Part shown: positions 1-64,000 of the stretch, piece after piece | Numbering within the stretch: position 1 is the first letter of the stretch | How the letters are laid out: the number at the start of each line of letters is the position of its first letter | NCBI GenBank assembly: GCA_041654895.1 | Contig: JBAZCR010000001.1 | Span: 11,057-75,056 of the forward strand | DNA: 64,000 bases | DNA from: Candidatus Pacearchaeota archaeon | Lineage (GTDB): Archaea; Nanobdellota; Nanobdellia; Pacearchaeales; GW2011-AR1 | Direction: 5' to 3' | Program-made: the position numbers and the translations under genes | Notes under the pieces: model-generated | The model's database searches: none | What the model saw: the letters and a program-made list of their open reading frames with translations, nothing else | Told to the model about the DNA's origin: nothing

Positions 1-318
1 ATTTTCATTAATCTTTAAAGTGAATGGAGCCATAAAAAAACTTTGATAATCTTTTGTAAATGTTCCTGATTTAATAGTATAACTTGCTTGAGATGACGGA
101 TCTAGAGTAAAAGGATAATTTTCTACAATTCCTAAAGAGATATCTCCACACTCATTTGAACTAATACCATTTACCTGAAAAACTATTTTAACTGTTTCTC
201 CGGGAACTGCTGGATAAGGCTCTTGATTTAAAAGAGATATATCTAAATTACAAGCATTTGCTAAAATAAAGTTAAAACTAAGGCAAAATATAAATAAAAA
301 TAATAAACCTCTTTTCAT
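1..318 (-). CDS. Secreted protein, N-terminal part only (gene runs off the left edge of the window)
   Basis: Minus-strand ATG at 316-318 opens a frame reading MKRGLLFLFIFCLSFNFILANA... (signal-peptide-like) that stays open to position 1. It is not in the ORF track because it is partial. Confidence 0.35.
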   Translation of the reverse strand, partial: MKRGLLFLFIFCLSFNFILANACNLDISLLNQEPYPAVPGETVKIVFQVNGISSNECGDISLGIVENYPFTLDPSSQASYTIKSGTFTKDYQSFFMAPFTLKINEN

Positions 319-432
319 AAATAGGATAAAATAAAATTGTTTTTAAGTCTTTTGTTCTCTTTATTAAAAATTATATAACAAGACTCTATAAATATTTAAA
401 AAGAACCTTATTAAATTTGTTTAAAAGAAGAG

Positions 433-639
433 ATGGTAAAGAAATGTATATATTGCTCTGAAGAAATAGAAGATTATTGCGTTGTAGATATGTGTTCGAG
501 ATGTATGTATCAAGTTTGGGGAGAAAAAATGACTAGAGCAATTATAGAAAATATGGAAAAAGAGAAAAAAAATGGAAACCTTGAATTAGGTAGAGTTAGT
601 GAAGAGTCAAAAGTTAAATTAGAAACAGAAGATTTTTGA
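433..639 (+). CDS. Small Cys-rich (zinc-finger-like) hypothetical protein
   Basis: CxxC...CxxC spacing in the 68-aa ORF. No recognisable family. Confidence 0.3.
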
Positions 640-759
640 ATTTAGGTGCTTGTGAAAACATTTTTAAAGGGTTTTTTTCTTAACATAATAGGATAGTTTT
701 GTCCGAGTTGGAAACAGCGAGAAAATAGAGGAGTTCTTGTTGTTATTTAAAAAAATAAA

Positions 760-1008
760 ATGGTTAGAGGAAAAAGAATTAGGCAAAAGGGAAAAATAAA
801 ACTTAGTGAATACTTTAAAAAATTAGATGATGGAGAAAGAGTTGCAGTTGTTGTTGAAAAAGGTTTAAGAGCTTCTTTTCCAAAAAGATTACAAGGACGA
901 AGTGGAGCAATAATTGGAACAAGAGGAAAATTTAAATTAGTTAAAATAAATGATAAGAACAAGTTAAAAACATATATAATACACCCTGTTCATTTAAAGA
1001 GATTATAA
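760..1008 (+). CDS. rpl21e: 50S ribosomal protein L21e
   Basis: Has the size (82 aa), basic N-terminus and the GxRxxxxxExG...F...GR(S/T)G motif pattern of L21e. Lies directly upstream of the conserved archaeal RpoF/DUF655 pair. Confidence 0.6.
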   Translation: MVRGKRIRQKGKIKLSEYFKKLDDGERVAVVVEKGLRASFPKRLQGRSGAIIGTRGKFKLVKINDKNKLKTYIIHPVHLKRL

Positions 1009-1310
1009 TGGTTATAAAAGAAGAAAAAGCATTAACAATTACCGAAGTAATAGACTTAGTTGAAAAATCAAGTAAAGAATATGAAATAAAAAACTTCTTA
1101 AAACAATTTAATAAAAATACTTTAGAAGATGTAAAAAATATGAAAGAAGAATTAAAAAATCTAGAAATATTAAAATTAAAAGAAATACATATTACTAAGA
1201 TAATTGATTTTAAACCTACTGAAGTTTCTGAATTAAATAAAATAATTAGTGATGTTAGTCTAGATAATGACGAAATTACTAAGATAATTGATGTTATCAA
1301 GAAATATTAA
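1008..1310 (+). CDS. rpoF: Putative RNA polymerase subunit Rpo4/F
   Basis: A 100-aa acidic helical protein in the conserved archaeal gene order L21e-RpoF-DUF655. Start overlaps the L21e stop (ATAATGG). Assignment rests mostly on synteny. Confidence 0.4.
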   Translation: MVIKEEKALTITEVIDLVEKSSKEYEIKNFLKQFNKNTLEDVKNMKEELKNLEILKLKEIHITKIIDFKPTEVSELNKIISDVSLDNDEITKIIDVIKKY

Positions 1311-1852
1311 TGAAAATGGCAAGAGAAGACTATGCAATAATATTAGATTTTTTACCTTATGGTTATCCTTTAGAGAACAAAATGATACCAATAGCCCAGG
1401 CTATTGGAAAAAATAATTTTACTCTCTTACAAATTGTTCCTAGAAAGGGAATGAAATTTGAGATAGGAGAGGAAGTGTATATTGGAGAAAAGAAACGAGA
1501 TAAAGTTCAATATATTTTAGGGAGATGTCCTAGAGAAAAATTGACACAAAACTCAAAAATGCAATTATTAGAGCATATTAAAAAATCAATAGATGAAGAC
1601 GAAGAAAGATTTGTTTCTTTTTTTAATAAGGCTGAACCTATTAATACAAGACTTCACCAATTTGAATTACTTCCAGGATTTGGAAAAAAGCACACTCTAA
1701 CAATATTAAATGCAAGAAATGAAAAAGAATTTAAATCGTTTCAAGATATTAAAGAAAGAGCTTCAAATATTCCAGACCCAAAAAAAGCAATTGAAAGGAG
1801 AATATTTGAAGAATTAACTAACATCGAAAGATATAATATGTTTATAAGTTAA
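1310..1852 (+). CDS. DUF655-family predicted RNA-binding protein (COG1491-like)
   Basis: N-terminus MKMAREDYAIILDFLPYGYP... and HhH-like C-terminal half are typical of DUF655, which follows rpoF in many archaea. Start is coupled to the rpoF stop. Confidence 0.5.
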   Translation: MKMAREDYAIILDFLPYGYPLENKMIPIAQAIGKNNFTLLQIVPRKGMKFEIGEEVYIGEKKRDKVQYILGRCPREKLTQNSKMQLLEHIKKSIDEDEERFVSFFNKAEPINTRLHQFELLPGFGKKHTLTILNARNEKEFKSFQDIKERASNIPDPKKAIERRIFEELTNIERYNMFIS

Positions 1853-1853
1853 A

Positions 1854-2321
1854 ATGGAAGGAAAAAAAGTAAAACACGAAGAAGAAAGCTATCAAGTCAG
1901 AAGATTACTTGGAAAGGACATTAGAGGTAATAAAAAAGTTTTAGCTGGTTTAACCAAAATAAAGGGGATAAGCTGGTCCTATTCTAATGCTATTTGTAAA
2001 ATACTAGATATTGATCAAAATAAAAGAGTGGGCGATTTAACAAATGAAGAAATAGACAAAATAGAAGAATTTATGAAAGACCCAAAAATGCATTCATTTT
2101 TAATGAATAGACAAAAAGATTTCTCAACAGGAGAAGATTATCATTATTATGGTGCTGATTTAAGCTTAAGAAATGAGTTTGATATTAAAAGATTAAAAAA
2201 AATTAGATCTTATAGAGGAATTAGACATACAACAAAACTTCCTGTGAGAGGTCAAAGGACTAAATCAAATTTTAGACTAAATAAAAATAAAAGTGGTGCA
2301 GGAATAAAAAAGAAAGCATAA
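1854..2321 (+). CDS. rps13: 30S ribosomal protein S13 (uS13)
   Basis: Motifs NKKVLAGLTKIKGIS, RHTTKLPVRGQRTK and a basic C-terminus. First gene of the archaeal S13-S4-S11-RpoD cluster. Confidence 0.8.
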   Translation: MEGKKVKHEEESYQVRRLLGKDIRGNKKVLAGLTKIKGISWSYSNAICKILDIDQNKRVGDLTNEEIDKIEEFMKDPKMHSFLMNRQKDFSTGEDYHYYGADLSLRNEFDIKRLKKIRSYRGIRHTTKLPVRGQRTKSNFRLNKNKSGAGIKKKA

Positions 2322-2332
2322 GGAGCGATTAA

Positions 2333-2836
2333 ATGGGAGAAATTAAAAGAAAAAGAAAAAAATACTCTAGACCAAGAAAAATGTTTGATAGAGCTAGAAT
2401 TGATGCTGAAAATTTAATTGTAGAGGAATATGGTTTAAAGAATAAAAAAGAAATTTGGAGAGTAAATAGTCAAGTATCTAAACTAAGGTCTCGTGCAAAA
2501 GAATTAATTAGATCAAATAGCGAAGAGCAAAAATCTTACTTTGAAAAATTAAATAAATTAGGCTTTAATATTAAAGAAATTAGTGATGTTCTTGCTTTAA
2601 CTGAAAGAGATTTATTAGAAAGAAGATTGCAAACCATTGTTTATAAAAAGGGGTTATCTAACAGTATTAAACAAGCAAGACAACTAATAGCACATAAACA
2701 TGTTCTTGTTGATGGTTGTGCGGTAAGTGCTCCTTCTTTTTGGGTTGAAAAAGACTTAGAGAATAAAATTTCTTTAAAACCAAGAAAAGAAAAGAGAATA
2801 AAGTCTAATAAATCAGAGGATATTGAAGAAGAATAA
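2333..2836 (+). CDS. rps4: 30S ribosomal protein S4 (uS4)
   Basis: N-terminus KYSRPRKMFDRARIDAE plus an S4 RNA-binding domain (LERRLQTIVYKKGLSNSIKQARQLIAHKHVLVDG). Confidence 0.8.
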   Translation: MGEIKRKRKKYSRPRKMFDRARIDAENLIVEEYGLKNKKEIWRVNSQVSKLRSRAKELIRSNSEEQKSYFEKLNKLGFNIKEISDVLALTERDLLERRLQTIVYKKGLSNSIKQARQLIAHKHVLVDGCAVSAPSFWVEKDLENKISLKPRKEKRIKSNKSEDIEEE

Positions 2837-3230
2837 AATGGCTAAGAAGAAAAATGATGAACATACAGGGATACTACATATTTATGCTAGTTTTAATAAT
2901 ACTATTGCAACACTTACAGATTTATCTGGAACAACTATTGGAAGAACAAGTGGCGGTCAGATAACAAAACATGACAGAATGAAGGCAAATCCTACAATTG
3001 CGATGTTTATTGCTAAAAAGATATTGGAGATTTGTAAAGATTATAAAATTACAAATTTATATATTAAGATGAAAGGTCAAACTGGAGAAAAAGGTATTGG
3101 TCCTGGTGCTCATACAATAGTTAAAACACTAACAAAAGAAGGATTAAAGATATTAAGCTTAACAGAAGTAACTTGTGTTCCAAGAGGCGGACCAAAGAAG
3201 AGTGGGGGAAGGAGGGGAAGAAGAGTATAA
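2823..3230 (+). CDS. rps11: 30S ribosomal protein S11 (uS11)
   Basis: GILHIYASFNNTIATLTDLSG, the C-terminal VTCVPRGGPKKSGGRRGRR and synteny. Confidence 0.8.
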   Translation: MKKNKMAKKKNDEHTGILHIYASFNNTIATLTDLSGTTIGRTSGGQITKHDRMKANPTIAMFIAKKILEICKDYKITNLYIKMKGQTGEKGIGPGAHTIVKTLTKEGLKILSLTEVTCVPRGGPKKSGGRRGRRV

Positions 3231-3262
3231 ATTTATAAATAAATTTAAATCAAAAATATATA

Positions 3263-3967
3263 ATGGAAATAATCGAACAAAATAAAGAAAAAATAAAATT
3301 TATTGCTGAGACAAATGTAAGCCTAGCAAATGCTATTAGAAGGAGTGTCAGTGAAATTCCAACTTTGGCGATTAAAGAAGTTGATTTCTATAAAAATGAT
3401 AGTGCATTATATGATGAAATTATAGCCCATAGGTTAGGTTTAATCCCTTTAAAAAACCAAAAATTAAAACAAGGTGAATTAATAGAGTTAAAATTAAAGA
3501 AAAAATCTAAAGATGAGAATACTTTTGTTAAGGCTGGAGAATTAGGAAATGATGTTGTTTATTCTGAAATGCCAATTGTTTTATTAGGAAAGAATCAAGA
3601 AATTGAGCTTGTAGCAAAAGCAGGTGTAGGTATTGGTTTAGAACATTCAAAATATGTCCCAGGATTATTATATTATAAACAATTACCCAAAATAAAAATA
3701 ACAAAAGAAGGTGAATCACATATTGAATTAGCTAATGATTATCCAGATGTTTTTGAATTCAAAGATAAATTAAGAGTAAAAGATGCAACACAATGTGAAA
3801 TTGATAATGATGACTTAAAGAATTTCCCAGGCGTTGAGATTAGTTTAAGTAAGGAAATAGTATTTAATATAGAATCTTGGGGACAAATTGATGCAAAAAA
3901 TATATTTAATGAAGCTTGTAAAGTATTAAAATCAAACCTCTTGGAAGTATCTCGGGCATTAAAATAA
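3263..3967 (+). CDS. rpoD: DNA-directed RNA polymerase subunit D (Rpo3)
   Basis: N-terminal dimerisation motif NAIRRSVSEIPTLAIKEVDFYKNDSALYDEIIAHRLGLIPLK. Sits at the conserved position after S11. Confidence 0.8.
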   Translation: MEIIEQNKEKIKFIAETNVSLANAIRRSVSEIPTLAIKEVDFYKNDSALYDEIIAHRLGLIPLKNQKLKQGELIELKLKKKSKDENTFVKAGELGNDVVYSEMPIVLLGKNQEIELVAKAGVGIGLEHSKYVPGLLYYKQLPKIKITKEGESHIELANDYPDVFEFKDKLRVKDATQCEIDNDDLKNFPGVEISLSKEIVFNIESWGQIDAKNIFNEACKVLKSNLLEVSRALK

Positions 3968-3971
3968 AAAT

Positions 3972-4054
3972 GAGGAGATGCCGGAGCGGTCAAACGGGGT
4001 ACGTTAAGGGCGTATTGGTTTTTACCTACGGGGGTTCGAATCCTCCTCTCCTCA
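3972..4054 (+). tRNA. tRNA-Leu (type II, long variable arm); anticodon reads AAG by standard numbering
   Basis: Acceptor GAGGAGA/UCUCCUC, D-arm CCG-GAGCGGUCAAA-CGG, anticodon arm GUACG-UUAAGGG-CGUAU, about 14-nt variable arm, T-arm GGGGG-UUCGAAU-CCUCC, discriminator A73, no encoded CCA. A34 is unusual, so the anticodon call is less certain than the Leu/type-II call. Confidence 0.75.
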
Positions 4055-4066
4055 TTAAAATAAAAA

Positions 4067-4423
4067 ATGAAAATAAGTAAAACGAAAATAGAAAATAGAA
4101 TGAAAAAAAAGAAAGATTTACTTTTAGTTAAAACGATAATTCTTTTAAAAAAGACTAATCCAGAGGTAGCCAAAGAATTAGCAAAACCAAAAAGAAAATG
4201 GCCCTCAATTAATTTAAAGGATTTACAATTAGTTGAAGGAGATATTGTTGTTGCTGGAAAAGTTTTAAGTGCTGGAGAGATAAGTGATCCTAAAAAAATA
4301 GTTGCTTGGTCTTTTAGCCAAAAAGCAAAAGAAAAAATAGAAGAATCTAAAGGAAAAGCAATTTTAATAAGTGAAGAAATTAAAAAAAATCCTGAATTAA
4401 ATAATTTGATTATAGTAAAATAA
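4067..4423 (+). CDS. rpl18e: 50S ribosomal protein L18e (eL18)
   Basis: C-terminal half VVAGKVLSAGEISDPKKIVAWSFSQKAKEKIEESKGKA matches L18e. Expected position after rpoD/tRNA in the archaeal cluster. Confidence 0.7.
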   Translation: MKISKTKIENRMKKKKDLLLVKTIILLKKTNPEVAKELAKPKRKWPSINLKDLQLVEGDIVVAGKVLSAGEISDPKKIVAWSFSQKAKEKIEESKGKAILISEEIKKNPELNNLIIVK

Positions 4424-4424
4424 A

Positions 4425-4838
4425 ATGGTAAAAATAATAGTTAATGGTAAAGATGCAATTTTAGGTAGAATGGGTAGTTATGTTTCTAAGGAATTGCTAA
4501 AAGGAAACTCTATTGATATAATTAATAGTGAAGAAGTTGTTATCTCTGGGAAAAAAGAATATATGATTGAAAAAATAAAGAGAAAAAGAAGAATGGGACA
4601 AGGAAGTTCATTAAAAGGCCCAAGATATATTAGAAGGGAAGACATGTTATTAAAAAGAATGATTAGAGGAATGTTACCCTGGGATAGGCAAAAGGGAAGA
4701 GATGCCTATAAGAGATTAAGATGTTATATAGGGGATAATAATTTAACAGAGGAACAAAAGAAAAAAACTAAAAATTTTGAACATCACTTGCCATTAAATC
4801 ATTATAAATTAAAAGAAGTTGTTAAGGGGTTAATATGA
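4425..4838 (+). CDS. rpl13: 50S ribosomal protein L13 (uL13)
   Basis: IIVNGKDAILGRMGSYVSKELLKG and MLPW.R.KGR motifs, plus synteny. Confidence 0.8.
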   Translation: MVKIIVNGKDAILGRMGSYVSKELLKGNSIDIINSEEVVISGKKEYMIEKIKRKRRMGQGSSLKGPRYIRREDMLLKRMIRGMLPWDRQKGRDAYKRLRCYIGDNNLTEEQKKKTKNFEHHLPLNHYKLKEVVKGLI

Positions 4839-5236
4839 ATAATATTGTAGTTACAGGAAAAAGAAAGAGTGCTATTGCAAAAGCCACAATAAAAGAAGGA
4901 ACAGGAAACATTACTATAAACAGAAGACCAATTTCTCAATTACCTTATTTACAACAATTAGAGGTAAATGAGCCCTTAATATTAACTCATGAAATATTAG
5001 GTAATTTAAATTTTGACGTTAGTGTAAATGTTAAGGGTGGTGGAACTTCATCAAGAATTGAGGCATCAAGACTTGCTATAGCAAGAGCAATTTTAAAATA
5101 TTTTAATAACGAAGAACTTAGAAGAACTTTTATTACCTATGATAGAAATATGGTGGTAGCAGATACTAGAAGAAAAGAAGCCTGTAAACCCGGGGATTCT
5201 AAAGCAAGAGCAAAAAGACAAACAAGTTTTAGATAA
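4835..5236 (+). CDS. rps9: 30S ribosomal protein S9 (uS9)
   Basis: GKRKSAIAKATIKEGTG, GGGTSSRIEASRLAIARAIL, and the C-terminal ARAKRQTSFR. Confidence 0.8.
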   Translation: MNNIVVTGKRKSAIAKATIKEGTGNITINRRPISQLPYLQQLEVNEPLILTHEILGNLNFDVSVNVKGGGTSSRIEASRLAIARAILKYFNNEELRRTFITYDRNMVVADTRRKEACKPGDSKARAKRQTSFR

Positions 5237-6386
5237 GATTAAAAATTAATTTTAAAAAGTGAACAATTTTTTCTCCACCCAATTGTATTACAATTCCAAA
5301 GATAAATACTAAACTTAACAAAAAAATTGCAATTTTATTTAATGGAACTGAATACTCGGGAATTCTTTTTCCTTTTTGTTTTGATTTAAAATTCATAACT
5401 AATATTAAAATGCCAGTTGAACCTCCTGTAACTACTCCAGCAAAGGATAAAATTTGAACAAAAGAAGCTAATTTAAAAAAATGAATTATTAAGAACATAA
5501 TGATTGGAGCAATTGAGCAGATGAGCCATGCGTGATTTCTTTTAACATTAAAATCAAACCTAAACATGTCTCTTAGTGATATATTAAGGGATAAATAACT
5601 TGTAAAAATAGCTATAGCTCCTAAAACAGCAAAACCTCTTCCCAAAGCTAATGTTGCAATCTCAGGAACTTGTTTTCCAAAATTTCCTAGTAAGACCAAA
5701 GTGAATAAAGAATAAACTACAAAAGGAATTAAAACTCCAAGAATAATAGATTTTTTCATCCAATTTTCTTTTCCTAATAGCAATCTTTTAGCTGAAGGAA
5801 TAGAAGAGAAAGATGTGAAAGAGAACAATACAATCCCAAAAGGAAAGAAGAAATTTTCTGGTTCAACAAATGTTAAGTTATCCATTTTTATTGAAGGAGT
5901 ATAAAATAATATAATTAAAAAAATAAATCCTAATATAAAATAAAACCCTACTTTTCCATATAGTTTTAATGCTCTAAGTCCGATATATGTTAGAATAGAA
6001 AGTAAAATCCAGAAAATAATTGAAAAAAGTAAGGCATAATTATTTGTTCCAGAAAAAATATAAGATAGGCTCTCACCTCCACCAATTATATATGCAATTA
6101 ATGTTGAAAAAATGTAAAAAATCATAATGAAAAGAGTTAATTTTTTTCCTTTATTACCTAAATATCTCTTTGCATAACCTGTTAATTGGCTATTTCCCTT
6201 TGTTCTTAAAATAATTTCTCCTAAACAAAGTTGAACAAATAAAACAAATAAACCAATTAAAATTAGATAGATAAAACCAATCAAAAATCCGGTTTTAGCA
6301 ATGATATAAGGTAAGCCTAAAAAACCTGCACCCATTGCCGTCCCTGCAATTAATGAAACAGGGTTTGATAATTTTTTTTTCACCAT
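5229..6386 (-). CDS. Amino-acid permease-like polytopic membrane protein (HAAAP/Aa_trans-like)
   Basis: About 11 predicted TM helices. N-terminus SLIAGTAMGAGFLGLPYIIAKTGF resembles hydroxy/aromatic amino-acid permeases. Confidence 0.45.
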   Translation of the reverse strand: MVKKKLSNPVSLIAGTAMGAGFLGLPYIIAKTGFLIGFIYLILIGLFVLFVQLCLGEIILRTKGNSQLTGYAKRYLGNKGKKLTLFIMIFYIFSTLIAYIIGGGESLSYIFSGTNNYALLFSIIFWILLSILTYIGLRALKLYGKVGFYFILGFIFLIILFYTPSIKMDNLTFVEPENFFFPFGIVLFSFTSFSSIPSAKRLLLGKENWMKKSIILGVLIPFVVYSLFTLVLLGNFGKQVPEIATLALGRGFAVLGAIAIFTSYLSLNISLRDMFRFDFNVKRNHAWLICSIAPIIMFLIIHFFKLASFVQILSFAGVVTGGSTGILILVMNFKSKQKGKRIPEYSVPLNKIAIFLLSLVFIFGIVIQLGGEKIVHFLKLIFNLI

Positions 6387-6470
6387 CTTATAAATAACAA
6401 ATTAAGTCTAAACTTAAATATCTTTTGAAAAAAATAAAATATTTATAAATTAAATCAAATTAATAATTAA

Positions 6471-9128
6471 ATGAAGAAAGAGGAGATTGTTGGTTTATCT
6501 AGTGCAGAATCTAAAAAAAGATTAGAAGAACACGGGTTTAATGAAATTAAAGATGTAAATAAAATATCTTCTTTTAAAATATTAATTAGACAAGTAAAAA
6601 GTAATTTCATTATTTATCTTTTGTTAGTTGCTATGATTTTATCTTTTCTTGTAAGTAAAAATATTACAGCCTACGTTTTACTTTTTGTTATACTAATATT
6701 AGTTACAACAGGATTTATTCAGGAATATAAGGCAGAAAAGTCAGTCCAAGCTCTTAAAAAAATGATTACTTCTACATGTCTTGTATTAAGAGATGGAAAA
6801 GAAAAAGAAATATATGTAAAAGAGCTTGTTCCAGGAGATATTTTAATTTTGAGAAATGGAGAAAAAATTCCTGCAGATTGTTTAATATTATATAAAAAGG
6901 AATTGTTAGTTAATGAATCTGTTTTAACCGGAGAAGCACATGAAATAAAAAAGGAGATAGCTATAGATCCTCAAAAATATGAAGATAAAAATGTGTTATT
7001 TATGGGTTCTTTTATTGTCCGTGGAAAAGCAATAGCAAAAGTAATTCATACTGGAATGAATACTAAATTTGGAAAGATTGCTAAATTAATATCCAAGAGT
7101 GAAAAAGAATTACTTTTACAAAAAAAAGTAAATAATATTGCAAAGTACATGGCCACCATAGGTCTATTTTTTTCAATTTTAACTGGACTAATAATTTTAT
7201 TTAGAGCTCCAGAGTTGAATAACCAAGTAATTGTTGAAGCATTAATTCTTGTTATTGCTGTTGCAGTATCATCATTTCCTGAAGGGTTTCCTGTTGTTTT
7301 AATTACAGCATTAGCCACAGGCTCATATAGGATGGCAAAGAAAAATGCCATTGTAAATAGAATGTCAATTATTGAAACATTAGGAGAAACGACAGTTATT
7401 TGTTCAGATAAAACTGGAACAATTACAAAAGGGGAAATGACAGTTACAAACATTTATTCTGATAATAAAGAATATACACTTTCTGGAACTGGTTATAATG
7501 ACAAAGGGAATTTTTATTTAGATAATAAGCCCGTAACTCTAGATAAAGAAAAATCCTTACAATTGTTATTAAAAGCAGGAATATATTGTAATGATGCGCA
7601 TATATATAGGAGTGGTCAAGAAGAGGGTGATTTTGATATAAATGGAACTCCAACAGAGGCTTCATTATTAATTGCAGCTTCAAAGGCAAAATTGTTTTAT
7701 GAGGATTTGTATTTTGATAGAAAAGAAGAGAATCCATTTTCATCTGAAAGAAAAATGATGTCTGTTTTAATTAAAGAAAAAAAAGAGAACTTTATTTACG
7801 CAAAAGGGGCCTTAGAAGTTTTATTAGATAAGTGCTCTTTTATTCAGAGAAATTCTGGAGTATATAGGCTTCTTGAAAAAGATAAAAAGAAAATATTAGA
7901 AGAAAATAAAAGATTTGGGAGTGAGTCATTAAGAACTTTAGCCTTTGCATATAAAATAACAAAAAATAATTTTAATAAAAAAATAGATTTTGAAAAGGAT
8001 TTAATCTTTTTAGGATTTGTAGGTATTAGAGACCCACCAAGAGAAGAGGTTAAAGAGTCTGTTAGGATGTGTAAAAAAGCAGGAATCAAAGTAAAGATGA
8101 TTACAGGAGATAGTAAAGAAACAGCTTATTCAATTGCAAAACAAATTGGTTTAGATAAAGGAAAAATTTTAGAAGGATTTGATATTGATAAATTAACTGA
8201 TGATGAACTAACAAGAATTGTTAATAAGACCGTTATTTTCGCGAGAGTAAGACCAGAACACAAATTAAGGATTGTAAAAGCACTAAAGGAGAATGGTGAA
8301 ATTGTTACAATGACAGGAGATGGAGTTAATGATGCTCCTGCACTAAAAGAAGCACATATTGGAGTTGCAATGGGCAAGAGCGGGACTGATGTTTCTCGTT
8401 CTGTTGCAGATTTAATTATTAAGGACGATGATTTCTCCACTATTGTTGATGCTATAAAAGAAGGAAGAACTATATTCAATAATATTAGAAAGTTTGTAAC
8501 ATATCAATTATCAGCTAATATAGCAGAATTAATAATTATTGTCATAGGCGCCTTATTAGTTCCTATTTTCGGTTGGCCAATCCCATTATTATTAGCATTG
8601 CAAATATTATTTATGAATATTGTAACTGATAATCTTCCTGCAATAACTTTAGGTTTAAACAAATCTTCTCAAGATATTATGGATGATAAACCAAGAGTAA
8701 AAGCACAGATTTTAAATAAGAATTTTGTACTAATTTTAATTTTCTCAGGAATATTTATGGCTTTGTTAGTCTTAATTACATTTTACTTTACATATAATAT
8801 CTTAGGTCAAACTATTGAAAGTGCAAGAACAACATCTTTAATTGCGCTAATATTTTTAGAAATTGCCGGTGCTTTTAATTTTAGAAGCTTCAGAAAAGGA
8901 ACAATTGGAAGATCTCTATTAACTAACCCTTCTTTAGCAATAGCTTCTTTTGTTTCAATTCTTGCAACAGTTTTGATAATTTATACTCCATTAAACATTA
9001 TATTTGAAACAGTTCATATACCTCTAATTGATTGGATTTTTGCTACAGGTCTTGGAATATTTTATATTATTGTATTTGATATTTTTAAAAAAATAAATGT
9101 AAAGAATCAAATACTAGATTTCAATTAA
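6471..9128 (+). CDS. Cation-transporting P-type ATPase (P2-type, Ca2+/Na+-K+ ATPase-like)
   Basis: CSDKTGTITKGEM phosphorylation motif, MITGDSKETA, TGDGVNDAPALK, TGE actuator motif, and 8-10 TM helices. Confidence 0.85.
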   Translation: MKKEEIVGLSSAESKKRLEEHGFNEIKDVNKISSFKILIRQVKSNFIIYLLLVAMILSFLVSKNITAYVLLFVILILVTTGFIQEYKAEKSVQALKKMITSTCLVLRDGKEKEIYVKELVPGDILILRNGEKIPADCLILYKKELLVNESVLTGEAHEIKKEIAIDPQKYEDKNVLFMGSFIVRGKAIAKVIHTGMNTKFGKIAKLISKSEKELLLQKKVNNIAKYMATIGLFFSILTGLIILFRAPELNNQVIVEALILVIAVAVSSFPEGFPVVLITALATGSYRMAKKNAIVNRMSIIETLGETTVICSDKTGTITKGEMTVTNIYSDNKEYTLSGTGYNDKGNFYLDNKPVTLDKEKSLQLLLKAGIYCNDAHIYRSGQEEGDFDINGTPTEASLLIAASKAKLFYEDLYFDRKEENPFSSERKMMSVLIKEKKENFIYAKGALEVLLDKCSFIQRNSGVYRLLEKDKKKILEENKRFGSESLRTLAFAYKITKNNFNKKIDFEKDLIFLGFVGIRDPPREEVKESVRMCKKAGIKVKMITGDSKETAYSIAKQIGLDKGKILEGFDIDKLTDDELTRIVNKTVIFARVRPEHKLRIVKALKENGEIVTMTGDGVNDAPALKEAHIGVAMGKSGTDVSRSVADLIIKDDDFSTIVDAIKEGRTIFNNIRKFVTYQLSANIAELIIIVIGALLVPIFGWPIPLLLALQILFMNIVTDNLPAITLGLNKSSQDIMDDKPRVKAQILNKNFVLILIFSGIFMALLVLITFYFTYNILGQTIESARTTSLIALIFLEIAGAFNFRSFRKGTIGRSLLTNPSLAIASFVSILATVLIIYTPLNIIFETVHIPLIDWIFATGLGIFYIIVFDIFKKINVKNQILDFN

Positions 9129-9682
9129 GGATATCTCTCAACAAAATTTTTATTGTTACGAGGTTTTAGAATTTTATTTAGCTTTCTCTGAGTAGCATAA
9201 AAAATCTCTGGATTAACTAAAGGAGTATGATTAGAAGGATACAATTGATTATTAAATTTTATTTCGCCTAGATAGGTCCTATTTTTTAAAATTTTTTTTA
9301 GACCATTTAATGAAATCCCGAAATCTTTAGAGAGCTTATTTAAAGAAATGTTTGAATTTAAAAATGTTTTAAAAATTAAAATAACTTTTGTTGAGTCTTC
9401 ATTTAATGTAAGAGCATTATTATGGATAGTATAACCAAAAGGAGCTCTTGTAACAGGATAACCCTGCTTTGCCTTAGCTTGCATTCCGGATAACTGTTTT
9501 TTTCCTGGTGTCGAATTATAAATCCTAAAAGTATCTAACATCTTCCAATCTATTTTTTCATTAATGTATTTTTCAAAATCCTTCTTGTTTTCTGGAGAAA
9601 ATGTCGAACAAATATTACATAGTGGCTGGTTAAATTTTAGGATATATCTTTTTTCATGATAACCACATTTTATGCATTTCAT
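9125..9682 (-). CDS. Zn-ribbon plus large-serine-recombinase 'Recombinase' domain protein that lacks the resolvase catalytic domain
   Basis: CIKCGYHE...CNIC ribbon, then GYPVTRAPFGYT...VILIFKTFL..ISLNKLSKDFGISLNGLKKILKNRTYLGEI...HTPLVNPEIFYATQ. This matches the pPyGY / vrrIf / iL.N..Y.GE / HePii..e.F..vQ blocks of the PF07508-type domain. Start trimmed to the internal ATG at 9680-9682, because the track's longer start overlaps the upstream gene. Confidence 0.5.
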   Translation of the reverse strand: MKCIKCGYHEKRYILKFNQPLCNICSTFSPENKKDFEKYINEKIDWKMLDTFRIYNSTPGKKQLSGMQAKAKQGYPVTRAPFGYTIHNNALTLNEDSTKVILIFKTFLNSNISLNKLSKDFGISLNGLKKILKNRTYLGEIKFNNQLYPSNHTPLVNPEIFYATQRKLNKILKPRNNKNFVERYP

Positions 9683-9704
9683 AACTAAATAAAAGGAGGG
9701 GTAT

Positions 9705-10220
9705 TTATAAAATAAGGGGACAATAATGCTTATCTTGAGAAATACTCTCAAGAGTTTTTTTTCTAAAAACATAATGTGCAAGGCCATCTGCCAAATAAAC
9801 CAAATAATTATTTTGGTCTAAATAATCTTGTGAAATAATTTCTAATTGAGATTCTTCTAAATTAAACTTATCAAAAAACATGTTAGAAATAGAATCTATC
9901 TCTTTGTCTTCCTTTAAACCATCGATATATAAGGTTAACTTAGTTACATCACTAAAATCAAAAGGATAAAATAAACTATAGACTATTTGTGGGAGTAATT
10001 TGCCTGAAGGTATTTCAGATTTTAATTTTTCATGTAATAATAGATAAGAATAATCTCTTCTATAAACTTTTTTTAGAAAAGAAGAATAATTTTTTCTGTT
10101 TTTCTCAAAATGGTTTTTTTGTGTGTCCTTTTCTTTATTTGATAATATTAATGCAAAAACTTCTGGGAATCGTCCATGATTTGACTCATCTATTCCTGCA
10201 TAAAGGTTTTTCTTTTTCAT
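9705..10220 (-). CDS. DUF3800-like protein (predicted RNase H-like fold)
   Basis: N-terminal YAGIDESNHG (y.DESG motif) and C-terminal YLVYLADGLAHYV (QxADl.ag-like), characteristic of DUF3800. Start overlaps the xerA stop. Confidence 0.45.
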   Translation of the reverse strand: MKKKNLYAGIDESNHGRFPEVFALILSNKEKDTQKNHFEKNRKNYSSFLKKVYRRDYSYLLLHEKLKSEIPSGKLLPQIVYSLFYPFDFSDVTKLTLYIDGLKEDKEIDSISNMFFDKFNLEESQLEIISQDYLDQNNYLVYLADGLAHYVFRKKTLESISQDKHYCPLIL

Positions 10221-11053
10221 TACAGATTCAGAGAATCTATTGGGCTTTTTATCTTTTTCAGTTCCTGAGTTGATATATGGGTGTATATTTGAGTTGTTGA
10301 TAAATTTGAATGACCTAATAATTCTTGGATTTTCCTTATATCTACATTATTCTCTAATAAATGGGTTGCGAAAGAATGTCTAAGTGTATGACAATGAACT
10401 CTTTTGTTTATATTTGCTTTTCTTGCAGCAGTTGTAACAATTTTTTGAATATTCCTTGTTGTCAACTTTTGTTTTGGACCTGAAAATAGGTAGATATTAT
10501 TATACTTTTTTTGTTTTTCCACTTGTTCCTTTAAATCCTCCATTAAAAAAAGAGGCAAATTAAAAATTCTATCTTTATTTCCTTTTGATTGTTTTATACG
10601 TCCTACTCTTTCATTAAAATCTAAATCATCTAGCCTTAAATTAACCAACTCTGAAACTCTTAAGCCACATGCGTACATTAAAGATATGATCAATTTTGAC
10701 TTTTCGTTGTTTGTTGAATTTATTAGGAATTTTATTTCATCTTTTGTTAAGACCGTAGGCAATATTTTATTTTTCTTAGGCCTTTTAACGCCCAAAGTTG
10801 GATCTTGATTTAATAAATTTGAATAAGCATATCTTATTGCAGCTAGAAAAAGAATTATTGAGCTTGAAGATTTATCTGAATATTTTTCTGCTAAAAAAAA
10901 CTTTATGTCTTCTGTATTTATCTGATTTGGGTTCTTTTCTAAGAAATCTATTAATTCGCTATTAGCTCTTAAATAATTTCGAATAGTATAATTTGAATTT
11001 TTTGTTATTTTTAATTCTATTTCTAATTTTTTTAAAAAATCTTCTTTATTCAT
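10220..11053 (-). CDS. xerA: Tyrosine recombinase XerA (XerC/D family)
   Basis: C-terminal catalytic box HTLRHSFATHLLENNVDIRKIQELLGHSNLSTTQIYTH, with R..K..H..R..H/W..Y residues. 277 aa, as for archaeal XerA. Confidence 0.8.
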   Translation of the reverse strand: MNKEDFLKKLEIELKITKNSNYTIRNYLRANSELIDFLEKNPNQINTEDIKFFLAEKYSDKSSSSIILFLAAIRYAYSNLLNQDPTLGVKRPKKNKILPTVLTKDEIKFLINSTNNEKSKLIISLMYACGLRVSELVNLRLDDLDFNERVGRIKQSKGNKDRIFNLPLFLMEDLKEQVEKQKKYNNIYLFSGPKQKLTTRNIQKIVTTAARKANINKRVHCHTLRHSFATHLLENNVDIRKIQELLGHSNLSTTQIYTHISTQELKKIKSPIDSLNL

Positions 11054-11216
11054 AATTTCACCTATTTTACTTCATAGATTGTACGAACAAGTATTTATAT
11101 TTTTGTTTTAACATTAAAAGATATTTGTTTTTGAAAAAAAAGGTTTTTCGGTTTAACGAATAATTAAATCGAAGTATTTTAAATTTAAATTAAACTTGAA
11201 TAAAAATTTTTTGTCG

Positions 11217-11244
11217 AGGATATAAAGAAAGATTTTATATATCT
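11217..11244. promoter_or_regulatory. Candidate dif-like Xer recombination site
   Basis: 28-bp AGGATATAAAG-AAAGAT-TTTATATATCT with inverted ATATAAA arms, about 165 bp upstream of xerA. The GGATATAA...TTATAT..CTAA arrangement resembles, from memory, the Pyrococcus dif. Unverified. Confidence 0.25.
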
Positions 11245-11453
11245 AAAAGTTAAAAAGACTCACTTTTTCTAAAATAAATTATGAAAAAAAAGAAATAAAT
11301 TAAGTTTTGCTTATTTTTTAACTCTCACTTTCTAAACTATTTTTTAAGCCTTTTTTAAGGTTGTACGAACTAATTAAACAGAAGTTTTAGAGATTTTTGG
11401 AAAAGCTAAAATAGAAAAGGAAATATCTTTTTTAAGTAAAAACACTAATCAGC

Positions 11454-11924
11454 TTAAATAAGCTCCTTAGAGATACTTTTTTCATAAAAGGGTGTTTTAT
11501 ACCCTAATTCTTGTAATCTTTGATATAATTCAAATCTAAAACGAGAATTATTGATCATTCTATGGTGATTTGGGCATAAGCCGACTAAATTTCCAAAAGA
11601 GTTATTTTTTTTATTTTTGTCTAGATGATAAATATCAACAATTTTATCAAATCCACAAATTACGCAAGATTTTGTTATTTTTCTGAAAGTCTTTAAATCA
11701 ATATTATTTGACTTTCTTTGTTGATAGGCTCTTAGTTTTTCACTTTGGTAAACATAGTTATAACAGGAGGCACATAAACCTTTTGCATGAATGGCTTTTT
11801 TCTGTTTGCATCTTCCACAAATTTTAAATTTTGGCGACCAATTTAGTTTTTTATAACAAGAATAACAAAGACCTTTCGCATGGTGCTCCTTTTCTTCATG
11901 ACAATTAATACATTTTTTAATCAT
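11454..11924 (-). CDS. HNH endonuclease with N-terminal Cys4 zinc fingers
   Basis: HNH motif VDIYHLDKNKKNNSFGNLVGLCPNHHRMIN, and two N-terminal CxxC...CxxC pairs. Confidence 0.6.
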   Translation of the reverse strand: MIKKCINCHEEKEHHAKGLCYSCYKKLNWSPKFKICGRCKQKKAIHAKGLCASCYNYVYQSEKLRAYQQRKSNNIDLKTFRKITKSCVICGFDKIVDIYHLDKNKKNNSFGNLVGLCPNHHRMINNSRFRFELYQRLQELGYKTPFYEKSISKELI

Positions 11925-12070
11925 TTTAAAAAAAAGTCGTTCGCATATAAAAATTTATGTTAGAACGGGTAGAATAAGTTCGATTTATACTATTAGAACT
12001 TCATACAAGGTATATTATACGAACCTTGCTAAATTTCTTGTTATTTTATGGATTTTAAAATAGTTTTGAA

Positions 12071-12394
12071 TCATCTAAAAGCTAATTTTGCAAAATTTAC
12101 GAATTCCTCTAAATTTTTTAGTTTTTCTTTTTGTTTGTATATTTCCTCAGTCATTTCCAGTATATTTTGTTTGGCCAAAGAATTTACTTCTTCTTGAGAT
12201 ATGATAGAAAGATTATATTCTGTTCGACAATTAGGGCAATAAAAACCCTTATCAAGAGCATTATAATAAGAGAGAATTCTTGTTTTATCATAAGGACAAA
12301 TTAAATCTGTTATTCTTTCGATAGGATTAAAATTACTTAATGAAATTACTCTTACTTCCTTTGTTTTCCAATCTATAAACGAAAGAGATTCCAT
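12071..12394 (-). CDS. Hypothetical Zn-ribbon protein
   Basis: CPYD...CPNC pair. No family assignable. Confidence 0.3.
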   Translation of the reverse strand: MESLSFIDWKTKEVRVISLSNFNPIERITDLICPYDKTRILSYYNALDKGFYCPNCRTEYNLSIISQEEVNSLAKQNILEMTEEIYKQKEKLKNLEEFVNFAKLAFR

Positions 12395-12629
12395 ATATAA
12401 TTCATAAGATTAAAGATATTTAAAATTTTCTATATTCTTTGACAATAAAGAAATTCTAAGAAAATTTATCCTATAAGATAAAGCCTATTATTTTATCTAA
12501 TAAATAAAATTCAGGACTTAATAGATCATTTATTGCAGGGCAAGTTTGCACAAAGGTAAACAAAGTGACAATATTAATTTAAGTACAATTACTCAAAATT
12601 TTAAAATAAAAAAAAGTTTTTTTACATCC

Positions 12630-12929
12630 CTATTTATTTTTTCTTCCTAGCTTATGAGAAATAAGATAATTTAATATAAAGCAGATCGAAAATGATAAAA
12701 TAATTAAAATTAGATAAGTCATCCTTATAGAAGAAATCATTCCAAAAAATTTTATAAAGGAATTTGAAAGAAAATAATTTTCTGGATCTAAAGAACATAA
12801 AGACCATGAATAAGTTGGATTCGGAACTTTTGGAGCAAATTTACAAGGGATAAATGGAATAAAAAGGGAAAGGATTAAGAGAAACAAAGAAACTAAAGCA
12901 GAAATTGTTAAATAATTTTTTACTTCCAT
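12630..12929 (-). CDS. Small hypothetical membrane protein
   Basis: Two hydrophobic segments, 99 aa. Confidence 0.25.
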   Translation of the reverse strand: MEVKNYLTISALVSLFLLILSLFIPFIPCKFAPKVPNPTYSWSLCSLDPENYFLSNSFIKFFGMISSIRMTYLILIILSFSICFILNYLISHKLGRKNK

Positions 12930-13024
12930 AATTAGAATATAAGATACTTCTCTTTTTAATACTTTTTATAATAGTCAATAGAAAACAAACAGCCGTTTAA
13001 AACATAAACAAACAGTCAAAAAAG

Positions 13025-13555
13025 CTGTTTGGACAGCAAACAACAAACAAACAGCCAAAAATAAAAAATTAAATAAAAATATTAAAAAAGGATGTTTTAT
13101 CTTTGATGTTTATAAGAAAACAGATAACCATTAAAAAAGAAAGAAGACTAAGAATACTAAAAAAATAGAACTTAGCTGTTTGGACAGCTGTCCAAAAAAT
13201 GGAAAAACTTATAAAGATAAACAATATTATTATAATATGTTTGGTGGTAAAAAGAGAGTAGAAATTCTAAGAAAAGAAGTGATAGAATCCTTTAATAATG
13301 TTAAAAACGATTTGGCGAAAGTGGGTAAATGGATTAAAGTTATAGACGATAAAAACAATTTAAATGAAAAAAACAATAGAGAATTGAAAGAAGAATTAAA
13401 ACAAATAAGAGAAGATTTAGAAGAAGTAAAAGGTAGCATAGAATTCTTTGGACAAGGATTGTCCAAACAGCTGTCCAAACACAAACAAACAAGTATAAAC
13501 AAACAACAAACAGTGTTTCCTGTCCAAACAGCTGTCCAAACAGCTGTCCAAACAG
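13025..13555. repeat. Dispersed and tandem copies of the 12-mer CTGTCCAAACAG / CTGTTTGGACAG
   Basis: Copies at 13025-13036 (rc), 13176-13187 (rc) adjoining 13188-13196, which gives the perfect 18-bp palindrome TTTGGACAGCTGTCCAAA at 13179-13196 spanning the ATG. Further copies at 13460-13481 (x2) and 13520-13555 (x3 tandem, encoding VQTAVQTAVQT). Related AAACAAACAG(C/T)C repeats occur 3 times at 12970-13070. Confidence 0.7.
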
Positions 13556-13848
13556 TTAAAATAGAGAAATTAACAGTTATGGAAAGGGCAATTATTTTTG
13601 CATTATTAAATAGCGAAATAAAATTAAGTTATGAAGATTTGGCAGCAATGTTTGGGAAAAGTAAAAGTACTATAAGAGGCCAAATTAATAATATTAAACA
13701 AAAAAATGTCAATTTAATTGAAGAATACACAGAACCAAATGGAAAAAAGAGACTATTTTTACCAGAAAAAGTCAAAAGCGACATTACAAAAGACATTAAA
13801 GTGAAAATAAAGCGTGAAAAACCTAAAAAGGCGAAAAGTGAGAGTTAA
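13180..13848 (+). CDS. Coiled-coil / low-complexity repeat / C-terminal winged-helix protein (putative DNA-binding)
   Basis: N-terminal heptad-rich segment, central Q/T-rich repeat encoded by the 12-mer repeats, and a C-terminal wHTH-like ERAIIFALLNSEIKLSYEDLAAMFGKSKSTIRGQINNIKQ. Paralogous in architecture to 14021..14728. Confidence 0.4.
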   Translation: MDSCPKNGKTYKDKQYYYNMFGGKKRVEILRKEVIESFNNVKNDLAKVGKWIKVIDDKNNLNEKNNRELKEELKQIREDLEEVKGSIEFFGQGLSKQLSKHKQTSINKQQTVFPVQTAVQTAVQTVKIEKLTVMERAIIFALLNSEIKLSYEDLAAMFGKSKSTIRGQINNIKQKNVNLIEEYTEPNGKKRLFLPEKVKSDITKDIKVKIKREKPKKAKSES

Positions 13849-14020
13849 AAATAATAAAAAGATATAGAAAAATCATTGAAAAGTGAGGGATTAATAAAAA
13901 AATTAAATTTTAAAAAGAGGTAAAAGAGAGAACAAGAATAAATATAGAGAGAATAAAAAGATTCAGAAACTGACTAAAGAAGAAAGATGAAGATAGTTAT
14001 TCGCTTAAACGAATAGTATC

Positions 14021-14728
14021 TTATAAATCTCTAAGTTTAATTATTGTTGATAAATTTGTAATCTCTTTAAGGGTTGAAGAGATAGAAAGTATAACTTTTT
14101 TGTTATTTAGCCTTCTTTTTGTTATAGGAATTCCTTTTTTAATCAATTTATTGACATAATCTCTTATAGAAGATTCGCTTAAATTTAATTTATCTGAAAT
14201 TAATTTATAGTTTATATTTTCATATTTTTGATCCTCATATGTATATATCGTTGAAAAGACTAACATTTCCTGGGATGTTAAATTTTTGAATGTCTTTCTT
14301 ATATCCTTTTTAACATCATCTAAAGAAGAAATTATTATATGAGCCTTTTCAAAATTAGATGAAATATTTAAAAAACCACTATTTTCATTTGAATTATTGA
14401 AATTTATGCCTATATTGTCTGTTGGTTTGTCTGTTGGTTTGTTTGTTGGAACCCCTTCATTTCCTGTGGAAAAAATGAAATTTTGAGCTTTTAAGCCATT
14501 TAAGAGGAGATTTTCATTAAGATCTATTGCTGGTTTGTTGGACTTATTATATTCACCTAATAGGTAATGTGTTGGAATTGCCTTTTTTTCTATTGAATCA
14601 ATTTTATTAGAATTTAGGTTTTGATAAGATCTTATAGCGTTTAATTCATTTTTCAATAAATCTAGTTCCTTTTTTAAAAAATTTATTTCTTCTTTGATTT
14701 TAGAAAATGCCTCTTTTAACATATCCAT
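14021..14728 (-). CDS. Coiled-coil / repeat / C-terminal winged-helix protein (paralog of 13180..13848)
   Basis: N-terminal LKEAFSKIKEEINFLKKELDLLKNELNAI coiled coil, KPTDKPTD tandem repeat (DNA GGTTTGTCTGTTGGTTTGTCTGTTGGTTTGTTTGTTGG at about 14418-14455), and the C-terminal wHTH MLVFSTIYTYEDQKYENINYKLISDKLNLSESSIRDYVNKLIKKG. Confidence 0.4.
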   Translation of the reverse strand: MDMLKEAFSKIKEEINFLKKELDLLKNELNAIRSYQNLNSNKIDSIEKKAIPTHYLLGEYNKSNKPAIDLNENLLLNGLKAQNFIFSTGNEGVPTNKPTDKPTDNIGINFNNSNENSGFLNISSNFEKAHIIISSLDDVKKDIRKTFKNLTSQEMLVFSTIYTYEDQKYENINYKLISDKLNLSESSIRDYVNKLIKKGIPITKRRLNNKKVILSISSTLKEITNLSTIIKLRDL

Positions 14729-14783
14729 AAGAAAAGATAATCAAAATTATTTATATTTATGATTGTTTTTAATTATAATAATT

Positions 14784-15053
14784 TCATTGCATTTGTTTGT
14801 ATGCTTCATATGTTTTATTTGAAAGTCTCCATCTTAATCTTCTTTCATAAATTTGACCTAAAGAATTTCTATTTATTTTAACAACTAAACCCTTATTATT
14901 TAAGTCAAGAAGTAATTTCTTTATGAATTCTTCATCCCTTGCTAATTCTTTTGCTATATTACTTGTAAATACTTGTTTGGGTGAAATTAAAAACAAATAA
15001 GATAATATTTGTTCTGAAATTTTCTTTTTTTTTGACTCTGATATTCTTGGCAT
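14784..15053 (-). CDS. Small winged-helix transcriptional regulator-like protein
   Basis: 89 aa. ISEQILSYLFLISPKQVFTSNIAKELARDEEFIKKLLLDLNNKGLV is HTH/wing-like. Confidence 0.4.
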   Translation of the reverse strand: MPRISESKKKKISEQILSYLFLISPKQVFTSNIAKELARDEEFIKKLLLDLNNKGLVVKINRNSLGQIYERRLRWRLSNKTYEAYKQMQ

Positions 15054-15153
15054 AACTAGATAAATAATATTTGTTTTATATAATTTACCAATTAAGAAAA
15101 TAAATGTCTTCGACTACACAAACATTTATAAATTATTTCTATTTAAACAAGAT

Positions 15154-15408
15154 ATGGAAAAAAGACCTTTTAAAAACTTTCTTGGAAAACAAGTTGTTAC
15201 AAAAGAAGGTAAAAAACTAGGGTTAGTTAAAGATATTACTTTTGAAGCAAGAACAGGTGAATTAATCCATTTAGTTATAAAAGATTTAACTAATTATACC
15301 AGTAACTTATCTATTGAAAGAACTAAGGAAAAGGAAGCTTTAATACCTTATAATTCTGTTATTGCAATTGGAGATTTTATTGTGATTTCAGAAGAAGATT
15401 TAATTTAA
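15154..15408 (+). CDS. PRC-barrel domain protein
   Basis: FLGKQVVTKEGKKLGLVKDITFEARTGELIHLVI pattern. A paralog lies at 58146..58430. Confidence 0.5.
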   Translation: MEKRPFKNFLGKQVVTKEGKKLGLVKDITFEARTGELIHLVIKDLTNYTSNLSIERTKEKEALIPYNSVIAIGDFIVISEEDLI

Positions 15409-15438
15409 ATAAATAATAAAATTTAAAAAGATATTTGG

Positions 15439-15861
15439 GTGAATAAAAATATGATAAAATTATTAGCATCAAAAATAACAAGTATTTTGGCTCAAAGAGA
15501 TCCTACTTTTAATGGGAAAATTGAATTGAATCAAAATATTAAAATAAAAAAAATAGAGAAATTTGCCTTGGAAGGTTCAAAAAAAGATTCTCTAAAAGTA
15601 AATTATATTTATGATATTGATTATAAAAAACTTGGTAAAATAAGTATTGAAGGTATATTATATTTAGATGTTGAACAAAAAATAATGAAAGAAATTATAA
15701 AAGACTGGAAAGAAAATAAAAAAAATGAAGAAAGACAATTAGAAATTATTAATATAATTATTCAAAAAGCTTCAATTAAGGCTATAGAATTAGAGGATCA
15801 ATTAGGGCTTCCAATTCATTTTAGATTGCCTTTTTTAAAAAGAAAAAAAGAAAATGACTAA
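15439..15861 (+). CDS. Hypothetical protein
   Basis: 140-aa Lys-rich ORF with no recognisable motifs. Confidence 0.3.
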
Positions 15862-16066
15862 GAAAAAAAGAAAAGTAAATTGGATATTAACTCTTTTAAT
15901 GTCTATATTTTTTGGTGGTATTGGAGTAGATAGATTTATTTTAGGGCATATTTTTTTAGGATTACTTAAATTATTTACTTTTGGTGGTTTAGGTATTTGG
16001 TGGCTAATAGATTTGATATTAATTGCTACAAAATATAATTTTAAAAATATTATATGGGTTGATTAA
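15854..16066 (+). CDS. TM2-domain small membrane protein
   Basis: [35 protein letters not shown] matches the TM2 signature (GxxGxxRFYLG...T.GG.GIW...D). Confidence 0.5.
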
Positions 16067-16085
16067 TTAATTTAATTTTAAAAAA

Positions 16086-16341
16086 TACAGTCACCCTATA
16101 ATTTCTTATGGAATTTATTTAAATAATTAATTTAAATTAATTATTTTTATATTTTTATTTATAAATATTTATATTATATAATATATATTATATTATGATT
16201 GTTTTCTAATATATACATTTAATATTAAATTATTTGTATTTTTAATTTTTTCAATTTCATGTGGAATAGAAATTAAGGGGTGACTGTATAAAATTTTTCT
16301 TCGATAAATAAAAAATGTTCTTTTTATATTTCCATAAGAAA
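16086..16341. promoter_or_regulatory. Candidate chromosomal replication origin (oriC): ORB-like inverted repeats flanking an AT-rich unwinding element
   Basis: TACAGTCACCC (16086-16096) pairs with GGGTGACTGTA (16277-16287). ATTTCTTATGGAA (16101-16113) pairs with TTCCATAAGAAAT (16329-16341). Both are perfect inverted pairs. They enclose about 160 bp that is over 90% AT (ATATTATATAATATATATTATATTATG...). The region lies directly upstream of orc1/cdc6. The TTCCA-N3-GAAAT dyad resembles the archaeal mini-ORB TTCCA-N3-GGAAA. Confidence 0.6.
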
Positions 16342-16408
16342 TGATGGTAAGGATTCTTATCTTTCAATTATATTAAACTTTATATAGTTTAAATTTATAT
16401 TTTAATTA

Positions 16409-17623
16409 ATGGCTGTTGAATTAAATAATATTTTTGAAAATGCTGTTAAAAATAGTTTATTTAAGAATAAAAGTGTTTTACAAGTAAAATATACTCCTGA
16501 AAGTATTCCTCATAGAGATGAACAGATAAAATCTATTGCAAGTATTTTAGCTTCTTGTTTAAGAAATGAAAGGCCAAGTAATTTATTTGTTTATGGTAAA
16601 ACAGGAACAGGAAAAACATTGAGCATTCAATATGTAATGAGAGAATTAACAAAAAAAGCAAAAGAAGTAGATGTTGAAGTTAGTTTTGAATATATTAATT
16701 GTAAATTGAGAAAAGTTGCAGATACAGAATATAGAATATTAGCTGCTTTAATTAAGCAATTAGGTGGTGATATTCCTGCAACAGGCCTTCCAACAGATAA
16801 AGTATGGAATAAATTTATTGAAATGGTTGATAAAAAGAAACAATTAATAGTTTTTATTTTTGATGAAATTGATCAGGCTATTAAAAAAATGAGTGATACT
16901 TTCTTATATTCTTTAACAAGATTAAATCAAGAATTAAATAATGCTCAAATATCTATTATTGGTATTAGTAATGATGTAACTTTTTTAGAAAATATAGATC
17001 CTAGAGTAAGAAGTAGTTTGGGTGAAGAAGAATTTATATTTCCCCCATATAATGCTATTCAATTGCAAGATATTTTAAATGAAAGGTGTTCTATAGCTTT
17101 TAAGGAAAAAGTAATAAAAGAAGGGGTTATTGCAAAATGTGCAGCTTATGCTGCAAGAGAACATGGCGATGCAAGACGTGCTTTAGATTTATTAAGAATT
17201 GCAGCAGAACTTTGTGAGAGAGAAGGAAAATTAGAAGTAGAGGAAAAATATATTGATTTAGCAAATCAAAAAATTGAAAAGGACAAAATTCTAGATATTG
17301 TAGAGACAATTCCAAAGCAACATCAATTAGTTTTACTATCTATTATAAATCTAAATAAAAAACAAAAAAATAAGAAAATAGAAAAATATTTCACTGGGGA
17401 TGTTTATAATTCCTATCAAGAATTATGCTTTCAAACAAAGACAGAAAGTTTAACTCAAAGAAGAATTAGTGATATATTAGCTGATATTGATATGTTGGGG
17501 ATAATTAATGCAAAAGTGATTAGTAAAGGAAGACATGGAAGAACAAGAGAAATTAAATTAAGTGTTCCAGATAATTTACTTAATAAAATAGAAAATTTAT
17601 TAAGGAATAGCTTAGGATTATAA
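16409..17623 (+). CDS. orc1: Orc1/Cdc6 replication initiator
   Basis: Walker A VYGKTGTGKT, Walker B FIFDEID, sensor motifs, C-terminal winged helix, and the typical N-terminus (...YTPESIPHRDEQI). Confidence 0.9.
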   Translation: MAVELNNIFENAVKNSLFKNKSVLQVKYTPESIPHRDEQIKSIASILASCLRNERPSNLFVYGKTGTGKTLSIQYVMRELTKKAKEVDVEVSFEYINCKLRKVADTEYRILAALIKQLGGDIPATGLPTDKVWNKFIEMVDKKKQLIVFIFDEIDQAIKKMSDTFLYSLTRLNQELNNAQISIIGISNDVTFLENIDPRVRSSLGEEEFIFPPYNAIQLQDILNERCSIAFKEKVIKEGVIAKCAAYAAREHGDARRALDLLRIAAELCEREGKLEVEEKYIDLANQKIEKDKILDIVETIPKQHQLVLLSIINLNKKQKNKKIEKYFTGDVYNSYQELCFQTKTESLTQRRISDILADIDMLGIINAKVISKGRHGRTREIKLSVPDNLLNKIENLLRNSLGL

Positions 17624-17674
17624 TATCTTATTTTTTACAACTATATATATAAATTAATTTTATTTTCTTATAAA

Positions 17675-19270
17675 ATGGTTAATGAGGTATTTAAAAAGTG
17701 TATAAAAAAAGGTTTTTTATTAGATAAAGAAATTTTAAATCTATTTAATGAATTAGGTGAAAAGGAATCCTCTGAAATTATTGATATTATAAGTAGTCTG
17801 AAAATGAATGAGAGAATCATCACAAAAAAAGTTTTAACTAAATTTATTCCAAAAATTAAGGCAAATTTATCTTTTGATTTTGAAAAAATAAATTTTTTCT
17901 TTGATTACTTTGAAGAAGGAAAAGTTATTAATGAATTAAAAAAAGAGAATAGTAATTTCAAGATATTAAGTGCTCCCTTCTTTCCTCAGAGGAAAATATC
18001 TGTTTCTGATTTTGTTAACCATTTTAAAGATAGATTTGAAAGCATAAAAAGTATCTTAGAAACAAAGAATCTGGAAAACTTAACAACTATTAGAAAAATT
18101 AAAGGGAATACAGGTAATTTTAGTTTTATAGGGGCTGTTTTAGATAAAAGAACTACTAAGAATAAAAATATTATGCTTGAAGTAGAAGATTTAACAGGCT
18201 CTATTAGTGTATTAGTTAATTCAAACAAAAAAGAAATATATGATAAAGCAAAAGATATTATATTAGATGATATTATTGGATTTAATATAAGTTCAAGTAG
18301 TAATTTTTTATACTGTAATGATTTAATATATCCTGATTGTATTTTAAATGAAAAAAAAAGAATTAAGGAAGATTCTTGGGCGGTTTTTATTAGTGATTTA
18401 CATTGTGGTTCTAAACTTTTTTTAGAAGAAAATTTTCTTAAATTTATAAAATGGATTAATGGGAAACAAGGAGACGAGGAATATAGAAAAATAGCTGAGA
18501 AGGTAAAATATTTATTCATTACAGGAGATTTAGTTGATGGTGTGAGTCATTATCCAGGACAAGAAAAGGATTTAAAGATTATGACTAGTGTAGGTCAATA
18601 TGCTAAGGTCGAAGAGCTTTTAAAATTGATAAGAAATGATATTCAAATATTTGCTTGTCCGGGAAATCATGATGCTGTTTGGGTTGGAGAACCTCAACCA
18701 ATTATAAGTGAAAGGTGGGCAGAAGGATTACATAAAATATCAAACTTAGAACTAGTAACTAATCCTTGCTTAATTGAAATTGATGGAGGTTTTAAGATTT
18801 TGATGTATCATGGTGCGAGTCTTAATCCTTTTGTTGAAGAACTTCCGGAAATAAGAGCAAAATATGGAAAGCATTCTCCTACAACGATTGTTAAAGAGAT
18901 TTTAAAGAGAAGGCATCTTTCTCCAATGCATGGATTAGTAGATTACATTCCTTGTGATAAAGATTCTTTAGTTATTAATACTATTCCGGATATTGTTTTA
19001 ACTGGAGATTTGCATAGATGTGAGGTTTCTATGCATAATAATATTTTATTGGTTGCTGGCTCTTGTTGGCAAGCACAAACGAATTTTATGGAAAAAGTTG
19101 GTGTTGAAGCAGATCCAAATAAAGCCATATTATTTAATTTAAAAACTAGAGAAATAAAAATAATAGATTTTAGTGAAGAAGATAAAAATGTTCAATGGTT
19201 AAAGAATCCTGAATTATATTGTCCTTATGATTGCAATTTTAATGGGGGGGATGAAAATAAAAGCATTTAA
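17675..19270 (+). CDS. polD1: DNA polymerase II (PolD) small subunit DP1, a calcineurin-like phosphoesterase
   Basis: OB-fold region followed by phosphoesterase motifs (FISDLHCGS, ITGDLVDG, CPGNHD, GDLH). Conserved position next to orc1. Confidence 0.8.
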   Translation: MVNEVFKKCIKKGFLLDKEILNLFNELGEKESSEIIDIISSLKMNERIITKKVLTKFIPKIKANLSFDFEKINFFFDYFEEGKVINELKKENSNFKILSAPFFPQRKISVSDFVNHFKDRFESIKSILETKNLENLTTIRKIKGNTGNFSFIGAVLDKRTTKNKNIMLEVEDLTGSISVLVNSNKKEIYDKAKDIILDDIIGFNISSSSNFLYCNDLIYPDCILNEKKRIKEDSWAVFISDLHCGSKLFLEENFLKFIKWINGKQGDEEYRKIAEKVKYLFITGDLVDGVSHYPGQEKDLKIMTSVGQYAKVEELLKLIRNDIQIFACPGNHDAVWVGEPQPIISERWAEGLHKISNLELVTNPCLIEIDGGFKILMYHGASLNPFVEELPEIRAKYGKHSPTTIVKEILKRRHLSPMHGLVDYIPCDKDSLVINTIPDIVLTGDLHRCEVSMHNNILLVAGSCWQAQTNFMEKVGVEADPNKAILFNLKTREIKIIDFSEEDKNVQWLKNPELYCPYDCNFNGGDENKSI

Positions 19271-19294
19271 AAAATGTTTTTTTGAATATTTATT

Positions 19295-20527
19295 ATGGAG
19301 ACATTAATAATTTTTTATTTTATATATTCTTTCATAGCATTTTATTTTTTAATAATGTATTTTTTAGTTTATATCAAGAATAAAAAAGATATATTTTATA
19401 CCCCTAAAACTGAGAGTAAAAGAGATTTAACTATTGTTATCCCTTGTTATAATGAACAAGAAAGTGTAGGTAAAACAATTGAATGTTTTTTAAAATCTGA
19501 TTATCCTTATTTGAAAAAGATAATTGTTGTAGATGATTGTTCTAAAGATAATTCATATAAAATAATTAAAAAATATGAACAAAAATATCCTGATTTGGTT
19601 TTAGCACTTAAAACTCCAAAAAATACTGGGAAAGCTGCAGGTTCTAAAAATTATGGTTTAAAATTTGTTAAAACAGAATTAGTTGGTTTTTCTGATTCTG
19701 ATTCTATGCCTAAAATAAATGCAATTACAAATATGATTGGTTTTTTTGACGATGAGACTGTTGGGGGAGTTACGTCGAGAGTTTTGGTTAAAAATAAAAC
19801 GAACTTTTTAGAATCATTGCAGTCTATTGAATATAAAGTAATAGCATTTACTCGTAAGTTAATGGGTTTTATAGATTCTATTTATGTTACAACAGGACCT
19901 CTTTCCATATATAGAACTAAAATTGTTAAGGATGATTTAGGGGGTTTTGATGAAAATAATTTAACTGAGGATATTGAGCTTACATGGAATGTAGTAAAAT
20001 CAGGATGGAGGGTTGAAATGTCTATGAATTCATTAGTTTATACTTATGTTCCTAGAACTTTAAAAGTTTGGTTTAAACAAAGAATTCGTTGGAATGTGGG
20101 GGGTATGCAAACAGTAAAAAAATATTTACCTTCAATTCATAAATGTGGTTTTTTAGGAAAATTTATTATGCCCTTCTTTTTATTTTCATGGTTTATTGGT
20201 TTAAGTGGACTTTTTGTGATAGTTTATAGATATTCTAGAGAAATATTTATTAAATATATGTCTGCTTATCTTTCTACAAAATCAGAAATAGCCATTATTA
20301 CTTTTAGAGATTTAGCAATAAACCCCACTATATTGTTCTTTTTAGGAATCATTTTATTTGCATTAGGATTGAGTTTTATGCTTGCTTCTTTAGTTTATTC
20401 AAAAGAAAAAGGCTACAGTCATGCCTTGCACGAAATATTTATATATTCTTTTTTTTATGTTGTATTATATCCTGCAATATTAATAACATCATTATTTAAT
20501 TTTATGAGGGGTTATAATAAATGGTAA
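19295..20527 (+). CDS. Family-2 glycosyltransferase, membrane-embedded processive type
   Basis: VIPCYNEQ, VVDDCSKDNS (DxD) and the QRIRW (QxxRW) motif, with N- and C-terminal TM helices. Confidence 0.7.
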   Translation: METLIIFYFIYSFIAFYFLIMYFLVYIKNKKDIFYTPKTESKRDLTIVIPCYNEQESVGKTIECFLKSDYPYLKKIIVVDDCSKDNSYKIIKKYEQKYPDLVLALKTPKNTGKAAGSKNYGLKFVKTELVGFSDSDSMPKINAITNMIGFFDDETVGGVTSRVLVKNKTNFLESLQSIEYKVIAFTRKLMGFIDSIYVTTGPLSIYRTKIVKDDLGGFDENNLTEDIELTWNVVKSGWRVEMSMNSLVYTYVPRTLKVWFKQRIRWNVGGMQTVKKYLPSIHKCGFLGKFIMPFFLFSWFIGLSGLFVIVYRYSREIFIKYMSAYLSTKSEIAIITFRDLAINPTILFFLGIILFALGLSFMLASLVYSKEKGYSHALHEIFIYSFFYVVLYPAILITSLFNFMRGYNKW

Positions 20528-20539
20528 AATGGAGAAAAA

Positions 20540-21190
20540 ATGTTACTTAAAAATAAATTTATTTTTTTAGAAGCACTTTTAATAACAATTTTAATTTTTG
20601 TAATTGGTATATTTATAGGGATTAGTATTGAAAATAAGAACAATTATAATTCTCAAGTATTTTATATGAATTCTGAAGCAGATTTAATGGATAGTTATAT
20701 TTTAACAAATTTAATTTCTGAAGAGAAAAATTGTGATATAGTAACTAAAGAAACAATTAATTTTGCTAATAAGGTTTATGAGAAATCTTTGTTGCTTGAA
20801 GATTATGATAAATTTGCCCTTTTAATGGATGATTTAACTATGTTGAATAAAAGATATACTTTAATGAAAACATTTTTATGGAAATCAAATTTAGATAACT
20901 TAAATTGTTTAAATAATACAAAAATGATTGTTTATCTTTATAATTATAATACGGATGATTTGGCTATTGAGGCTGAGCAAAATGTATGGTCAAGATTATT
21001 AATGCAAATTAAACAAGATGATAAAAATTTAATTTTACTACCAATTGCTGCTAATTTAGATGTTTCTTCATTAGATTTCATTTTAAATGAATTTAATATT
21101 GAAAAAGTACCTGCCGTTATTGTAAATAATAAAGAAATATTCTATGATTTAGAAAAAAAAGATGACTTAAAAAATATTATTTATAACTAA
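20540..21190 (+). CDS. Hypothetical membrane-anchored protein
   Basis: Single N-terminal TM helix. No motifs. Confidence 0.3.
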   Translation: MLLKNKFIFLEALLITILIFVIGIFIGISIENKNNYNSQVFYMNSEADLMDSYILTNLISEEKNCDIVTKETINFANKVYEKSLLLEDYDKFALLMDDLTMLNKRYTLMKTFLWKSNLDNLNCLNNTKMIVYLYNYNTDDLAIEAEQNVWSRLLMQIKQDDKNLILLPIAANLDVSSLDFILNEFNIEKVPAVIVNNKEIFYDLEKKDDLKNIIYN

Positions 21191-21246
21191 TTTATTCTAT
21201 GTTTTAGTTTACAGTCATTTATATAAAAGACATTCTTATTTTATAT

Positions 21247-24200
21247 TTGATGGAGAAAACTTTAGCAAAACCAGGTTATTGGGATGTTGATTCTTACTTT
21301 ATTGATTTAGAAAATAGTGTTAAAAAAGAGTATGAGGTTGCAAATAAGGCGAGGAAAGTTGGAATTGATCCAAAAGATAAAGTTGAAATTCCTCTAGCAA
21401 CAAGTATGGCTGAAAAGTGTGTTGGCTTAATCTCTACGGTTTACCCTCAATTACCGATTCAAGAAATAACTTCTCGTATGTTAGAATTAGAACAAAAATA
21501 TGGCCAATTAGATACGACTGTTAGTTTTATCATTGCAAAAGAAATTGCTGAAGAAAAGTTTTGTAATTTTAAAAATAAACTTGAAGGAATTGATGCAGGA
21601 ATAAGATTGGGGTTTGCATATTTGACTTTAGGTGTTGTTGCCTCTCCTATTGAAGGATATACGGGTTTAGAAATTGGCAAAACAAAAGATGGAAAAGAAT
21701 ATTTCATTGTAAATTTTAGTGGACCAATTAGATCTGCTGGAACAACAGCTACTTGTGTTATTTTAATGTTAATTGATTTTTTAAGAGACTATTTTGGCTA
21801 TGCAAAATATGATCCAGATGAAATTGAGGTTAAAAGGTATGTTACAGAATGTACTGATTATCATGAAAGAATAACAAATTTACAATATTTTCCAACAGAA
21901 GAAGAAATGATTTTTTTAGCAAAAAATTTGCCGATTCAGATTTCTGGGGATCCTACTGAAAGTAAAGAGGTTAGTAATTATAAGGATTTATCGAGGGTTA
22001 ATACTAATTATATTCGAGGAGGAATGTGTCTTACTTTTGCAGAGGGATTAGCACAAAAGGCTGCAAAAGGTCTTAAAAGGTTAAATAGCCCTAAAAAAAA
22101 TGGTTTAAAATGTGATGGTTGGGATTTTTTAAATGAATATTTAGAGATACATTCTAAGAGAGAAAAGGGAGGTGAAGATATTATAGCAACTTATATTAAG
22201 GATTTAGTTGCAGGTCGTCCGGTTTATGGTCATCCTTCAAGAAGTGGCGGATTTAGGTTTAGGTATGGTAGAAGTAGGATTAGTGGTTTTAGTTCTGTAA
22301 GTATTCATCCTGCAACAATGGGTGTTACAAATGGTTTTTTGTCTCATGGGACTCAATTAAAAATAGAAAAACCTACAAAAGGGTGTATTATTACTTCTTG
22401 TGATAGTATTGATGGACCTATTGTAAAATTGAGAAAAGGAAGTGTTAGAAAATTAAATGATTTAAATGAGGCCTTAAAATTATATAAGGATGTTAAAGAA
22501 ATCATTTACTTGGGAGATATTCTTTTTCCACTAGGAGATGTGATGGATAGGAATCATAATTTAATAAAATCAGGATATGTCGAGGAGTGGTGGGATTTAG
22601 AATTAAAGAAAAAGTTAGAAATTACTGGAGAAGTATTAGAATATGATTATAATAATATTAATTTCGAAGAAGCATTAATTATAAGTGAGAAATATTCTAT
22701 GAGTCTTTATCCAAAGTATATTTATTATTGGAATCAAATTGATATAGATTCTTTTTTATGGCTGCTTGATTGGTTAAGAAATGGTATATGGAGAGGAGAT
22801 GAAGACGGAAAACTAGTTTTACCTTGGAGTGAAATGGTAAGAGATAAGTTCTCAAAGGGAAAGAGAGCTTTAGAATTGATTGGGTTGCCTCATGAAGTAG
22901 TTTTTGACAATGTTGTTTTAGATAATATTAATTCTAAAGCATTATTAACTAATTTAGGAATTTTGGTTGAAAAAAAAGAGGGAGAAACAATAAAAGAGAA
23001 GATTAATATTATTTTAGAAAAAAAAGAAGATTTTGTTGAAGATGTTCTTAAAAATATTAATTTTTTGTCTGAATATGAAATTAAAGATAAATCAGGTGAA
23101 TTTATTGGCTCTAGAATGGGTCGTCCTGAAAAAGCTAAATTAAGAAAATTAAAAGGTAGTCCTAATTGTTTATTTCCTGTTTCAGAACAAGGAGGAAGAT
23201 TAAGAAGTGTATTAGAGACAGTTAAGGTCGGTTATATTAAATCAAGCTGGCCATTATATAAATGTGATTGTGGTAATGAAACAATTTATCCTCTTTGTGA
23301 AAAATGTGGAAATAAAACAAAAAGAAATTATTATTGTAGGATTTGTGATAAGGTTAGCGAAATTCCTTGTCAAGAACATGAGAATGTTGTAAGTGCATTA
23401 AACAAAAAAATAGATTCTTCTTATTATTTTGATGATGCATTAAAAAAATTAGGCTATGATAAAGGTCAAATTCCAAATTTAATTAAGGGGGTTAGGGGTT
23501 TAACTAATGAAAATTCTGATTTAGAACATTTGGGAAAAGGAATTTTGAGAGCAAAATATAATTTGTGCGTAAATAAAGATGGTACTATAAGATATGATGG
23601 TACTGAGTTTTGTTTAACACATTTTAAACCTCAAGAAATAGGAACTAGTATTGAGCTCTTAAAAAAATTAGGTTATGAAAAAGATATTTATGGAGATAAT
23701 TTAATTGATGAATCTCAAATTTTAGAATTAAAGCCACATGACGTTGTTTTACCTTCTTGTAAAGATACTCCCGATGAAAAAGCAGATGATGTTTTTATGA
23801 ATATATCTCAATTTATAGATGAAGAATTAGAAAAACTATATGGCTTGGAAAAATATTATAATTTGAAAAAGAGAGAAGATTTAATTGGCCAGTTAATAGT
23901 ATGTATGGCTCCTCATAATTGTGCAGGAGTTATAGGAAGAATAATTGGATTTAGCCAGTTGCAAGGTATTGTAGCAAGCCCTTATATGCATGCTGCTATG
24001 AGGAGAGATTGTGATGGGGATGAAGCTGCTGTTATGATGTTAATGGATGTTTTGATTAATTTTAGTAAGGAATATTTGCCTAGTCATAGGGGTGGGACTC
24101 AAGATGCTCCTTTAGTATTAAATACGAAAATTCAAGCAGGAGAAGTAGACGATCAGATTTTGGATTTTGAAACTTGTAGTTCTTATCCTTTAGAAATGTA

Positions 24201-24759
24201 TGAATTATCTCAAGAGAATGTTCATTCGAGTAATGTTAAAATGGAAAGGGTTAAAGATAGATTAAAGGAAAATATTTGTCCTTTTAGTGGCACTGGTTTT
24301 ACGCATGATTGTAAAGACTTCAATATTGGTATTTTAAATGGAGCATATAAGGTTTTACCTACAATGAAAGATAAAGTTGAAAAGCAAATGGAATTAGTTG
24401 AAAAGATTCGTGCAGTTGATACTGACGATGTTGCTCGTTTAGTTATTGAAAGGCACTTTATTAGGGATATAAGAGGTAATTTAAGAAAATTTTCTCATCA
24501 ACAATTTAGATGTGTTAAATGTAATACTAAATTTAGAAGACCTCCTTTAATTGGGATTTGTACAAAATGTGGTGGAAAGATAATTTTTACAATTAGTGAA
24601 GGTTCAATTAAAAAGTATTTAGAACCTGCATTATCTTTAGCAAAAAATTATAAAATATCTGAATACACTCGAGAAGGTTTGGAATTAACAAAGTTATATA
24701 TTGAGAGTATTTTTGGTAAAGATACTGAAAAACAAGAAGATTTAAAGAAATGGTTTTAA
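21247..24759 (+). CDS. polD2: DNA polymerase II (PolD) large catalytic subunit DP2
   Basis: 1170 aa. Has multiple Cys4 Zn modules (CDCGNETIYPLCEKCGN; CRICDK...C; C-terminal CVKCNTKFRRPPLIGICTKCGG), the DP2 catalytic region (...AMRRDCDGDEAAVMMLMDVLINFS...), and is located near DP1. Confidence 0.85.
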   Translation: MMEKTLAKPGYWDVDSYFIDLENSVKKEYEVANKARKVGIDPKDKVEIPLATSMAEKCVGLISTVYPQLPIQEITSRMLELEQKYGQLDTTVSFIIAKEIAEEKFCNFKNKLEGIDAGIRLGFAYLTLGVVASPIEGYTGLEIGKTKDGKEYFIVNFSGPIRSAGTTATCVILMLIDFLRDYFGYAKYDPDEIEVKRYVTECTDYHERITNLQYFPTEEEMIFLAKNLPIQISGDPTESKEVSNYKDLSRVNTNYIRGGMCLTFAEGLAQKAAKGLKRLNSPKKNGLKCDGWDFLNEYLEIHSKREKGGEDIIATYIKDLVAGRPVYGHPSRSGGFRFRYGRSRISGFSSVSIHPATMGVTNGFLSHGTQLKIEKPTKGCIITSCDSIDGPIVKLRKGSVRKLNDLNEALKLYKDVKEIIYLGDILFPLGDVMDRNHNLIKSGYVEEWWDLELKKKLEITGEVLEYDYNNINFEEALIISEKYSMSLYPKYIYYWNQIDIDSFLWLLDWLRNGIWRGDEDGKLVLPWSEMVRDKFSKGKRALELIGLPHEVVFDNVVLDNINSKALLTNLGILVEKKEGETIKEKINIILEKKEDFVEDVLKNINFLSEYEIKDKSGEFIGSRMGRPEKAKLRKLKGSPNCLFPVSEQGGRLRSVLETVKVGYIKSSWPLYKCDCGNETIYPLCEKCGNKTKRNYYCRICDKVSEIPCQEHENVVSALNKKIDSSYYFDDALKKLGYDKGQIPNLIKGVRGLTNENSDLEHLGKGILRAKYNLCVNKDGTIRYDGTEFCLTHFKPQEIGTSIELLKKLGYEKDIYGDNLIDESQILELKPHDVVLPSCKDTPDEKADDVFMNISQFIDEELEKLYGLEKYYNLKKREDLIGQLIVCMAPHNCAGVIGRIIGFSQLQGIVASPYMHAAMRRDCDGDEAAVMMLMDVLINFSKEYLPSHRGGTQDAPLVLNTKIQAGEVDDQILDFETCSSYPLEMYELSQENVHSSNVKMERVKDRLKENICPFSGTGFTHDCKDFNIGILNGAYKVLPTMKDKVEKQMELVEKIRAVDTDDVARLVIERHFIRDIRGNLRKFSHQQFRCVKCNTKFRRPPLIGICTKCGGKIIFTISEGSIKKYLEPALSLAKNYKISEYTREGLELTKLYIESIFGKDTEKQEDLKKWF

Positions 24760-24802
24760 TCTTTAACCAAAGATTTATAAATTTAAAATTTAGTTGTTAA
24801 AT

Positions 24803-24952
24803 ATGAATAAATGTGTTAGTTGTGATAAAAGATCTTTAGATAGTGTTAAATTTCCTTGTCCAAAATGTAAAAATGGGATGATGAGATGTAATAAATGTAG
24901 AAGTTTATCTGTGGATTATACTTGTCCTAAATGTGGATATAGGGGGCCTTAA
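24803..24952 (+). CDS. Small double Zn-ribbon protein (COG2888-like), upstream partner of aEF-1beta
   Basis: 49-aa ORF MNKCVSCDKRSLDSVKFPCPKCKNGMMRCNKCRSLSVDYTCPKCGYRGP, absent from the ORF track. This Zn-ribbon/EF1B gene pair is conserved in archaea. Confidence 0.5.
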   Translation: MNKCVSCDKRSLDSVKFPCPKCKNGMMRCNKCRSLSVDYTCPKCGYRGP

Positions 24953-24953
24953 G

Positions 24954-25226
24954 ATGGGGATAAGTGCTGTTCAATATAAAGTTTTACCAGAAAACATAGA
25001 CATTAATTTGGATATCTTAAAAGAAAAAATAAAAAGGGTTATTGAAGAGAATAAGGGTCTTGTTTCTGATGTTGTAGAACAACCAATTGCTTTTGGGTTA
25101 AAAGCCCTAATTTTTTCTTTTGCATTTCCTGAAGAAAATGATGTAGAGCAAATAGAAAATTTTATTAAAGGTGTTGAAGGGGTTTCAAGTTGTGAATTAA
25201 TTGACTATAGAAGGGCTTTGGGATAG
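24954..25226 (+). CDS. ef1b: Translation elongation factor aEF-1 beta
   Basis: MGISAVQYKVLPENIDINLDIL...PIAFGLKALIFSFAFPEE...VEGVSSCELIDYRRALG. Start trimmed to the ATG at 24954 (the track's start is probably TTG/GTG-extended). Confidence 0.75.
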   Translation: MGISAVQYKVLPENIDINLDILKEKIKRVIEENKGLVSDVVEQPIAFGLKALIFSFAFPEENDVEQIENFIKGVEGVSSCELIDYRRALG

Positions 25227-25299
25227 TTTTTAATCTTTATTAAAAAAATTAAAGGTTATGTGAAGTTAAATTTATAATTATCAATTTATTAGTATTTTT

Positions 25300-25935
25300 A
25301 TGACATTAAGCGATTTTGAAATAAGGGAAATTAAGGAAAAACTTCTTTCTCAAGTAAATAATTTACCTCCTGAAAAAAGAAAAGAAGTTGAAAATCAAAT
25401 TAAGAATATGTCTTCGAAAGATTTTGAAAAATTTTTAGAAAAAAACGAAAGTATTTCTAAGTGTCTTTTTTGTTCTATACTTGAAGGTGAAGTTGAAAGC
25501 GTTAAGATTTATGAAGATAAGTTAAGCTCTTATATATTGGATATAAATCCTTTAAGCTATGGCCATACTCTTGTTATTCCTAAAGATCATGGGATTCAAG
25601 ATGTTGAAAGATATAAAGAAGGAATAGAATATATTTCAGAAATATTTAAACAGATTTTTGTTCCTAAAGAAATTAAAATCTTGAGCAAGTCTCCTTTTGG
25701 GCACACTATTTTTGAAATTGTTCCAGATTATGGAGAACCCTTAATAAAGAAGAAGGTTGAGTTAAAGGAATTAAAAAGGATTAAAAATACATTTGAAAAA
25801 TTTTTACAAAAACCTGAAGAAAAGTCTCAAGAAGATTTTGAGGATAATTTAAATAGCAAAGAAGAACCTAAAATAAAAACTTTTAATAAAGAAGTTAAAG
25901 ATGAATTTCCTAAATTTTACTCTAGAATTCCTTAA
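25300..25935 (+). CDS. HIT-like domain protein with a charged C-terminal extension
   Basis: CLFCSILEGE...IYEDKLSSYILDINPLSYGHTLVIPKDH parallels the Hint/Fhit N-terminal block, but the His triad HxHxHxx is not canonical. Confidence 0.4.
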   Translation: MTLSDFEIREIKEKLLSQVNNLPPEKRKEVENQIKNMSSKDFEKFLEKNESISKCLFCSILEGEVESVKIYEDKLSSYILDINPLSYGHTLVIPKDHGIQDVERYKEGIEYISEIFKQIFVPKEIKILSKSPFGHTIFEIVPDYGEPLIKKKVELKELKRIKNTFEKFLQKPEEKSQEDFEDNLNSKEEPKIKTFNKEVKDEFPKFYSRIP

Positions 25936-25936
25936 T

Positions 25937-26767
25937 CTAAAATAAAAATAGAAGATAAGTAATTAAATTATCTTTAAATAATAAATAACAAACAAAAGCT
26001 ATTGCAAAGGCAGGTGCAAAGGGAATTCCTTCTTTTATAGTAACAGATTTTTTACTCTTTTGTATTAACTCTAATTCTTTTAATGAAATGCCTTTAAAAT
26101 CAGATTTTATTATTCTATTTTTTATTTTAATATTACTTGCTAACCAATCGCCTTGTTTTAAATCCTTTACATTAATTTTCTTTGTTAAAACTTTTTCTTG
26201 TAAGATTTTTGCAATAGAGAATAAAACTGGTGTAATTAAGAGTAAAATGGGGACTAGAATTAAAGTATTATTAATAAACGTTAGAGGAGTTGTTAATATT
26301 GAAAGGACTAAAAATAATTTTATTTTGTTTTTGATAAACTCTTTTCTTATTTCTTCCTTTATTTTCTTGAAATTTTTAAAATAAAGGAAAATCAAAAATA
26401 GAAGTCCATATATGCTGCCTGAAAAAATTAGTAAAATTAGGAAGAGAATTATATTTGAAAAAACTAATTTTATTTGGTTTGTTACAAATAATGGTGTTAA
26501 GGCTATAAGAAGATGATAATCACCTCCAGCAAAAATATTTGAATAATAAAGTATGTTTGCTAACAAAAATACTCCTACGAAGGTTATTAAAAAATAAATG
26601 AGAATTAAATATTCTTTGGTGATTAACGATTTTAAGATAAGATAAATTGCTCCAGAAATAAAAATTAATAAATTTAACCAATTATCTATTTCTCTTCTTT
26701 TAATATCTTGGATTATTGCTAATACTAATCCAAAAGAAATCACGCCAATTAAAAAAGAATTAATCAT
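25937..26767 (-). CDS. A24-family prepilin/preflagellin peptidase (PibD/FlaK-like)
   Basis: Polytopic membrane protein. Asp residues at about 21 (IIQDIKRREID) and about 83 in FAGGDYHL (GGD motif), spaced as in PibD D23/D80. Terminal gene of a pilin operon. Confidence 0.6.
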   Translation of the reverse strand: MINSFLIGVISFGLVLAIIQDIKRREIDNWLNLLIFISGAIYLILKSLITKEYLILIYFLITFVGVFLLANILYYSNIFAGGDYHLLIALTPLFVTNQIKLVFSNIILFLILLIFSGSIYGLLFLIFLYFKNFKKIKEEIRKEFIKNKIKLFLVLSILTTPLTFINNTLILVPILLLITPVLFSIAKILQEKVLTKKINVKDLKQGDWLASNIKIKNRIIKSDFKGISLKELELIQKSKKSVTIKEGIPFAPAFAIAFVCYLLFKDNLITYLLFLF

Positions 26768-26909
26768 CTTTACTTTTACTTTTATTTTGTTCTTCTATTT
26801 TTTCTAAATTAATTGTCCTATATTTTCCACCTTTTTTATAAACTCTATATTGTCTTTTTCTTTTAAGATCTTTTTTTGTTTTTCTTTTTTCTGTTGAATT
26901 TAGTTTCAT
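26760..26909 (-). CDS. Small basic hypothetical ORF, translationally coupled to the peptidase gene
   Basis: 49-aa ORF MKLNSTEKRKTKKDLKRKRQYRVYKKGGKYRTINLEK... Its stop overlaps the peptidase ATG (GATGATTAA). Not in the ORF track and could be spurious. Confidence 0.2.
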   Translation of the reverse strand: MKLNSTEKRKTKKDLKRKRQYRVYKKGGKYRTINLEKIEEQNKSKSKDD

Positions 26910-26919
26910 TTTTATTTTC

Positions 26920-27447
26920 CTAGCAATTTATATTATACTCTTTATTATAAGTATAATCTAATATTGTTTTAAATTTTACTTTTTCAAATTGGCTTTTTTC
27001 TGAATCTAAGGGTTCTAAAATTATTTTTTTATTTAAATTTTTTCTAGATATTATTAAGTTTTCATTCTCTATTTTAATAACATAAAGTTCTTCGCAAAAG
27101 TTAATCCAACTTTCTTTATTTTGCCAACTTGATTCCACTATTCTTTGGTTGTCAACATATAAATCTTCTTTTAAGTATTCAGAATAAGGTTCTAATTTCT
27201 CACAAAAATTGATTTTATTAAACCTTTCATTAGGTGAATCCTCACAGAATAGTTCTTTAATTAATTTTTCTTCATTATACTCAAAAATTCTTTGTTTGTC
27301 TTCTATTAATAATACTTTAATTGGAGAAATTAAAGAAGCGTTTATATTTTTTTGATTTTGAATATACCCTAAAAAGACTAAACCTAAAAAAAATAAGGTA
27401 ATTAAAACAAGATACAATGAGAACAATTGTCCTTTTTTATTTTTCAT
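26920..27447 (-). CDS. Type IV pilin-like protein (class III signal peptide)
   Basis: MKNKKGQ-LFSLYLVLITLFFLGLVFLGY: short basic n-region, KG/Q cleavage-like site, then about 20 hydrophobic residues. Confidence 0.5.
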   Translation of the reverse strand: MKNKKGQLFSLYLVLITLFFLGLVFLGYIQNQKNINASLISPIKVLLIEDKQRIFEYNEEKLIKELFCEDSPNERFNKINFCEKLEPYSEYLKEDLYVDNQRIVESSWQNKESWINFCEELYVIKIENENLIISRKNLNKKIILEPLDSEKSQFEKVKFKTILDYTYNKEYNINC

Positions 27448-27992
27448 CTTAAAATTTCCTTATAAAAATTTAGTTTTATTGAAGAAATATCTTTCTCTTG
27501 ATTTAAAAGATTTAAACTTTTTTGATATTCTGAATCTTTTAGATTATTTAATAATTCAAAATTTTCTTTAGAGATTGTTCTTCCTGAACCACCGTCTAAG
27601 ATAATAGAATGTATTGTCATACCCTGTCCCTTCTTTGAATCAAGTTTAATTGAATTTAAAGAGATTAATTTTTCCTCTTGAATTAAATATAATTTTCCTC
27701 CTGAATCTAATAGTTCAATTGACTTAAAATTTTCATTACTTATTTCAAAGATGGCCAAATTATTTTTGATGAATTTGTTATTTAACTTGTCTTCTGTATT
27801 TTGTTCTAATATTTGATTAAATAATATCTGATAAAAATCCAGAGCTAATTTATCTTGGCTTATCGGGTTGTGACTTTTATTTTTGATGGTAGAACTAAAT
27901 ACCAAAGAGAGAATTAGTAATATAATAATGATTATTGTTGCTATAAACAAAGATAAAAAACCTCCAATAAGTGCCCTCTTATTCATTAACAT
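27444..27992 (-). CDS. Type IV pilin-like protein
   Basis: MLMNKRALIGGFLSLFIATIIIIILLILSLVF class III-like N-terminus. Stop/start overlap with neighbours. Confidence 0.5.
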   Translation of the reverse strand: MLMNKRALIGGFLSLFIATIIIIILLILSLVFSSTIKNKSHNPISQDKLALDFYQILFNQILEQNTEDKLNNKFIKNNLAIFEISNENFKSIELLDSGGKLYLIQEEKLISLNSIKLDSKKGQGMTIHSIILDGGSGRTISKENFELLNNLKDSEYQKSLNLLNQEKDISSIKLNFYKEILR

Positions 27993-28458
27993 AAACCTCT
28001 AAATTTAGTTTTGTTTTTTTGTCATTTAATATAATTGTATTTTCAATTGAGGAATAACCTTGTTTAAATTCTCCTAAATCTTTTGTATTTGTTTTTAATA
28101 TTTCGTTTACCCATGATCTTCCATCATCACCGAACATTATTGTTTCTTCGTCTAATTTTATACTTATAAAATATTTATTGTATAATTCGTCTTCAGTATT
28201 ATATTTGAAATCACAATATTTTAAAATATTTGAATTAAAATCTTTTTTTATTTTTTCAATATTAAATTCTTCAGCATCCCTTATACAATTTGTTATTTTT
28301 TTTGATAGGATTATTGCCTCACTATCTTTAACATTGATATTAGGCATATATATTCCATTTGAAATTCCCATAATTAAAAGTACCACTATTATTAATAAAA
28401 AAATTCTATACATCGTTACAATAGACTCGCCTATTGCCTCTGCTTTTTTATTTTTCAT
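27979..28458 (-). CDS. Type IV pilin-like protein
   Basis: MKNKKAEAIGESIVTMYRIFLLIIVVLLIMGI class III-like N-terminus. Confidence 0.5.
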   Translation of the reverse strand: MKNKKAEAIGESIVTMYRIFLLIIVVLLIMGISNGIYMPNINVKDSEAIILSKKITNCIRDAEEFNIEKIKKDFNSNILKYCDFKYNTEDELYNKYFISIKLDEETIMFGDDGRSWVNEILKTNTKDLGEFKQGYSSIENTIILNDKKTKLNLEVYVNE

Positions 28459-28814
28459 TTTATCTGGATTATATATTCAGTTTGATCTTCATCTTCAATT
28501 AATTGAATTAAGTGTTGTGTTATAATTGGATATCCTCTCAAAGATACAAGCCCGTCTATTTGAATAAAAATTTTATTATCTTTAATCTCTATTTTACTAA
28601 TATATCCATTAACATTATTTTTTTGAATAATAAAATTCATTCCTGGTATTGCAGAGTCTATTAAAAGTGCTGTTTGTTTTTCTAATACTTGTTGTTTTAC
28701 GCTTCTACTATCTATTTTGGAAGATAAATTTAAAATAAATAATGTGGTGATTAATAAAATTAAAATTAGGTGAACAATTACTTCTTGCATACTAGTCCCT
28801 CTTTTATTTTTCAT
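28455..28814 (-). CDS. Type IV pilin-like protein
   Basis: True start is probably the internal ATG giving MKNKRGTSMQEVIVHLILILLITTLFIL. The track's start at 28862 is a TTG. Confidence 0.5.
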   Translation of the reverse strand: MKNKRGTSMQEVIVHLILILLITTLFILNLSSKIDSRSVKQQVLEKQTALLIDSAIPGMNFIIQKNNVNGYISKIEIKDNKIFIQIDGLVSLRGYPIITQHLIQLIEDEDQTEYIIQIK

Positions 28815-28815
28815 T

Positions 28816-28929
28816 TTAATTGAATAGTTTAAATAGCGAATAAATTCCAAGTGAAGTTGCAACTATTATTGCTATATAAATAATCCATTTAATTATCTCG
28901 TCTGTTGATTGTGCTTTTTTATTTTTCAT
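28816..28929 (-). CDS. Small pilin-like protein (37 aa)
   Basis: MKNKKAQSTDEIIKWIIYIAIIVATSLGIYSLFKLFN. Not in the ORF track. Sits between two pilin genes with coupled overlaps. Confidence 0.35.
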   Translation of the reverse strand: MKNKKAQSTDEIIKWIIYIAIIVATSLGIYSLFKLFN

Positions 28930-29746
28930 TTCTTAATTTATAATTTTGTATATTATACCTTATTGATACCTGATCTTTGTATATAATGCACTCTTCTATT
29001 TGGTTTTGATAAAATTCCTTTTCTTTATTTTTATCCAATTTAAACTCTTCAAAATATTCTTCAATTAGAGATTCACAATTAGAAGGAGTATTCAAAAGAG
29101 ACTCTAATTTTATTGTTTTTGATCCTGATATGCATTCTTGATAAAACTCATTATAATCGTAAGTAGAATATAGTTTTGAACAGAAATCCTCTATTTTGGA
29201 TTCATCCTTTACAGAACTAATTATTTTTTCAAGAGTTACATCTCCATTATTTACTATTTTTAAATTATAATTATTATCTTCAAAGTTTATTTTGATTCTT
29301 GTTAGTGTATCTAGAGCTATAAAATTATTTTCTATATTTACTTTTTCTTTTATATTTATGCACTTCTCACAGATAACTATTTTATCTTGGATATTCTCGG
29401 TTGAACAAACACATAATTGGTTTTTTTTACTAAAGAAATTTGTAGTTAATGCATCGTTAAACTCTTTAATTTCAATCTTATTTTTATCCTGAAAATTAAC
29501 TAAAAAATATCTTTCTTTATTAGATAATTCTTGGTAGATAGTTATTTCTGATGTTGAATATTTTTTTGCTTCTTCAATCGAGTTTTCTATTTGTGTAAAT
29601 AAGCTTTGAAGAATTTGGTCTGATTTACTTTCTCTTAATAAGAAGGATAATGCTAAAGATAATAAGGTTACTACAACAATTACTCCGATTATTAGTCCAA
29701 TAGAAGTTTCTGATAATAATGAAGAACCTCTTTTAGTTTTATGCAT
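28919..29746 (-). CDS. Larger pilin-like protein with Cys-containing C-terminal domain
   Basis: MHKTKRGSSLLSETSIGLIIGVIVVVTLLSLALSF N-terminus. First gene of the minus-strand pilin operon. Confidence 0.5.
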   Translation of the reverse strand: MHKTKRGSSLLSETSIGLIIGVIVVVTLLSLALSFLLRESKSDQILQSLFTQIENSIEEAKKYSTSEITIYQELSNKERYFLVNFQDKNKIEIKEFNDALTTNFFSKKNQLCVCSTENIQDKIVICEKCINIKEKVNIENNFIALDTLTRIKINFEDNNYNLKIVNNGDVTLEKIISSVKDESKIEDFCSKLYSTYDYNEFYQECISGSKTIKLESLLNTPSNCESLIEEYFEEFKLDKNKEKEFYQNQIEECIIYKDQVSIRYNIQNYKLRNEK

Positions 29747-29835
29747 GATATAATTAGAATTATTTGATTAATAAAAATATGGGTTTATCCTGTTTTTTAA
29801 ATATGTTTTTTATATACTTTTGATTAAGATGGTTT

Positions 29836-30864
29836 ATGGGTTTGGGATTTAAAAAAATACTTTCTGGAAGTTTGATTGGTTTAAGTTTATTATTCCCTTC
29901 TTATGCAGATACATATGATTTTTTATTTTCTGGAGAAGAGAGATGTATAATATATAATTCTCCTATTGTAGATAGTTTAAAAAATAGTCCTGGAAGAAAA
30001 AATTTAGAATCAAAATTATTTTATGATACTGGAGACTTTTTTGATTCTTATGAAGGAAATTTTATTAATTATGGTGAGTTTATAGGAAAAGATAAATTTG
30101 ATCATTCTACTGGTATTTACTTTTGTTTTAAAAAAGATTCAAATAATTCTTTTATTTTTTCATATTTTAATAGAGGAGATAATTCAATTAGTTTAAGAGA
30201 TAGAACAAAACTTTTACCTTTGAGTTCTTATACTTTTGTGGAAGATAGAAATAATACTTTTCTATATCTTGTCCTGCCAAAGAAAGTTGGTTTAGAAAAA
30301 TTAGAACAAACTTTATTTGTTTTAGAAAAGAATCAGTCCCAGTTAACATATATTAAGGCCTATCCTAATGAAGAAACCCAAGTTTACAAATTTTTTGAAA
30401 ATTTAGATAATTATCTTGAAAGTAAATTAGGTAATCTTGAAACAGATATAACTAAATTAGAAGACCTTGAAGAAGAATATTTTACAAACATTTCTCATGA
30501 AAGTCCTTATGTTTCTTTGCTTCGAAAAATCCCTGGAAAAGCAGGTGTTTTGATTGATTATACGATTTTCTTAGGCAAACTTTTTAGTGAAATTAAAGAA
30601 GATCAAAGGAAGAAAATACTTCAAGAAGAATTTGGTGGGAATTATGATTTTTATAGAATTCCATTTTATGATAGCAAAGAGGGATTTAATCCTTTTATTG
30701 TAGGAAGGGGAATAAGATGGGACTTAGACTTAAAAGATCTTAAATGGTATGATGCAGGATATTTAGCAATTCCTTTAATTACATTTAATAAACAAGATAA
30801 AAACTTAGAACAATCCTCTTTAGAAAATATGTTGTTTAAATTTGAATTAAATCCTTTTTTATAA
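29836..30864 (+). CDS. Secreted hypothetical protein (Sec signal peptide)
   Basis: MGLGFKKILSGSLIGLSLLFPSYADTYDF: signal peptide with an A-D cleavage-like site. Confidence 0.4.
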   Translation: MGLGFKKILSGSLIGLSLLFPSYADTYDFLFSGEERCIIYNSPIVDSLKNSPGRKNLESKLFYDTGDFFDSYEGNFINYGEFIGKDKFDHSTGIYFCFKKDSNNSFIFSYFNRGDNSISLRDRTKLLPLSSYTFVEDRNNTFLYLVLPKKVGLEKLEQTLFVLEKNQSQLTYIKAYPNEETQVYKFFENLDNYLESKLGNLETDITKLEDLEEEYFTNISHESPYVSLLRKIPGKAGVLIDYTIFLGKLFSEIKEDQRKKILQEEFGGNYDFYRIPFYDSKEGFNPFIVGRGIRWDLDLKDLKWYDAGYLAIPLITFNKQDKNLEQSSLENMLFKFELNPFL

Positions 30865-30868
30865 CCTT

Positions 30869-32719
30869 TTAACAAACTTTATTTAGATATTCAATGATAG
30901 TACTCATATCTTTTTTTATTTCTACTGGAACTGTAGTAAAATAAACTTTATTACCAGAATCTATTTCATTCCAATTTCCATCTTTAAATTCAAACATTTT
31001 TAAATCAGGGTAATCTATTTCTAATACATCTTTATCTTTATTTTTTGAAATCCCATATTTCTTATCTATACTTAGCATCATACGTCCATCTCCATAATCA
31101 AATAATTCTATTTCCTTCTCTTGCTTAGATAGATAGCTCTGAAAAAGTTGTTTTATACGTTCTGTTTCATCTTGATTTTGTGTTAGATTTGACACTAAAT
31201 ATTGATAGAATTCTTCTTTATTTTGTTCATTTAAAGGATTAAATGAATATGATAAATATTGTTTTTCGCCAATAAAATTAGTGGTAACTGTTCCGTGATA
31301 TACGCTATATTTATTGTCTGACATTTTTAGTATTTCATTTATTACATCATTTATTGTTTCTATATCTCTTTTGAATATCCAGAAACCTTTCTTTAAACTT
31401 TTTATTTCTTCTTCTGAGCTAGAAAATTTTTCTTTTAAATACCACTTTTCTCCATTTTTTATAATCAATGTTCCTGGTTTCGATTCACTATTTTTTTTCA
31501 TTTTAAAATTGTCTACAAAAATATAATAGATATCATTTTTAGAAAAAATCTTGTTTAAAATACTCTTTTCTTCTAGTTTTTCGCATCTTTTAACATCTTC
31601 TGATTTACTAATTATTTTTGGACACTTATTATTATAACAAACTATTTTTGTTGTGCTCCCTGATTTTACTTCTGTAAGTGCTATAAAGCATTCACAATCT
31701 TCTCCATCTAAAGCACATTTATACTTTTTATTACAAACTATTTCGTCTTCTTGAGTTTGTAAATTTTTATTTACTTTTTCTATATACTCCTTAAAGGTTG
31801 TAGTTCTTATCTCAAGAATACACTCTTCTAAATATTTATTATTTTTAATCCACTCTTTTTGGTTTAAATTAAGAGAGCTTTCATATTCTGAAATTAGTTT
31901 TATTTTATTCTCCCTAGTTACATGTCCGACAACACCTAAAGAATACCATAATCTTCCGAATTCATCTAAATATGCACTATTTTGCTTTTTATTATTAATA
32001 TACAAATACCATTTATGATAAGGATATTTTTCAAAAGGTTTTTTTATATCGTTTGATAATGAAGGATAATATTGCGTAAGGCCTCCAGACGATTCTATAT
32101 TAAAATAAGTATTTTGACAATAATTGGGATTTTTCACTTCAAAATCATCACAAAAATATCCTATTGGACAATCTTCATTTGAGTTGCATGTTTCTGGTAG
32201 TTCCTCTGTTGTTTCTGGATCTATTTCTTTTGAAAAATCTTCTAGAATCTTTTTTAGAATCTCAAAATTTTCATTTGTTTCTACTTCTTCTTTAATTTCT
32301 TCTGAATTTGTTTTTGTTATAGCTTCCCATTTGCCTTCAGGAGTATTAGAATTTTCTCCTTGTGATTGTGTATGATCTGTGTTTTCTAAAAATCTATATA
32401 TCCCTGTAGTATTAATTTTAAATTTTGAACTTGGACCTATCTTTTTGTCTAAGGTCAATTTACATTCACTTGGGCAAATTTCTAAATGACCTTGAAATTC
32501 TTTTTCATTTACACTTTTTTCAAAGCATAATCCTTCTTCAGTTGTTTTTCCTTTTTGATTAAAAAAAATTAATATTTTGTCCATTTGAGAACCCATTTTT
32601 TGAATCCCACTGACCAACCAACCGTTATATGCTCCTACAGCAATTAGAACTAGTAATAATAAGGCCATTATAATTACAACTAATTTACTTACCGTCATTC
32701 CACCTCCTTCTTCTGCCAT
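30869..32719 (-). CDS. Large Cys-rich surface protein with pilin-like N-terminus (candidate pilus-associated adhesin)
   Basis: MAEEGGGMTVSKLVVIIMALLLLVLIAVGAYNGW N-terminus, 616 aa, with many Cys pairs (CNKKYKCALDGEDCECF, CYNNKCPKI, CNSNEDCPIGYFCDD). Confidence 0.45.
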   Translation of the reverse strand: MAEEGGGMTVSKLVVIIMALLLLVLIAVGAYNGWLVSGIQKMGSQMDKILIFFNQKGKTTEEGLCFEKSVNEKEFQGHLEICPSECKLTLDKKIGPSSKFKINTTGIYRFLENTDHTQSQGENSNTPEGKWEAITKTNSEEIKEEVETNENFEILKKILEDFSKEIDPETTEELPETCNSNEDCPIGYFCDDFEVKNPNYCQNTYFNIESSGGLTQYYPSLSNDIKKPFEKYPYHKWYLYINNKKQNSAYLDEFGRLWYSLGVVGHVTRENKIKLISEYESSLNLNQKEWIKNNKYLEECILEIRTTTFKEYIEKVNKNLQTQEDEIVCNKKYKCALDGEDCECFIALTEVKSGSTTKIVCYNNKCPKIISKSEDVKRCEKLEEKSILNKIFSKNDIYYIFVDNFKMKKNSESKPGTLIIKNGEKWYLKEKFSSSEEEIKSLKKGFWIFKRDIETINDVINEILKMSDNKYSVYHGTVTTNFIGEKQYLSYSFNPLNEQNKEEFYQYLVSNLTQNQDETERIKQLFQSYLSKQEKEIELFDYGDGRMMLSIDKKYGISKNKDKDVLEIDYPDLKMFEFKDGNWNEIDSGNKVYFTTVPVEIKKDMSTIIEYLNKVC

Positions 32720-32883
32720 TAGAATCCAAACCTGAATATGTTTTTAATTGAATTTATAATTTCAGTCCCTTTTCCACTAAGTAATATATAAATTGCAAAA
32801 GCCATAATTGCTATAAATAAAAATAATAAAATTCCTTTAATGAGATAATCTATCTCTAAATCTCCTCTTTTATTTGTTTTCAT
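32719..32883 (-). CDS. Small pilin-like protein (54 aa)
   Basis: MKTNKRGDLEIDYLIKGILLFLIAIMAFAIYILLSG... Its stop overlaps the ATG of 30869..32719 (TAATG). Not in the ORF track. Confidence 0.35.
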   Translation of the reverse strand: MKTNKRGDLEIDYLIKGILLFLFIAIMAFAIYILLSGKGTEIINSIKNIFRFGF

Positions 32884-32920
32884 AAAATAACAATTGTTTT
32901 ATATTTAATAAATATTTAGT

Positions 32921-33247
32921 CTAATCGCATAATTTCGGACAAGATTTTATTTCAAATCCTTCAAATGATTGAATAGATAATTTTTCACATGTTTCTTTTA
33001 TTTGTTTTTCTTCATTTATTTTTAATTTTTGAATATCCTTACAATATGTTTTGACATCTTTTTGAATGCAAGCTAATTCACATTTATTTTGAATTACTTC
33101 TATATTTTGTTCATATGAGCCTAAAATATTAATCTTTTGTCCTATTGTTTTCCATTGTCCTGTTACACTAATTATGACTACAATAAGTACAAGAAGGATT
33201 AAGATTAATGTAACAACTAAATTTATTTGTGCTTTTTTTAATTGCAT
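32921..33247 (-). CDS. Pilin-like protein with Cys-containing globular part
   Basis: MQLKKAQINLVVTLILILLVLIVVIISV, then a 4-Cys domain. Confidence 0.45.
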   Translation of the reverse strand: MQLKKAQINLVVTLILILLVLIVVIISVTGQWKTIGQKINILGSYEQNIEVIQNKCELACIQKDVKTYCKDIQKLKINEEKQIKETCEKLSIQSFEGFEIKSCPKLCD

Positions 33248-33293
33248 AAAAGAATTGAGAATTTATATTTAATAAAGGTTTTGAAAATAAAAG

Positions 33294-33737
33294 TTAACAA
33301 AGGCCAGGGCATTCTTCAAAAATATTTGTTAATTCAAACCTATCGTCTGTTGCTAGAGAATTACAAGTTACTTTTATATAAACTGGTTCATAATCTTTCT
33401 TTTCATTATCTTCTAATTTATTATAGTCTTCAATTGTTTTTTTTATGTCTTCTTTTTTATGTTTGTATTCTTCAATAACTTCTGATTTTATTTTAGAACC
33501 ATCTTCTTTTATAATTTCTCTTTCTGCATTACAAAATCTATAAGCGTCTTGACTTTGACATGCCATTAAACAGGCCTGAGCAATCTCGTTAACATTTGTT
33601 TTTCCACCACCAAAGATATTTACTTTATTCCAAAAATTTCCCCATCCAGTAGAAAAGCCATAAATTAAAAATACTAAAATAGCAACAGCCAAAACTATTG
33701 CAATAATAGTTGTAATTGTCATTTCACCTTTTTTCAT
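33294..33737 (-). CDS. Pilin-like protein with Cys-containing globular part
   Basis: MKKGEMTITTIIAIVLAVAILVFLIYGF, then a 6-Cys domain. Confidence 0.45.
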   Translation of the reverse strand: MKKGEMTITTIIAIVLAVAILVFLIYGFSTGWGNFWNKVNIFGGGKTNVNEIAQACLMACQSQDAYRFCNAEREIIKEDGSKIKSEVIEEYKHKKEDIKKTIEDYNKLEDNEKKDYEPVYIKVTCNSLATDDRFELTNIFEECPGLC

Positions 33738-33782
33738 ACTTTAATTAAATGCTATTTCTTTATAAATGTTTTTATTTTTTGA

Positions 33783-33865
33783 TGAGGAGAGGAGGATTCG
33801 AACCCCCGTAGGCAAAAACCACCAGGTCCTAAGCCTGGCCCGTTTGACCGCTCCGGCATCTCCTC
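33783..33865 (-). tRNA. tRNA-Leu(UAG), type II
   Basis: The reverse complement gives GAGGAGA-UG-CCG-GAGCGGUCAAA-CGG-G-CCAGG-CUUAGGA-CCUGG-variable arm-GGGGG-UUCGAAU-CCUCC-UCUCCUC-A. Identical to the tRNA at 3972-4054 except for the anticodon arm and one variable-arm base. Confidence 0.8.
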
Positions 33866-33935
33866 GTTAAAATATTTTCGAATTAAATCTTAATAAGTTT
33901 AATGGAACTTTTAAAAAGACTAAATTTAAATATTC

Positions 33936-35825
33936 TTGTTATTTGTTTTTATTAATATGTTATTAAAAGAAGGTGATAGAAAAGGTCAAGTTACTCTTTT
34001 TATTATAATAAGTATCTTAATTGTTAGTCTTGTTATTCTTTTTTTTGTATTTAAAGATAATTTTTTTGATAAAAATATTGACCCTGAATTTAAACCTATA
34101 TATAATAGTTATATTGAATGTGTTAAAGGTACAGCGAAAGAGGGTATTTATTTAATGGGTCAACAAGGGGGTTATATTGATTTACCTGATTTTGAACCTG
34201 GAAGTAGATTTATGCCTTTTTCTTCTCAATTAGATTTTTTAGGAGAAAAAATTCCTTATTGGTTTTATATTTCTGGAAATAATTTAATGAAAAAACAAGT
34301 TCCTTCAAAAAGAGATATGGAAATTCAATTAGAAAAATTTATTTCTGATAGATTAGATTTTTGTGATTTAAGCATTTATGAATCTCAAGGATTTAATTAT
34401 ATTTTGAATGATTCAGGTGACGTTAGTGTTAAAATAAATGATTTAAGCGTCGATATTTATTTTAATAATCGATTAAATTTTTATTTTGAAGATAAAAGTG
34501 TTTTAATTAATACACATGAATTTAATATCCCTTCAAAATTAGGTAAATTTTATTCATCTTCTGTTGATATTTATAATCATGAAATGCAAACAACATTTTT
34601 AGAAAAATATGCATATGATGTTTTAATGAATTATGTCCCGGTTGTTGGTTTTGAATTACAATGTAATCCTTTAATTTTTAATAAGGAAGATATAAAGAAT
34701 AATATTACTAATGGTCTTGTTGCGAATATTAATTCTATTAGGATGAAAGGCAATTATTATCAATTAAATGATGTTAAAGAAGAGTATTTTGTTGTGGATA
34801 GTGGAAATTCTTTTGATGAATTAGTTAATGTTTTTTATAATTCAAATTGGCCATTGAAATTAGAAATTAAAGGAGATTTAATTAATGAACCTGTTGGTTT
34901 ACAAGGAGGTTTAGAAATGTTGGGTTTTTGTTATGTTCCTTACAAATTAAATTATGACCTTGTTTTTCCAGTATTAATCCAATTTATAGAAGATGATTTT
35001 ATTTTTCAATTTCCTATTAATGTGATTATTGAGAATACGCAAGTAAGGGAAAGTATTAATCAAACCTTTTTTGAAGTAGAATCTAATTATTATGATGTTT
35101 GTAATTATAAAAATTCAAATTTAGTAGTAAATACTTATGATTATAATTTAAACCCTTTAGAATCTTCTTTGACTTTTAAGTGCTTAGATAGTAATTGTTA
35201 TTTGGGAGAATCAAAATTAGAAGGTTCTTTTGCAACTTTTAATGGGATGGTGCCTCAATGTATTAATGGTTTACTTCTTATAAGTTCTGAAGGTTATTTG
35301 GATTTTCAGAAAAAGATTTCAACAAATGAGAACTTAATTTTAGATGTTTGGTTAAAGAAAAAATATACTTTTAATTTAGATATGACTAATTTGGAAAATG
35401 AAAAAGCATTAATTAGTTTTGAAGGAAAGGATTATTCTACTAGTATTGTTTATCCTGAAATGAAAAGTTTGGAATTAGTAGAAGATAATTATAATATTAG
35501 CATCTTTGTCTATTCTGAAAGTTCTTTAGTCTTGCCTGAAATAAATGAAGAATATTGTGTAAGTGTTCCTGTTGGTGGTATGGGTAGTGTATTTGGCTAT
35601 GAAGAAGAAAGATGCGAAAATATAAATATTCCTTCTATGACTATAAATTCTGCTGTTGTTGGGGGAGGTAGTTTAACAAATTATTACATTACTGAGGATA
35701 TTTTAATAAGTTCTAAAAATTTAAATATTGTACCAACTTTATTTGATTTACCTAAGGATTTAAATGACTTACAAAAAAATTATATTAAAGTGGAGGATTC
35801 AGTTGTTTATTTGAACTTTAATTAA
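33936..35825 (+). CDS. Large protein with pilin-like (class III) N-terminus
   Basis: MLFVFINMLLKEGDRKGQ-VTLFIIISILIVSLVILFFVF. 629 aa. Stop is adjacent to the start of the giant ORF. Confidence 0.45.
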   Translation: MLFVFINMLLKEGDRKGQVTLFIIISILIVSLVILFFVFKDNFFDKNIDPEFKPIYNSYIECVKGTAKEGIYLMGQQGGYIDLPDFEPGSRFMPFSSQLDFLGEKIPYWFYISGNNLMKKQVPSKRDMEIQLEKFISDRLDFCDLSIYESQGFNYILNDSGDVSVKINDLSVDIYFNNRLNFYFEDKSVLINTHEFNIPSKLGKFYSSSVDIYNHEMQTTFLEKYAYDVLMNYVPVVGFELQCNPLIFNKEDIKNNITNGLVANINSIRMKGNYYQLNDVKEEYFVVDSGNSFDELVNVFYNSNWPLKLEIKGDLINEPVGLQGGLEMLGFCYVPYKLNYDLVFPVLIQFIEDDFIFQFPINVIIENTQVRESINQTFFEVESNYYDVCNYKNSNLVVNTYDYNLNPLESSLTFKCLDSNCYLGESKLEGSFATFNGMVPQCINGLLLISSEGYLDFQKKISTNENLILDVWLKKKYTFNLDMTNLENEKALISFEGKDYSTSIVYPEMKSLELVEDNYNISIFVYSESSLVLPEINEEYCVSVPVGGMGSVFGYEEERCENINIPSMTINSAVVGGGSLTNYYITEDILISSKNLNIVPTLFDLPKDLNDLQKNYIKVEDSVVYLNFN

Positions 35826-35826
35826 A

Positions 35827-38800
35827 ATGATTGATAGTATAAGAAAAAGAGTTAAAGAAAAAAGGCTTATTCTTTTTTTTAGTTTAATTTTAATTTCAAT
35901 GTCTCTTGTTTTAGGTTTTGATAGTTCTTTTAGTTATGACGAAGTTTATAATAATATTCTTAATTCAGGAGATTGTAGTTCTGGGGATAATTTTGATTTT
36001 TTGGTTATGATTCCGCCAAATGGTTGCCAACCAAGTCTTGTTAGAAGTGATTTATTATCGAGCCAAAATACTCCTGTTTTCTGTCAATTAGAAGCAATTA
36101 AATTAAATCCTTTGATTGAATCTGCTAGTATTACTTCTATTTCTTTTCAAGGAGATTATCCTGAGGAAGTTGCAGGAATAAGCTTTCATCCTACTAGAGC
36201 TGCAATAAAAAATTATAATAGTTTAGCAGATAATTCTATTTCTAAAAATATTGGTTATGTTGTTATTTTATTGAAGAAGCAACCAAATGAATCAAAAATG
36301 GAAGATTGGGTCAGTGGTGTTTTAACAGCGAATATTAAATATGACTATCAAAAAACTTATGGTGTTGGTCAATCTGATTTTTATTTAAATTTAAATGATA
36401 ATTCTAATTGGGATAGTGTCTTTAATAAATATAATTTTTGGTCTGGTCGAGGATATTTAAGATTAAAATCAATTGGTTCTGATTCTGCAGAGATAGAGGT
36501 TTTAGAAAATAAAAATAAAGTTTATACTAATGTTATCTTAGAAGAAGGAAATACAAGTAACACTATTTATTTTCCTGGGGATTATTGTAAGGCTGGATTT
36601 AAACTAAAATTAAATGAAATAACTTCTGCAAGAGATGAAGTTTTATTAAACATTAACGGAGATTATGTTTGGGTTAGAGAAGGTTCAAGAATAGCAAATA
36701 ACAATTGTATTATTAAAGAAATCAACCTAAAAAATGATTTAGAAAAAGATGTTAAGATTAGCTGTCCTGGAAATATTTTTACATTGAGTATTAAAATTAA
36801 GGATATTGATACAGAAATTACAGAAGATTCATCTTCAGAGAAAGATTTGGGTGAACATCTGAAAGAAGCCCAGGTAAATTTAATGGATTTATTAAATAGT
36901 TATCCTTATGAAAAAGACGATGCTAATTCTTTTTTTGGAGAAATTGCCTTACGTAAACAAATAGATTTGCCTAAAATAGGAAAACTCAAATCAGAATTAA
37001 TAGATATGTTCTTAAAAAATTATCAAGATTCTGTATATTATGAATCTATACGAAGTTTAAAAAATAATAATTATGATTATTCTTTATCTGAAAACTCTTT
37101 TAAATTAAATAATAATAATTATTTTATTTCTTTTAGGGATTTTATTTCAGTTGATAATTCTGCTAAAAAAGCTACTTTTAGTATTGACGGTGTTTCAACA
37201 GGTTTGGTTAATGAAGGATGGCGTAAGGAATATACAGAGGGTATATTAACCCTAAAAATGATTGAACATAACTTTCTTATCTTTGAATTTCAAGGTTCAA
37301 AAGACAAAATTATAACAATTAAAGTTTTTGAAGGAGAAGAAAAAATAATAAATAATCTAAGAATTAATATTCAGAATATTAATACTATTAGGACAGCTCA
37401 TGTTAGCCTACTACCTGTAATTGAATCTGATTATTCAAAGGCCAATTTTACATTTAAAATAGGTATTGAAAAAAGATTAATTCAAATAAGTCCTGAGATC
37501 GCTCAAGATAGAATAGAATCTTTAAATAAAACAATTGAATCTTTAGATAAATTTATTGAAGGATTTGATAAAACTTTAAGTGTTTGGAAAGGAACTTGTA
37601 TTACAACAAGTGCAATATTTAATGCTAAAGCATTTATTAGTGGTTTTAGTGGAGAAGGTATTGCAAGAAAAGAAGTAATGACTTATTATAAGAACTTTTG
37701 TGATGGTAAAATATCTGAGGGTCTTTTTAGGACAAGAGAAGGATGTTATTTTGAGCATTCTGACGAAATAGAAAAAAATGTTCAATCTTATAAAGAAAGT
37801 TTAGGCAATGTTAATGAGATAATTAAAGAAGTTCAAAAAGGAAAAGGGGTTGTTGAGTCTGGTTCAATTGTAAATAACGCAGAATATACTAGTAAATTAA
37901 AAGAAAAAATAACTAACCCTAAAATTGATAAAAATGAATTGACTACAGTTACTCAGATTAGAAGTGCTTTGTTGTATCAAGATTTATTGAAAGGAGATCC
38001 AAGTTGTGAATCTATTTCATGTCGTCTTGCTAAAGAAGAGTATGGTGGTTCAGGCATTAATCAAAATTTTAATAATGATGAGAGCATTAGTTCAGGAGAT
38101 ATTTGTAGCAATCAATTTTTGAATCCTCAAGTAAGATATTATGATTCTGGTAAGAATAAAGGATTGCCTTCTGTTGTTCCTCTTGATTTAAAAAAAGGGT
38201 GGTATGCTTATATTTCAAATTCAGAGGGTAGTTTGATTGAAACAGAAATTAAGAGTTATGATACTAGTGGCCGAGTTAATTATTTTTATATTTGTAATGT
38301 TGGGGAAAATGGCCAAATGGAATATAGAGGAGGAGACGATTTCTGTCAAGGATTTAGTTCTTATCAATCAAGTTATGACTCAATTATGTTTTGTCCTAAT
38401 ATGGGTGATAAAGATGTTTCAAGATTATACAATAGTGCAAAAGAAGCCATTATTAGTGCTTCAGAACAATATGGAAAAAATAAAGTTTATATCCTAGGAA
38501 ATTATTTTGAAGTGGGTCAAACAATGACTGATAGTGGCATTTTTGAATGTACTGATTTTATGAGTGTTAAAGATTGTCAAACAATGTTTAATATTTGCGA
38601 TCCTGTTTTATGTCCTTCTAGTAGGTGTGATGCTGGTGGGAGATATCCTGTGAGTAATGTTCCTCAACAAGGAATTATTGGTAGTTTAATATTATGTTGG
38701 CCTAATAAAGATGAGGGTATTAAAATTCCTATTTGTTTAACAGGGATTAATGCAGGTTTACAGAATTTAAATTCTATTTTAAAACAAACAAGACAGTGTT

Positions 38801-40650
38801 TACAAACTAATATTGATACTGGAGAATATGTTGGTGTGTGTGATGCTATAACAAGTGTTTATTTTTGTAACATGTTTTGGGAACAAAGTTCTTTAATGAT
38901 TAATGCTCTTAGTTCTCCTTCAAATAGAGTAACTGGCGGAGTTCAGGGAGGAGGAGAATATTTATTTGCTCAGCAAAATTTCCAAAACATGGAATCAGCT
39001 TTATCTAATTATATTTCAAACTATGGTGATGAAATTTTAAAGGCTTATAAATTTGAGAATTTTGAGAGCATTGGAACAGAGTTTTGCAGAAATTTTATTG
39101 GTGTAGATTTACCGACTAAACTTAAGAATGGTTTAGGTATTTTGTCTGAACCTGAAAGTCCTGCACAATTTAATGCTTACTTTAGTGAATCTTTATATGA
39201 AGACATTAGTGTTCCTTCAAGATCTCAATATAAAGTAACTTATCAAATTTATGCTGGTAGAAATGAGGGTTTAAGCTATAAAGTTTATTTGAAAAATCCT
39301 CCTGCTAATTATGTTAATGTTAATCCTACTTACGAGGTTGCTAGCGGATACTTAGAGGCAGATGATGGAAAAATAGATACGTTAACATTTGTTGCAGTAT
39401 CTGGATATAGTACTTTATGTGTAAACTTAAATGGCGTTGAGAATTGTGGTTTTGGTTCTGTAACTAGTAATTTAATGGGAGAATATATAAAAGAAAAATA
39501 TGTAGAAACAGAGGTTCGTAAAAATAAAATAACTACAGAAAAGGATTGTATTTCAAGTAGTCCTTCTATTTTTAATATTAATGGTAAAAATATAGAATTA
39601 TTAGGAATAACTAGAATTTGTGCTAGTTCTGATCCAAATAGCAAAGAAGATATTAACTCTGAAAATCAATGGATTGAAGTTGGTTATTGTGGTAATGAAA
39701 ACATTAAATGTTGGTTGGATGTTGAGAGTATTCAAGAAGATTTTAATGCGATAAGTACAATATCTGGTAAAAGTATTTTAGATAATTTAATTTATGGTGA
39801 TACTTATGAATCAATACTTCAATCATATAAAGATGTTAGAGAAAAAATTTTAGAATTAAAAAGGGATATAAATATAGCAGAAGATTTATCTAAAGAAAAA
39901 GATTCTTTAATTGAGAAGTTAGATAAGATTATAGGTGTTTCAGGAGAAGATCTTGGTGAAGGCACGAATAGAGATAAAGCTGAAGCACTTTATCTAAAAG
40001 TTATACTTTATCAAAAGCTTTATCAAAATTCTAATAAACCAAATGATATTAGTAAAGTAATTTCAGATAAAGAAGAAACAAAGGAATCAGAGGGAGAAAC
40101 TCCTATTGAAGAATTAACCAAAGTTAGTGTTTGGACATTATCATCTGAAAATGAGATTTGTTTAGATGGTGAACCTCTAGGATATTATTTAGATCCTATT
40201 AACCTTAACGAGAATAAATATAGAATTTTAAATTCTAAAGATGATGATGGATGGCAAATAGGATTAATCACCAAAGACAATATTAGTATTTATTCAAATA
40301 TTTATTCTGGTTCTATAGTAAATTTAGAGAATTATATTTTTGATGGTAAGAAATTTATATTAAAAGAAGGTTGGGCATTATCGCCTAAAAATGAGATTTG
40401 TTTAGATGGTGAACCTCTAGGATATTATTTAGATCCTATTAACCTTAACGAGAATAAATATAGAATTTTAAATTCTAAAGATGATGATGGATGGCAAATA
40501 GGATTAATCATCAATGATAGAATTAGTATTTATTCTGATTCTATAGTAAATTTAGAGAATTATATTTTTGATGGTAAAAAATTTATATTAAAAGAGAGTA
40601 ATACTCAAGAAATAAGAAATTCAGAGATGTTCAGCCTGGAGGAAAGATAA
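35827..40650 (+). CDS. Giant (1607 aa) secreted/surface protein with duplicated C-terminal module
   Basis: N-terminal signal/anchor RLILFFSLILISMSLVLGF. Cys-rich segments. Two near-identical 80-aa C-terminal modules (ICLDGEPLGYYLDPINLNENKYRILNSKDDDGWQIGLI...). Confidence 0.5.
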   Translation: MIDSIRKRVKEKRLILFFSLILISMSLVLGFDSSFSYDEVYNNILNSGDCSSGDNFDFLVMIPPNGCQPSLVRSDLLSSQNTPVFCQLEAIKLNPLIESASITSISFQGDYPEEVAGISFHPTRAAIKNYNSLADNSISKNIGYVVILLKKQPNESKMEDWVSGVLTANIKYDYQKTYGVGQSDFYLNLNDNSNWDSVFNKYNFWSGRGYLRLKSIGSDSAEIEVLENKNKVYTNVILEEGNTSNTIYFPGDYCKAGFKLKLNEITSARDEVLLNINGDYVWVREGSRIANNNCIIKEINLKNDLEKDVKISCPGNIFTLSIKIKDIDTEITEDSSSEKDLGEHLKEAQVNLMDLLNSYPYEKDDANSFFGEIALRKQIDLPKIGKLKSELIDMFLKNYQDSVYYESIRSLKNNNYDYSLSENSFKLNNNNYFISFRDFISVDNSAKKATFSIDGVSTGLVNEGWRKEYTEGILTLKMIEHNFLIFEFQGSKDKIITIKVFEGEEKIINNLRINIQNINTIRTAHVSLLPVIESDYSKANFTFKIGIEKRLIQISPEIAQDRIESLNKTIESLDKFIEGFDKTLSVWKGTCITTSAIFNAKAFISGFSGEGIARKEVMTYYKNFCDGKISEGLFRTREGCYFEHSDEIEKNVQSYKESLGNVNEIIKEVQKGKGVVESGSIVNNAEYTSKLKEKITNPKIDKNELTTVTQIRSALLYQDLLKGDPSCESISCRLAKEEYGGSGINQNFNNDESISSGDICSNQFLNPQVRYYDSGKNKGLPSVVPLDLKKGWYAYISNSEGSLIETEIKSYDTSGRVNYFYICNVGENGQMEYRGGDDFCQGFSSYQSSYDSIMFCPNMGDKDVSRLYNSAKEAIISASEQYGKNKVYILGNYFEVGQTMTDSGIFECTDFMSVKDCQTMFNICDPVLCPSSRCDAGGRYPVSNVPQQGIIGSLILCWPNKDEGIKIPICLTGINAGLQNLNSILKQTRQCLQTNIDTGEYVGVCDAITSVYFCNMFWEQSSLMINALSSPSNRVTGGVQGGGEYLFAQQNFQNMESALSNYISNYGDEILKAYKFENFESIGTEFCRNFIGVDLPTKLKNGLGILSEPESPAQFNAYFSESLYEDISVPSRSQYKVTYQIYAGRNEGLSYKVYLKNPPANYVNVNPTYEVASGYLEADDGKIDTLTFVAVSGYSTLCVNLNGVENCGFGSVTSNLMGEYIKEKYVETEVRKNKITTEKDCISSSPSIFNINGKNIELLGITRICASSDPNSKEDINSENQWIEVGYCGNENIKCWLDVESIQEDFNAISTISGKSILDNLIYGDTYESILQSYKDVREKILELKRDINIAEDLSKEKDSLIEKLDKIIGVSGEDLGEGTNRDKAEALYLKVILYQKLYQNSNKPNDISKVISDKEETKESEGETPIEELTKVSVWTLSSENEICLDGEPLGYYLDPINLNENKYRILNSKDDDGWQIGLITKDNISIYSNIYSGSIVNLENYIFDGKKFILKEGWALSPKNEICLDGEPLGYYLDPINLNENKYRILNSKDDDGWQIGLIINDRISIYSDSIVNLENYIFDGKKFILKESNTQEIRNSEMFSLEER
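40133..40612 (+). repeat. Tandem duplication of a 240-bp coding module (2 copies)
   Basis: 40150-40274 is base-for-base identical to 40390-40514. The flanks are about 85-90% identical. Period 240 bp, which is 80 codons and keeps the frame. Confidence 0.85.
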
Positions 40651-40767
40651 AATAGAATATATAGGAGAAAACTCTTATCATCTTCAAATTAAAGAAGGTG
40701 AAGTAGTAAAACATGAAACCCTAACAAATGAACAGGTTGGTGATTTAATCAATAGAAAATTAAAATA

Positions 40768-41721
40768 TTAGTTTTTATCTTTTATTTTAGCCAATTTTTT
40801 CTTTTTTCTTGCTTCATTTTCTTTTATTTTTATTTTCTCTTCAAGTTCTAACTTTGTTAATAATTCTTTATATCGATTTCTTATTGTTACTTCTGTTATT
40901 CCCGCAATATCTGCTACTTCTCTTTGTGTTCTTTTCTCATCGTTTAATAGTGCGGCTACATAAAGCGCAGCTGCTGCAATTCCTGCAGGGCCTCTACCTG
41001 AAGATAATTCTGCAATTTCTTCTCTACTTAATATTTTTAGTGCCTCATTTTGAGATTTTGGAGATAAGTGTAATGTAGAGCCAAATCTTGAGATGTAATC
41101 TTTTGGAGAAGATGGGATTAACTTTAAGCCAATTTTTCTTATAATAAATCTATATGTTCTGCCAATTTCCTTTCGTTCTACTTCGCTCGCATGTGAAATT
41201 TCATCTAAAGTCCTAGGAATATTATAAGACCTACAAGCAGCATAAACACAAGATGCGATAACTGATTCCATTGATCTTCCCCTAACTAGTCCTCGCTGTA
41301 ATACGTAATTATAAATTCTTGCAGCCTCGTCTTTTACAACATTAGGCAAATCTAAGTATGATGCTACTCTTCTTAATTCAGACATTGCAAGCCTTAGATT
41401 TCTTTCGATAGAAGTTGAAACTCTTTCTTGCCACTTTTTTAATCTTAAATATTTTCTTGTTTGTTGGGATGAATCTAACCTATAGATATCAGATATTTCT
41501 CCTATATTTGTTGTTAATCCTCTATCAAATTTTTGCATAGAAATTGGAGCTCCTCCTCGAGATTTTTTTTCGGTTTTATCAAAAGCTCTCATTTCTTGGC
41601 CTGTATCAACCATTCCTTCTTCAATTAAAAGGCCACAATCACCACAAATTAGTTCACCTTTATTATCATCATAAATTAGATGTGTACTATTACATTCAGG
41701 ACATCTTTTAGGAGAGTTCAT
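40768..41721 (-). CDS. tfb: Transcription initiation factor TFB (TFIIB homolog)
   Basis: N-terminal Zn ribbon CPECNSTHLIYDDNKGELICGDCG, B-reader region, and two cyclin repeats (...RGRSMESVIASCVYAACR..., ...GRGPAGIAAAALYVAAL...). Lys-rich C-terminal tail. Confidence 0.85.
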   Translation of the reverse strand: MNSPKRCPECNSTHLIYDDNKGELICGDCGLLIEEGMVDTGQEMRAFDKTEKKSRGGAPISMQKFDRGLTTNIGEISDIYRLDSSQQTRKYLRLKKWQERVSTSIERNLRLAMSELRRVASYLDLPNVVKDEAARIYNYVLQRGLVRGRSMESVIASCVYAACRSYNIPRTLDEISHASEVERKEIGRTYRFIIRKIGLKLIPSSPKDYISRFGSTLHLSPKSQNEALKILSREEIAELSSGRGPAGIAAAALYVAALLNDEKRTQREVADIAGITEVTIRNRYKELLTKLELEEKIKIKENEARKKKKLAKIKDKN

Positions 41722-41841
41722 AGTAAAACTTAAAAAGGGTTTTAGTTTAAAAAGCTTTTGTTCAGACTAATTTCTCCTAGTTCATTTGTTATTGTAAAGT
41801 TTATTAAACTATCTTGTTTTTATTTTAAAGAGGTTGATTAA

Positions 41842-44034
41842 ATGAATTATAGTGTTGACGATAAGGCCGAAGACATACTTAAAAAATATAGTGCCAAAAT
41901 TGAAAAACAAATGAATCAAACGAACAGAGATTCCTTTAATTCATCAAAATTTTCTAAAAGTTATGAACAATTTAGAAAAGCAATGACTCCTGAATTTAGT
42001 CGATATGAGGGGTGGTGTAAAACTGTTGGTAATTTTATAAAAGTTAAAGCTAGTGAAAAAGATAGGATAAATATAGAAAAGAATATTAATATTTCTCATT
42101 TAAATGTTACCTCTTCGGAAGTTATGGGGTTAGCTGTTTTTATTATGCTTTCTTCTCTATTTGGTGGTTTTTTAATTTTATTAAGTGTTTATTTTATAAC
42201 TAATAAATTCAATCTTCTTTTTTTATTTTTAATTTTTATTCTAAGTTTATTTTTACTTACTTTTTATTCAAAAGCTCCTGAGAGACTTGCGATGAAGTGG
42301 AGATTAAAAGCTGGTAGTCAAATGGTTCCTGCGGTTTTGTATGTTGTCATTTACATGAAGCATACTAGTAACTTAGAAAAAGCAGTTGCTTTTGCTGCAG
42401 AAAATTTAGAAGATCCTCTATCAACTGATTTTAGGAAAGTTTTTTGGGATGTTGAAGTAGGTAAATTCTCTACGATAAAAGACAGTTTAGACAATTATTT
42501 AGAGAATTGGAGAGATTATTCTTTAGAGTTTATTGAGGCATTTCATTTAATTGAATCTAGTTTATATGAGTCTAACGAAGGAAGAAGAGTAGAAATTTTA
42601 GAGAGAAGTCTTCAGGTTATATTAGATGGTGTTTATGATAAAATGTTGAAATATACTCATGAAGTTAAGAGCCCTTTAACAAATGTTTATATGTTGGGAA
42701 TTGTTTTACCAACTCTTGCTTTAGCAATTTTACCTCTTGCTTCTACAATGGTCGGGGATCTTTTTCAAACATATCATTTAGTTTTGATGTTTAACATAAT
42801 TATTCCTTTGCTTGTTATTTATTTGACTTATAATGTAATGATGCAAAGGCCAGGGGGTCATGGTAATAGTGATTTATTAAAAAAGAATCCATTATATCCT
42901 AATTATGCTGATAAAAAGCATATAATTAAGGGTTTTATTTATTCAATCCCTTTCTTTTTAATTGGGTTATTTCCTTTAATTTGGATGTACTTTCCAATAC
43001 ATAAATTTTTAGGAATGCCAATTGATTTGACTTTTGGAGATTTAGGTTTTAATTTTATGAAGAATACTTTTTTATTGGGGATTATGGAGTCTGGTGTTAA
43101 ACCTGGTTCTTATATTGGTCCTTTTGGCCCACTGTCGGTAATTATGGGAATATTTCTTCCATTAGGTATTGCTAATGTGTTTATTTATTCTTCTAAAAAA
43201 AGAACTGCTGAATTGGTTAAAGAAAAGAAAAAATATAATGAGGTTGAGAGTGAATTTACTTCTTCTTTATTTCAATTAGGAAATAGAATTGGAGATGGTT
43301 CTCCTGCTGAAATTGCTTTTGGGAAGGTTTCTGAGTCTAGTAGGGGAACGGCTACTGAAGGTTTTTTTAGGATTGTTAATGAAAATATTAATAGGTTTGG
43401 AATGAATTTAGATAGGGCTTTATTTGATTCTAAAAGAGGTGCTGTTATTTTTTATCCATCTCATTTAGTAATCACATCTATGAGGATATTAGTTGAATCT
43501 GTTAAAAAAGGTTTAAAAGTCGCTGCACGAAGTTTAATGAGTATTTCTGAGTATGTGAAAAATATTAGAAAGGTTGATGCAAGATTAAATGATTTATTGG
43601 CAGATATTATTAGTGATATGAAGAGTAACATGACTTTTTTAGCTCCTTTATTAAGTGGAATAATTGTAGGATTAAGTGGAATGATTACATTGATTTTAGG
43701 AAATCTGAAAAATTTGATGGGTTCTTTAGGTTCGGGAAATGAATTAACAAGTAGTTTTGGAAACCTTTCTGATATAATGAGTATGTTTCAATTAGAGACT
43801 ATGATTCCTACTTATTGGATTCAGGTCGTTGTAGGAATTTATTTAATCCAGGTAGTTTTTATATTGACCTCAACACTAGTTACTATAAAAGCAGGTAAAG
43901 ATGATTTAATGCAAACTGTTGAAATAGGAACTAATCTTAAAAAAACAATTCTTCTTTATATTCTTGTTTCAATTATTTCTACTGTTGCTTTAACATTAGT
44001 TGGTGGAATTGCATTAATTGGCTTAGGCGTTTAG
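41842..44034 (+). CDS. TadC/FlaJ/GspF-like type IV pilus membrane platform protein
   Basis: Two T2SSF-like cytoplasmic domains (...NLEKAVAFAAENLEDPLSTDFRKVFWDVEVGKFSTIKDSL... and ...EFTSSLFQLGNRIGDGSPAEIAFGKVSESSRGTATEGFFRIVNEN...) alternating with TM bundles. 730 aa. Confidence 0.55.
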   Translation: MNYSVDDKAEDILKKYSAKIEKQMNQTNRDSFNSSKFSKSYEQFRKAMTPEFSRYEGWCKTVGNFIKVKASEKDRINIEKNINISHLNVTSSEVMGLAVFIMLSSLFGGFLILLSVYFITNKFNLLFLFLIFILSLFLLTFYSKAPERLAMKWRLKAGSQMVPAVLYVVIYMKHTSNLEKAVAFAAENLEDPLSTDFRKVFWDVEVGKFSTIKDSLDNYLENWRDYSLEFIEAFHLIESSLYESNEGRRVEILERSLQVILDGVYDKMLKYTHEVKSPLTNVYMLGIVLPTLALAILPLASTMVGDLFQTYHLVLMFNIIIPLLVIYLTYNVMMQRPGGHGNSDLLKKNPLYPNYADKKHIIKGFIYSIPFFLIGLFPLIWMYFPIHKFLGMPIDLTFGDLGFNFMKNTFLLGIMESGVKPGSYIGPFGPLSVIMGIFLPLGIANVFIYSSKKRTAELVKEKKKYNEVESEFTSSLFQLGNRIGDGSPAEIAFGKVSESSRGTATEGFFRIVNENINRFGMNLDRALFDSKRGAVIFYPSHLVITSMRILVESVKKGLKVAARSLMSISEYVKNIRKVDARLNDLLADIISDMKSNMTFLAPLLSGIIVGLSGMITLILGNLKNLMGSLGSGNELTSSFGNLSDIMSMFQLETMIPTYWIQVVVGIYLIQVVFILTSTLVTIKAGKDDLMQTVEIGTNLKKTILLYILVSIISTVALTLVGGIALIGLGV

Positions 44035-44654
44035 AATGTTAGAGTAATCATGAAAAAAAGAATTGTTAAGACTGTTGTAAATGTCCATAATTTTTTACTT
44101 CCAAAAAAGAGTTTACTTCCATCTAAATTTGATAAAGGTAATAAAGACCATAATGCAAAATAAATACTAATTTTACTCAATAAAAAAAAATTAAAAAAAT
44201 AACTAATAAGACAAATTAAAATTAAAGAGATTATTGAAATGCAAGTGATTTGTGCTTTTTCCCATTCTGTAACTTCTGAATATCTATGCATCCCTTTATA
44301 CTTTGTAACTCTTTCAATTGTCTTTTCTTCTTTTGTAATTAATATTGGCATCCATAATATTGTTCCCTTTGAGACGAAAGATAACATTAAAGGTAACCAA
44401 GCCATTGTTAAAGGTTTTTTTAGATGTCCTTTTTCCAATAAAGATGTTTGATAGATAGACCAAAATTGAAAATTTAATTTAATATTTAAATAATTTGCAA
44501 AGATTTTTTTAGAGATTATACTTATAGATAAAACAATTGTAAAAATAAAAAGGATATTAAAGAAATTTGTATTATCTTTGAATGTATAAGATATTGATAA
44601 AATAATTATCGCTACTAAAATACTCAAAAGTTCATTAATCTTTTCTTGGTCCAT
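44031..44654 (-). CDS. Polytopic membrane protein with an M50-like LDG motif but no HExxH
   Basis: LLPLSNLDGSKLF resembles the site-2-protease NxxPxxxLDG motif. No zinc-binding HExxH was found, so probably not catalytic. Confidence 0.3.
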   Translation of the reverse strand: MDQEKINELLSILVAIIILSISYTFKDNTNFFNILFIFTIVLSISIISKKIFANYLNIKLNFQFWSIYQTSLLEKGHLKKPLTMAWLPLMLSFVSKGTILWMPILITKEEKTIERVTKYKGMHRYSEVTEWEKAQITCISIISLILICLISYFFNFFLLSKISIYFALWSLLPLSNLDGSKLFFGSKKLWTFTTVLTILFFMITLTF

Positions 44655-45313
44655 TATTTCTTCTTAGTAGAACTACTTTTTCTTTCATTTGTTTTTTGTA
44701 ATTCTCTATAATTATCTATTAATGGGTTCATTAATTTTGAAGTTGTATCATGTAAAGATTCTAAATCCTTCTTAATTATTTGAGTATTTTCTCCAAACTC
44801 CCCAATCTTTTGAATAATTGCTTGTTGTAATTTATCTATTGTTGATTCAATTCTTTTTAATCTTGTATTGATGTCGTCTACTTTGTCTTGTATAGTATTT
44901 TTGAAGCTGACAATATCACCTGTTTTTTTATTATATTCTCTAAATTTTTCAGATATCACTTGTTCGGTAATTTCAGTTATGGTTTCTGTATCAAAAGAAG
45001 GTTGTTGATAATATTCTTCTCCTGAATATGCTTGAGGTGTTTGAGTATAATAATTTTCTTGAGGGTAATTTTCTTGTTGGGGATCATTATATTGTTGATT
45101 CTGGTTAAAATCCTGAGGCTGATTAAAATTTTGGGGTTGGTTAAAAGGGTCTTGTTGATTTTGTGTATCCATTGGTTGAGTTGTTATTTTTATTTGATTT
45201 ATCGCGTCATTTATTTGTGTTGGGTTATATCCTTGTCTTTGAAGATTTTCAAAGATTCCTTGATTGGAAATTCCTTGACTTTGCATCTCTGCTATTATAT
45301 CTAATAATTCCAT
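44654..45313 (-). CDS. Q/N-rich low-complexity plus coiled-coil protein
   Basis: Central QNQQDPFNQPQNFNQPQDFNQNQQYNDPQQENYPQENYYTQTPQ tract, followed by a heptad-repeat C-terminus. Confidence 0.3.
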   Translation of the reverse strand: MELLDIIAEMQSQGISNQGIFENLQRQGYNPTQINDAINQIKITTQPMDTQNQQDPFNQPQNFNQPQDFNQNQQYNDPQQENYPQENYYTQTPQAYSGEEYYQQPSFDTETITEITEQVISEKFREYNKKTGDIVSFKNTIQDKVDDINTRLKRIESTIDKLQQAIIQKIGEFGENTQIIKKDLESLHDTTSKLMNPLIDNYRELQKTNERKSSSTKKK

Positions 45314-45317
45314 TTTA

Positions 45318-45710
45318 CTATTTATTTCTTTTGGTTAAGTTGTTTTTTGTTTCAAGGAATTTTTTATTAATTATTTCTTCTAAGTCTTTCATCCTAACAA
45401 ATTCTAGGGGTTGAAAATCTTTTAACATTCTTTCTACTTTATTCATTTCCTCTTTTTTTATATATTTTCCAGTTTCATTAATTAAAGCATTAGTTAAGGA
45501 TTTTAATCTTTCAATGTCTCTTTCCATTTGCGTTGTTTTTTGCTTTAGAATTTTTATTTCTTCTTTTATTTCTTCTTTGAAATCAATTAGATTTTTACTG
45601 ACTATATGAGTTCGTTCTTTTATTATTCTATTTCTTTCTTCTAAATCCCTAATTCTTATACTAACATCATTTGAATAAGGTTGTGTTTGAGGATTATTAT
45701 CACCAGCCAT
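45318..45710 (-). CDS. Coiled-coil hypothetical protein
   Basis: 130 aa, predominantly heptad-repeat charged sequence. Confidence 0.3.
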   Translation of the reverse strand: MAGDNNPQTQPYSNDVSIRIRDLEERNRIIKERTHIVSKNLIDFKEEIKEEIKILKQKTTQMERDIERLKSLTNALINETGKYIKKEEMNKVERMLKDFQPLEFVRMKDLEEIINKKFLETKNNLTKRNK

Positions 45711-45801
45711 GTTTTAAATAAAGTTTTTTGATTTATATATTTGTGGTTATTTAAAAATTAATTACCCAAAACCTTTTAAACAAACATTATGTAAAAATTC
45801 T

Positions 45802-46170
45802 ATGAAGGCAGGAAGAAAATTAACAGGTGGAAGGTATAAGAAAGTTAAAAAGAAAAAAAAGACAGATATGCCTGGTCAAAATAGAGTTGTTAAAATCGGA
45901 GAAAGAAAAGTGAAATTCCTTCGAGGGAGAGGAGGAAATAAGAAAACAATCTCTTTTAAGGGTAATGTTGCGAATGTAAATATTAATGGTAAATCTAAAA
46001 ATGTTAAAATTTTAAAGGTTATTGAAACTCCTTCAAATATTTTTCTTGCTAGACAAAATGTTTTAGTTAAGGGTGCTATTATTGATACAGAAATTGGTAA
46101 GGCGAAAATTACAAATAGGCCTTCTAAAGAAGGGCAAATTCAGGCAATTTTGATAGAAAAAAAAGATTAA
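45802..46170 (+). CDS. rps8e: 30S ribosomal protein S8e
   Basis: MKAGRKLTGGRYKKVKKKKK N-terminus and ...KILKVIETPSN...ARQNVLVKGAIIDTEIGKAKITNRPSKEG. Confidence 0.75.
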   Translation: MKAGRKLTGGRYKKVKKKKKTDMPGQNRVVKIGERKVKFLRGRGGNKKTISFKGNVANVNINGKSKNVKILKVIETPSNIFLARQNVLVKGAIIDTEIGKAKITNRPSKEGQIQAILIEKKD

Positions 46171-46215
46171 TTTATACAAATATTTTAATAGTTTTGTTTC
46201 TGTTTTATATTTAAT

Positions 46216-48480
46216 ATGTTTAAAGAAAATAGTCCATTATATTCCTTTGATATTGTTCGAGAAAGTGGAGAGAATGTAGCTTATGTTAATTATCTTGGAG
46301 CTAATTATGTTCCAAATTTAGCAGATTATTTTGATGTGATGGCTAGGACTGTTGATCTTTTAATGGAAGATTCTAATATAAGTCGGATTGTTTATGTTCA
46401 ACAAAGAAATTATAGTCATAATTTTGAACAAGTGAATATGTTAATTGAGGTAGCACAGTTATATAATCATCTTACAAAGCAGGAAAAAGTTGTTTCTATT
46501 GCTGTTTTAGAAAAATTAGGTTATTTTTATGAAGAGGCTTATTCTTTTTTGAATTATATTATTAATGAGGTTTTAAAAGGAGATCCTGTTAGAGCTTATA
46601 GAGAATTAAAAGGCGCCTTATTTGAACAAAGAGCACTATCTGAAAAAGGCTATGATAATATTAATTATTTGAGATTAATTGAAAAAATAATCAATTCTTT
46701 TGATAGACTTTTATTGATTCAAAAATCCAAAGAGTTATTTAACAATTTTAAAATTGGAGACAGAGGGGTTTATTCTGATTTTTTTAGATCAGATATTATG
46801 CCTAATTTTACTTTCACTAGGATGATTGCAAGTTTACCTAAAAATGCTGAAATAATTAAAGAGTATGAAATTGCTAAAAATTATGATAAGAGTATAGTAA
46901 CCATTTTTAAGGAACCAAATAAAACTAAATTTTATTATCATTTAGTCCCACCAGAATATAACTTGAGTGAAGATTATCATATGCTTCTTAATTTAGCAAG
47001 AAATGTTTTAATAGAACATAAGCCAACACAAGAGGAATTTAATGATAGTCAAAGGACAAGAAGTGTTTTTTTGAATGTTAGTAAAGATTTATTGAGGGAT
47101 TTAGCGAATAATAAGGGCATTAATTTGTCTTATGATGATTTAAATTTATTATCTAATATCCTTGTTAGACATACTATTGGCTTTGGTGTTTTAGAGGTTC
47201 TTTTAGAGGATGAATCATTACAAGATTTGATGATTAACGCACCTGTTAGTTTGACTCCTATTTTCGTAAGACATAATGATTATGGAGAATGTGCTACAAA
47301 TTTAATTCCTTCAAAAGAAGATGCTGATTCTTGGGCTACTAAATTTAGAATGAGTAGTGGGAGGGCATTAGACGAAGCAAATCCTATTTTAGATACTAAT
47401 TTAGAATTACCTAACTCTAGTGCAAGAGTCGCAATAATTCAACAACCCTTAAGTAATGGGGGGCTTGCATATGCTTTAAGAAGACATAGAAATAAACCTT
47501 GGACATTGCCTTTATTTATGAAAGTAAATATGATTGATGGGCTTGGTGCAGGACTATTAAGCTTTATTATTGATGGAGCTAGAACATTATTAGTTGCAGG
47601 AACAAGGTCTAGTGGTAAAACTTCTTTGCTTGGTAGTTTGCTATTAGAAATTATGCCTAATTTAAGAATTATAACTATTGAGGATACATTAGAATTACCT
47701 GTTGCTGAAATGAGAAGACTTGATTATGATATATTGAGTATGAAAGTTAGAAGTTCATTAGGAGGAGAAAGTAATGAAGTTGACGCTAGTGAAGGTATTA
47801 GAGCTAGTCTACGTCTTGGTGATTCTTCTTTAATAGTCGGTGAAATTAGGAGTGAAGAAGCAAAATCATTATATGAAGCAATGAGAGTTGGTGCTCTAGC
47901 AAATGTTGTTGCAGGTACAATTCATGGTGGAAGTCCTTATTCTGTTTTTGATAGGGTTGTTAATGATTTACAAGTTCCCATTACAAGTTTTAAGGCAACA
48001 GACCTGATTATTGTTTGTAATCCTGTTAAATCTGTTGATGGTTTACGTTCTTATCGAAGAGTTTTGTCTATTAGTGAAGTTAGGAAACACTGGGAAAAGG
48101 ACCCTTTGAGCGAGGGGGGATTTGTAGATTTGATGAAGTATGATGTTTATGAAGACAAATTAAAACCTACCGATGATTTGATAAATGGTGATTCAGAAAT
48201 CTTAAAAGAGATTGCTGCAAATGTTAAAGGTTGGGCTGGAAATTGGGATGCTGTTTGGGATAATATTCTTCTTAGACAAAAGATAAAAGAAGAACTAGTT
48301 AATGTTGCAACAAAACTAAATAATTTTGATTTATTAGAAGCAGAATTTATAGTTAAATCAAATAATGCTTTTCACCAAATAAGCAATCAAGTCAGCAATG
48401 AGTTTGAATTACCTAAAAGTGAAGAAGTTTTTCCAAGATGGAAGAAATGGTTAGAAAAAGAAATTAAAAATTACCTTTAA
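46216..48480 (+). CDS. Type IV pilus / archaellum-type assembly ATPase (FlaI/TadA/VirB11 family) with a long N-terminal extension
   Basis: Walker A LVAGTRSSGKTSLLGSLL, ITIEDTLEL, Asp-box/Walker B, LIVGEIRSEEA, and His box. 754 aa against about 550 for FlaI. Confidence 0.75.
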   Translation: MFKENSPLYSFDIVRESGENVAYVNYLGANYVPNLADYFDVMARTVDLLMEDSNISRIVYVQQRNYSHNFEQVNMLIEVAQLYNHLTKQEKVVSIAVLEKLGYFYEEAYSFLNYIINEVLKGDPVRAYRELKGALFEQRALSEKGYDNINYLRLIEKIINSFDRLLLIQKSKELFNNFKIGDRGVYSDFFRSDIMPNFTFTRMIASLPKNAEIIKEYEIAKNYDKSIVTIFKEPNKTKFYYHLVPPEYNLSEDYHMLLNLARNVLIEHKPTQEEFNDSQRTRSVFLNVSKDLLRDLANNKGINLSYDDLNLLSNILVRHTIGFGVLEVLLEDESLQDLMINAPVSLTPIFVRHNDYGECATNLIPSKEDADSWATKFRMSSGRALDEANPILDTNLELPNSSARVAIIQQPLSNGGLAYALRRHRNKPWTLPLFMKVNMIDGLGAGLLSFIIDGARTLLVAGTRSSGKTSLLGSLLLEIMPNLRIITIEDTLELPVAEMRRLDYDILSMKVRSSLGGESNEVDASEGIRASLRLGDSSLIVGEIRSEEAKSLYEAMRVGALANVVAGTIHGGSPYSVFDRVVNDLQVPITSFKATDLIIVCNPVKSVDGLRSYRRVLSISEVRKHWEKDPLSEGGFVDLMKYDVYEDKLKPTDDLINGDSEILKEIAANVKGWAGNWDAVWDNILLRQKIKEELVNVATKLNNFDLLEAEFIVKSNNAFHQISNQVSNEFELPKSEEVFPRWKKWLEKEIKNYL

Positions 48481-48954
48481 TTATTTTGCTTTTTTTGTTA
48501 GTTGAACAGAAACAATTATGGCTATAATTATTGTTATTAAAAAACTAAACCAACTATTTGAGCCTGTCTCTTCAAAGAAGTTCCAATTAATTGTCCAATG
48601 AAAAATATATGACGATGTAGTAATGAATAGTATAATTAATATAATAACTACTAGCCATTTTAACCAATTTGCTTTTGATAGGAAATCTAATGGTTTTTCT
48701 GAAGGCAAAAATGCAATTAGTATTAAAAATAAAAATACTAGGAGAATTATAACTGTTACCCAAGAAGTTGTTAATGCAATAAAATCAACTAATTGAACTT
48801 CTACTATAAAGAATATTGCAAAAATAAAAGAAATTAATAAACTTACAATTTCTGCATCTCCAAGTATTTTAGTCTTTTTTAAAATTGCATATACTACAAT
48901 AAAGACTAAGAGAAATGAGGCAATAGGTAGGAGTAGTCCAAATGGTGTTGCCAT
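48481..48954 (-). CDS. Small 4-TM membrane protein, paralog family member B
   Basis: LLVFIVVYAILKKTKILGD motif shared with 48956..49468 and 58913..59407. Confidence 0.35.
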   Translation of the reverse strand: MATPFGLLLPIASFLLVFIVVYAILKKTKILGDAEIVSLLISFIFAIFFIVEVQLVDFIALTTSWVTVIILLVFLFLILIAFLPSEKPLDFLSKANWLKWLVVIILIILFITTSSYIFHWTINWNFFEETGSNSWFSFLITIIIAIIVSVQLTKKAK

Positions 48955-48955
48955 T

Positions 48956-49468
48956 TTATTCTGTTGTTGGAGTATTAGTTCCTTTTTTAGTTGTTAAGTA
49001 GATAATTAATACAATAATTCCTAATACAATAATTCCCCAAATATAATCTTTTAAAAAATAGAATGGACTTAATGTACTAAACCAGTTATTCCAACTTGTT
49101 AATGCCCACAATACTATTGATATTGCAATAACCCAACCTATCCATCCAACTTTTTTAATCCAATCTTTAGTATCATTATCCTTATAGTAAAAGAAACTTA
49201 AAAAAATAATTATTACTAAAAATATTGCAAGCCCTACTCCAAATTTTGGAAAAATATTTGCAAAAAAATAAGATACTGTATTAAATTGTAGTGCTAATAA
49301 GCCTATGGCTATAGAAATAATTACTTTTATTGCATTATTATCACCAAGCAATTTTGATTTTTCTAAGATAGCATAAACAACAGCAAAAATTAATAGGAAT
49401 GGTATAACATACGAAAAAAATCCAATATTATTTAATTGATTTATTATTTCTGATGTTGTAAAAGCCAT
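48956..49468 (-). CDS. Small 4-TM membrane protein, paralog family member A
   Basis: LLIFAVVYAILEKSKLLGD motif. Tandem with 48481..48954. Confidence 0.35.
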   Translation of the reverse strand: MAFTTSEIINQLNNIGFFSYVIPFLLIFAVVYAILEKSKLLGDNNAIKVIISIAIGLLALQFNTVSYFFANIFPKFGVGLAIFLVIIIFLSFFYYKDNDTKDWIKKVGWIGWVIAISIVLWALTSWNNWFSTLSPFYFLKDYIWGIIVLGIIVLIIYLTTKKGTNTPTTE

Positions 49469-49507
49469 ATAAAAAAAAGAGGATTCTTGTTTAAATATGT
49501 TTTGGAA

Positions 49508-50689
49508 TTAAAAAATATAGTTAATAATTGTAGGTATTATAATACTACTCATCATTATTGTCCTGTTACATCTTTCTCTAATAGTCATTAACCCAATTAG
49601 TGTTGATGTAATAAGAACAATTAGTCCGATCATTTTTGAAATTAAAATAGTTAAGAAAATAATAAGAATAATAATAGAATAACTTAATTTTTTGTAATTT
49701 ATCTTGTTGATATTTTTTGCAAAGAATTTTGATAAAAATATTGTTAAAATTGATGCAAAAATTGTTGTAAAAAAAATAGTTAAAAATATTGTTAAAAGAT
49801 GTTCTTTACCTAGAATTATTATTTGAGAAATAAAACTTGCTAAACCCGTTCTTTTTTTATTAATTAAAAATAGCGTGAATATAGAAGTAGATAAAACTAG
49901 TGTGTTTATGGAACCCAATAAAATTAAATATTGTTTCTTTGACTTATTTTTATTTATTATTTGTCCAAATGTTGCAGCTTGACTTGCCCCTAATCCTGGT
50001 AATATAGAACATATTGGAGAAAGAAAAATAGTGGTTAGCGTCGGACTGATTAATTCTTTTTTAGGAATTTTTATTTTTTTTATTTCTTGAACAGGAGGAT
50101 TAGAATTATTATTGATTGAGGTAATCATTTGAGAAAGTCCAAAAAAACCGGTTAGTAAAGGAAGTAAAGGTTGAGTTATATTAGAATTTAATACTATTAA
50201 TCCTAAAATAGAAGAAAAAATAATTATAATAAATGCTTTTATTTTTTTTCCTTTAGAGTTATAAATTAAAAATAAGATAGTTAAGGTTAATAGAAAAGGA
50301 AAAAATAATTCAAGGAAGTCATAAATTTTTGATAAAGCAAAATAAAAAAAAGGAAAAATAAAAATTAAGGAAATTATTGCAATAACTGAACCATATAATG
50401 TATAGATTACAGCTTCGTGTGCTCTTTTATTTAACAAGTATTTATGTCCTGGACTAACACTTAATAATGTATCTTCAGATGGGGCTCCAAAATAAACTGA
50501 TGGAATAAAGTCAATAAAGGTATTTGTTATTGCGGTTGTTATAGAATAAACTAACAGATAGTTAGTATTTATTTTTAAATTTATTAAAACTAATAAACTC
50601 ATAATTAAATTTGTATGTATTCCGGGAACTAATCCTGTGAAAGTCCCTGTAATTAATCCTAAAATAAAAGATAAAAAATAAAAGAACAT
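49508..50689 (-). CDS. TctA/DUF112-like polytopic membrane protein
   Basis: Duplicated GxxPGxx segments (TGLVPGIHTN; ILPGLGASQAATF) in a protein of about 12 TM helices. Confidence 0.35.
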   Translation of the reverse strand: MFFYFLSFILGLITGTFTGLVPGIHTNLIMSLLVLINLKINTNYLLVYSITTAITNTFIDFIPSVYFGAPSEDTLLSVSPGHKYLLNKRAHEAVIYTLYGSVIAIISLIFIFPFFYFALSKIYDFLELFFPFLLTLTILFLIYNSKGKKIKAFIIIIFSSILGLIVLNSNITQPLLPLLTGFFGLSQMITSINNNSNPPVQEIKKIKIPKKELISPTLTTIFLSPICSILPGLGASQAATFGQIINKNKSKKQYLILLGSINTLVLSTSIFTLFLINKKRTGLASFISQIIILGKEHLLTIFLTIFFTTIFASILTIFLSKFFAKNINKINYKKLSYSIIILIIFLTILISKMIGLIVLITSTLIGLMTIRERCNRTIMMSSIIIPTIINYIF

Positions 50690-50741
50690 AAAATTCTCTT
50701 GTTTTTGTTTTTTAAGAGACTTATTTAATTTCTTGGATAAA

Positions 50742-51023
50742 TTATTTTAATGAATATATTTCATTTACGATTATTTGCTTATTTCCCTTATATATTTCTT
50801 CTTTTCCAGTTATTTTAATCTGATCTTTAATTTTTAAATTTAAAATATCTTTAGTAAATATTACAAATTGAATATTGTGGTTTTCTAATTCAAGAAAAGT
50901 TACTTCTTCTTTTATTGTTATTCTTTTAATTATTCCAGAGTATGTAAGCTCTTGAGTATTATTTACAATAGTTGTTAGAAATATTAAAAAAAATAAAGTT
51001 GTTAAAATTAATTTTAAGTTCAT
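50742..51023 (-). CDS. Small secreted hypothetical protein
   Basis: N-terminal signal-like hydrophobic segment. 93 aa. Confidence 0.3.
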   Translation of the reverse strand: MNLKLILTTLFFLIFLTTIVNNTQELTYSGIIKRITIKEEVTFLELENHNIQFVIFTKDILNLKIKDQIKITGKEEIYKGNKQIIVNEIYSLK

Positions 51024-51364
51024 ATATTTAAGGCCTTTAATTTTTCTTGAATTTCTCTTAACTCTTTATCTATTTCTGAAAAAGGAGCATCCAAATTATA
51101 AACCTTTGATCTTTGTAATTTTGTTTTAGGTAATCTTTTTTCAAATCTTTCTATTTCTTTTTTTAATTCATCAAATTTTTTCTTAAATTCTCTTTTTTTT
51201 AAATCCTTAATTTTTTTTGTCTCTTCTATTTGTTTTAGAAATATTTGTGTTTTTTTAAGATATAGTTGTGCTTTTAATCCTTTTATTTTATTTTCTTTAT
51301 ATTTATCAAATAAAATTGGCACAAAAATTTCTTGTTTGTCATTCTTCATTTTAGAGTCTTCCAA
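51020..51364 (-). CDS. Hypothetical charged/coiled-coil protein
   Basis: ORF only. Confidence 0.25.
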   Translation of the reverse strand: MEDSKMKNDKQEIFVPILFDKYKENKIKGLKAQLYLKKTQIFLKQIEETKKIKDLKKREFKKKFDELKKEIERFEKRLPKTKLQRSKVYNLDAPFSEIDKELREIQEKLKALNI

Positions 51365-51815
51365 AAATTTCTTTGTCTATTTGTATTAAAAATTCTCTAA
51401 TTTGTTTTGAGTTTTCCTTCCAACTTTCTAATTCTTTTTCTTCTTTTTCTTTTACTTCTTCTAATGTTTTTAATATCTCTTCTAATTCATCTAGTCTTTT
51501 ATTTATCTTCTCAAATTGCTCTTTAGATTCGTTAAATTTGTCAATTCTTACAAAAAATGGGTGATCTTCTTTTTGTTGTGCAGGACTTAGTTCCCTTGTC
51601 GTAGTAGGTATTTTTCTTTCAGGGGATTCTTCTTTTAGCGGATTTGAAAAAGGATTATATTCTGGATTGACTTGTGCAGGTTTAATTGTTTGAATATTAA
51701 AAGGATTATTAGTTTCAACTTGTATAGGTTGGATTTGTTTTGGTTGGATTGGAGGAATATTAAGATTATCTTTTTTTTGTTCTATTTTCGTTTTCTTCTC
51801 TTTGAATAAAGCCAT
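51351..51815 (-). CDS. Hypothetical protein with Pro/Gln-rich N-terminal half and coiled-coil C-terminal half
   Basis: ORF only. Overlaps its downstream neighbour by 14 nt. Confidence 0.25.
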   Translation of the reverse strand: MALFKEKKTKIEQKKDNLNIPPIQPKQIQPIQVETNNPFNIQTIKPAQVNPEYNPFSNPLKEESPERKIPTTTRELSPAQQKEDHPFFVRIDKFNESKEQFEKINKRLDELEEILKTLEEVKEKEEKELESWKENSKQIREFLIQIDKEIFGRL

Positions 51816-51871
51816 ACTTTTAATTTCCTTTTTTAATTTAAATATATTTGTTGTAATTTCTTAGTTAATAC

Positions 51872-52786
51872 TTATTTTATTTTTAACTCAACAACGTCTT
51901 TATCTTTTAAAACATGATCTAAACCTACTGTTTGTTCAATAAATTTTGCAGAAGGACCTGTTATTTTTGCTATCTTAATCTTTTTTGATAATCCCTTTAA
52001 AATTTTTTCAGCAACATCTGAAACTTTTGAGCCTTGTTTTAAAATTAATGGTATTTTTGAAGGTTCTTTAGAGGGTTCTTTGGTATAAATCCTTATTATC
52101 GGAAATGATTTAAAAATCTCTTTTTTTAATTCTTCTAACTGATAATTATCTTCTTTTTTTGAAAATAATAAAAAATTAATTTTATTATATTTTGATTTTA
52201 TTGTTTCTTTTAATTTTCTTTTTTCTTGATCATTTAATAAATCTGTTTTATTAAAAATATATATTCGCTCTGCATTACTCTTTTGTATCTCTCCTTCTAT
52301 TTTTTTAATTTGTTCTAAATTATCAATAACTATCAATAGTGTATCTGTAGTATTTATTATAGATTTGTTTTGGTTTGGTATTGGAGCGTCGTCTATTATT
52401 TGAATTTGGGTATCTTGATAGCTGAAAGTTCCAAGTTTTGGCTCGTATGTTGTAAAAGGATGAGGAGATATTTTTGTTTCTAGGTTTGTTAGTTTTTTAA
52501 AAATAGTAGATTTTCCTGTATTTGGATAACCAATTAAAACACATTGAATTTCTGCTTTTCTTATTCCTTGTTGGTTTGATTTTCCTTTTTTTGATTGTTT
52601 ATTAAATTGCTCTTTTAATTTTTTTTGTCTTGTTTTTAATTGTGCTAGCATCTTTTCAGCACCCTTATGTTTTGGACATTCTTTTATCATTATGTCTAAG
52701 CATTTCATTTTTTCTTCTAAGGTTGTAGCTTTTAGAAAATCTTCTTCAGCTCTTTGATAAAAAGGTGATTGATTAGTTGATGCCAT
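51872..52786 (-). CDS. DRG/Obg-family GTPase (DRG-like) with divergent G3 motif
   Basis: DRG-type N-terminal helix (...KHKGAEKMLAQLKTRQKKLKEQ), G1 GYPNTGKST, G2 HPFTTYEPKLG, G4 NKTD, and a TGS-like C-terminus. G3 reads IDDAP instead of DLPG. Confidence 0.55.
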   Translation of the reverse strand: MASTNQSPFYQRAEEDFLKATTLEEKMKCLDIMIKECPKHKGAEKMLAQLKTRQKKLKEQFNKQSKKGKSNQQGIRKAEIQCVLIGYPNTGKSTIFKKLTNLETKISPHPFTTYEPKLGTFSYQDTQIQIIDDAPIPNQNKSIINTTDTLLIVIDNLEQIKKIEGEIQKSNAERIYIFNKTDLLNDQEKRKLKETIKSKYNKINFLLFSKKEDNYQLEELKKEIFKSFPIIRIYTKEPSKEPSKIPLILKQGSKVSDVAEKILKGLSKKIKIAKITGPSAKFIEQTVGLDHVLKDKDVVELKIK

Positions 52787-52866
52787 GCTAAATTAAGGAG
52801 TCTCTCTTTTAATTATTTTTCTTTAGTTTTCAAAAGATTTAAATAAATTTATTTGAATAGTTTATT

Positions 52867-53130
52867 ATGGAAGGATTTTTTTATACTAATGAATTTTATT
52901 TATCTATAGGTTTAGGAATTTTAGGAATAATCTTTTTGATTTTCTTAATTTTTTTTATTTTCAAAAAACCTAAACCAAATAAATTTGATCCAGTTATGCC
53001 AAAAGGAATTGTAAAAGAGAAAAAGAAGGATATTTCTAGTGATAAAAAAATAACTGAACCTGTTTTAATGAACAATAAAAATAATTTTTTACAATCTCCT
53101 AAGAAATATCAAAGAACATCCTTTAGATAG
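52867..53130 (+). CDS. Small hypothetical membrane protein
   Basis: One TM helix. 87 aa. Confidence 0.25.
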   Translation: MEGFFYTNEFYLSIGLGILGIIFLIFLIFFIFKKPKPNKFDPVMPKGIVKEKKKDISSDKKITEPVLMNNKNNFLQSPKKYQRTSFR

Positions 53131-53165
53131 GTAAATTAATTAAATCTCTTTTTATATTTTTATTT

Positions 53166-53846
53166 ATGAAAGTTGGAGTATTATTTAGTGGAGGAAAAGA
53201 TTCTGTTTTTTCTGCATTTATTGCTAAAAAAAAGGGTTTTGAAATTTGTTGTTTGATTAGTTTGTTTAGTGAAAATAAGGAAAGTTACATGTTTCATACT
53301 CCAAATATTAGTTTAACTAAATTTCAGGCAAAGAGTATGAATCTGCCTCTGGTTATAAAAAAAACAAAAGGAAATAAAGAGGAGGAATTAAGTGACTTAT
53401 ATAATATTTTAAGAAATGTTAAGCGAAAATATTCTCTAGATGCAATTATTTCTGGTGCTGTTTATTCTGTTTATCAATTTAGTAGAATTAAAAAAATTTG
53501 TGATGATTTAGATTTAAAATTATTTAATCCTTTATGGCAGATGAAAGAGGAAAAATTGTTGAAAGGTTTAATTAAAAATAATTTTGAAGTTATTCTTGTA
53601 GGGGTTTTTGCATATCCATTAGATAAATCTTTTTTAGGCATTAAAATTGATGAAATTTTTGTTAAAAAATTTAAAGAATTAAACAAAAAATATGGAGTGA
53701 GTATAATTGGAGAAGGTGGAGAGTTTGAGAGTTTTGTTTTAAATTGCCCTTTATTTAATCAAAAATTAGTTGTTGAAAGTTTTCAAGACTTCTGTGATTC
53801 TGAGAATTCCTGTGTGAGGAAAATAAAATTAAGCAAAAATATTTAA
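53166..53846 (+). CDS. PP-loop ATP pyrophosphatase of the diphthine-ammonia ligase (Dph6 / MJ0570-like, COG2102) family
   Basis: MKVGVLFSGGKDS PP-loop at the N-terminus. The length and ...EGGEFES... C-terminal block are typical of the family. Confidence 0.55.
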   Translation: MKVGVLFSGGKDSVFSAFIAKKKGFEICCLISLFSENKESYMFHTPNISLTKFQAKSMNLPLVIKKTKGNKEEELSDLYNILRNVKRKYSLDAIISGAVYSVYQFSRIKKICDDLDLKLFNPLWQMKEEKLLKGLIKNNFEVILVGVFAYPLDKSFLGIKIDEIFVKKFKELNKKYGVSIIGEGGEFESFVLNCPLFNQKLVVESFQDFCDSENSCVRKIKLSKNI

Positions 53847-53864
53847 AATCTTCCTTGTTTTTAT

Positions 53865-54653
53865 TTGTTTATGGATATCATCTCAGAAATTAAAGAAAAA
53901 AAGGAATTTAAGAATTTACCTAATGAAATTGTCGAGGTTGTTTTGAGTGAATTTAAGAATTTAGACGACGAATCTGAAATTATTAAAAGATCAAGAGAAA
54001 AATTAAGAAAATATTTTGGTATTTTTTTGACAAATAGGATTGTTAAGCCTAGAAATATTTTGAATTTTGACTTAATGTTAAAATCCCATCTTTCAAGTTC
54101 AAAGAGGGATTATAATTTATTTTATACAAAACTATTTGATTTTGAATTTAAGGGTTTTGATCGTGTTTTAGATTTTGGTTGTGGAGTTAATGGTTTTAGT
54201 TATCCTTATCTTCAGAAAATTTTAAAAAATATTGAATATATTTGCTTTGATGTTAGCATTGATATTATAAGAAATACTAATACTTTCTTTGATAAAATGA
54301 AATTAAATAACTGCACATGTTTTTATAAGAATCTTTTTGATTTTGAAGGAACAGATTATTTTTTTAAGAAGGATAAAAATATATGTGTTTTTTGTTTTCA
54401 AATTTTGGATGCTCTTGATGGATTAAAAAAGAATTTTTCATTAGATTTTTTAAATCACTTAAAATCATTTATGAAAGAAAATGATGTTCTTATAATTAGT
54501 TATTCTTTGGAAAGTATTAGTGGTAAAAATCGTTTTAGGACGAAAAGAAAAAAATTATTAGAATTTATTAATTCAGAATTTGAAATTTTAAAGAATTTTA
54601 ATATGTATGGGGAACGTTTTTTAATTTTAAAACCCAAATTATTAAAAACTTAA
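53865..54653 (+). CDS. Putative SAM-dependent methyltransferase
   Basis: Motif I-like VLDFGCGVNG, with a downstream acidic residue. Otherwise unassigned. Confidence 0.35.
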   Translation: MFMDIISEIKEKKEFKNLPNEIVEVVLSEFKNLDDESEIIKRSREKLRKYFGIFLTNRIVKPRNILNFDLMLKSHLSSSKRDYNLFYTKLFDFEFKGFDRVLDFGCGVNGFSYPYLQKILKNIEYICFDVSIDIIRNTNTFFDKMKLNNCTCFYKNLFDFEGTDYFFKKDKNICVFCFQILDALDGLKKNFSLDFLNHLKSFMKENDVLIISYSLESISGKNRFRTKRKKLLEFINSEFEILKNFNMYGERFLILKPKLLKT

Positions 54654-54666
54654 TTTTTTTTATAGA

Positions 54667-55863
54667 ATGATGGTTATATTTAATAAGGGTAAGTTGAAGA
54701 ATGGTTTAAGAGTTATTTGTGAAGAAAGAGAGAGTGATGTTTCAACTATTATGTTTGCAGTACCTTTTGGTGCAATGTATGAAGAAAAAGAAGAGAAGGG
54801 TATTGCCCACTTTATAGAACATTTATGTTTTAAGGGTACAGAAAAAAGAAATAGTGCAGAAATAGCCAAAACTTTAGAGAAATATGGGGGAGAATTAAAT
54901 GCTTTTACACATGAAGAAATGACTGCATATTATGTTAAGATACCAAATGAATTCTTAGAAATTGCAATTGATGTTTTAAGTGATATTTTTTTTAATCCTA
55001 TTTTTCCAGAAGAAGAGATAGAAAAAGAAAGAAATGTAATTTTAGAAGAGATAAAGATGTACTATGATAATCCTCGAGCACAGAGTTATAAAAAGATTAA
55101 AGAGAATTTGTTTTTTGAACCTCATGGTTTGTTTATTGCAGGAAGTGAAGAAAGTTTGATAAAAATGGACAGAGAGAAACTATTAGAGAAACATAGAAGT
55201 GTTTATTGTCCTGAAAAATGTATTCTTTGTGTTGTTGGAGGAAATAAATTTGAAGAAGTAATTGATATCTCAAATAAATATATTTCTTTAATTGAAAGAG
55301 AAATTAAACCATTAAAAAAAATTTCAATTGAAAAGAGAACGTTGAACAATTTTGAGACTAGGATTAATTTATCTCAATCAAACCTTTGTTTAGGGATTCA
55401 TTTTCCTTCTTTTTTAGATGATTTAAGATATTCTGCAGAAATTTTTAATATGATCTTGGGTGTTGGTATGAGTAGTAAATTATTTAGCGAGGTTAGAGAA
55501 AAAAAAGGTTTAGTATATGGAGTAAAATCTGAATTAGATTTGGGAAGAAATTATGGTTATATGGTTATTTGGGCTGGGTGCGATAAAAAAAATATTGAAG
55601 AAGTTTTTGGAATTTTTAAAGAAGAATTTAAAAAAATGGAGTTTATTAGCGAAAGAGAATTAGAGGATGCGAAAATTCAATTAATTGGAAGTAAAAAAGT
55701 TCGTTCTGACTTAAATGAGGTTGCAATTAATTTAATTATGGAAGAACTTAGTTCTAATGCCGAGAATTATTATAATTATGAAACTAATGTTTCTAAAGTC
55801 AAAATAGAAGATATCAAAAAATTATGTTCTAATTTAGATTTTGCAAGTTATTATTTGGCTTAA
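54667..55863 (+). CDS. M16-family zinc peptidase (pitrilysin-like)
   Basis: Inverted zinc motif HFIEHLCFKGT (HxxEH) and a downstream E. 398 aa. Confidence 0.7.
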   Translation: MMVIFNKGKLKNGLRVICEERESDVSTIMFAVPFGAMYEEKEEKGIAHFIEHLCFKGTEKRNSAEIAKTLEKYGGELNAFTHEEMTAYYVKIPNEFLEIAIDVLSDIFFNPIFPEEEIEKERNVILEEIKMYYDNPRAQSYKKIKENLFFEPHGLFIAGSEESLIKMDREKLLEKHRSVYCPEKCILCVVGGNKFEEVIDISNKYISLIEREIKPLKKISIEKRTLNNFETRINLSQSNLCLGIHFPSFLDDLRYSAEIFNMILGVGMSSKLFSEVREKKGLVYGVKSELDLGRNYGYMVIWAGCDKKNIEEVFGIFKEEFKKMEFISERELEDAKIQLIGSKKVRSDLNEVAINLIMEELSSNAENYYNYETNVSKVKIEDIKKLCSNLDFASYYLA

Positions 55864-56516
55864 TTATTTATTATCTCTAAAAATTCCTTTGTAGTTTTTT
55901 CATCTAAAATTTTTTCTAAATTTTCTTGCTTTTGATTTATTATATTTTTAATTGTTTTAAATTTCTTAATTAGCTCTTTTGATTTTTTAATCCCTATATT
56001 TTGAAAGCCTTGTAAAATATATTCTTTTTTTTCTTGTAATGTTTTTCTATTCTTCAAGATACGAATAGAATATTGTTTTTTTGTTTTAGTTAGTATTTTT
56101 ATTAAAATTTTTGAAGTCTCTAATTCATTTGATGAATAAAGAATCGGTATTTGGAATTTAACATTAATTGACAAAATTAATCCCTTAATAATTTTTATTT
56201 TTTCTTGGCTTAAATTATTATAATCTCCCTCTAGAATCAATATTTTCCTTGGATATTTTTTAATATTTGTTAATTGATTAATCAGTCTTTTTGAATAAAA
56301 GGAAGATAAAAAATCATTAAAGGTTTTCCTTTCAATTATTAAATCTGAAATTAAATAATCACCAATTTCTAATTTTTCTTTTTGATAAGGTATTCCTTCT
56401 TTGATAAGATATGTTGGAACAAGAGAATTTTTTTCTCTAGTATCTATTATTATTTTTGAAGTATAGGTTGGTTTTATTTTTCTTATTTTCGAACTGCTAA
56501 AAATATCTTCTATCAT
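55860..56516 (-). CDS. XPF/ERCC4-type structure-specific nuclease domain protein with C-terminal HhH2
   Basis: IIIDTREKNS...IGDYLISDLIIERKTFNDF matches the ERCC4 motif (V.vD.RE...GDY...ERK..D). C-terminal GIKKSKELIKKFKTIKNI is HhH-like. Confidence 0.6.
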   Translation of the reverse strand: MIEDIFSSSKIRKIKPTYTSKIIIDTREKNSLVPTYLIKEGIPYQKEKLEIGDYLISDLIIERKTFNDFLSSFYSKRLINQLTNIKKYPRKILILEGDYNNLSQEKIKIIKGLILSINVKFQIPILYSSNELETSKILIKILTKTKKQYSIRILKNRKTLQEKKEYILQGFQNIGIKKSKELIKKFKTIKNIINQKQENLEKILDEKTTKEFLEIINN

Positions 56517-56566
56517 TTAAGAAAAAACTCTTTGGATTTAAAAAAGTAATAAATAATTCTGGATAA

Positions 56567-58111
56567 TTAAAATAAGGTTTTTTGTGCTTGTTTTTCTTTG
56601 TTAGAAATTTCTTTTTGTATTTCTTCAATTGCACTATGCATTCTTTTTTCTTTGTGAAATGAGGCATAATGATAAATTTGGTCTTTTGTATTTTTCGTAA
56701 CTAAAATTTTTAATTCTCCTGGTTTTAATCTTGCAGTTCTTCCTGCTCTTTGAATCTTTCTAATTGCTGAAGGAACTGGCTCGTAAAATATTACCATTGA
56801 AACTTCAGGGATATCTAAACCTTCTTCTCCAATAGATGTTGAGATTAATACATTTAATTTACCTTCTTTAAAATCTTCAATAATCTTTTTTTGTTCTTTT
56901 TGTTTTAGGCCTGTTGATTCTCCATAAGAATTTTGTTTAATTGCTTGTCCGACAAAGATTCCTGACTTTATATTTTCTATTTTATTTAGTTCTAGATTAA
57001 TCTTATTTACTGTTTCTCTAAACTGGGCAAATACAATTATTTTTGACTTCTTGTTTTGATTAATCTTTTCTTTTATTTGTTTTTTTAATTCTTCTAACTT
57101 CGGATGTTCTTCTGAGATTATTAAACTTAGAGAATAAGCTTTTGTAAATCTTGGATCTTTTGTTATTTGTTGAACTGCTCTTGATTGTTTTTCTGACGAC
57201 TGTTTAAATAAACCTTTCATATATTCTATAAAAGAAGTTAGTGTCTGGGTTTCAATTAAATCAATTGCATGCGAAATTTTTAATGCCTGAGCACAGAGAG
57301 AAACACCTTGCATTTTGTTTCCATCTTTTGATCTTTTTAATTCTTGCATTAATCTTGATTGTAATTTTAATATTTGAATTTTGTTTATCGGCCCGAATAC
57401 TAGTTTTCTTTCTTTTAATTGTCTTATCTTTTCATAATATATTTCTTCTAATAATATTTTTATTTCTAAAAACTCTTTTGGGAAATTAACTTCTATTTTT
57501 TCGAAATTAAGTTCTTGGAGATATTTTTTTACATCAGGAGAATCTCTAGTTCTTATTTCTACAGATTCTATTGCTAAATTATCACATACTTCTTTTATTG
57601 TTTTTTTATCTCCTCCGGGTGAGGCTGTTAAAGCTAATATTCTTGGATTTTGAGCTTGTATTTTATAGATTTTAGTAACAACATTATATGCATAATTTTT
57701 CATACATCTATGGGCCTCGTCGACAATTAAGAGAGATACTTCTTCTAAGTCATATAGCTTTTTTTTAAGATCATTTGCGATACATTGAGGTGTTGAAAAA
57801 ATAAATTCCGCAGTTTTCCATATCTTTTTTCTTAGATCTGATTTAGTTTTTCCAGTAAACAATTGCATATCTGCCCAATTACTAGGTAAAATGTTTTCGA
57901 AAGAATTAATATGTTGTTCTATTAATGGTTTAGTTGGTGCTAGGATTAGTATTTTTTGTAATGGATATTTCTTGAATCTTTCAACTGCCAACATAATCGC
58001 GATTAGTGTCTTTCCTGTTCCTGTAGGAAGTATTACTAGTGTATTCTTTTCTTTAGCAGTATTTAGAATATTTATTTGATAATCTCGAGGTTTTAAAGAT
58101 ATTTCATCCAT
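56567..58111 (-). CDS. hef: Hef-type (FANCM-like) SF2 helicase
   Basis: LKPRDYQINILNTAKEKNTLVILPTGTGKTLIAIM, IVDEAHRC (DEAH), SAT-like TASPGG, and helicase C motifs (...QRAGRTAR). Confidence 0.75.
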   Translation of the reverse strand: MDEISLKPRDYQINILNTAKEKNTLVILPTGTGKTLIAIMLAVERFKKYPLQKILILAPTKPLIEQHINSFENILPSNWADMQLFTGKTKSDLRKKIWKTAEFIFSTPQCIANDLKKKLYDLEEVSLLIVDEAHRCMKNYAYNVVTKIYKIQAQNPRILALTASPGGDKKTIKEVCDNLAIESVEIRTRDSPDVKKYLQELNFEKIEVNFPKEFLEIKILLEEIYYEKIRQLKERKLVFGPINKIQILKLQSRLMQELKRSKDGNKMQGVSLCAQALKISHAIDLIETQTLTSFIEYMKGLFKQSSEKQSRAVQQITKDPRFTKAYSLSLIISEEHPKLEELKKQIKEKINQNKKSKIIVFAQFRETVNKINLELNKIENIKSGIFVGQAIKQNSYGESTGLKQKEQKKIIEDFKEGKLNVLISTSIGEEGLDIPEVSMVIFYEPVPSAIRKIQRAGRTARLKPGELKILVTKNTKDQIYHYASFHKEKRMHSAIEEIQKEISNKEKQAQKTLF

Positions 58112-58145
58112 TTAGAAAAAATGTTAAAAGGGTTTATTAATATTT

Positions 58146-58430
58146 TTAAAGAAGTTCTTCTTCAAGAGGTAAATTTTCTCTTCTATCCAAAGGGATTGCA
58201 TTTTTACTAATAATTACAATATCTCCAATTGCTTTTACAAATTGCTGAGGAACTACGATGCCTCTTGCACCAGCAAGTAAGCTAATTATTTCTGCATCTT
58301 TTGCAACAATTCTCCAACCATCAATTCTATTCTCTGTAACTGTTAATTCATCTACTTTACCAAAAAATTCTCCATTATCAATATATACTTGTTTATCGAT
58401 AACATCTCCTATTTTTTTTATGTTTAACAT
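58146..58430 (-). CDS. PRC-barrel domain protein (paralog of 15154..15408)
   Basis: VIDKQVYIDNGEFFGKVDELTVTENRIDGWRIVAKD. Confidence 0.5.
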   Translation of the reverse strand: MLNIKKIGDVIDKQVYIDNGEFFGKVDELTVTENRIDGWRIVAKDAEIISLLAGARGIVVPQQFVKAIGDIVIISKNAIPLDRRENLPLEEELL

Positions 58431-58488
58431 ACTTATTTTTATTAGTCTTTATTTAAATATATTTCTATTTGTTTGAATATAATTTTTA

Positions 58489-58860
58489 TTAAATTAGGTA
58501 ATCAAATATGTTAAAATTGAAGAAAGGTATTCCTATATAATTTAAGGCAATAATTCCAAAAATACTAAGTAATAGTAGCACAAAAAATACTAGTAATATT
58601 ACTTTTGCTTTAGATAATTTTTTCTTTGTTTTCTTAGGTTTTCCTTTTTTATTAAGATTTTGTTCTGGGACTTTCCATTTTCCTATTTTTTCCAAATCCT
58701 TTCCAAAATTTTCATCAGATTTTGAGCCAGTTACAAATGTTAGAGCTTCATTAAAATCCTCTTCACTATAACCCTTAGAAACTATCTCTTTTTTTAATCC
58801 TTCAAGAGGGTATTTATCTTTATAAGAATTTAAATAATCTACGATAATTTGATTTACCAC
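58489..58860 (-). CDS. Hypothetical protein with Lys-rich linker and C-terminal TM anchor
   Basis: ORF only. Confidence 0.25.
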   Translation of the reverse strand: MVNQIIVDYLNSYKDKYPLEGLKKEIVSKGYSEEDFNEALTFVTGSKSDENFGKDLEKIGKWKVPEQNLNKKGKPKKTKKKLSKAKVILLVFFVLLLLSIFGIIALNYIGIPFFNFNIFDYLI

Positions 58861-58912
58861 TTGTCACCTCTTAAAATAAGTACTCTTAATAATTATTTAA
58901 AGCTTACTATTC

Positions 58913-59407
58913 TCAATTTTCTTTTTTATTATTCGTTTTTTTGCTACTAATTATTACCCAAATGATTAAACCAATTACTACAATTAAAAAAAAGAAATTT
59001 AAGAAGGAATTGTTTCCTATACTACTAAACCAACTGGAGATTTTATCATATAAATTTGTCACACTTAAAATAACTCCTATAACAAATATTCCTACTAGTA
59101 TTCCTATTCCTATTTTTAATTTGTTTGGCAAACCATTTGATAAATCTCCATAAACAAATCCAAATAATATCATGAACAACAATAAAGCTGTGACGCCAAC
59201 TGCTAACCAGGGCATAAACTCTACAACTATATCTCTAGGTCCTGGAAATGTAATTAAAATTAAACCTATTAAAAGAGATATTAAAGAATTTATTTGATGT
59301 TTACCATCGCCAAAAACTTTTGATTTTTCTAAAATTGCAAAAATTACTACAAAGACAAGTAAAAATGGTAATAACATTGTTGTCAAAAAAGTTTCTGCAA
59401 ACACCAT
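58913..59407 (-). CDS. Small 4-TM membrane protein, paralog family member C
   Basis: LLVFVVIFAILEKSKVFGD motif, as in the two genes at 48.5-49.5 kb. Confidence 0.35.
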   Translation of the reverse strand: MVFAETFLTTMLLPFLLVFVVIFAILEKSKVFGDGKHQINSLISLLIGLILITFPGPRDIVVEFMPWLAVGVTALLLFMILFGFVYGDLSNGLPNKLKIGIGILVGIFVIGVILSVTNLYDKISSWFSSIGNNSFLNFFFLIVVIGLIIWVIISSKKTNNKKEN

Positions 59408-59481
59408 ATTATTTTTATTAAAGAGAAGTTTAAATACTTTTAGATAAACTATTTAAAAATGATTTGACTACTTTAAATTAT

Positions 59482-59552
59482 GATCCTGTAGTCTAATGGT
59501 AGAACACATCGCTGACTTCGATGAGGTCCAAGTCCGATTCTTGGCAGGATCA
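59482..59552 (+). tRNA. Probable tRNA-Val(GAC) with atypical T-loop
   Basis: Acceptor GAUCCUG/CAGGAUC, U8, 7-nt D-loop containing GG, anticodon arm CAUCG-CUGACUU-CGAUG (U33, anticodon GAC), T-arm CCAAG-UCCGAUU-CUUGG, discriminator A. One D-stem mismatch. U37 and C55 are unusual. Confidence 0.5.
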
Positions 59553-59602
59553 TTTGATTATAATAATAAACTTTAAAAATAACCTTTGAATCTAGATTTT
59601 AT

Positions 59603-59675
59603 GCCTGCATAGCTCAGATGTTAGAGCATCTGCCTTGTAAGCAGAGGGTCGGGGGTTAGAATCCCTCTGCAGGCT
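59603..59675 (+). tRNA. tRNA-Thr(UGU)
   Basis: GCCUGCA-UA-GCUC-AGAUGUUA-GAGC-A-UCUGC-CUUGUAA-GCAGA-GGGUC-GGGGG-UUAGAAU-CCCUC-UGCAGGC-U. Anticodon UGU. Confidence 0.75.
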
Positions 59676-59717
59676 TTTGATAATTAACCTTATAAATTTT
59701 ATTCTATTTTTGGTTTT

Positions 59718-61235
59718 ATGGTTATATCTTTAAAAAAACTTTTTCCTTTAAAGAAGTCAGAATTAACGTTATTATTTATGGTAATAATTTTATTATCTTT
59801 ATCTAATATTTTACCTTATTTCTTTCAGGACTCAATTAATAGAGGGTTTCCATTACATAATGATGAGTTATTTCATTTAAACCAAGCAAAACATCTTAGA
59901 AGTGGTAGTTATGAATTTAATTCTTTAAGTGGTTTAGAAATTGGTTTTCACTTTTTTTTATTTTTCTTAGACCTTTTTTTTGATTTAATTAAGATTTACC
60001 CACTTTTATCTCTTATTTGGATGTTTATTACTTCAATAATTATTTTTTTAGTTACTTTTAATTTGACAGAGAAGAATTATTTTGTTTCTTTATTTACACT
60101 TATCTTTTTTGGTTCTATAGGAATAGATAATCTTTTTTTAGGAATGTCTTTTTTTACACCATTAGCATTTTCAATTCCATTTATCTTTATCTATATTTAT
60201 TTGTTTTTTGAAGGATTAAGAACTGAAAATAAAAAATTTCTTTTCTATAGTTTTTTATTTATGATGCTTTTATTATTTTTTCATCCTGCTTCAATTGTAT
60301 TTTTTATACCTCTTATGGTATTCCAACTTTTCAAATATAAGCCCTTTATAATAAAAGAAAAGAAATTTTTCTCAATTTTTTTAGTGATACCTTTAGTTGC
60401 TTTATTCTTTTATATTCTTTTAATAAAAGGTTATTTTAAATTTGATTTTATTTTAAATTTAATCTATTTTCAGAAAGACTGGGCTAGTATTGAAACTCTT
60501 AAAAAAATAAAATTCACTAAACTTTATTCACCCTTTAATTTTTTTTTATCTCTTATTGGAATTTTTTATTTATTTTTGAAAAGAAAAAAGAAATATTACC
60601 CTTATATTTTACTGGTTTTCTCTTTATTTCTAATCATTATATGCTTTAATCTTTTTTCTTTTTCTTTATTTGGCCCAGCCCAAAGAATCTACTTTTATTT
60701 TTTAATTTTTCTCCCTTTATTTAGTGCTTTTGGGCTTTTTTTTATCTTTAGAACGATACTTGATTTTTTAAACCAAAAGAAAATTAGTAAATTATTTATA
60801 ATTATGATTCTTATCTTAATTTTATCTATTTCTTTATTTTTATCTTATTCTTCTTCCATTTCTGAAAAAATAAACTTTAATTCTTTTATTAATTTGAATA
60901 AAAATGAATATGATGTATTGAGATTCTTATCTAAAATAGACTCTGGGAATATTATTGTTCCATTGAATCATTTATCTCCTTTTATTAAGTCGTTTGCGGG
61001 TCAAGAGCCTGTTAGTACATGGTATTTCTATCATCCTGAAAGAAGGCAGACAGTAGACTCTTTTTATTCAATAGATGATTGTAATTTAAAAGACTCTGTA
61101 ATTAAATATTATCATTTAGATTATGTTTTATCTACGAGATTAATTTTATGTGAAGAATTTAAATTAATATATCCTGTAGGACCTTATGTTTATGATGTTT
61201 CTTATTTGTCTAAAAACTATTATACTAAGGTGTAA
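59718..61235 (+). CDS. Polytopic membrane protein, possibly a GT-C-fold glycosyltransferase
   Basis: About 11 N-terminal TM helices followed by a C-terminal soluble domain of about 100 aa. No diagnostic motif such as WWDYG was found. Confidence 0.3.
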   Translation: MVISLKKLFPLKKSELTLLFMVIILLSLSNILPYFFQDSINRGFPLHNDELFHLNQAKHLRSGSYEFNSLSGLEIGFHFFLFFLDLFFDLIKIYPLLSLIWMFITSIIIFLVTFNLTEKNYFVSLFTLIFFGSIGIDNLFLGMSFFTPLAFSIPFIFIYIYLFFEGLRTENKKFLFYSFLFMMLLLFFHPASIVFFIPLMVFQLFKYKPFIIKEKKFFSIFLVIPLVALFFYILLIKGYFKFDFILNLIYFQKDWASIETLKKIKFTKLYSPFNFFLSLIGIFYLFLKRKKKYYPYILLVFSLFLIIICFNLFSFSLFGPAQRIYFYFLIFLPLFSAFGLFFIFRTILDFLNQKKISKLFIIMILILILSISLFLSYSSSISEKINFNSFINLNKNEYDVLRFLSKIDSGNIIVPLNHLSPFIKSFAGQEPVSTWYFYHPERRQTVDSFYSIDDCNLKDSVIKYYHLDYVLSTRLILCEEFKLIYPVGPYVYDVSYLSKNYYTKV

Positions 61236-61457
61236 ATAAAAGGACTAATTGCAGAACTTTGACCTATGTAGATTAATAAGCCTGCAATTATTAAGATAAT
61301 TATTAGTGGTATCAACCACCATGCCTTTCTTTCTTTTAAAAAGCCCCATATTTGTTTTAAAAAACTTTTATTGTTCATTCTTTTTCAACAAACTTAGAAG
61401 ATAAAAATCTTTTGTTTATATAATTAATCTTTTAAATCTTATTAGTTTATTTTATCT

Positions 61458-63290
61458 ATGATATTCTTAATTCTTCTTTTTGGAACTTTATTTTTTTTTA
61501 TGTCTGGTTTTTTATTAGTTTATCTATTTTATAAAAAACTATCTTTAAGTGAATGCATTGTTTATACTAGTATTTCTTCTATTTTTATAATTACTCTGAT
61601 TTGTTTTTTATTAGTCCAATTTAAATTGTTCAATTTTATTAATATTATTTTTTCCCTTTCATTTGTTCAGGTTTTCCTTTTAATTATTATTCTTTTTAAG
61701 AGAAAAACTTTATCTATTTATTATGATCCTTCTTTTCATTTCCATTTTCTATTTTCTATCTTGGGGATATGCTGGAGATGGTTTTTCAGAATTTCTTCTT
61801 TTAAATGGGGTGATGGAATTACGAGCCATATTGATAAGATAATTATAGAAAATTTTTTTATACAGGGTTTTAATCTTTCTATCCCTAATGTTGGTTTTTA
61901 TACTGGGATGTTATTTGATCATTCAACCCTAATTGCAGGAGATCTTGCAAATTATTTTTATTCTTTAATAGGATTTAGTAAGTTCTTTACTACGTTTATA
62001 TCTGTTTTCCTTCTTTCTTTTTTTACTTATAAGCTTATTTTTATCTATACAAAAAAAAATAATTTAGCTTTATTAGGCTCATTTATTCTTGCTTCTCTTG
62101 GACCTATAGAAATTTGGTTTAACACTTTTTCTTTTTTTGGATGGAGAACTTCTTATATTGGTCTAATAAGTTTATTTATTTTATATTTAACTAAAGAAAA
62201 ACCTTTTTTTTATTTAACTTTATTAATTATAATTCCGTTATCTTTAAGTTATTATACTGCTTCAATAGTTTTAATCTTAACTTGTTTAGGCTTTTTATTT
62301 TCTTTAATAATTTCCAATATTCTAAATTCTGAAATAAGGAATGTCAAAACTGCATTTAAAAAAATAATAAAAGATAAAAAATTTCAAGAATTTTTATTTA
62401 TTCTTGTTCTTTTAATTTTGTTTTTTATCCTTTTTGCAGGGAATTCTTTAATTAAACATGCAAGCGATACTACTTCTTCAATTTTATCTTTATATGATTC
62501 TTCTTATTTTAGTTCTATAAGCTCTAATTTATCTTTTATATCTAAACCTCTTTATCCTTATCAAAATAAGTTTAAATTTATGAATATAAGTGCTTTAAAT
62601 TGGCAAAATTTATTATTTTTATTATTTATTTTCCTTTTCTTTGTTCAAATCCTTTTTCTTAAAAAGAAAAATAAATATTTATTCTTTAGCTATGATAAGA
62701 ATCTTTTTTTTATTTTAATTCCTGCATTTTTTGTTTTTTTATCATTTTGTTTAGTAAACTATGAACAAAGAGGTTTTTCATATCTTTTTTTTCTCACCTT
62801 TTTGATTTTAAATATACCTAAAAAATATTTTTCTATATTTGCGACACTTTTAATTTCATTCTTTTTGATTACAGGTTATTTTGAAAATATAGAGAGGAGC
62901 TCTTTTTTTAAGTATGATGAAGAAGAAATATCTGGTATAAAATGGGTTATTCAAAATTTAGATGGAAAAATTTTAAGTGATGAAAGATTTATTAGCCTTT
63001 TAATTGAAGAAGGATATTATAATGTTACAGGTTTTTCGGATAATTCTTTTTTTATAAATACTCTTTTTTATGATAATAATACTTCAAATATTAGAGAATC
63101 CTTTTCTTTTTTGGATGTTGATTATTTTGTAATAACTAGAAGAATGAAGGAAGACTATATTTTAATGTTGAGTTTTCCTCAAGAACCTATGAATAATTCA
63201 CAGATTTACGATTCTTTTTTTAAAAAAATCTATTCAAATAAAGAAATAGAAGTATATTCTATTCGCCGTGGACTGTTAAATATTTCTTAA
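61458..63290 (+). CDS. Polytopic membrane protein with C-terminal soluble domain, possibly a GT-C-fold glycosyltransferase
   Basis: About 13 TM helices and a C-terminal domain of about 150 aa. Neighbours a polysaccharide-export-type ABC ATPase. Confidence 0.3.
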   Translation: MIFLILLFGTLFFFMSGFLLVYLFYKKLSLSECIVYTSISSIFIITLICFLLVQFKLFNFINIIFSLSFVQVFLLIIILFKRKTLSIYYDPSFHFHFLFSILGICWRWFFRISSFKWGDGITSHIDKIIIENFFIQGFNLSIPNVGFYTGMLFDHSTLIAGDLANYFYSLIGFSKFFTTFISVFLLSFFTYKLIFIYTKKNNLALLGSFILASLGPIEIWFNTFSFFGWRTSYIGLISLFILYLTKEKPFFYLTLLIIIPLSLSYYTASIVLILTCLGFLFSLIISNILNSEIRNVKTAFKKIIKDKKFQEFLFILVLLILFFILFAGNSLIKHASDTTSSILSLYDSSYFSSISSNLSFISKPLYPYQNKFKFMNISALNWQNLLFLLFIFLFFVQILFLKKKNKYLFFSYDKNLFFILIPAFFVFLSFCLVNYEQRGFSYLFFLTFLILNIPKKYFSIFATLLISFFLITGYFENIERSSFFKYDEEEISGIKWVIQNLDGKILSDERFISLLIEEGYYNVTGFSDNSFFINTLFYDNNTSNIRESFSFLDVDYFVITRRMKEDYILMLSFPQEPMNNSQIYDSFFKKIYSNKEIEVYSIRRGLLNIS

Positions 63291-63990
63291 TTGTATCTTT
63301 GGGGTTTCCTTCTTCTTTTATGACTCCATCCTCTATCCAAATAACTTTATTACAATATTTTTCAATCATTTCTAAATCATGACTTACTAAGATAATACTT
63401 ATACCTTCCTTAACAAGCTGTTTCATTTTTCTAATACTTTTTTTTCTAAACTTTTCATCTCCAATTTCAAAAACTTCATCTAACAATAATATTTTTGGGT
63501 TACAATAAATTGCTGTTGAAAACGCGATTCTTTGTAACATTCCATTGGAGAATTTATATAATTTGGTATTAACATATTCTTCTAATTCAGAAAATTTGAT
63601 TATCTCCTTTATTCTATTTTTAATCTCTTTTTTACTCAATCCAAATAGAATTCCTAATAAATAAATATTTTCTTTCATTGTTAGCATATCTTGAAGTCCA
63701 GTGTATAAATTAATCATAGAGATTATTTTTCCATTTATTTTTATCTTACCTTTATCTTGCTTATATATTCCTGAGATGATTCTTAATAGCGTGCTCTTTC
63801 CTGATCCATTTTTTCCTATAAGTCCAACTATCTCATTAGAATTTATCTTAAATGAAATATCTCTTAATACTTTAGTAGATTCTTTTTTAAATTTTAAGAG
63901 GTTCAGATTTAATATTGTTTTTAGAATAGGCTTGGAATATTTTTCCTTCTTAAATTCTTTAGAAATATTTTTTATAATCATTCTTTCCAT
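63259..63990 (-). CDS. ABC transporter ATP-binding protein of the TagH/Wzt/KpsT polysaccharide-export type
   Basis: Walker A GKNGSGKSTLLRIISG, signature FSNGMLQRIAFS, Walker B ILLLDEVF, H-loop SH, and the TagH-like linker ...GLQDMLTMKENIYLLGILFGLSKKEIK. Confidence 0.7.
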   Translation of the reverse strand: MERMIIKNISKEFKKEKYSKPILKTILNLNLLKFKKESTKVLRDISFKINSNEIVGLIGKNGSGKSTLLRIISGIYKQDKGKIKINGKIISMINLYTGLQDMLTMKENIYLLGILFGLSKKEIKNRIKEIIKFSELEEYVNTKLYKFSNGMLQRIAFSTAIYCNPKILLLDEVFEIGDEKFRKKSIRKMKQLVKEGISIILVSHDLEMIEKYCNKVIWIEDGVIKEEGNPKDTIKKYLTVHGE

Positions 63991-64000
63991 GTCTAAATCC

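Follow-up and report, generated by a model that had tools for sequence, protein, structure and literature searches.

Genes and features at the orc1 locus

The DNA analyzed here (the window, 64 kb in length) belongs to a Candidatus Pacearchaeota MAG, which agrees with a preliminary description that had read it as coming from an AT-rich, probably uncultured archaeon. The region of interest is the intergenic DNA between a TM2-domain gene and the replication initiator gene orc1/cdc6. Three origin recognition boxes (ORBs) are situated there around an AT-rich core, and an outlying one lies within a winged helix-turn-helix (wHTH) gene further left. The features are listed by coordinates and strand.

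14448..14473, minus strand: outlying full ORB, TTTTCCACAGGAAATGAAGGGGTTCC, within the wHTH coding sequence and 1.64 kb left of the AT-rich core
15854..16066: TM2-domain gene, flanking the intergenic region on the side away from orc1
16085..16113, minus strand: distal full ORB, reading TTCCATAAGAAAT-TATA-GGGTGACTGTAT on the minus strand
16114..16253, no strand: AT-rich core, the AT maximum of the window; candidate DNA unwinding element
16254..16289, plus strand: long ORB variant, ATTTCATGTGGAAT-AGAAAT-TAA-GGGGTGACTGTAT
16328..16353, plus strand: proximal ORB, TTCCATAAGAAAT-GAT-GGTAAGG, whose G-string is weakened; 56-81 bp before the orc1 ATG
16379..16386, plus strand: candidate orc1 TATA box, TTTATATA, 23-30 bp upstream of the ATG
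16409..17623, plus strand: orc1/cdc6 initiator gene (404 aa), Orc1-1 / oriC1 class by Pfam, NCBIfam and structure matches
17675..19270, plus strand: PolD small subunit DP1 (Pfam DNA_pol_E_B, Metallophos)
21247..24759, plus strand: PolD large subunit DP2 (Pfam PolC_DP2_N, PolC_DP2_central, PolC_DP2_cat)

The Orc1 protein matches Pfam Cdc6_C, Cdc6_lid and AAA and passes the NCBIfam equivalog NF001625 (503.7 bits, cut-off 501). Its closest solved structures are Orc1-1 of S. solfataricus (2QBY_A, E=1.6e-105) and ORC1 of A. pernix (2V1U_A, 7.8e-92); the alignment to both is full-length, with the P-loop GKTGTGKT, the DEID motif and the wing RHGRTREI (versus RYGKTKEI) present. The protein is 100% identical to an NCBI entry from a “Candidatus Pacearchaeota archaeon”, and hundreds of related proteins are 75-80% identical to it. 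No second orc1 gene or paralog, the kind of competing locus against which the proposed origin had to be weighed, is found in the 64-kb window.

The domain matches confirm the earlier assignment of orc1 followed by PolD DP1, an order likened to that of Pyrococcus, and extend it to DP2, with a GT2 glycosyltransferase gene and a 216-aa ORF between DP1 and DP2. The orc1-dp1-dp2 cluster is conserved in all relatives fetched, as is the synteny of the left flank (ribosomal protein genes, a recombinase, the wHTH gene and a PRC-barrel gene). Further left in the window, at a distance of 5-7 kb (9125-11053), are a tyrosine recombinase gene and an ORF with a recombinase domain, and a k-mer screen found a conserved inverted pair of 15-mers adjoining these recombinase genes. 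Rfam searches at the gathering threshold returned three tRNAs only, with no match in the region of interest. The TATA box was read from the sequence, and a TATA-like octamer at a fixed distance from the orc1 ATG occurs in only 11 of 82 related loci; a conserved TATA box is not supported by this count, and the promoter assignment is therefore only tentative.

Inverted repeats bracket the most AT-rich DNA of the window

The two perfect inverted-repeat pairs first noticed at this site, of 11 and 13 bp, are both present, and the 64-kb window contains each repeat motif as two exact copies and no more. TACAGTCACCC (16086-16096) and GGGTGACTGTA (16278-16288) form the perfect 11-bp complement, in which perfect pairing stretches to 12 bp (16085/16278), while the complementary 13-mers ATTTCTTATGGAA (16101-16113) and TTCCATAAGAAAT (16330-16342) make up the second pair. 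A longer inverted repeat of 22 nt, 91% complementary, joins 16085-16106 to 16268-16289; it arises because the long ORB variant and the distal ORB share a GAAAT-N-GGGGTGACTGTAT half. Chance expectation was estimated from 2000 dinucleotide-preserving shuffles of the 342-bp intergenic region (16067-16408). Shuffles gave a perfect inverted repeat of 11 bp or more, with 3 or more G/C, in 0.2% of cases and one of 12 bp or more in 0.05%; two such G/C-containing pairs, of 12 bp and 13 bp, are found in the actual sequence.

The DNA between the 11-mer arms (181 bp) is 91.7% AT, and the 140 bp of the core (16114-16253) are 95.7% AT, so that the bracketed sequence is indeed above the 90% originally given. 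The most AT-rich 140-bp stretch of the 64-kb window is 16112-16251, at 96.4%, and the runner-up reaches 88.6%. This AT maximum is flanked by inverted ORBs at 16085-16113 (minus strand) and 16254-16289 (plus strand). Overall, the core has one minus-strand ORB beyond it and two plus-strand ORBs towards orc1; both of the bracketing ORBs turn their dyads to the core, and the G-string of each of the three is directed outward.

The repeats are the two halves of one ORB type

The preliminary description took the two repeats to be different elements, one with the dyad shape of a mini-ORB and the other with a G-string. Both likenesses hold, as the 13-mer in the window matches a Cdc6-bound P. furiosus mini-ORB at 10 of 13 positions and the G-string half recurs in the ORBs (GGGGTG in the consensus). 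The elements are not different ones, however, but the dyad half and the G-string half of a single ORB type, TTCCATARGAAAT-N3-GGGGTG, of which the intergenic region has three copies.

The distal ORB, whose dyad half abuts the AT-rich core and whose G-string is directed away from it, scores 26.6 bits (16090-16115, minus strand) with a weight matrix built from relatives alone, against a shuffle maximum of 18.4. The proximal ORB scores 23.9 bits. The long variant reaches only 7.5 bits with this short-ORB matrix: it consists of a mini-ORB-like dyad beside the AT-rich core, then a second GAAAT and then the G-string. Its dyad, which can also be read as TTCCACATGAAAT on the minus strand (16254-16266), is a two-mismatch copy of the 13-mer.

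All three elements are present in a relative with a 96% identical Orc1, where the distal ORB has a single change and the proximal one reads TTCCAAAAGAAATAAAGGTGATG, nearer to the consensus. The long variant is found as TTCTYTTGGARAGGAAAT-N3-GGGGTGAG at the same position in six further loci of the clade (L083, L090, L091, L003, L012 and L014), and is kept in relatives at about 71-81% Orc1 identity.

The ORB/AT-rich/ORB module is conserved upstream of orc1

A metagenome search with an Orc1 alignment yielded 80 loci whose Orc1 relatives are 53-79% identical (a search of genome contigs with the single Orc1 protein gave only 2), and closer and longer relative loci were added by exact-protein look-up. 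Upstream of orc1, the strongest 9-mer enrichment is for fragments of TTCCATAGGAA and TTCCATAAGAA, each present in about 30-37% of upstream regions versus fewer than 1% of control chunks. In these 80+ loci the 11-mer dyad TTCCATA[GA]GAA, with one mismatch allowed, has a density of 2.37 per kb within 700 bp upstream of orc1 and of 0.12 per kb elsewhere, a 19-fold enrichment across relatives. Aligned instances give a distal consensus of TTTCCATA(A/G)GAAAT-NAA-GGGGTG and a proximal one of TTTCCATAGGAAATANAGGTGT. Proximal plus-strand ORBs are found in most related loci, and many have a second one at -30 to -47, over the likely promoter.

With the matrix built from relatives alone, we found a minus-strand ORB and one or two plus-strand ORBs bracketing an AT-rich gap in 67 related loci. 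The gap averages 229 bp and is 86% AT, compared with a locus mean of 69%, and in 62 of these 67 loci it contains the most AT-rich 100 bp of the whole locus of about 7 kb.

The elements are also specific to this part of the genome, as far as the DNA covered here extends. At more than 8 bits the relatives' matrix finds only three matches in the 64 kb, namely 16090-16115 (minus), 16328-16353 (plus) and 14448-14473 (minus), all within 2 kb of each other; the repeats are therefore not scattered, which had been raised as a way in which the proposal might fail. In the relatives' 21-kb stretches, matches of at least 20 bits lie only upstream of orc1 or in the wHTH gene, and a few weaker ones (15-19 bits) lie 4-11 kb downstream of orc1.

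A constrained ORB inside the neighboring wHTH gene

The interval first proposed does hold the three intergenic ORBs, but the strongest ORB of the window lies outside it, at 14448-14473. This intragenic ORB, TTCCACAGGAAATGAAGGGGT, is the best matrix match of all (32.1 bits) and has the orientation of the distal ORB. The product of its host ORF (14021-14728, minus strand) has a coiled coil at the N-terminus and a MarR-like winged helix-turn-helix domain at the C-terminus, joined by a long linker. About 1500 homologues of the protein were found, and those that carry a source name are from Nanoarchaeota or Pacearchaeota; a fold search returned generic MarR-like matches only, with no link to replication proteins.

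Within the wHTH gene the ORB is read as F-S-T-G-N-E-G-V-P. The S-(T/I)-G-N-x-G-V that it encodes stands out as conserved from the rest of the linker, which is hypervariable and predicted disordered; (ACAG)n-type repeats that code for TDRQ or TDKP come next. Of the related loci, at least 24 have an intragenic ORB, 1.0-2.9 kb upstream of orc1. The serine codon is TCC in 28 of 28 copies, versus a TCC usage of 4.7% in the orc1 genes of the same loci, and the second glycine codon is GGG in 25 of 26 (25% usage); the encoded peptide varies only at degenerate positions of the ORB. Two loci (L028 and L033) have a second ORB copy across the (ACAG)n repeat, where the reading frame meets a stop codon shortly after the copy, and in a third (L020) the two copies are inverted. 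Judging from these codons, selection acts on synonymous codon positions to preserve the intragenic ORB.

No AT-rich stretch lies beside the intragenic ORB, and it is therefore no competitor to the 16.2-kb locus as an origin. The nearest precedent is found in Thermococcales, where an additional ORB cluster bound by Cdc6 lies within dp1 (PMC1904270), likewise inside a nearby gene. By this analogy the intragenic ORB is probably an accessory Orc1 site. The two arrangements differ in that the site here is single and in the upstream wHTH gene, while that of Thermococcales is a cluster in dp1; the dp1 gene of the window (17675-19270) has no matrix match above 8 bits.

Strand composition changes near the predicted origin without a clear reversal

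A polarity switch in skew at about 16.2 kb had been suggested as a check on the proposed origin. Plain cumulative GC skew rises straight through this position with no inflection, and the plain sliding-window skews, of GC and of AT, largely follow the coding strand and are uninformative. Skew at third codon positions is confounded by amino-acid content, and four-fold degenerate sites were therefore used instead; a pooled comparison of ±3-kb flanks is confounded as well, because the minus-strand genes of the left flank are the same orthologues in every locus.

At four-fold sites, the plus strand to the right of 16.4 kb is T-rich and G-rich whatever the orientation of the genes (T exceeds A by 0.26 and G exceeds C by 0.23), and this asymmetry is unbroken for 48 kb. 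Expressed in the coding sense, plus-strand genes of the right arm have AT4 of -0.31 and GC4 of +0.13, and minus-strand genes +0.20 and -0.32. To the left of 13.9 kb little of this asymmetry remains: the 25 kb on this side are close to symmetric, with no clear reversal. A contig of 99.96% identity added 8.7 kb to the left arm, giving 72.7 kb, over which a single-change-point model of four-fold sites places the break at 14,390 (support 13,764-15,033, delta logL 64.7), with a T fraction among A/T of 0.476 to its left and 0.635 to its right. The cumulative keto excess is lowest, in a shallow trough, at about 10-14 kb. The change point is some 1.8 kb from the AT-rich core, which the support interval excludes. 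The outcome of the skew check is equivocal: plain GC skew has no inflection, and the regime at four-fold sites changes nearby, at 14.4 kb. Strand composition has a boundary no more than about 2 kb from the AT-rich core, where the regime changes and any reversal is weak at most. GC content runs through the locus without a step.

Of six relatives with 10-kb flanks, five (L088, L090, L091, L096 and L097) have an asymmetry that is the same to the left and to the right of orc1. It is extreme in L088 and L091, where raw GC skew is +0.2 to +0.66 in every 1-kb window and the keto fraction at four-fold sites is 0.80-0.87. The sixth relative (L095) does change regime at orc1, with the skewed arm to the left, in the opposite sense to the window. 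Across 47 loci, GC skew of the left flank correlates with that of the right (r=0.79).

These strand-composition data are the weak side of the prediction and do not confirm bidirectional replication from the predicted origin. Only 18 of 224 RefSeq archaeal genomes have a peaked cumulative skew (PMC7111523), so that a missing switch does not disprove an origin either. A strong asymmetry that runs through the predicted origin independently of gene orientation nevertheless needs an explanation, and if replication is its cause, forks do not diverge symmetrically from the site beside orc1.

Comparison with characterized origins

The general design of archaeal origins is an AT-rich region with flanking ORBs beside cdc6 (PMC4010727). 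One close likeness is to oriC of P. abyssi and P. furiosus, which is directly upstream of cdc6/orc1, with PolD dp1 and dp2 after it, and has its ORBs in inverted repeat around AT-rich DNA. The “TTCC” and “GAA” of the P. furiosus ORB are invariant cores needed for Cdc6 binding (PMC1904270), and the bound mini-ORB TTCCAGTGGAAAT is identical to the lineage 13-mer TTCCATAGGAAAT at 11 of 13 positions, both cores included. The long ORB of P. furiosus is TTCCAGTGGAAAT-GAAACTCT-GGGGGG in the printed oligonucleotides (Matsunaga et al. 2007; PMC1904270). The element at 16254-16289 shares its layout of dyad, GAAAY, spacer and GGGG at the same spacing, and 16 of 22 positions are identical, counted by eye, from GTGGAA onward.

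The Pacearchaeota locus departs from Pyrococcus in several respects. Pyrococcus has two long ORBs and many mini-ORBs, and the window only three intergenic ORBs; the spacer from GAAAT to the G-string is 3 nt in the common Pacearchaeota ORB and 8 nt in Pyrococcus; and dp1 and dp2 are here parted by two unrelated genes. Furthermore, skew reportedly switches at oriC in Pyrococcus, an observation attributed to Myllykallio and co-workers in 2000, whereas the Pacearchaeota lineage is without a clear switch.

Likeness to oriC1 of S. solfataricus and of A. pernix begins with the initiators, which are the closest to that of the window, and extends to the ORBs, each a dyad with an adjacent stretch, inverted around an AT-rich core beside the initiator gene. 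The 22-bp A. pernix ORB has a dyad-N3-GGGGT spacing, as does the Pacearchaeota ORB. The central dyad bases of the predicted sites differ from those of Sulfolobus and Aeropyrum. Sulfolobus has three origins with distinct initiators, unlike Nanobdellota with their single orc1.

A predicted Orc1-dependent chromosomal origin

Based on these observations, we propose that the region upstream of orc1 is a chromosomal, Orc1-dependent origin of the oriC1 type, with a probability of roughly three in four. The site adjoins orc1, combines ORB dyads with G-strings, has an intact initiator of the ORB-binding class next to it and is conserved in relatives, as expected of an oriC1-type origin. The claim of a textbook-looking archaeal origin upstream of orc1 thus stands as far as sequence features go, with a layout that relatives share.

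By analogy with work on Sulfolobus, Aeropyrum and Pyrococcus, the neighboring Orc1 would bind each ORB as a monomer, its winged-helix domain on the dyad and the initiator-specific motif of its AAA+ domain on the adjacent G-rich half, and binding would bend and underwind the DNA. Winged-helix domains facing inward would then recruit MCM onto the AT-rich core, which would melt; recruitment of MCM in this manner comes from later work on Sulfolobus. The proximal ORB is just upstream of the orc1 start, and Orc1 therefore probably also regulates its own gene. Both of the DNA contacts, through the winged-helix domain on the dyad and through the AAA+ initiator-specific motif, are known for Orc1 (PMC3089459).

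Regulation could also be the whole story. The ORBs may be Orc1 operators that control only orc1, and perhaps the wHTH gene, or may mark a dormant origin, with replication starting elsewhere or depending on recombination. The position of the proximal ORB, 56-81 bp before the orc1 ATG, and the second one at -30 to -47 in many relatives fit such a role, as do the lack of a clear reversal in the window and, in five of six relatives, an asymmetry that continues unreversed across the locus; moreover, Thermococcus kodakarensis is reported to grow without using its Cdc6 or origin (PMC5663688). A pure operator, however, needs no inverted ORB 200-500 bp upstream, beyond the AT maximum, yet this is what 62-67 loci have kept. 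There is no other ORB cluster in the 64 kb or in the relatives' 21-kb stretches, and orc1 is single-copy in the phylum, so that no alternative pair of initiator and origin is evident. We regard this explanation as improbable.

Far less probable is that the origin is that of an integrated plasmid or virus with its own orc1. Sulfolobus and haloarchaea are known to have captured extrachromosomal origins (PMC4010727), and the recombinase genes lie 5-7 kb to the left, beside the inverted 15-mer pair. Against this, all relatives fetched share the orc1-dp1-dp2 cluster and the gene order of the left flank, the Orc1 is the phylum's single-copy core protein of Orc1-1 class, and GC content does not step at the locus. 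A chance origin of the repeats is refuted: AT-rich DNA does yield many imperfect inverted repeats (141 pairs in 1.3 kb), but perfect, G/C-containing ones of such length occur in at most 0.2% of shuffles, and the motif is recovered by the relatives' matrix and 19-fold enriched upstream of orc1 in relatives with specific position and orientation.

Mobile-element and pure-terminator readings of the repeats were also considered and rejected.

Possible unidirectional replication

The asymmetry that passes through the predicted oriC1-type origin has a parallel among bacteria. One strand is strongly G-rich regardless of gene orientation in Candidate Microgenomates bacterium Ch65 and its relatives (CPR, order UBA1400), and the cumulative GC skew of Ch65 has no turning point, for which its authors propose unidirectional theta replication or an adjacent origin and terminus (PMC7143001). 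Both groups have small genomes and are uncultured and probably symbiotic, and the strand disparity of L088 and L091, comparable or stronger, runs through the predicted origin. Ch65 and its relatives are bacteria with DnaA-type replication, however, and the pattern there was seen on closed genomes, as opposed to the 21-kb stretches of relatives and 73 kb analyzed here; the window's own genome is less asymmetric and has a change near the origin.

Replication in this lineage could be unidirectional, as proposed for the CPR bacterium, or the origin could be little used. We put forward tentatively, as a reading that is on balance unlikely, that replication in Pacearchaeales is unidirectional or very asymmetric from the origin beside orc1, proceeding rightwards through orc1-dp1-dp2. 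This would explain why a canonical and strongly conserved ORB/AT-rich/ORB module lies amid a G/T excess on the orc1-coding strand that is independent of gene orientation and continues on both sides in most relatives, why the asymmetry of the window starts near the origin, with the right 48 kb unbroken and the left 25 kb almost symmetric, and why a gene for a XerA-like recombinase is conserved a few kb from the origin. If so, origin and terminus would nearly coincide, and one strand would be leading almost genome-wide.

Implications for Pacearchaeales

The prediction itself is that of an ordinary oriC1-type origin, of which none has been described before in the lineage; our literature search on ORBs or origins in DPANN or Pacearchaeota found no paper. 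A 2026 preprint rotated 208 complete Nanobdellota genomes to ORC1 and reports ORC1/Cdc6 as single-copy across 206 of the phylum, without an analysis of origin or skew (bioRxiv 10.64898/2026.05.13.725050). Pacearchaeales genomes are at present only “rotated to ORC1”, with no definition of the origin. The present work gives predicted Orc1 sites to the base, together with a predicted unwinding region, for this large uncultured DPANN lineage, and with the ORB consensus of the lineage, origins in hundreds of MAGs can be located and given an orientation. What goes beyond a routine origin call is the synonymously constrained ORB inside the wHTH gene, and the non-reversing strand asymmetry, which bears on the mode of replication of reduced archaea.

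An ORB within a coding sequence

A near-canonical full origin recognition box (ORB), the predicted Orc1 site, lies about 2 kb upstream of orc1 at window 14448-14473 (-), inside ORF 14021-14728 (-), a conserved gene for a coiled-coil and wHTH protein. The box encodes the peptide S-T-G-N-E-G-V, part of a linker for which disorder is predicted, and is followed by repeats of the (ACAG)n type that encode TDRQ or TDKP. Synonymous positions of this intragenic box are fixed across relatives, with TCC present in 28 of 28 copies against a usage of 4.7%.

The wHTH gene region of some relatives holds two ORB copies, 58-73 bp apart, on either side of the (ACAG)n repeat; in L028 and L033 a stop codon appears in the reading frame soon past the second copy.

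Doubled ORBs in metagenomic relatives (positions relative to the orc1 ATG)
L028: -1902/-1967, tandem
L033: -1888/-1953, tandem
L026: -1844/-1917, tandem
L020: -1941/-1999, inverted

We also note that a contig labelled "uncultured Methanosarcinales archaeon" (L002, CAZJZJ010000001.1) encodes an orc1 51% identical to that of the window, preceded by an ORB(-)/AT-rich/ORB(+) layout like the window's; the contig may be misbinned or mislabelled.

A conserved inverted repeat beside recombinase genes

The 15-mer GAAAAGTGAGAGTTA forms a conserved, outward-pointing inverted pair, its copies about 2.5 kb apart, in all seven of the genomes examined (7/7). The pair adjoins two ORFs, one for a tyrosine recombinase (XerA- or integrase-like) and one with a recombinase domain, and the segment that the pair bounds contains copies of TGTCCAAACAG.

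Repeat pair and neighbouring genes in the window
9125-9787 (-) and 10220-11053 (-): recombinase genes
11320-11330 (-): left 15-mer copy
13836-13846 (+): right 15-mer copy

On the right, the 15-mer shares bases with the stop codon of a conserved HTH ORF (13180-13848) and lies up against the skew change point, the break in four-fold-site strand composition at ~14.4 kb. The pair could delimit an invertible segment or serve as a regulatory site; no inversion of the segment was seen among three genomes compared.

DNA polymerase III alpha next to PolD

Relatives have a DNA polymerase III alpha of bacterial type (domains PHP, DNA_pol3_alpha, finger and HHH_6), encoded shortly after PolD DP2.

Pol III alpha in relatives
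L088 17250-20369: Pol III alpha
L091 17256-20468: Pol III alpha
L096 17369-20494: Pol III alpha
L090 12946-19728: DP2 and Pol III alpha fused in one continuous 2260-aa ORF
L095 14886 to end: DP2 and Pol III alpha called as a single product

The two are likewise called as a single product on a further relative contig, P0007. No Pol III alpha turned up in those ORFs of the window that were scanned with Pfam, and a literature search found no paper on this enzyme beside or fused to DP2 in such relatives.

Other features of the window

For six large ORFs, 505-1607 aa in length, Pfam gives no match at E<=1e-5; one of them is 1607 aa long.

Large ORFs without a Pfam match
30869-32719 (-)
33936-35825
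35827-40650
41842-44034
59718-61235
61458-63290

ARAGORN calls a tRNA-Leu(aag) at 3971-4055 (+), within the ribosomal-protein gene cluster; it is absent from the Rfam tRNA model output at the gathering threshold.

Strand asymmetry around the predicted origin

Independent of gene orientation, the orc1-coding strand carries an excess of G and T in relatives L088, L091, L090, L096 and L097 (±10 kb around orc1) and in the window from 16.4 to 64 kb; the predicted origin marks no reversal of this asymmetry in these relatives, and no clear one in the window. L088 and L091 are extreme: raw GC skew lies between +0.2 and +0.66 in all 1-kb windows, and keto bases make up 80-87% of four-fold sites. The asymmetry is similar to that of the CPR genome Ch65, whose replication has been proposed to be unidirectional (PMC7143001).

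Follow-up and report, generated by a model that had tools for sequence, protein, structure and literature searches.

Bacterial type IV pili (T4P) and type II secretion systems (T2SS) share a fixed, ordered set of four to five non-homologous minor pilins that are encoded together (FimU-PilVWXE, GspHIJK) and are believed to start off assembly and to occupy the tip. In T4aP, a large adhesin outside the core, PilY1, is linked to this set. The ComG operon of monoderm bacteria encodes an ATPase, a platform, a major pilin and four minor pilins, and Flp pilins carry the motif G/XXXXEY. In the ultrasmall, genome-reduced episymbionts of the Saccharibacteria (CPR), T4P are conserved and have been reported from experiments to drive host binding (PMC11623550). 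The Epd system of the archaeon Methanococcus maripaludis includes a very small major pilin along with several minor pilins; it also has an ATPase, a platform and a class III peptidase of its own, and piliation requires all of its genes (PMC3875500; preprint 10.64898/2026.04.22.720090). The Epd operon has 11 genes, and archaeal TFF 'system 1' (Epd) has been reported in some DPANN (preprint 10.64898/2026.04.22.720090).

In this study, we analyzed a 64-kb stretch of DNA (the window), in which archaeal housekeeping genes flank a battery of pilin-like genes. We conclude that the region 25937-33737 probably encodes that half of a complete type IV filament or pilus machine of Pacearchaeota (DPANN archaea) which covers the subunits and their maturation. 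This kind of system is already known; the pilin families of the battery are lineage-specific, disulfide-rich and outside Pfam.

Like Epd, the locus is a multi-gene operon that combines distinct minor pilins, and possibly a very small major pilin, with an ATPase, a platform and an operon-encoded class III peptidase. It differs in that two platform genes are the defining feature of system 1, whereas a single 730-aa platform without a Pfam match was found here; in that its battery proteins match no Pfam archaeal pilin model and its pilin families are unrelated in sequence; and in the presence of a microprotein (B49) and an embedded opposite-strand Sec protein, which are not described for Epd. A preliminary description had judged the repertoire much larger than a simple adhesion pilus needs, which was overstated in view of the 11 Epd genes and their several minor pilins, and of the four to five minor pilins with which bacterial T4P and T2SS work. 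With bacterial T4aP and T2SS, the locus shares a fixed, ordered minor-pilin set and a platform with the PilC/GspF cytoplasmic-domain fold. It differs from them in being archaeal and single-membraned, without a secretin; its peptidase lacks the PilD methyltransferase domain, its pilins have no sequence similarity to N_methyl-type pilins, and its large subunit P616 is itself pilin-like (a modular pilin) and not a PilY1 beta-propeller.

Results

We applied our own FlaFind-style test, in which an N-terminus passed if it had [KR][GA], a permitted residue at +1/+2 and a Kyte-Doolittle mean >= 2.3 over a 14-residue window. The region contains ten pilin-like ORFs on the minus strand, and the chain then ends with B49 and an A24 peptidase (Table 1). 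Nine of the ten battery ORFs and the 622-aa ORF Q622 passed, and in the nine, [KR][GA] stands directly before about 20 hydrophobic residues. The remaining matches were internal starts deep within longer ORFs, and all true N-terminal class III matches across the 64 kb lay within 26.9-35.8 kb. These results support the core of the preliminary description, a class III pilin-like gene battery ending in a FlaK/PibD-type A24 peptidase, with ten ORFs in place of "at least 11", the eleventh (Q622) lying just outside the range. Among the three tiny ORFs that it had regarded as pilin-like, P37 and P54 are so, while B49 has no hydrophobic segment.

We then compared orthologues with control ORFs that carry N-terminal hydrophobic segments in the same loci. 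The results showed [KR][GA] immediately before the helix in 86% of 456 orthologues and in 14-15% of the controls (about six-fold), which argues against ordinary Sec signals or transmembrane anchors. None of the pilin families gave a pilin or archaellin match in Pfam, NCBIfam or PDB, so their pilin status rests on N-terminal signatures and gene context. The genes are chained by start/stop overlaps, as had been proposed: TAATG at P54/P616, ATGA at P119/P159 and P182/P175, and overlaps of 11 nt (P275/P37), 14 nt (P159/P182) and 8 nt (B49/peptidase). The Cys-rich domains noted earlier in several ORFs were likewise confirmed, with Cys counts that are all even (P147, 6; P108, 6; P616, 16; P275, 8; P175, 4; P159, 2; background Cys frequency, 1.18%) and thus fit the expectation for extracellular disulfides. 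The presence of eight unrelated ectodomain families favors a fixed multi-subunit assembly over recent duplication.

Table 1. Features of the putative pilus locus and its neighborhood in window coordinates (a slash marks the predicted cleavage site)
Feature	Coordinates	Strand	Description
Peptidase	25937-26767	-	A24 aspartic prepilin peptidase, archaeal FlaK/PibD type, 276 aa (by Pfam and FlaK alignment)
B49	26760-26909	-	Basic 49-aa microprotein
P175	26920-27447	-	Conserved minor pilin, MKNKKG/QLFSLYLVLITLFF...
P182	27444-27992	-	Minor pilin, M(LM)NKRA/LIGGFLSLFIATIII...
P159	27979-28458	-	Conserved minor pilin, MKNKKA/EAIGESIVTMYRIFLL...
P119	28455-28814	-	Conserved minor pilin, MKNKRG/TSMQEVIVHLILILL...
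P37	28816-28929	-	Helix-only micro-pilin, MKNKKA/QSTDEIIKWIIYIAIIVA...
P275	28919-29746	-	Class III pilin-like (by motif), MHKTKRG/SSLLSETSIGLIIGV...
S342	29836-30864	+	342-aa secreted protein with Sec signal, embedded in the battery
P616	30869-32719	-	Large modular pilin-like protein, N-terminal helix and 16-Cys ectodomain
P54	32719-32883	-	Helix-only micro-pilin, MKTNKRG/DLEIDYLIKGILLF...IKNIFRFGF
P108	32921-33247	-	P147 paralogue, MQLKKA/QINLVV..., C-terminal CPxLC
TATA-like 15-mers	33262-33276, 32898-32912	-	Two identical copies of TTTATTAAATATAAA, 14 nt upstream of the P108 and P54 ATGs
P147	33294-33737	-	Class III pilin (by motif), MKKG/EMTITTIIAIVLAVAILVFLIYGFSTGW..., 6-Cys ectodomain
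Q622	33957-35825	+	Large class III protein, MLLKEGDRKG/QVTLFIIISILIV..., divergent from P147
Q1607	35827-40650	+	Giant Cys-rich (34 Cys) secreted or anchored protein after Q622
M730	41842-44034	+	Polytopic membrane protein, PilC/GspF-type platform, displaced from the battery in this genome
C219 + C130	44654-45710	-	Coiled-coil cytoplasmic proteins, divergent beside the ATPase gene in related loci
ATPase	46216-48480	+	Secretion ATPase (FlaI/TadA/VirB11 superfamily), 754 aa, long N-terminal extension; Pfam T2SSE, 57 bits

The peptidase matched Pfam Peptidase_A24 (PF01478) at 36.1 bits (cut-off 26.5), Arc_PepC at 19.9 bits and FlaK 3S0X at E 6e-8, and it is 100% identical to an NCBI entry annotated 'A24 family peptidase' from Candidatus Pacearchaeota archaeon, in line with the source of the window. 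In the FlaK alignment, D21 corresponds to the first of FlaK's two catalytic Asp residues, and the Asp of AGGD (D83) to that of GGGD. A comparison of 26 homologues showed D21 and D83 to be invariant, as is G206-D207-W208. Like FlaK/PibD (MEROPS A24B), the enzyme is a polytopic membrane aspartic protease with its first Asp in TM1 (IQD21), its second in a GxGD-type motif and a soluble domain with the weak Arc_PepC match. It differs in scoring 35 bits against a FlaK equivalog cut-off of 330, and in being the last gene of a pilin operon, preceded by B49. Operon linkage suggests that the peptidase is dedicated to the battery. In 78 of 80 loci, B49 (consensus MDYGG.ERRKTKKDLKRKRLARGYKRGGQFRT) directly precedes the peptidase gene; it had no Pfam match.

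The consensus order of the operon is ATPase, M730, P147, P54, P616, P275, P37, P119, P159, P182, P175, B49 and peptidase. A locus holds a median of 7 of the 10 battery families, and the order was kept in 31 of 31 loci. In the loci of other genomes, the median number of class III ORFs that precede the peptidase in the same orientation is 6, whereas the opposite strand has 0.1 and the region downstream of the peptidase 0.7 per 10 kb.

Among the minor pilin families, P275 was found in 33 of 43 loci, its position unchanged, P119 and P159 in 37 each, P182 in 36 and P175 in 31, always as the last pilin ahead of B49. The P37 family (32-48 aa) keeps its operon position in 21 of the 43, and the MAG record gives P37 no NCBI accession. 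P119 starts at an internal ATG of a 135-aa ORF, and NCBI also uses the 119-aa start; its family has a mean column identity of 60%. C58 and C82 of P159 are invariant.

P147 is a candidate major pilin. Its family comprises 880 clusters at 50% identity (E<=1e-3), with the N-terminal ~85 aa conserved, and in related loci its gene comes directly after that of the platform. The P147 and P108 ectodomains aligned with an hhalign probability of 99.5%, and three of the 6 Cys lie at identical positions (56/60/69) in both. The P54 family (45-57 aa) is conserved in 34 of 43 loci, and leaderless P54 orthologues begin exactly at the predicted +1 position. P54-family subunits are Flp-sized (~45 aa mature) and have an acidic residue at position +4/+5, in many cases with Y as the next residue (KRG/VISEY...; in the window KRG/DLEIDY...), in a possible, partial resemblance to the Flp motif. 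The locus differs from Tad/Flp systems in having a single large platform in place of the TadB and TadC pair, and other Tad components are absent. A TTTATAAA element precedes the P147 ATG by 21 nt. The TTTATTAAATATAAA copies, which have no further match on either strand of the window, may serve as promoters for leaderless mRNAs.

P616 exists as the preliminary description had it, but its leader (MAEEGGG/MTVSKL) is acidic and non-canonical for a class III protein. This start is kept in its 4 homologues, the only non-identical ones among 5.8 billion proteins; proteins at the orthologous position in other loci start KKG/S.EWTVGKL. In the closest relative, P616 is 40% identical (partial alignment) and the peptidase 78%. 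The AF2 model of P616 was unusable (pLDDT 34). Fast-evolving P616 is a candidate tip adhesin. S342 divides the pilin chain into two transcription units; it had no Pfam domain, and its homologues occupy the same embedded, opposite-strand place in five other loci.

The ATPase scored 140 bits against NCBIfam FlaI and 121 bits against TadA, each under its equivalog cut-off, with an intact Walker A (GTRSSGKT, residue 462) and Walker B (LIVGEIR, residue 539). M730 was assigned by its PilC/GspF-type fold; no sequence profile recognizes it and no internal T2SSF-type duplication is detectable. JGI calls some M730 homologues 'TadB'. The ATPase gene adjoins the M730 gene in six related loci. Both genes are present in the window but are not contiguous with the battery here; because the battery is normally contiguous with them in relatives, their presence strengthens the core reading of a pilus machine.

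The N-terminus of Q622 (KGQ/VTLFII) is kept in 5 homologues. In four related loci it is again paired divergently with a pilin gene of the P147/P108 type, and two of these loci also keep the Q622-Q1607 pair. Q1607 had no Pfam match, and its gene contains an internal duplicated segment (40153-40269 and 40393-40509); its association with the pilus system is probable. C219 and C130 are possible accessory factors, with their arrangement beside the ATPase gene found in three related loci and partly in four others.

Discussion

In the machine that we propose, the ten pilin-like proteins would insert into the membrane through their N-terminal hydrophobic helix, and the peptidase, through D21 and D83, would cut the short basic leader after [KR][GA] at the cytoplasmic face. 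The FlaI/TadA-type ATPase would power the M730 platform, which would pull out mature subunits and pack them against one another, helix on helix, to form a surface filament. P147/P108, or possibly P54, would build the shaft. P275, P37, P119, P159, P182 and P175, in their invariant order, would serve as minor pilins, priming assembly and making up a tip or initiation complex, and P616 with its disulfide-rich ectodomain might be displayed as an adhesin contacting a surface or host cell.

Four other explanations were weighed. A short pseudopilus for uptake of DNA or other macromolecules, similar to the ComG competence pilus, is unlikely. The consensus order of ATPase, platform and pilins does resemble comGA-GG, DPANN have reduced genomes and are proposed nucleotide scavengers, and type IV pilin-like genes and comEC have been reported together in ultrasmall genomes (PMC9938205). 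However, ComEC, ComEA and DprA domains were not found among the scanned window genes, the search of the battery proteins gave no DNA-binding domain in any of them, and the large, hypervariable, Cys-rich P616 suits an adhesin better than a DNA receptor. It is slightly less probable still that the class III proteins are not polymerized and that the ATPase and platform display them one by one or in a surface raft, as in the Sulfolobus bindosome. Class III binding proteins have been argued to be widespread in archaea (preprint 10.64898/2026.04.22.720090), and several battery proteins are large, as is Q622; the ATPase matches the bindosome ATPase BasE weakly, at 68.6 bits, far under the 1000-bit cut-off. 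No substrate-binding-protein domain was found in the battery proteins of the window or in 116 from related loci, the operon has no linked ABC transporter, and P54, P37 and P119, small or helix-only, are sensible as filament parts and not as binding proteins.

The [KR][GA] enrichment, conserved across orthologues, makes it very improbable that the battery proteins are unrelated membrane or secreted proteins beside an A24 peptidase, with ordinary signal anchors or Sec signals at their N-termini. Two other findings count against that explanation: in dozens of genomes the battery is invariantly linked to peptidase, ATPase and platform, and the leaderless P54 orthologues start at the predicted cleavage site, although no pilin domain model matches the battery proteins and the embedded S342 has a Sec-type signal. 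That the locus codes for an archaellum, the motility filament of archaea, is effectively refuted: FlaI and FlaK are the best NCBIfam matches of ATPase and peptidase, but they fall far under the equivalog cut-offs (140 vs 550 and 35 vs 330 bits), the profile search found no archaellin domain in any battery protein, and ArlF, G, H, X and CDE were not found in the window or related loci.

For the type IV filament machine, host attachment is a plausible and still tentative role. Imaging of groundwater has shown pili-like appendages linking ultrasmall cells to hosts (PMC7906910). Saccharibacterial T4P offer the best functional analogy, with a likeness of presumed lifestyle only: their machinery and pilins are bacterial and share no subunit homology with the present ones. 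Public records label the operon's genes "hypothetical", and dozens of related uncultured archaea keep the operon gene for gene. We regard this operon as the likeliest genetic basis for the surface filaments of these archaea.

Organization of the pilin-like gene battery

The battery is a chain of twelve ORFs on an archaeal stretch with a GC content of about 26%, in which we identified the housekeeping genes for Cdc6, both PolD subunits, TFB, ribosomal protein S8e and aEF-1beta. It comprises ten pilin-like ORFs, named here by their length in amino acids (P147 and so on), the basic microprotein B49 and an A24 peptidase of 276 aa (table). The start/stop junctions reported in the preliminary description were recovered, with TAATG at P54/P616 and ATGA at P119/P159 and P182/P175; the other overlaps measured 8-14 nt. 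S342, an ORF with a Sec-type signal, lies inside the chain on the opposite strand, indicating at least two transcription units. The public MAG record gives 'hypothetical protein' for the pilin-like and platform genes that we looked up, and P37 has neither an NCBI accession nor a name.

A tyrosine integrase (Phage_integrase, 160 bits) adjoins a recombinase-domain protein elsewhere in the window, and the pair may be the remnant of an integrated element, apparently without relation to the pilus genes. A mobile-element origin of the battery itself was rejected: the pair lies about 15 kb away with housekeeping genes (Cdc6, PolD) in between, and the operon is a chromosomal one whose synteny is kept in many genomes. 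ARAGORN called a tRNA-Leu(aag) that fell below the Rfam tRNA gathering score, while the other three tRNAs of the window were found by both ARAGORN and Rfam.

Coordinates of features in the window and, where a locus handle is given, in related loci of other genomes
Feature	Position	Strand	Remarks
Twelve-ORF chain	33737 down to 25937	-	P147, P108, P54, P616, P275, P37, P119, P159, P182, P175, B49, peptidase
15-mer TTTATTAAATATAAA	33262-33276	-	exactly 14 nt upstream of the P108 ATG
15-mer TTTATTAAATATAAA	32898-32912	-	exactly 14 nt upstream of the P54 ATG
P54	32719-32883	-	
S342	29836-30864	+	342 aa, between P616 and P275
B49	26760-26909	-	49 aa
A24 peptidase	25937-26767	-	
Q622	33957-35825	+	just outside the battery
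Q622-Q1607 region	33957-40650	+	
Duplicated segment of Q1607	40153-40269 and 40393-40509		
M730 (platform)	41842-44034		730 aa
ATPase	46216-48480		
Two small multi-pass membrane proteins	48481-49468	-	157 and 170 aa, abutting the ATPase gene
Integrase/recombinase pair	9125-11053	-	
tRNA-Leu(aag)	3971-4055	+	
S342 homologue	L014:4823-7378	-	851 aa
Leaderless P54-family members (examples)	L016:4549-4710, L029:4287-4424, L019:4277-4417, L011:3603-3740		

Class III signals at the N-termini

A class III signal is a short charged leader ending in G or A, followed by a hydrophobic helix of about 20 residues. We re-implemented the FlaFind logic, in which [KR][GA] and permitted +1/+2 residues precede a strongly hydrophobic stretch. 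The results showed that nine of the ten pilin-like ORFs in the battery passed, as did Q622, and the only other motif matches in the 64 kb were internal start codons deep within longer ORFs. The class III signals proposed earlier for the battery ORFs thus held for all the pilin-like ones except P616, whose leader is non-canonical in this genome. P616 begins MAEEGGG/MTVSKLVV (the slash marks the predicted cleavage site), and this leader is kept in all four of its homologues. At the equivalent operon position in other genomes the proteins start KKG/S.EWTVGKLL, indicating that P616 is a derived member of the class III family.

Across the related loci, 390 of 456 family members (86%) have [KR][GA] directly in front of their first hydrophobic segment, compared with 29/189 and 9/66 (14-15%) in control ORFs with N-terminal hydrophobic segments. 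This conservation, together with genetic linkage, rules out plain Sec or TM anchors, in agreement with the earlier reading of these N-termini.

The P54 family bears on the cleavage site from another side. In about one third of P54 orthologues the gene encodes no leader, and the protein starts MEMEE..., at most one residue away from the +1 predicted for the leader-bearing forms (KRG/VISEY...), which provides independent support for the site. Because these leaderless members begin at the predicted mature N-terminus, the peptidase would not be needed for them. In leader-bearing members, position +4/+5 is acidic and Y often comes next: KRG/VISEY in the family has E at +4 and Y at +5, and the window copy, KRG/DLEIDY, has D at +5 and Y at +6.

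Peptidase, ATPase and platform protein

The peptidase matched Pfam Peptidase_A24 (PF01478) with 36.1 bits (gathering threshold 26.5), and a sub-threshold Pfam match to Arc_PepC was seen in its C-terminal part. FlaK (3S0X, E 6e-8) was the only PDB match found by phmmer; IQD21 and AGGD83 of the peptidase were aligned with VQD18 and GGGD79 of FlaK. The expected catalytic Asp pair is therefore present as D21 and D83, and both, like E26, G81 and a G206-D207-W208 motif, were invariant across 26 aligned homologues with identities as low as 24%. The protein missed the threshold for a FlaK equivalog (NCBIfam NF040695; 35.5 bits against a cut-off of 330) and, judged by these profile matches, is an A24 family member and not a FlaK equivalog. 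It begins directly with TM1 and therefore has no bacterial PilD N-terminal domain. An NCBI protein from a 'Candidatus Pacearchaeota archaeon' MAG is 100% identical to it, and the same gene is present on contigs from several metagenomes; samples with this genome include digester and landfill material (for example JGI 3300015214 and ENA ERZ2647912).

M730 matched no Pfam or NCBIfam model and no sequence in the PDB, not even when a family profile was used, and a search with hhalign for an internal duplication was negative. More than 3,300 homologues were found at about 60% identity, nearly all of them unnamed, with a few JGI records labelled 'TadB'. An AlphaFold2 model built from 50 homologues was reasonably confident (pLDDT 75.6, pTM 0.73), and Foldseek matched it to EpsF and OutF with a probability of 0.97-0.99 and a target TM-score of 0.66-0.75. 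M730 thus supplies the PilC/GspF/FlaJ-type polytopic platform of a type IV filament (TFF) machine, and the window and 39 related loci each contain a single such gene, of 720-735 aa. The ATPase matched PF00437 (T2SSE) with 57 bits (cut-off 24.9) and has intact Walker A and B motifs; its best family matches were FlaI and TadA, both below the equivalog cut-offs. With the peptidase, class III subunits, ATPase and platform identified, all four TFF core components are present.

The two small multi-pass membrane proteins beside the ATPase gene had no informative Pfam match. Their homologues occur in three other loci: next to the C219/C130-ATPase genes in L017 (C219 and C130 being coiled-coil proteins), about 1.5 kb upstream of the ATPase in L083, and downstream of the peptidase in L031.

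Conservation of the operon in related loci

We sought relatives of the peptidase with a 7-sequence alignment, taking one genome per species, and obtained 80 loci from MAGs labelled Pacearchaeota, Woesearchaeota or Nanoarchaeota, plus a few other DPANN names. Class III ORFs were counted where at least 9 kb lay upstream of the peptidase, which was the case for 43 loci. The median was 6 per locus for ORFs upstream of and co-directional with the peptidase; for comparison, the other strand gave 0.1 and the downstream side 0.7 per 10 kb. With HMMs made for each family from the window proteins, the ORFs of the loci were mapped to the same families in the same order: the divergent C219 and C130, ATPase, M730, P147-type, P54, P616-type, P275, P37, (a long P119-like protein), P119, P159, P182, P175, B49 and the peptidase. 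Of the 10 pilin families, the median locus contained 7; P119, P159, P175 and B49 stood in this order in 31/31 loci.

Gene order in the window follows this consensus, apart from the ATPase and M730, which are displaced by 8-15 kb and lie on the other strand. The ATPase gene, contiguous with the battery in related loci, is here 12.5 kb from it, and the intervening region holds Q622/Q1607, TFB and the C219/C130 pair, the normal flank of the ATPase. Profile comparison of the ectodomains showed P147 and P108 to be paralogues (99.5%) and all other pairs to be unrelated. Because of this, the battery appears to be a fixed set of different subunits and not a recently amplified repertoire.

Several further proteins recur in these loci. 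An S342-type Sec protein is found on the opposite strand inside the battery in five of them; the homologue in L014 has a clear match to Pfam T2SSG (bacterial pseudopilin G; 69 bits, residues 659-747), and S342 of the window aligns solely to the N-terminal part of this protein. The class III protein Q622 has a conserved KGQ/VTLFII N-terminus and is followed by Q1607 (1607 aa) in L010 and L013, as in the window. A Q622 homologue is paired with a divergent P147/P108-type pilin gene in L009, L010, L012 and L013, and L068 is also among the loci listed for the Q622/Q1607 observation. Neither Q622 nor Q1607 has Pfam domains. Proteins of the B49 family (37-71 aa, consensus MDYGG.ERRKTKKDLKRKRLARGYKRGGQFRT) are highly basic, lack a hydrophobic segment and have no Pfam match; they are encoded directly upstream of the A24 peptidase in 78 of the 80 loci, even where no pilins are nearby (e.g. 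L045, from a complete genome).

Candidate shaft, tip and adhesin subunits

The P147 family is very large, with 880 50%-identity clusters at E <= 1e-3. Its members share the N-terminal ~85 residues, with the consensus KKG/Q.MTIGTII.IVL...VLVFLI.GFSTGWGNLW...NVDTI.QAC..AC......FC, and have variable C-termini of 92-615 aa. P147-type genes are frequently duplicated and are the first genes to follow the platform gene in the closest loci. A separate TATA-like element, at the distance expected for leaderless mRNA, precedes each of P147, P108 and P54: the 15-mer shared by P108 and P54 has only these two copies in the window, and P147 has TTTATAAA 21 nt upstream. These elements look like TATA boxes for leaderless transcripts. 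In view of the family size, the duplications, the position after the platform gene and the TATA-like elements, we favour P147/P108 as the candidate shaft subunits, with the Flp-sized P54 as the alternative. Three long representatives of the P147 family (P0223, P0273 and P0276, 522-567 aa) have a conserved HEG[LV]HS (HExxH-like) motif in the C-terminal extension, a hint that some long pilins of this family may be fused to a metalloprotease-like domain.

P119, P159, P182 and P175 are the most conserved of the battery in both position and sequence, which makes them natural candidates for a priming or tip complex. P616 is the fastest-evolving, with four non-identical homologues among 5.8 billion proteins; it shares 40% identity with the closest relative over a partial alignment, and the peptidase is 78% identical there. 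Its AF2 model, from a 5-sequence alignment, was unusable (pLDDT 34). Every putative ectodomain has an even number of Cys residues (P147 6, P108 6, P616 16, P275 8, P159 2 and P175 4), as do S342 (2), Q622 (10) and Q1607 (34), against a background of 1.18% Cys; this composition fits disulfide-bonded extracellular domains.

Pfam and NCBIfam scans of all window battery proteins detected no pilin, archaellin or adhesin domains, and a Pfam scan of 116 battery orthologues from related loci likewise revealed none of these. Searches of the PDB with family profiles of P147, P175, P159, P119 and M730 returned nothing meaningful and no solved pilin. Apart from the T2SSG match in L014, the sole match was an isolated one: among 117 battery proteins of related loci, one gave a weak Pfam MACPF_D2 match (E 1.4e-5), which was not recovered in two further scans of 20 candidates.

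Proposed function and comparison with known systems

The best-supported reading of the locus is an adhesive type IV pilus. The A24 peptidase would remove the leaders, the ATPase and platform would assemble the subunits into a shaft of P147/P108 (or P54), minor pilins would build a tip complex, and P616 would be the displayed adhesin. We excluded an archaellum because archaellins and Arl accessory genes (ArlF/G/H, ArlX, ArlCDE) were absent from the window battery, the 116 related-locus battery proteins and the flanking genes. Display of binding proteins as in the bindosome (Bas) was also rejected, since Pfam revealed no substrate-binding-protein domains in the window battery or the related loci and no ABC transporter is linked; against BasE the ATPase scored 68.6 bits, where the cut-off is 1000. 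An uptake pseudopilus of the Com type is improbable: the window lends it no support, and neither ComEA nor ComEC was found among the window genes scanned.

The nearest described system to the adhesive pilus proposed here is the Epd pilus of M. maripaludis (TFF system 1), which includes a dedicated peptidase and several minor pilins alongside a very small major one (PMC3875500; 10.64898/2026.04.22.720090). Its operon has 11 genes, and system 1, reported in some DPANN, is defined by two separate platform-protein genes (10.64898/2026.04.22.720090). The present locus likewise has an operon-encoded class III peptidase and multiple minor pilins, but it differs in having a single platform gene and pilin families without detectable relation to known ones. 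The acidic/Y pattern of the leader-bearing P54 members partly recalls the G/XXXXEY motif of Flp in Tad/Flp systems. By analogy, host attachment by the pilus would be plausible, because pili-like links between ultrasmall cells and hosts have been imaged by cryo-TEM (PMC7906910) and type IV pili drive episymbiosis in Saccharibacteria (PMC11623550).

Implications for DPANN surface filaments

The machine type is textbook, a pilus operon in DPANN is unsurprising to a specialist, and the locus leaves the understanding of how type IV filaments work unchanged. The ten-family architecture, the profile-invisible platform, the leaderless micro-pilins and the peptidase-linked B49 are specific to the lineage and apparently undescribed. 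Our literature search, of incomplete coverage and weak as evidence, returned a 2026 classification of archaeal TFFs, some general remarks about pili in DPANN, and no description of this Pacearchaeota/Woesearchaeota operon. Tentatively, and with more doubt than confidence, the whole may be read as a DPANN-specific (Pacearchaeota/Woesearchaeota) TFF subtype behind the pili that bridge ultrasmall cells and hosts, with P616-type proteins setting host specificity. Such a subtype would be set apart by a platform of PilC fold but divergent sequence, by a fixed set of ten pilin families, two of which are helix-only micro-pilins that in some cases have no encoded leader, by a basic microprotein that is universally linked and is coupled to the peptidase, and by a modular pilin that is hypervariable and rich in disulfides.

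Hardly any of the abundant DPANN archaea have been cultured; they are believed to be host-attached, and their contact molecules are largely unknown. What the locus offers is a list of concrete, conserved parts: an ATPase, a platform, ten pilin families, a peptidase and its linked microprotein. It also yields new profiles for a family of platform proteins that has many homologues and yet escapes existing domain libraries. Metaproteomics, labelling by antibody or for cryo-ET, and assays of heterologous cleavage gain defined targets, and host range can be compared via the fast-evolving P616. Its value is that of a precise and testable parts list for the cell-surface filaments of DPANN archaea.

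Follow-up and report, generated by a model that had tools for sequence, protein, structure and literature searches.

The 64,000-nucleotide stretch of DNA analysed here (the window) belongs to a tiny symbiotic DPANN archaeon with 26% GC and carries two co-directional plus-strand genes. The first (33957..35825), here called the partner, encodes a putative 622-aa surface protein of the prepilin type, and the second (35827..40650), the giant, encodes a probable secreted scaffold protein of 1607 aa. The TAA stop codon of the partner (35823-35825) is separated by a single base from the ATG of the giant at 35827, and the tight coupling described in the first-pass annotation is thereby confirmed. The same annotation had placed the first open reading frame at 33936..35825, which is correct, and had assigned 629 aa to its product. 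This frame opens with TTG, however, and translation likely begins at the ATG of position 33957 (MLLKEGDRKGQ...), in agreement with the starts found in close homologs. Neither protein has a match in Pfam, NCBIfam, PHROGs or PDB, and structure searches with both returned only generic Ig-like sandwiches.

Both genes are conserved over their full length in dozens of independent genomes. The partner has more than 520 homologs of ~610 aa with 42-49% identity, and species-representative genomes contain 470 matching stretches; each of the 80 that were listed carries the label Pacearchaeota, Woesearchaeota, Nanoarchaeota or simply “archaeon”. For the giant, 49 homologs of 1084-2652 aa were found, with alignments spanning residues ~30-1400. 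In Pacearchaeota and Woesearchaeota the two genes are adjacent on one strand at every examined locus with enough downstream DNA (about 70 of 85), with gaps mostly between −3 and +45 nt. Complete giant orthologs at these loci comprise 1568-2652 aa and lie downstream of the partner on the same strand; at locus L002, where the contig begins, the C-terminal end of the partner is found upstream of the giant.

The partner starts with the leader peptide MLLKEGDRKG (33957..33986), for which cleavage by a prepilin peptidase is predicted after Gly10. Among 66 homologs, position −1 is Gly in 49, Ala in 15 and Ser in 2, Lys or Arg predominates at positions −2 and −3, and Gln occupies position +1 in all 66, followed by V-T-I/L-F-I-I with VTIFII nearly invariant. 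The leader varies in length while the mature end is fixed, and 66 of 82 orthologous partner ORFs pass a FlaFind-like rule. The class III signal proposed earlier from one sequence is thus far more strongly supported by the comparison. The expected processing enzyme is an A24 prepilin peptidase encoded on the minus strand (25937..26767; Pfam Peptidase_A24 9.7e-9 and Arc_PepC, NCBIfam FlaK weak). The mature protein begins with the helix QVTLFIIISILIVSLVILFFVF (33987..34061; residues 8-35 in the model), its sole hydrophobic segment. In the AF2 model (pLDDT 82.6) this is followed by an alpha/beta domain (aa 46-360; 34092..35036) with motifs such as MPFSSQLDFLG..YW.Y.SGNN, for which no PDB match was found by sequence, profile or Foldseek, and by a C-terminal region composed almost entirely of beta-strands (aa 387-622; 35115..35822). 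The latter matches Ig, CnaB and transthyretin-like domains (TIE, PitA, BcpA, SlaB) weakly in Foldseek, with low TM-scores.

An N-terminal signal or anchor had also been claimed for the giant, and secretion is borne out by a Sec-type signal peptide (aa 1-30, ...SLVLG|FDSS; 35827..35916) with a positive n-region and a 17-aa h-region. It is predicted to be cleavable, and homologs have classic AXA sites at the corresponding place. Residues 11-35 form the only hydrophobic segment of the giant; searches for a C-terminal anchor, a further membrane segment and the suggested sortase-like or an archaeosortase signal were negative. Residues ~40-1400 constitute a conserved scaffold. Its N-terminal domain (aa 40-330; 35944..36816) has a mean pairwise identity of 0.45. 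The middle region (aa 331-740; 36817..38046) is weakly conserved (mean identity 0.26) with variable inserts in relatives, and in two of its 60-column blocks close pairs that are otherwise 80-95% identical share only 0-35%. It is followed by a Cys-rich core (aa 741-1300; 38047..39726; identity 0.34-0.58) consisting of a beta domain, a Cys-rich helical part (901-1110), an Ig-like sandwich (1111-1215) and a Cys knot. AF2 pLDDT is ~90 at aa 757-899 and 1114-1214 and lower in the helical part, and structure matches of the core are confined to fn3, CARDB and ApaG-type folds. Of the folds considered in the first-pass annotation, neither a beta-helix nor a lectin fold turned up in the pair, and a PilY1-type fold was likewise absent. 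The label “Cys-rich” given to the giant is relative, since its 34 Cys represent 2.1% of residues; 29 of these recur in at least 95% of 57 relatives, 21 of them in the core. Together with the 10 invariant Cys of the partner, this pattern fits disulfide-bonded extracellular proteins. The scaffold ends in a helical stalk (aa 1301-1405; 39727..40041; helices in the model) that includes A1385, a residue retained in at least 95% of relatives, and that ends in the demarcation motif GTNRDKAEALYLK (39961-39999).

Evolutionary distances of the two proteins are correlated (r 0.77-0.86; partial r given TFB ~0.6). For the N-terminal domain of the giant alone, the correlation with the partner is r 0.87 over 57 genomes and r 0.83 over 36 genomes, with a partial r given TFB of 0.60. 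We infer that this domain is the docking site for the partner.

Beyond the motif, with the consensus GTNxD(K/R)AEALxLK, the giant is polymorphic. Family-wide identity is 0.45-0.58 in the scaffold but 0.14 in the tail (aa 1406-1607; 40042..40647), and in close pairs it drops to 0 about 15-30 aa after the motif. Even where the partners are 84-89% identical, the giant tails can be non-homologous and unequal in length. Murein hydrolases occur in about 10 of 59 tails, SLT/GH23 in five of the 59 relatives. The domains comprise SLT, Amidase_2, Amidase_3, Phage_lysozyme2, M15_4 and M23 with OmpA, and further SleB-type Hydrolase_2, DUF2272 and LysM. About 80% of tails are without known domain. Domain searches assigned no recognisable function to the tail in the window, and no SLT domain, detectable or cryptic, was found in this giant, including its Cys-rich core. 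Its tail consists of two tandem modules of ~80 aa (40135-40374 and 40375-40614), whose DNA repeats are 95-97% identical to each other. The module is present in 7 of 50 members of the giant family, to which full-length matches are confined.

We put at about even the chance that the pair is a pilin-anchored surface scaffold displaying a swappable host-contact cassette and, as such, a cell-surface apparatus of two parts that is characteristic of Pacearchaeota and Woesearchaeota. The partner would be synthesized as a prepilin, its 10-residue leader would be removed by the A24 peptidase, and the invariant Gln-Val-Thr-Ile-Phe-Ile-Ile helix would anchor it in the membrane, in a type IV filament or in a short stub. 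With the A24 peptidase and a type IV filament ATPase, candidate genes for these steps of processing and assembly are present in the window. The giant would be exported by Sec with loss of its signal peptide and, as it has no anchor of its own, would be retained by binding to the partner, probably via the conserved N-terminal domain. From there the disulfide-rich scaffold of ~1400 residues would lead through the helical stalk to the motif, and the exchangeable C-terminal cassette beyond it would face outside and determine what the cell attaches to or attacks. The murein hydrolase cassettes in roughly one fifth of lineages point to bacterial targets, whereas the duplicated ~80-aa beta module of the window is most likely a binding module. 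The host-interaction role proposed in the first-pass annotation is strengthened by the replacement of tails between near-identical relatives and by the many classes of peptidoglycan hydrolases among them, although “host contact” is extrapolated from this minority because most tails carry no known domain. With its tails swapped between close relatives, the pair is a strong candidate for the device by which host cells are contacted and selected. Against this reading stands that length and sequence of the partner vary less than is usual for tip adhesins or minor pilins; a constitutive envelope component would agree with this equally well.

An assignment as pilus-tip adhesin, with the giant at the tip of a long type IV pilus like PilY1/PilC and the partner as the minor pilin that caps this pilus, is suggested by the position of the pair in the window. 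As stated before, it lies between a battery of pilin-like ORFs (26920-29746 and 32921-33737) and TFB (40768-41721), and a FlaI/TadA-type type IV filament ATPase is encoded at 46216..48480 on the plus strand (Pfam T2SSE 1.5e-15; NCBIfam FlaI 7e-41, below its cut-off). With its prepilin signal on a bulky protein, the partner is reminiscent of the modular pilins of S. sanguinis (PMC8179133). Like PilY1, the giant carries a Sec signal instead of a pilin signal, and large adhesin-like proteins are often found in archaeal type IV filament loci (bioRxiv 10.64898/2026.04.22.720090). Major-pilin-like genes lie directly upstream of the pair in the window and in L003, in the latter on the same strand. 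However, only in the window and its near relatives L003, L006, L026 and L032 is the pair flanked by pilus genes. The family-wide neighbours are TFB and S8e; the ATPase, the peptidase and the pilins show no family-wide linkage, and the upstream region shows no excess of pilin-like ORFs (7 of 57 loci, 0.040 versus 0.037 per kb). Besides, neither a PilY1-type propeller nor another adhesin fold was found, the partner N-terminus lacks Glu at +5, and class III signals are also used by surface assemblies that are not filaments, such as the Sulfolobus bindosome. We therefore consider a tip adhesin unlikely.

The pair could alternatively be a two-component S-layer comparable to SlaA/SlaB, with the giant as outer lattice (“canopy”) bearing variable tails on its outer face and the partner as membrane-anchored stalk. 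The wide distribution of the pair, its housekeeping neighbourhood next to TFB and S8e, and its organization as one operon of a large and a small protein, the latter with a single membrane helix and beta-sandwich domains, are consistent with this, and the window offered no further S-layer candidate. The partner also matches SlaB in Foldseek (8qox_B, E 2.2e-4), but with TM-scores of only 0.12-0.17 this match reflects generic Ig domains. Moreover, the partner has its anchor at the N-terminus, in a prepilin-type signal whose cleavage-site pattern is invariant, while SlaB has a C-terminal TM segment and a coiled coil. The giant combines its 34 Cys with a depletion of N-glycosylation sequons (5 observed versus 19.6 ± 3.8 expected), and both traits are unusual in S-layer proteins. 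Enzymatic, rapidly swapped tails as in this family are, to our knowledge, no feature of S-layers, and we regard this assignment as improbable.

Release of the giant as a free exo-enzyme or bacteriolysin carrier, with the partner as an unrelated surface protein on a shared transcript, would agree with its cleavable Sec signal and missing anchor, and bacteria-killing secreted archaeal peptidoglycan hydrolases are documented (PMC12352652). Yet a conserved scaffold of ~1400 residues makes little sense in a diffusible enzyme, and the majority of tails lack an enzyme domain. The adjacency is moreover invariant, with narrow gaps and correlated distances, and we regard this reading as quite improbable. 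Misassembly, raised in the first-pass annotation, touches only the number of 240-nt repeats in the tail, which is uncertain because L086, an independent assembly at 2.6x coverage with 99.7% identity, has three copies instead of two, an in-frame change. Both genes are split in L086, but its deviations are homopolymer indels and one TGC→TGA change at the invariant Cys1087; given the full-length conservation elsewhere, we reject an assembly or annotation artefact as having a negligible probability.

Read as a pilin-anchored scaffold with an exchangeable cassette, the pair can be compared with several known systems. Large murein-lytic proteins of Pacearchaeota and Woesearchaeota clades have already been proposed to target bacterial hosts (PMC8204110; Vigneron et al. 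2022, PMC9723730), and the giant family as such was noted before among these “large lytic transglycosylase proteins”, with fam00969 as candidate match (PMC8204110, 2021). Clades, size class (up to ~3000 aa), extracellular location and the SLT/GH23 domain of some members agree. The giant of the window lacks SLT, though, and in the family the hydrolase is one of many interchangeable tails. Neither report mentions a pilin-like partner, a scaffold/cassette architecture or a demarcation motif, and the partner and the cassette logic appear to be undescribed.

The tip complexes of bacterial type IV pili, in which PilY1/PilC join minor pilins, and the modular pilins PilB/PilC of S. sanguinis (PMC8179133) likewise combine a prepilin-signal protein bearing a bulky extracellular module with a large Sec-exported non-pilin, and their role in attachment may be similar. 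The pair is not related to them in sequence or fold, has no PilY1 propeller and shows no family-wide pilus-gene linkage, and the giant is larger, with a polymorphic enzyme or binding tail. SlaA/SlaB of Sulfolobales resemble the pair in their operon of a large and a small protein, in the membrane-anchored beta-sandwich nature of the small one and in the weak SlaB match. In the pair, however, a prepilin-type anchor sits at the other end of the small protein, the gene order is reversed, and the proteins are Cys-rich with polymorphic enzymatic tails.

A giant conserved N-terminal scaffold, a short conserved motif at the breakpoint, C-terminal domains that are unrelated between close relatives and an adjoining partner gene of ~600 aa are shared with polymorphic toxin and contact-dependent effector systems such as CdiB/CdiA and Rhs (Zhang et al. 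2012, PMC3482391). Differing from these, the pair has no downstream immunity gene or orphan cassettes and is followed by TFB; the known giant tails are wall hydrolases and not nucleases or deaminases, and the partner is a prepilin-type protein and not a beta-barrel transporter, in an archaeon without outer membrane. In the Sulfolobus bindosome, a prepilin-type signal is found on a large extracellular protein (~550 aa) for which assembly into long filaments is not required. It shares with the partner the class III signal on a large globular surface protein; the partner has no detected sugar-binding fold, no BasEF-type genes adjoin the pair, and its pairing with a giant protein is novel.

Both genes of the pair proposed in the first-pass annotation are present on the plus strand of the window. 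The first, which encodes the smaller protein (here the partner), had been listed from a TTG at 33936; the reading frame exists, but the starts of its homologs correspond to the ATG at 33957, which gives a protein of 622 aa. Its TAA stop codon (35823-35825) is separated by a single base from the ATG at 35827 of the second gene, whose ORF of 1607 aa (the giant) ends at 40650. The possibility of a misassembly can be judged from L086, another assembly from the population of the window (ENA ERZ2647912 NODE_734, 2.6x coverage), which differs from the window at 34039-34061, 35873-35875, 38190-38192, 39087 and 40131-40614. It contains three 240-nt tail repeats, one more than the window (40131-40614), a TGC to TGA change at the invariant Cys1087 (window 39087) and several indels in homopolymer runs, and its gene calls split the partner (64 + 556 aa), the giant (1084 + 586 aa) and a 730-aa membrane protein. 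The giant ORF is sound in spite of these differences, and the number of tail repeats, two or three, is provisional.

The window is a segment of an archaeal chromosome with a GC content of 23-30% that encodes PolD DP1 and DP2, Cdc6/Orc1, TFB and S8e; a scan for bacterial promoters and terminators was disregarded as not applicable to an archaeon. Cdc6/Orc1 (16409-17623) adjoins the PolD subunits (small, 17675-19270; large, 21247-24759), and a replication origin likely lies upstream of it, around 15-16.4 kb. The surroundings described in the first-pass annotation were all located: an A24 prepilin peptidase (25937-26767; Peptidase_A24 at 9.7e-9 and Arc_PepC), a series of small ORFs whose N-termini are prepilin-like (26920-29746 and 32921-33737), TFB (40768-41721), which follows the giant after 117 nt, and a FlaI/TadA-type ATPase (46216-48480). 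Inside the pilin cluster, the minus strand (30869-32719) encodes a Cys-rich (2.6%) protein of 616 aa with a hydrophobic N-terminus, MAEEGGGMTVSKLVVIIMALLLLVLIAVGAY, which matches nothing in Pfam or NCBIfam, is also found in the near relative L006 and in L086, and is perhaps another large surface protein, pilin-like or accessory. The 730-aa polytopic membrane protein between TFB and the ATPase (41842-44034, plus strand) is kept at the same place in the related loci L003 and L026; it matched neither T2SSF nor any other family even at E 10 and is a candidate for a divergent pilus platform protein. Two adjoining plus-strand ORFs, 59718-61235 (505 aa) and 61458-63290 (610 aa), have no Pfam match.

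Homologs of the partner number more than 520, nearly all of about 610 aa with 42-49% identity, and ten Cys residues are invariant. In 66 homologs the leader as annotated comprises 3 to about 90 residues, and the N-termini converge on [K/R][K/R][G/A/S] followed by Q-V-T-I/L-F-I-I. Position -1 is occupied by Gly (49/66), Ala (15/66) or Ser (2/66), Lys or Arg predominates at -2 and -3, and Gln stands at +1 in all 66. A FlaFind-like rule was passed by 66 of 82 partner orthologs, and the hydrophobic helix covers residues 11-35. Judged by its sequence, the N-terminus has the archaeal class III (prepilin) signal pattern, and the A24 peptidase is encoded in the same window. No pilin model in Pfam or NCBIfam matched. 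EppA-type pilins of Methanococcus have a leader ending in Gly, Gln at +1 and Glu at +5 (PMC3875500); the partner shares the Gln at +1 but has Phe instead of Glu at +5. An AlphaFold2 model (pLDDT 82.6) consists of three parts, namely a helix (residues 8-35), an alpha/beta domain (46-360) and a nearly all-beta-strand region (387-622). Foldseek comparison with the PDB returned solely Ig-, CnaB- and transthyretin-like domains (B. anthracis TIE, PitA, BcpA, SlaB) with very low TM-scores, and the alpha/beta domain matched nothing in PDB sequence, profile or Foldseek searches. For the whole partner, PDB sequence and profile searches were empty, and Pfam, NCBIfam and PHROGs gave no significant match for either protein of the pair. 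The simplest reading is that the partner is an anchor processed like a prepilin, its cleavage being predicted from this signal.

The 49 homologs of the giant have 1084-2652 aa, most of them 1740-2652 aa, and align over residues ~30-1400 of the query and not further. Throughout the family the N-terminus is a classical Sec signal peptide with an AXA site. In the window giant a single hydrophobic segment (residues 11-35) was found, and a search for a C-terminal anchor, a C-terminal hydrophobic segment or a sortase or archaeosortase sorting signal found none. Mean pairwise identity over 57 orthologs is 0.45 in the N-domain (residues 40-330), 0.26 in the middle (331-740), 0.34-0.58 across the four sub-regions of the core (741-1300), with 0.55 in its Cys-rich helical sub-region (901-1110), 0.22 in the stalk (1301-1405) and 0.14 in the tail (1406-1607). 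At least 95% of relatives conserve 29 of the 34 Cys residues. An AlphaFold2 model of residues 735-1607 (pLDDT 68.8) is confident for a beta domain, an Ig-like sandwich, the helical stalk and the first tail repeat, and weak for the Cys-rich helical part. Its Foldseek matches in the PDB were only generic Ig-like sandwiches of fn3, CARDB and ApaG type with low TM-scores, viral structures gave nothing meaningful, and PDB sequence and profile searches with the giant yielded chance-level matches only (E ≥ 0.017). A lytic transglycosylase (SLT) domain is absent from the window giant at Pfam E ≤ 1; a cryptic SLT domain in the scaffold was rejected, since an SLT HMM built from the family found no match even with --max and hhalign gave a probability of 0.2%. 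The giant (35827-40650) contains far fewer N-glycosylation sequons than expected, 5 against 19.6 ± 3.8 in shuffles, but this is not strong evidence because other proteins of the window, several of them cytoplasmic, are also sequon-poor.

A search of species-representative genomes with the partner profile gave 470 matching stretches; among the 80 matches listed, all are labelled Pacearchaeota, Woesearchaeota, Nanoarchaeota or plain 'archaeon'. One partner homolog, P0126 (HNV12_00145, on a 569-kb contig), is labelled 'Methanococcoides sp. SA1'; because all other named sources are DPANN, this genome is probably mislabelled or a co-assembled DPANN genome. In all loci that extend far enough downstream (about 70 of 85), a giant homolog follows the partner on the same strand, with N-domain, middle and core in order and a gap usually of -3 to +45 nt. 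Five loci were found through the giant, and the partner lies upstream in all five; in one of the loci, L002, only its C-terminal end remains, beside the contig start. Partner and giant distances co-vary (r 0.77-0.86; partial r ~0.6 when controlling for TFB), and both proteins evolve much faster than TFB, with a mean identity of 0.46 versus 0.82. TFB follows the giant in about 50 of 85 loci, nearly always on the opposite strand, and S8e then follows in about 35 of those. Apart from the window, only its near relatives L003, L006, L026 and L032 have pilus genes close to the pair; an A24 peptidase also lies there in L034. Pilin genes were rejected as a family-wide neighbour, as prepilin-like ORFs lie upstream in 7 of 57 loci (0.040 vs 0.037 per kb). 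A small same-strand ORF of 40-49 aa, MKKYLLLIEDEELWKKFKESIQKDINSEILELIEKRIKKENKK, immediately precedes the partner in 43 of about 82 loci (8041-8172 in L001, 8013-8162 in L004 and 41 others) and is absent from the window, in whose subclade tRNA-Leu and pilin genes occupy its site. Between genomes its sequence identity is mostly 65-100%, compared with a mean of only 47% for the partner; the ORF resembles a strand plus two helices (ribbon-helix-helix-like), with Arc at E 0.16 as the only Pfam match, and may be a dedicated regulator.

The C-terminal tail of the giant behaves differently from its scaffold. Counting the tails of a genome pair as alignable if at least half their length aligns, this was the case in 1 of 18 pairs with 70-80% partner identity and in 2 of 120 pairs with 60-70%. 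In three pairs of close relatives, L007/L016, L007/L018 and L027/L073, the partners are 89%, 86% and 84% identical, most of the scaffold is 80-95% identical bar two short variable stretches, and the tails are unrelated and of different length. Identity drops to zero 15-30 residues past the motif AGTNxDRAEALALKAxxYRMV, the window version of which is GTNRDKAEALYLK (aa 1379-1391). By these alignments, the tail is a swappable cassette on a conserved scaffold. The variable stretches of the L007, L016 and L018 giants (alignment columns ~360-480 and ~840-1020 of the ~2000-aa L007 giant), at 0-35% identity, suggest further exchangeable or indel-prone inserts.

According to Pfam, SLT occurs in 5 of the 59 tails from loci, and Amidase_3, Amidase_2, Phage_lysozyme2, M15_4, M23 (with OmpA), DUF2272, LysM and a GDSL lipase in one each; in all, a domain for wall hydrolysis or wall binding is present in about 10 of the 59 loci, and the remainder match nothing. 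Tails with SLT include those of L033, L058, L059 and L062, and the L002 tail carries M23. Two hydrolases, Amidase_2 and Peptidase_M15_4, are combined in the tail of L082 (9005-11668), that of L068 (17073-19667) contains a phage tail lysozyme domain, that of L065 (17388-18827) contains DUF2272, and a SleB-type hydrolase is found in the homolog P0007. The window tail consists of two modules of ~80 aa with 95-97% identical DNA. This module is found in 7 of 50 family members; a word-indexed search of 5.8 billion proteins gave no match, and a full HMMER search recovered the whole module only in fragments of the giant's own family. The start of the module (window 40135-40200, ICLDGEPLGYYLDPINLN) resembles a repeated motif, IFYDxxDTGYYLDPxxTSxL, of phage-tail-fibre-like proteins ending in a Peptidase_S74 intramolecular chaperone (P0172, P0174-P0178, P0182, P0186). 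Homology was not accepted, since the shared 'GYYLDP'-type motif is too short; the similarity is maybe convergent and a weak lead.

As the giant is Sec-exported without an anchor, it must be held by something, and the partner, its obligatory, translationally coupled and co-varying neighbour, is the obvious candidate. In a minority of lineages, the domain matches of the tail enzymes indicate bacterial cell walls as the target, in agreement with earlier suggestions that the 'large lytic transglycosylase' proteins of these clades act on bacterial hosts (PMC8204110, PMC9723730). Due to the anchor signal, the unanchored giant, the cassette architecture and the tail enzymes, we propose with even chances of being right that the pair is a pilin-anchored platform that displays a host-contact cassette.

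Where such a platform would sit is a separate matter. The first-pass annotation had proposed a pilus tip adhesin, and the prepilin signal of the partner agrees with this; prepilin-like ORFs are not enriched upstream of the pair (7 of 57 loci), so that what connects the pair with type IV filaments is the signal of the partner itself and not the neighbourhood, and the C-terminal beta-propeller of PilY1/PilC is absent from the Pfam matches and from the Foldseek PDB matches of the modelled part (735-1607). We consider a position at a filament tip unlikely, the alternative within the platform reading being a short membrane stub. A two-component S-layer is a slightly less probable alternative. The partner matched SlaB in Foldseek (E 2.2e-4) with TM-scores of only 0.12-0.17. 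In the SlaA/SlaB type, a stalk protein with a C-terminal TM helix and a coiled coil goes with a lattice-forming canopy protein; the anchor of the partner is N-terminal. That the giant is simply released would suit its lack of an anchor, but has little probability given its obligatory partner.

A bolder mechanism, to which we likewise assign little probability, is that the scaffold acts as a contact-dependent cell-penetration device. The tail would breach the envelope of the target, which would be a bacterial wall where the tail is a murein hydrolase. The most conserved, Cys-rich and partly hydrophobic helical core (aa 901-1110, for example QQGIIGSLILCWPN...IPICLTGINAGL) would then enter the host membrane, and the inserted core would form or nucleate a conduit between the cells, by which these archaea with their minimal metabolism could draw resources. 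If true, the pair would be the long-sought molecular basis of the connection between DPANN and host in Pacearchaeota and Woesearchaeota, and the tail would set the host range, cross-domain (bacterial) hosts included.

Few uncultured archaea are as abundant as Pacearchaeota and Woesearchaeota, whose hosts may even be bacteria rather than archaea. Understood as a display platform, the pair defines a widespread two-gene module of these clades in which a conserved giant scaffold is combined with an invariant anchor of prepilin type and with a C-terminal cassette that is sharply delimited, exchanged fast and often codes for bacterial-wall hydrolases. The cassette is a concrete candidate determinant of host attachment and host range. 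Reading its type from metagenomes could predict whether a lineage targets bacteria, and single tails could be expressed to find what they bind or lyse.

The giant family is already on record in the literature. Of the papers available, none was found to describe the invariant prepilin partner, the scaffold/cassette boundary, the breadth of hydrolase classes or hydrolase-free members such as the window giant. The published 'large lytic murein transglycosylase' family of Pacearchaeota and Woesearchaeota (fam00969), compared here by description, comprises extracellular proteins of up to ~3000 aa that are restricted to these two clades, similar to the giant homologs with 1084-2652 aa, Sec signals and Pacearchaeota, Woesearchaeota, Nanoarchaeota or plain 'archaeon' as named sources. 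In contrast, the window giant has no SLT (GH23) domain, and only 5 of 59 tails of its relatives contain one. Our findings reframe the hydrolase of that family as one interchangeable warhead on a common platform. In its logic, the architecture of the giant is that of polymorphic effector systems (PMC3482391), with a conserved N-terminal scaffold, a conserved motif at the scaffold/cassette junction and, between close relatives, unrelated C-terminal domains. It differs in that no immunity gene or orphan cassettes lie directly 3' of the giant, where TFB is found in about 50 of 85 loci; an immunity gene would presumably be needless for murein hydrolases in an archaeon. The same architecture also follows the logic of exchangeable receptor-binding tips. 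In conclusion, the pair combines features of a type IV pilin-associated adhesin complex with those of a polymorphic C-terminal effector.
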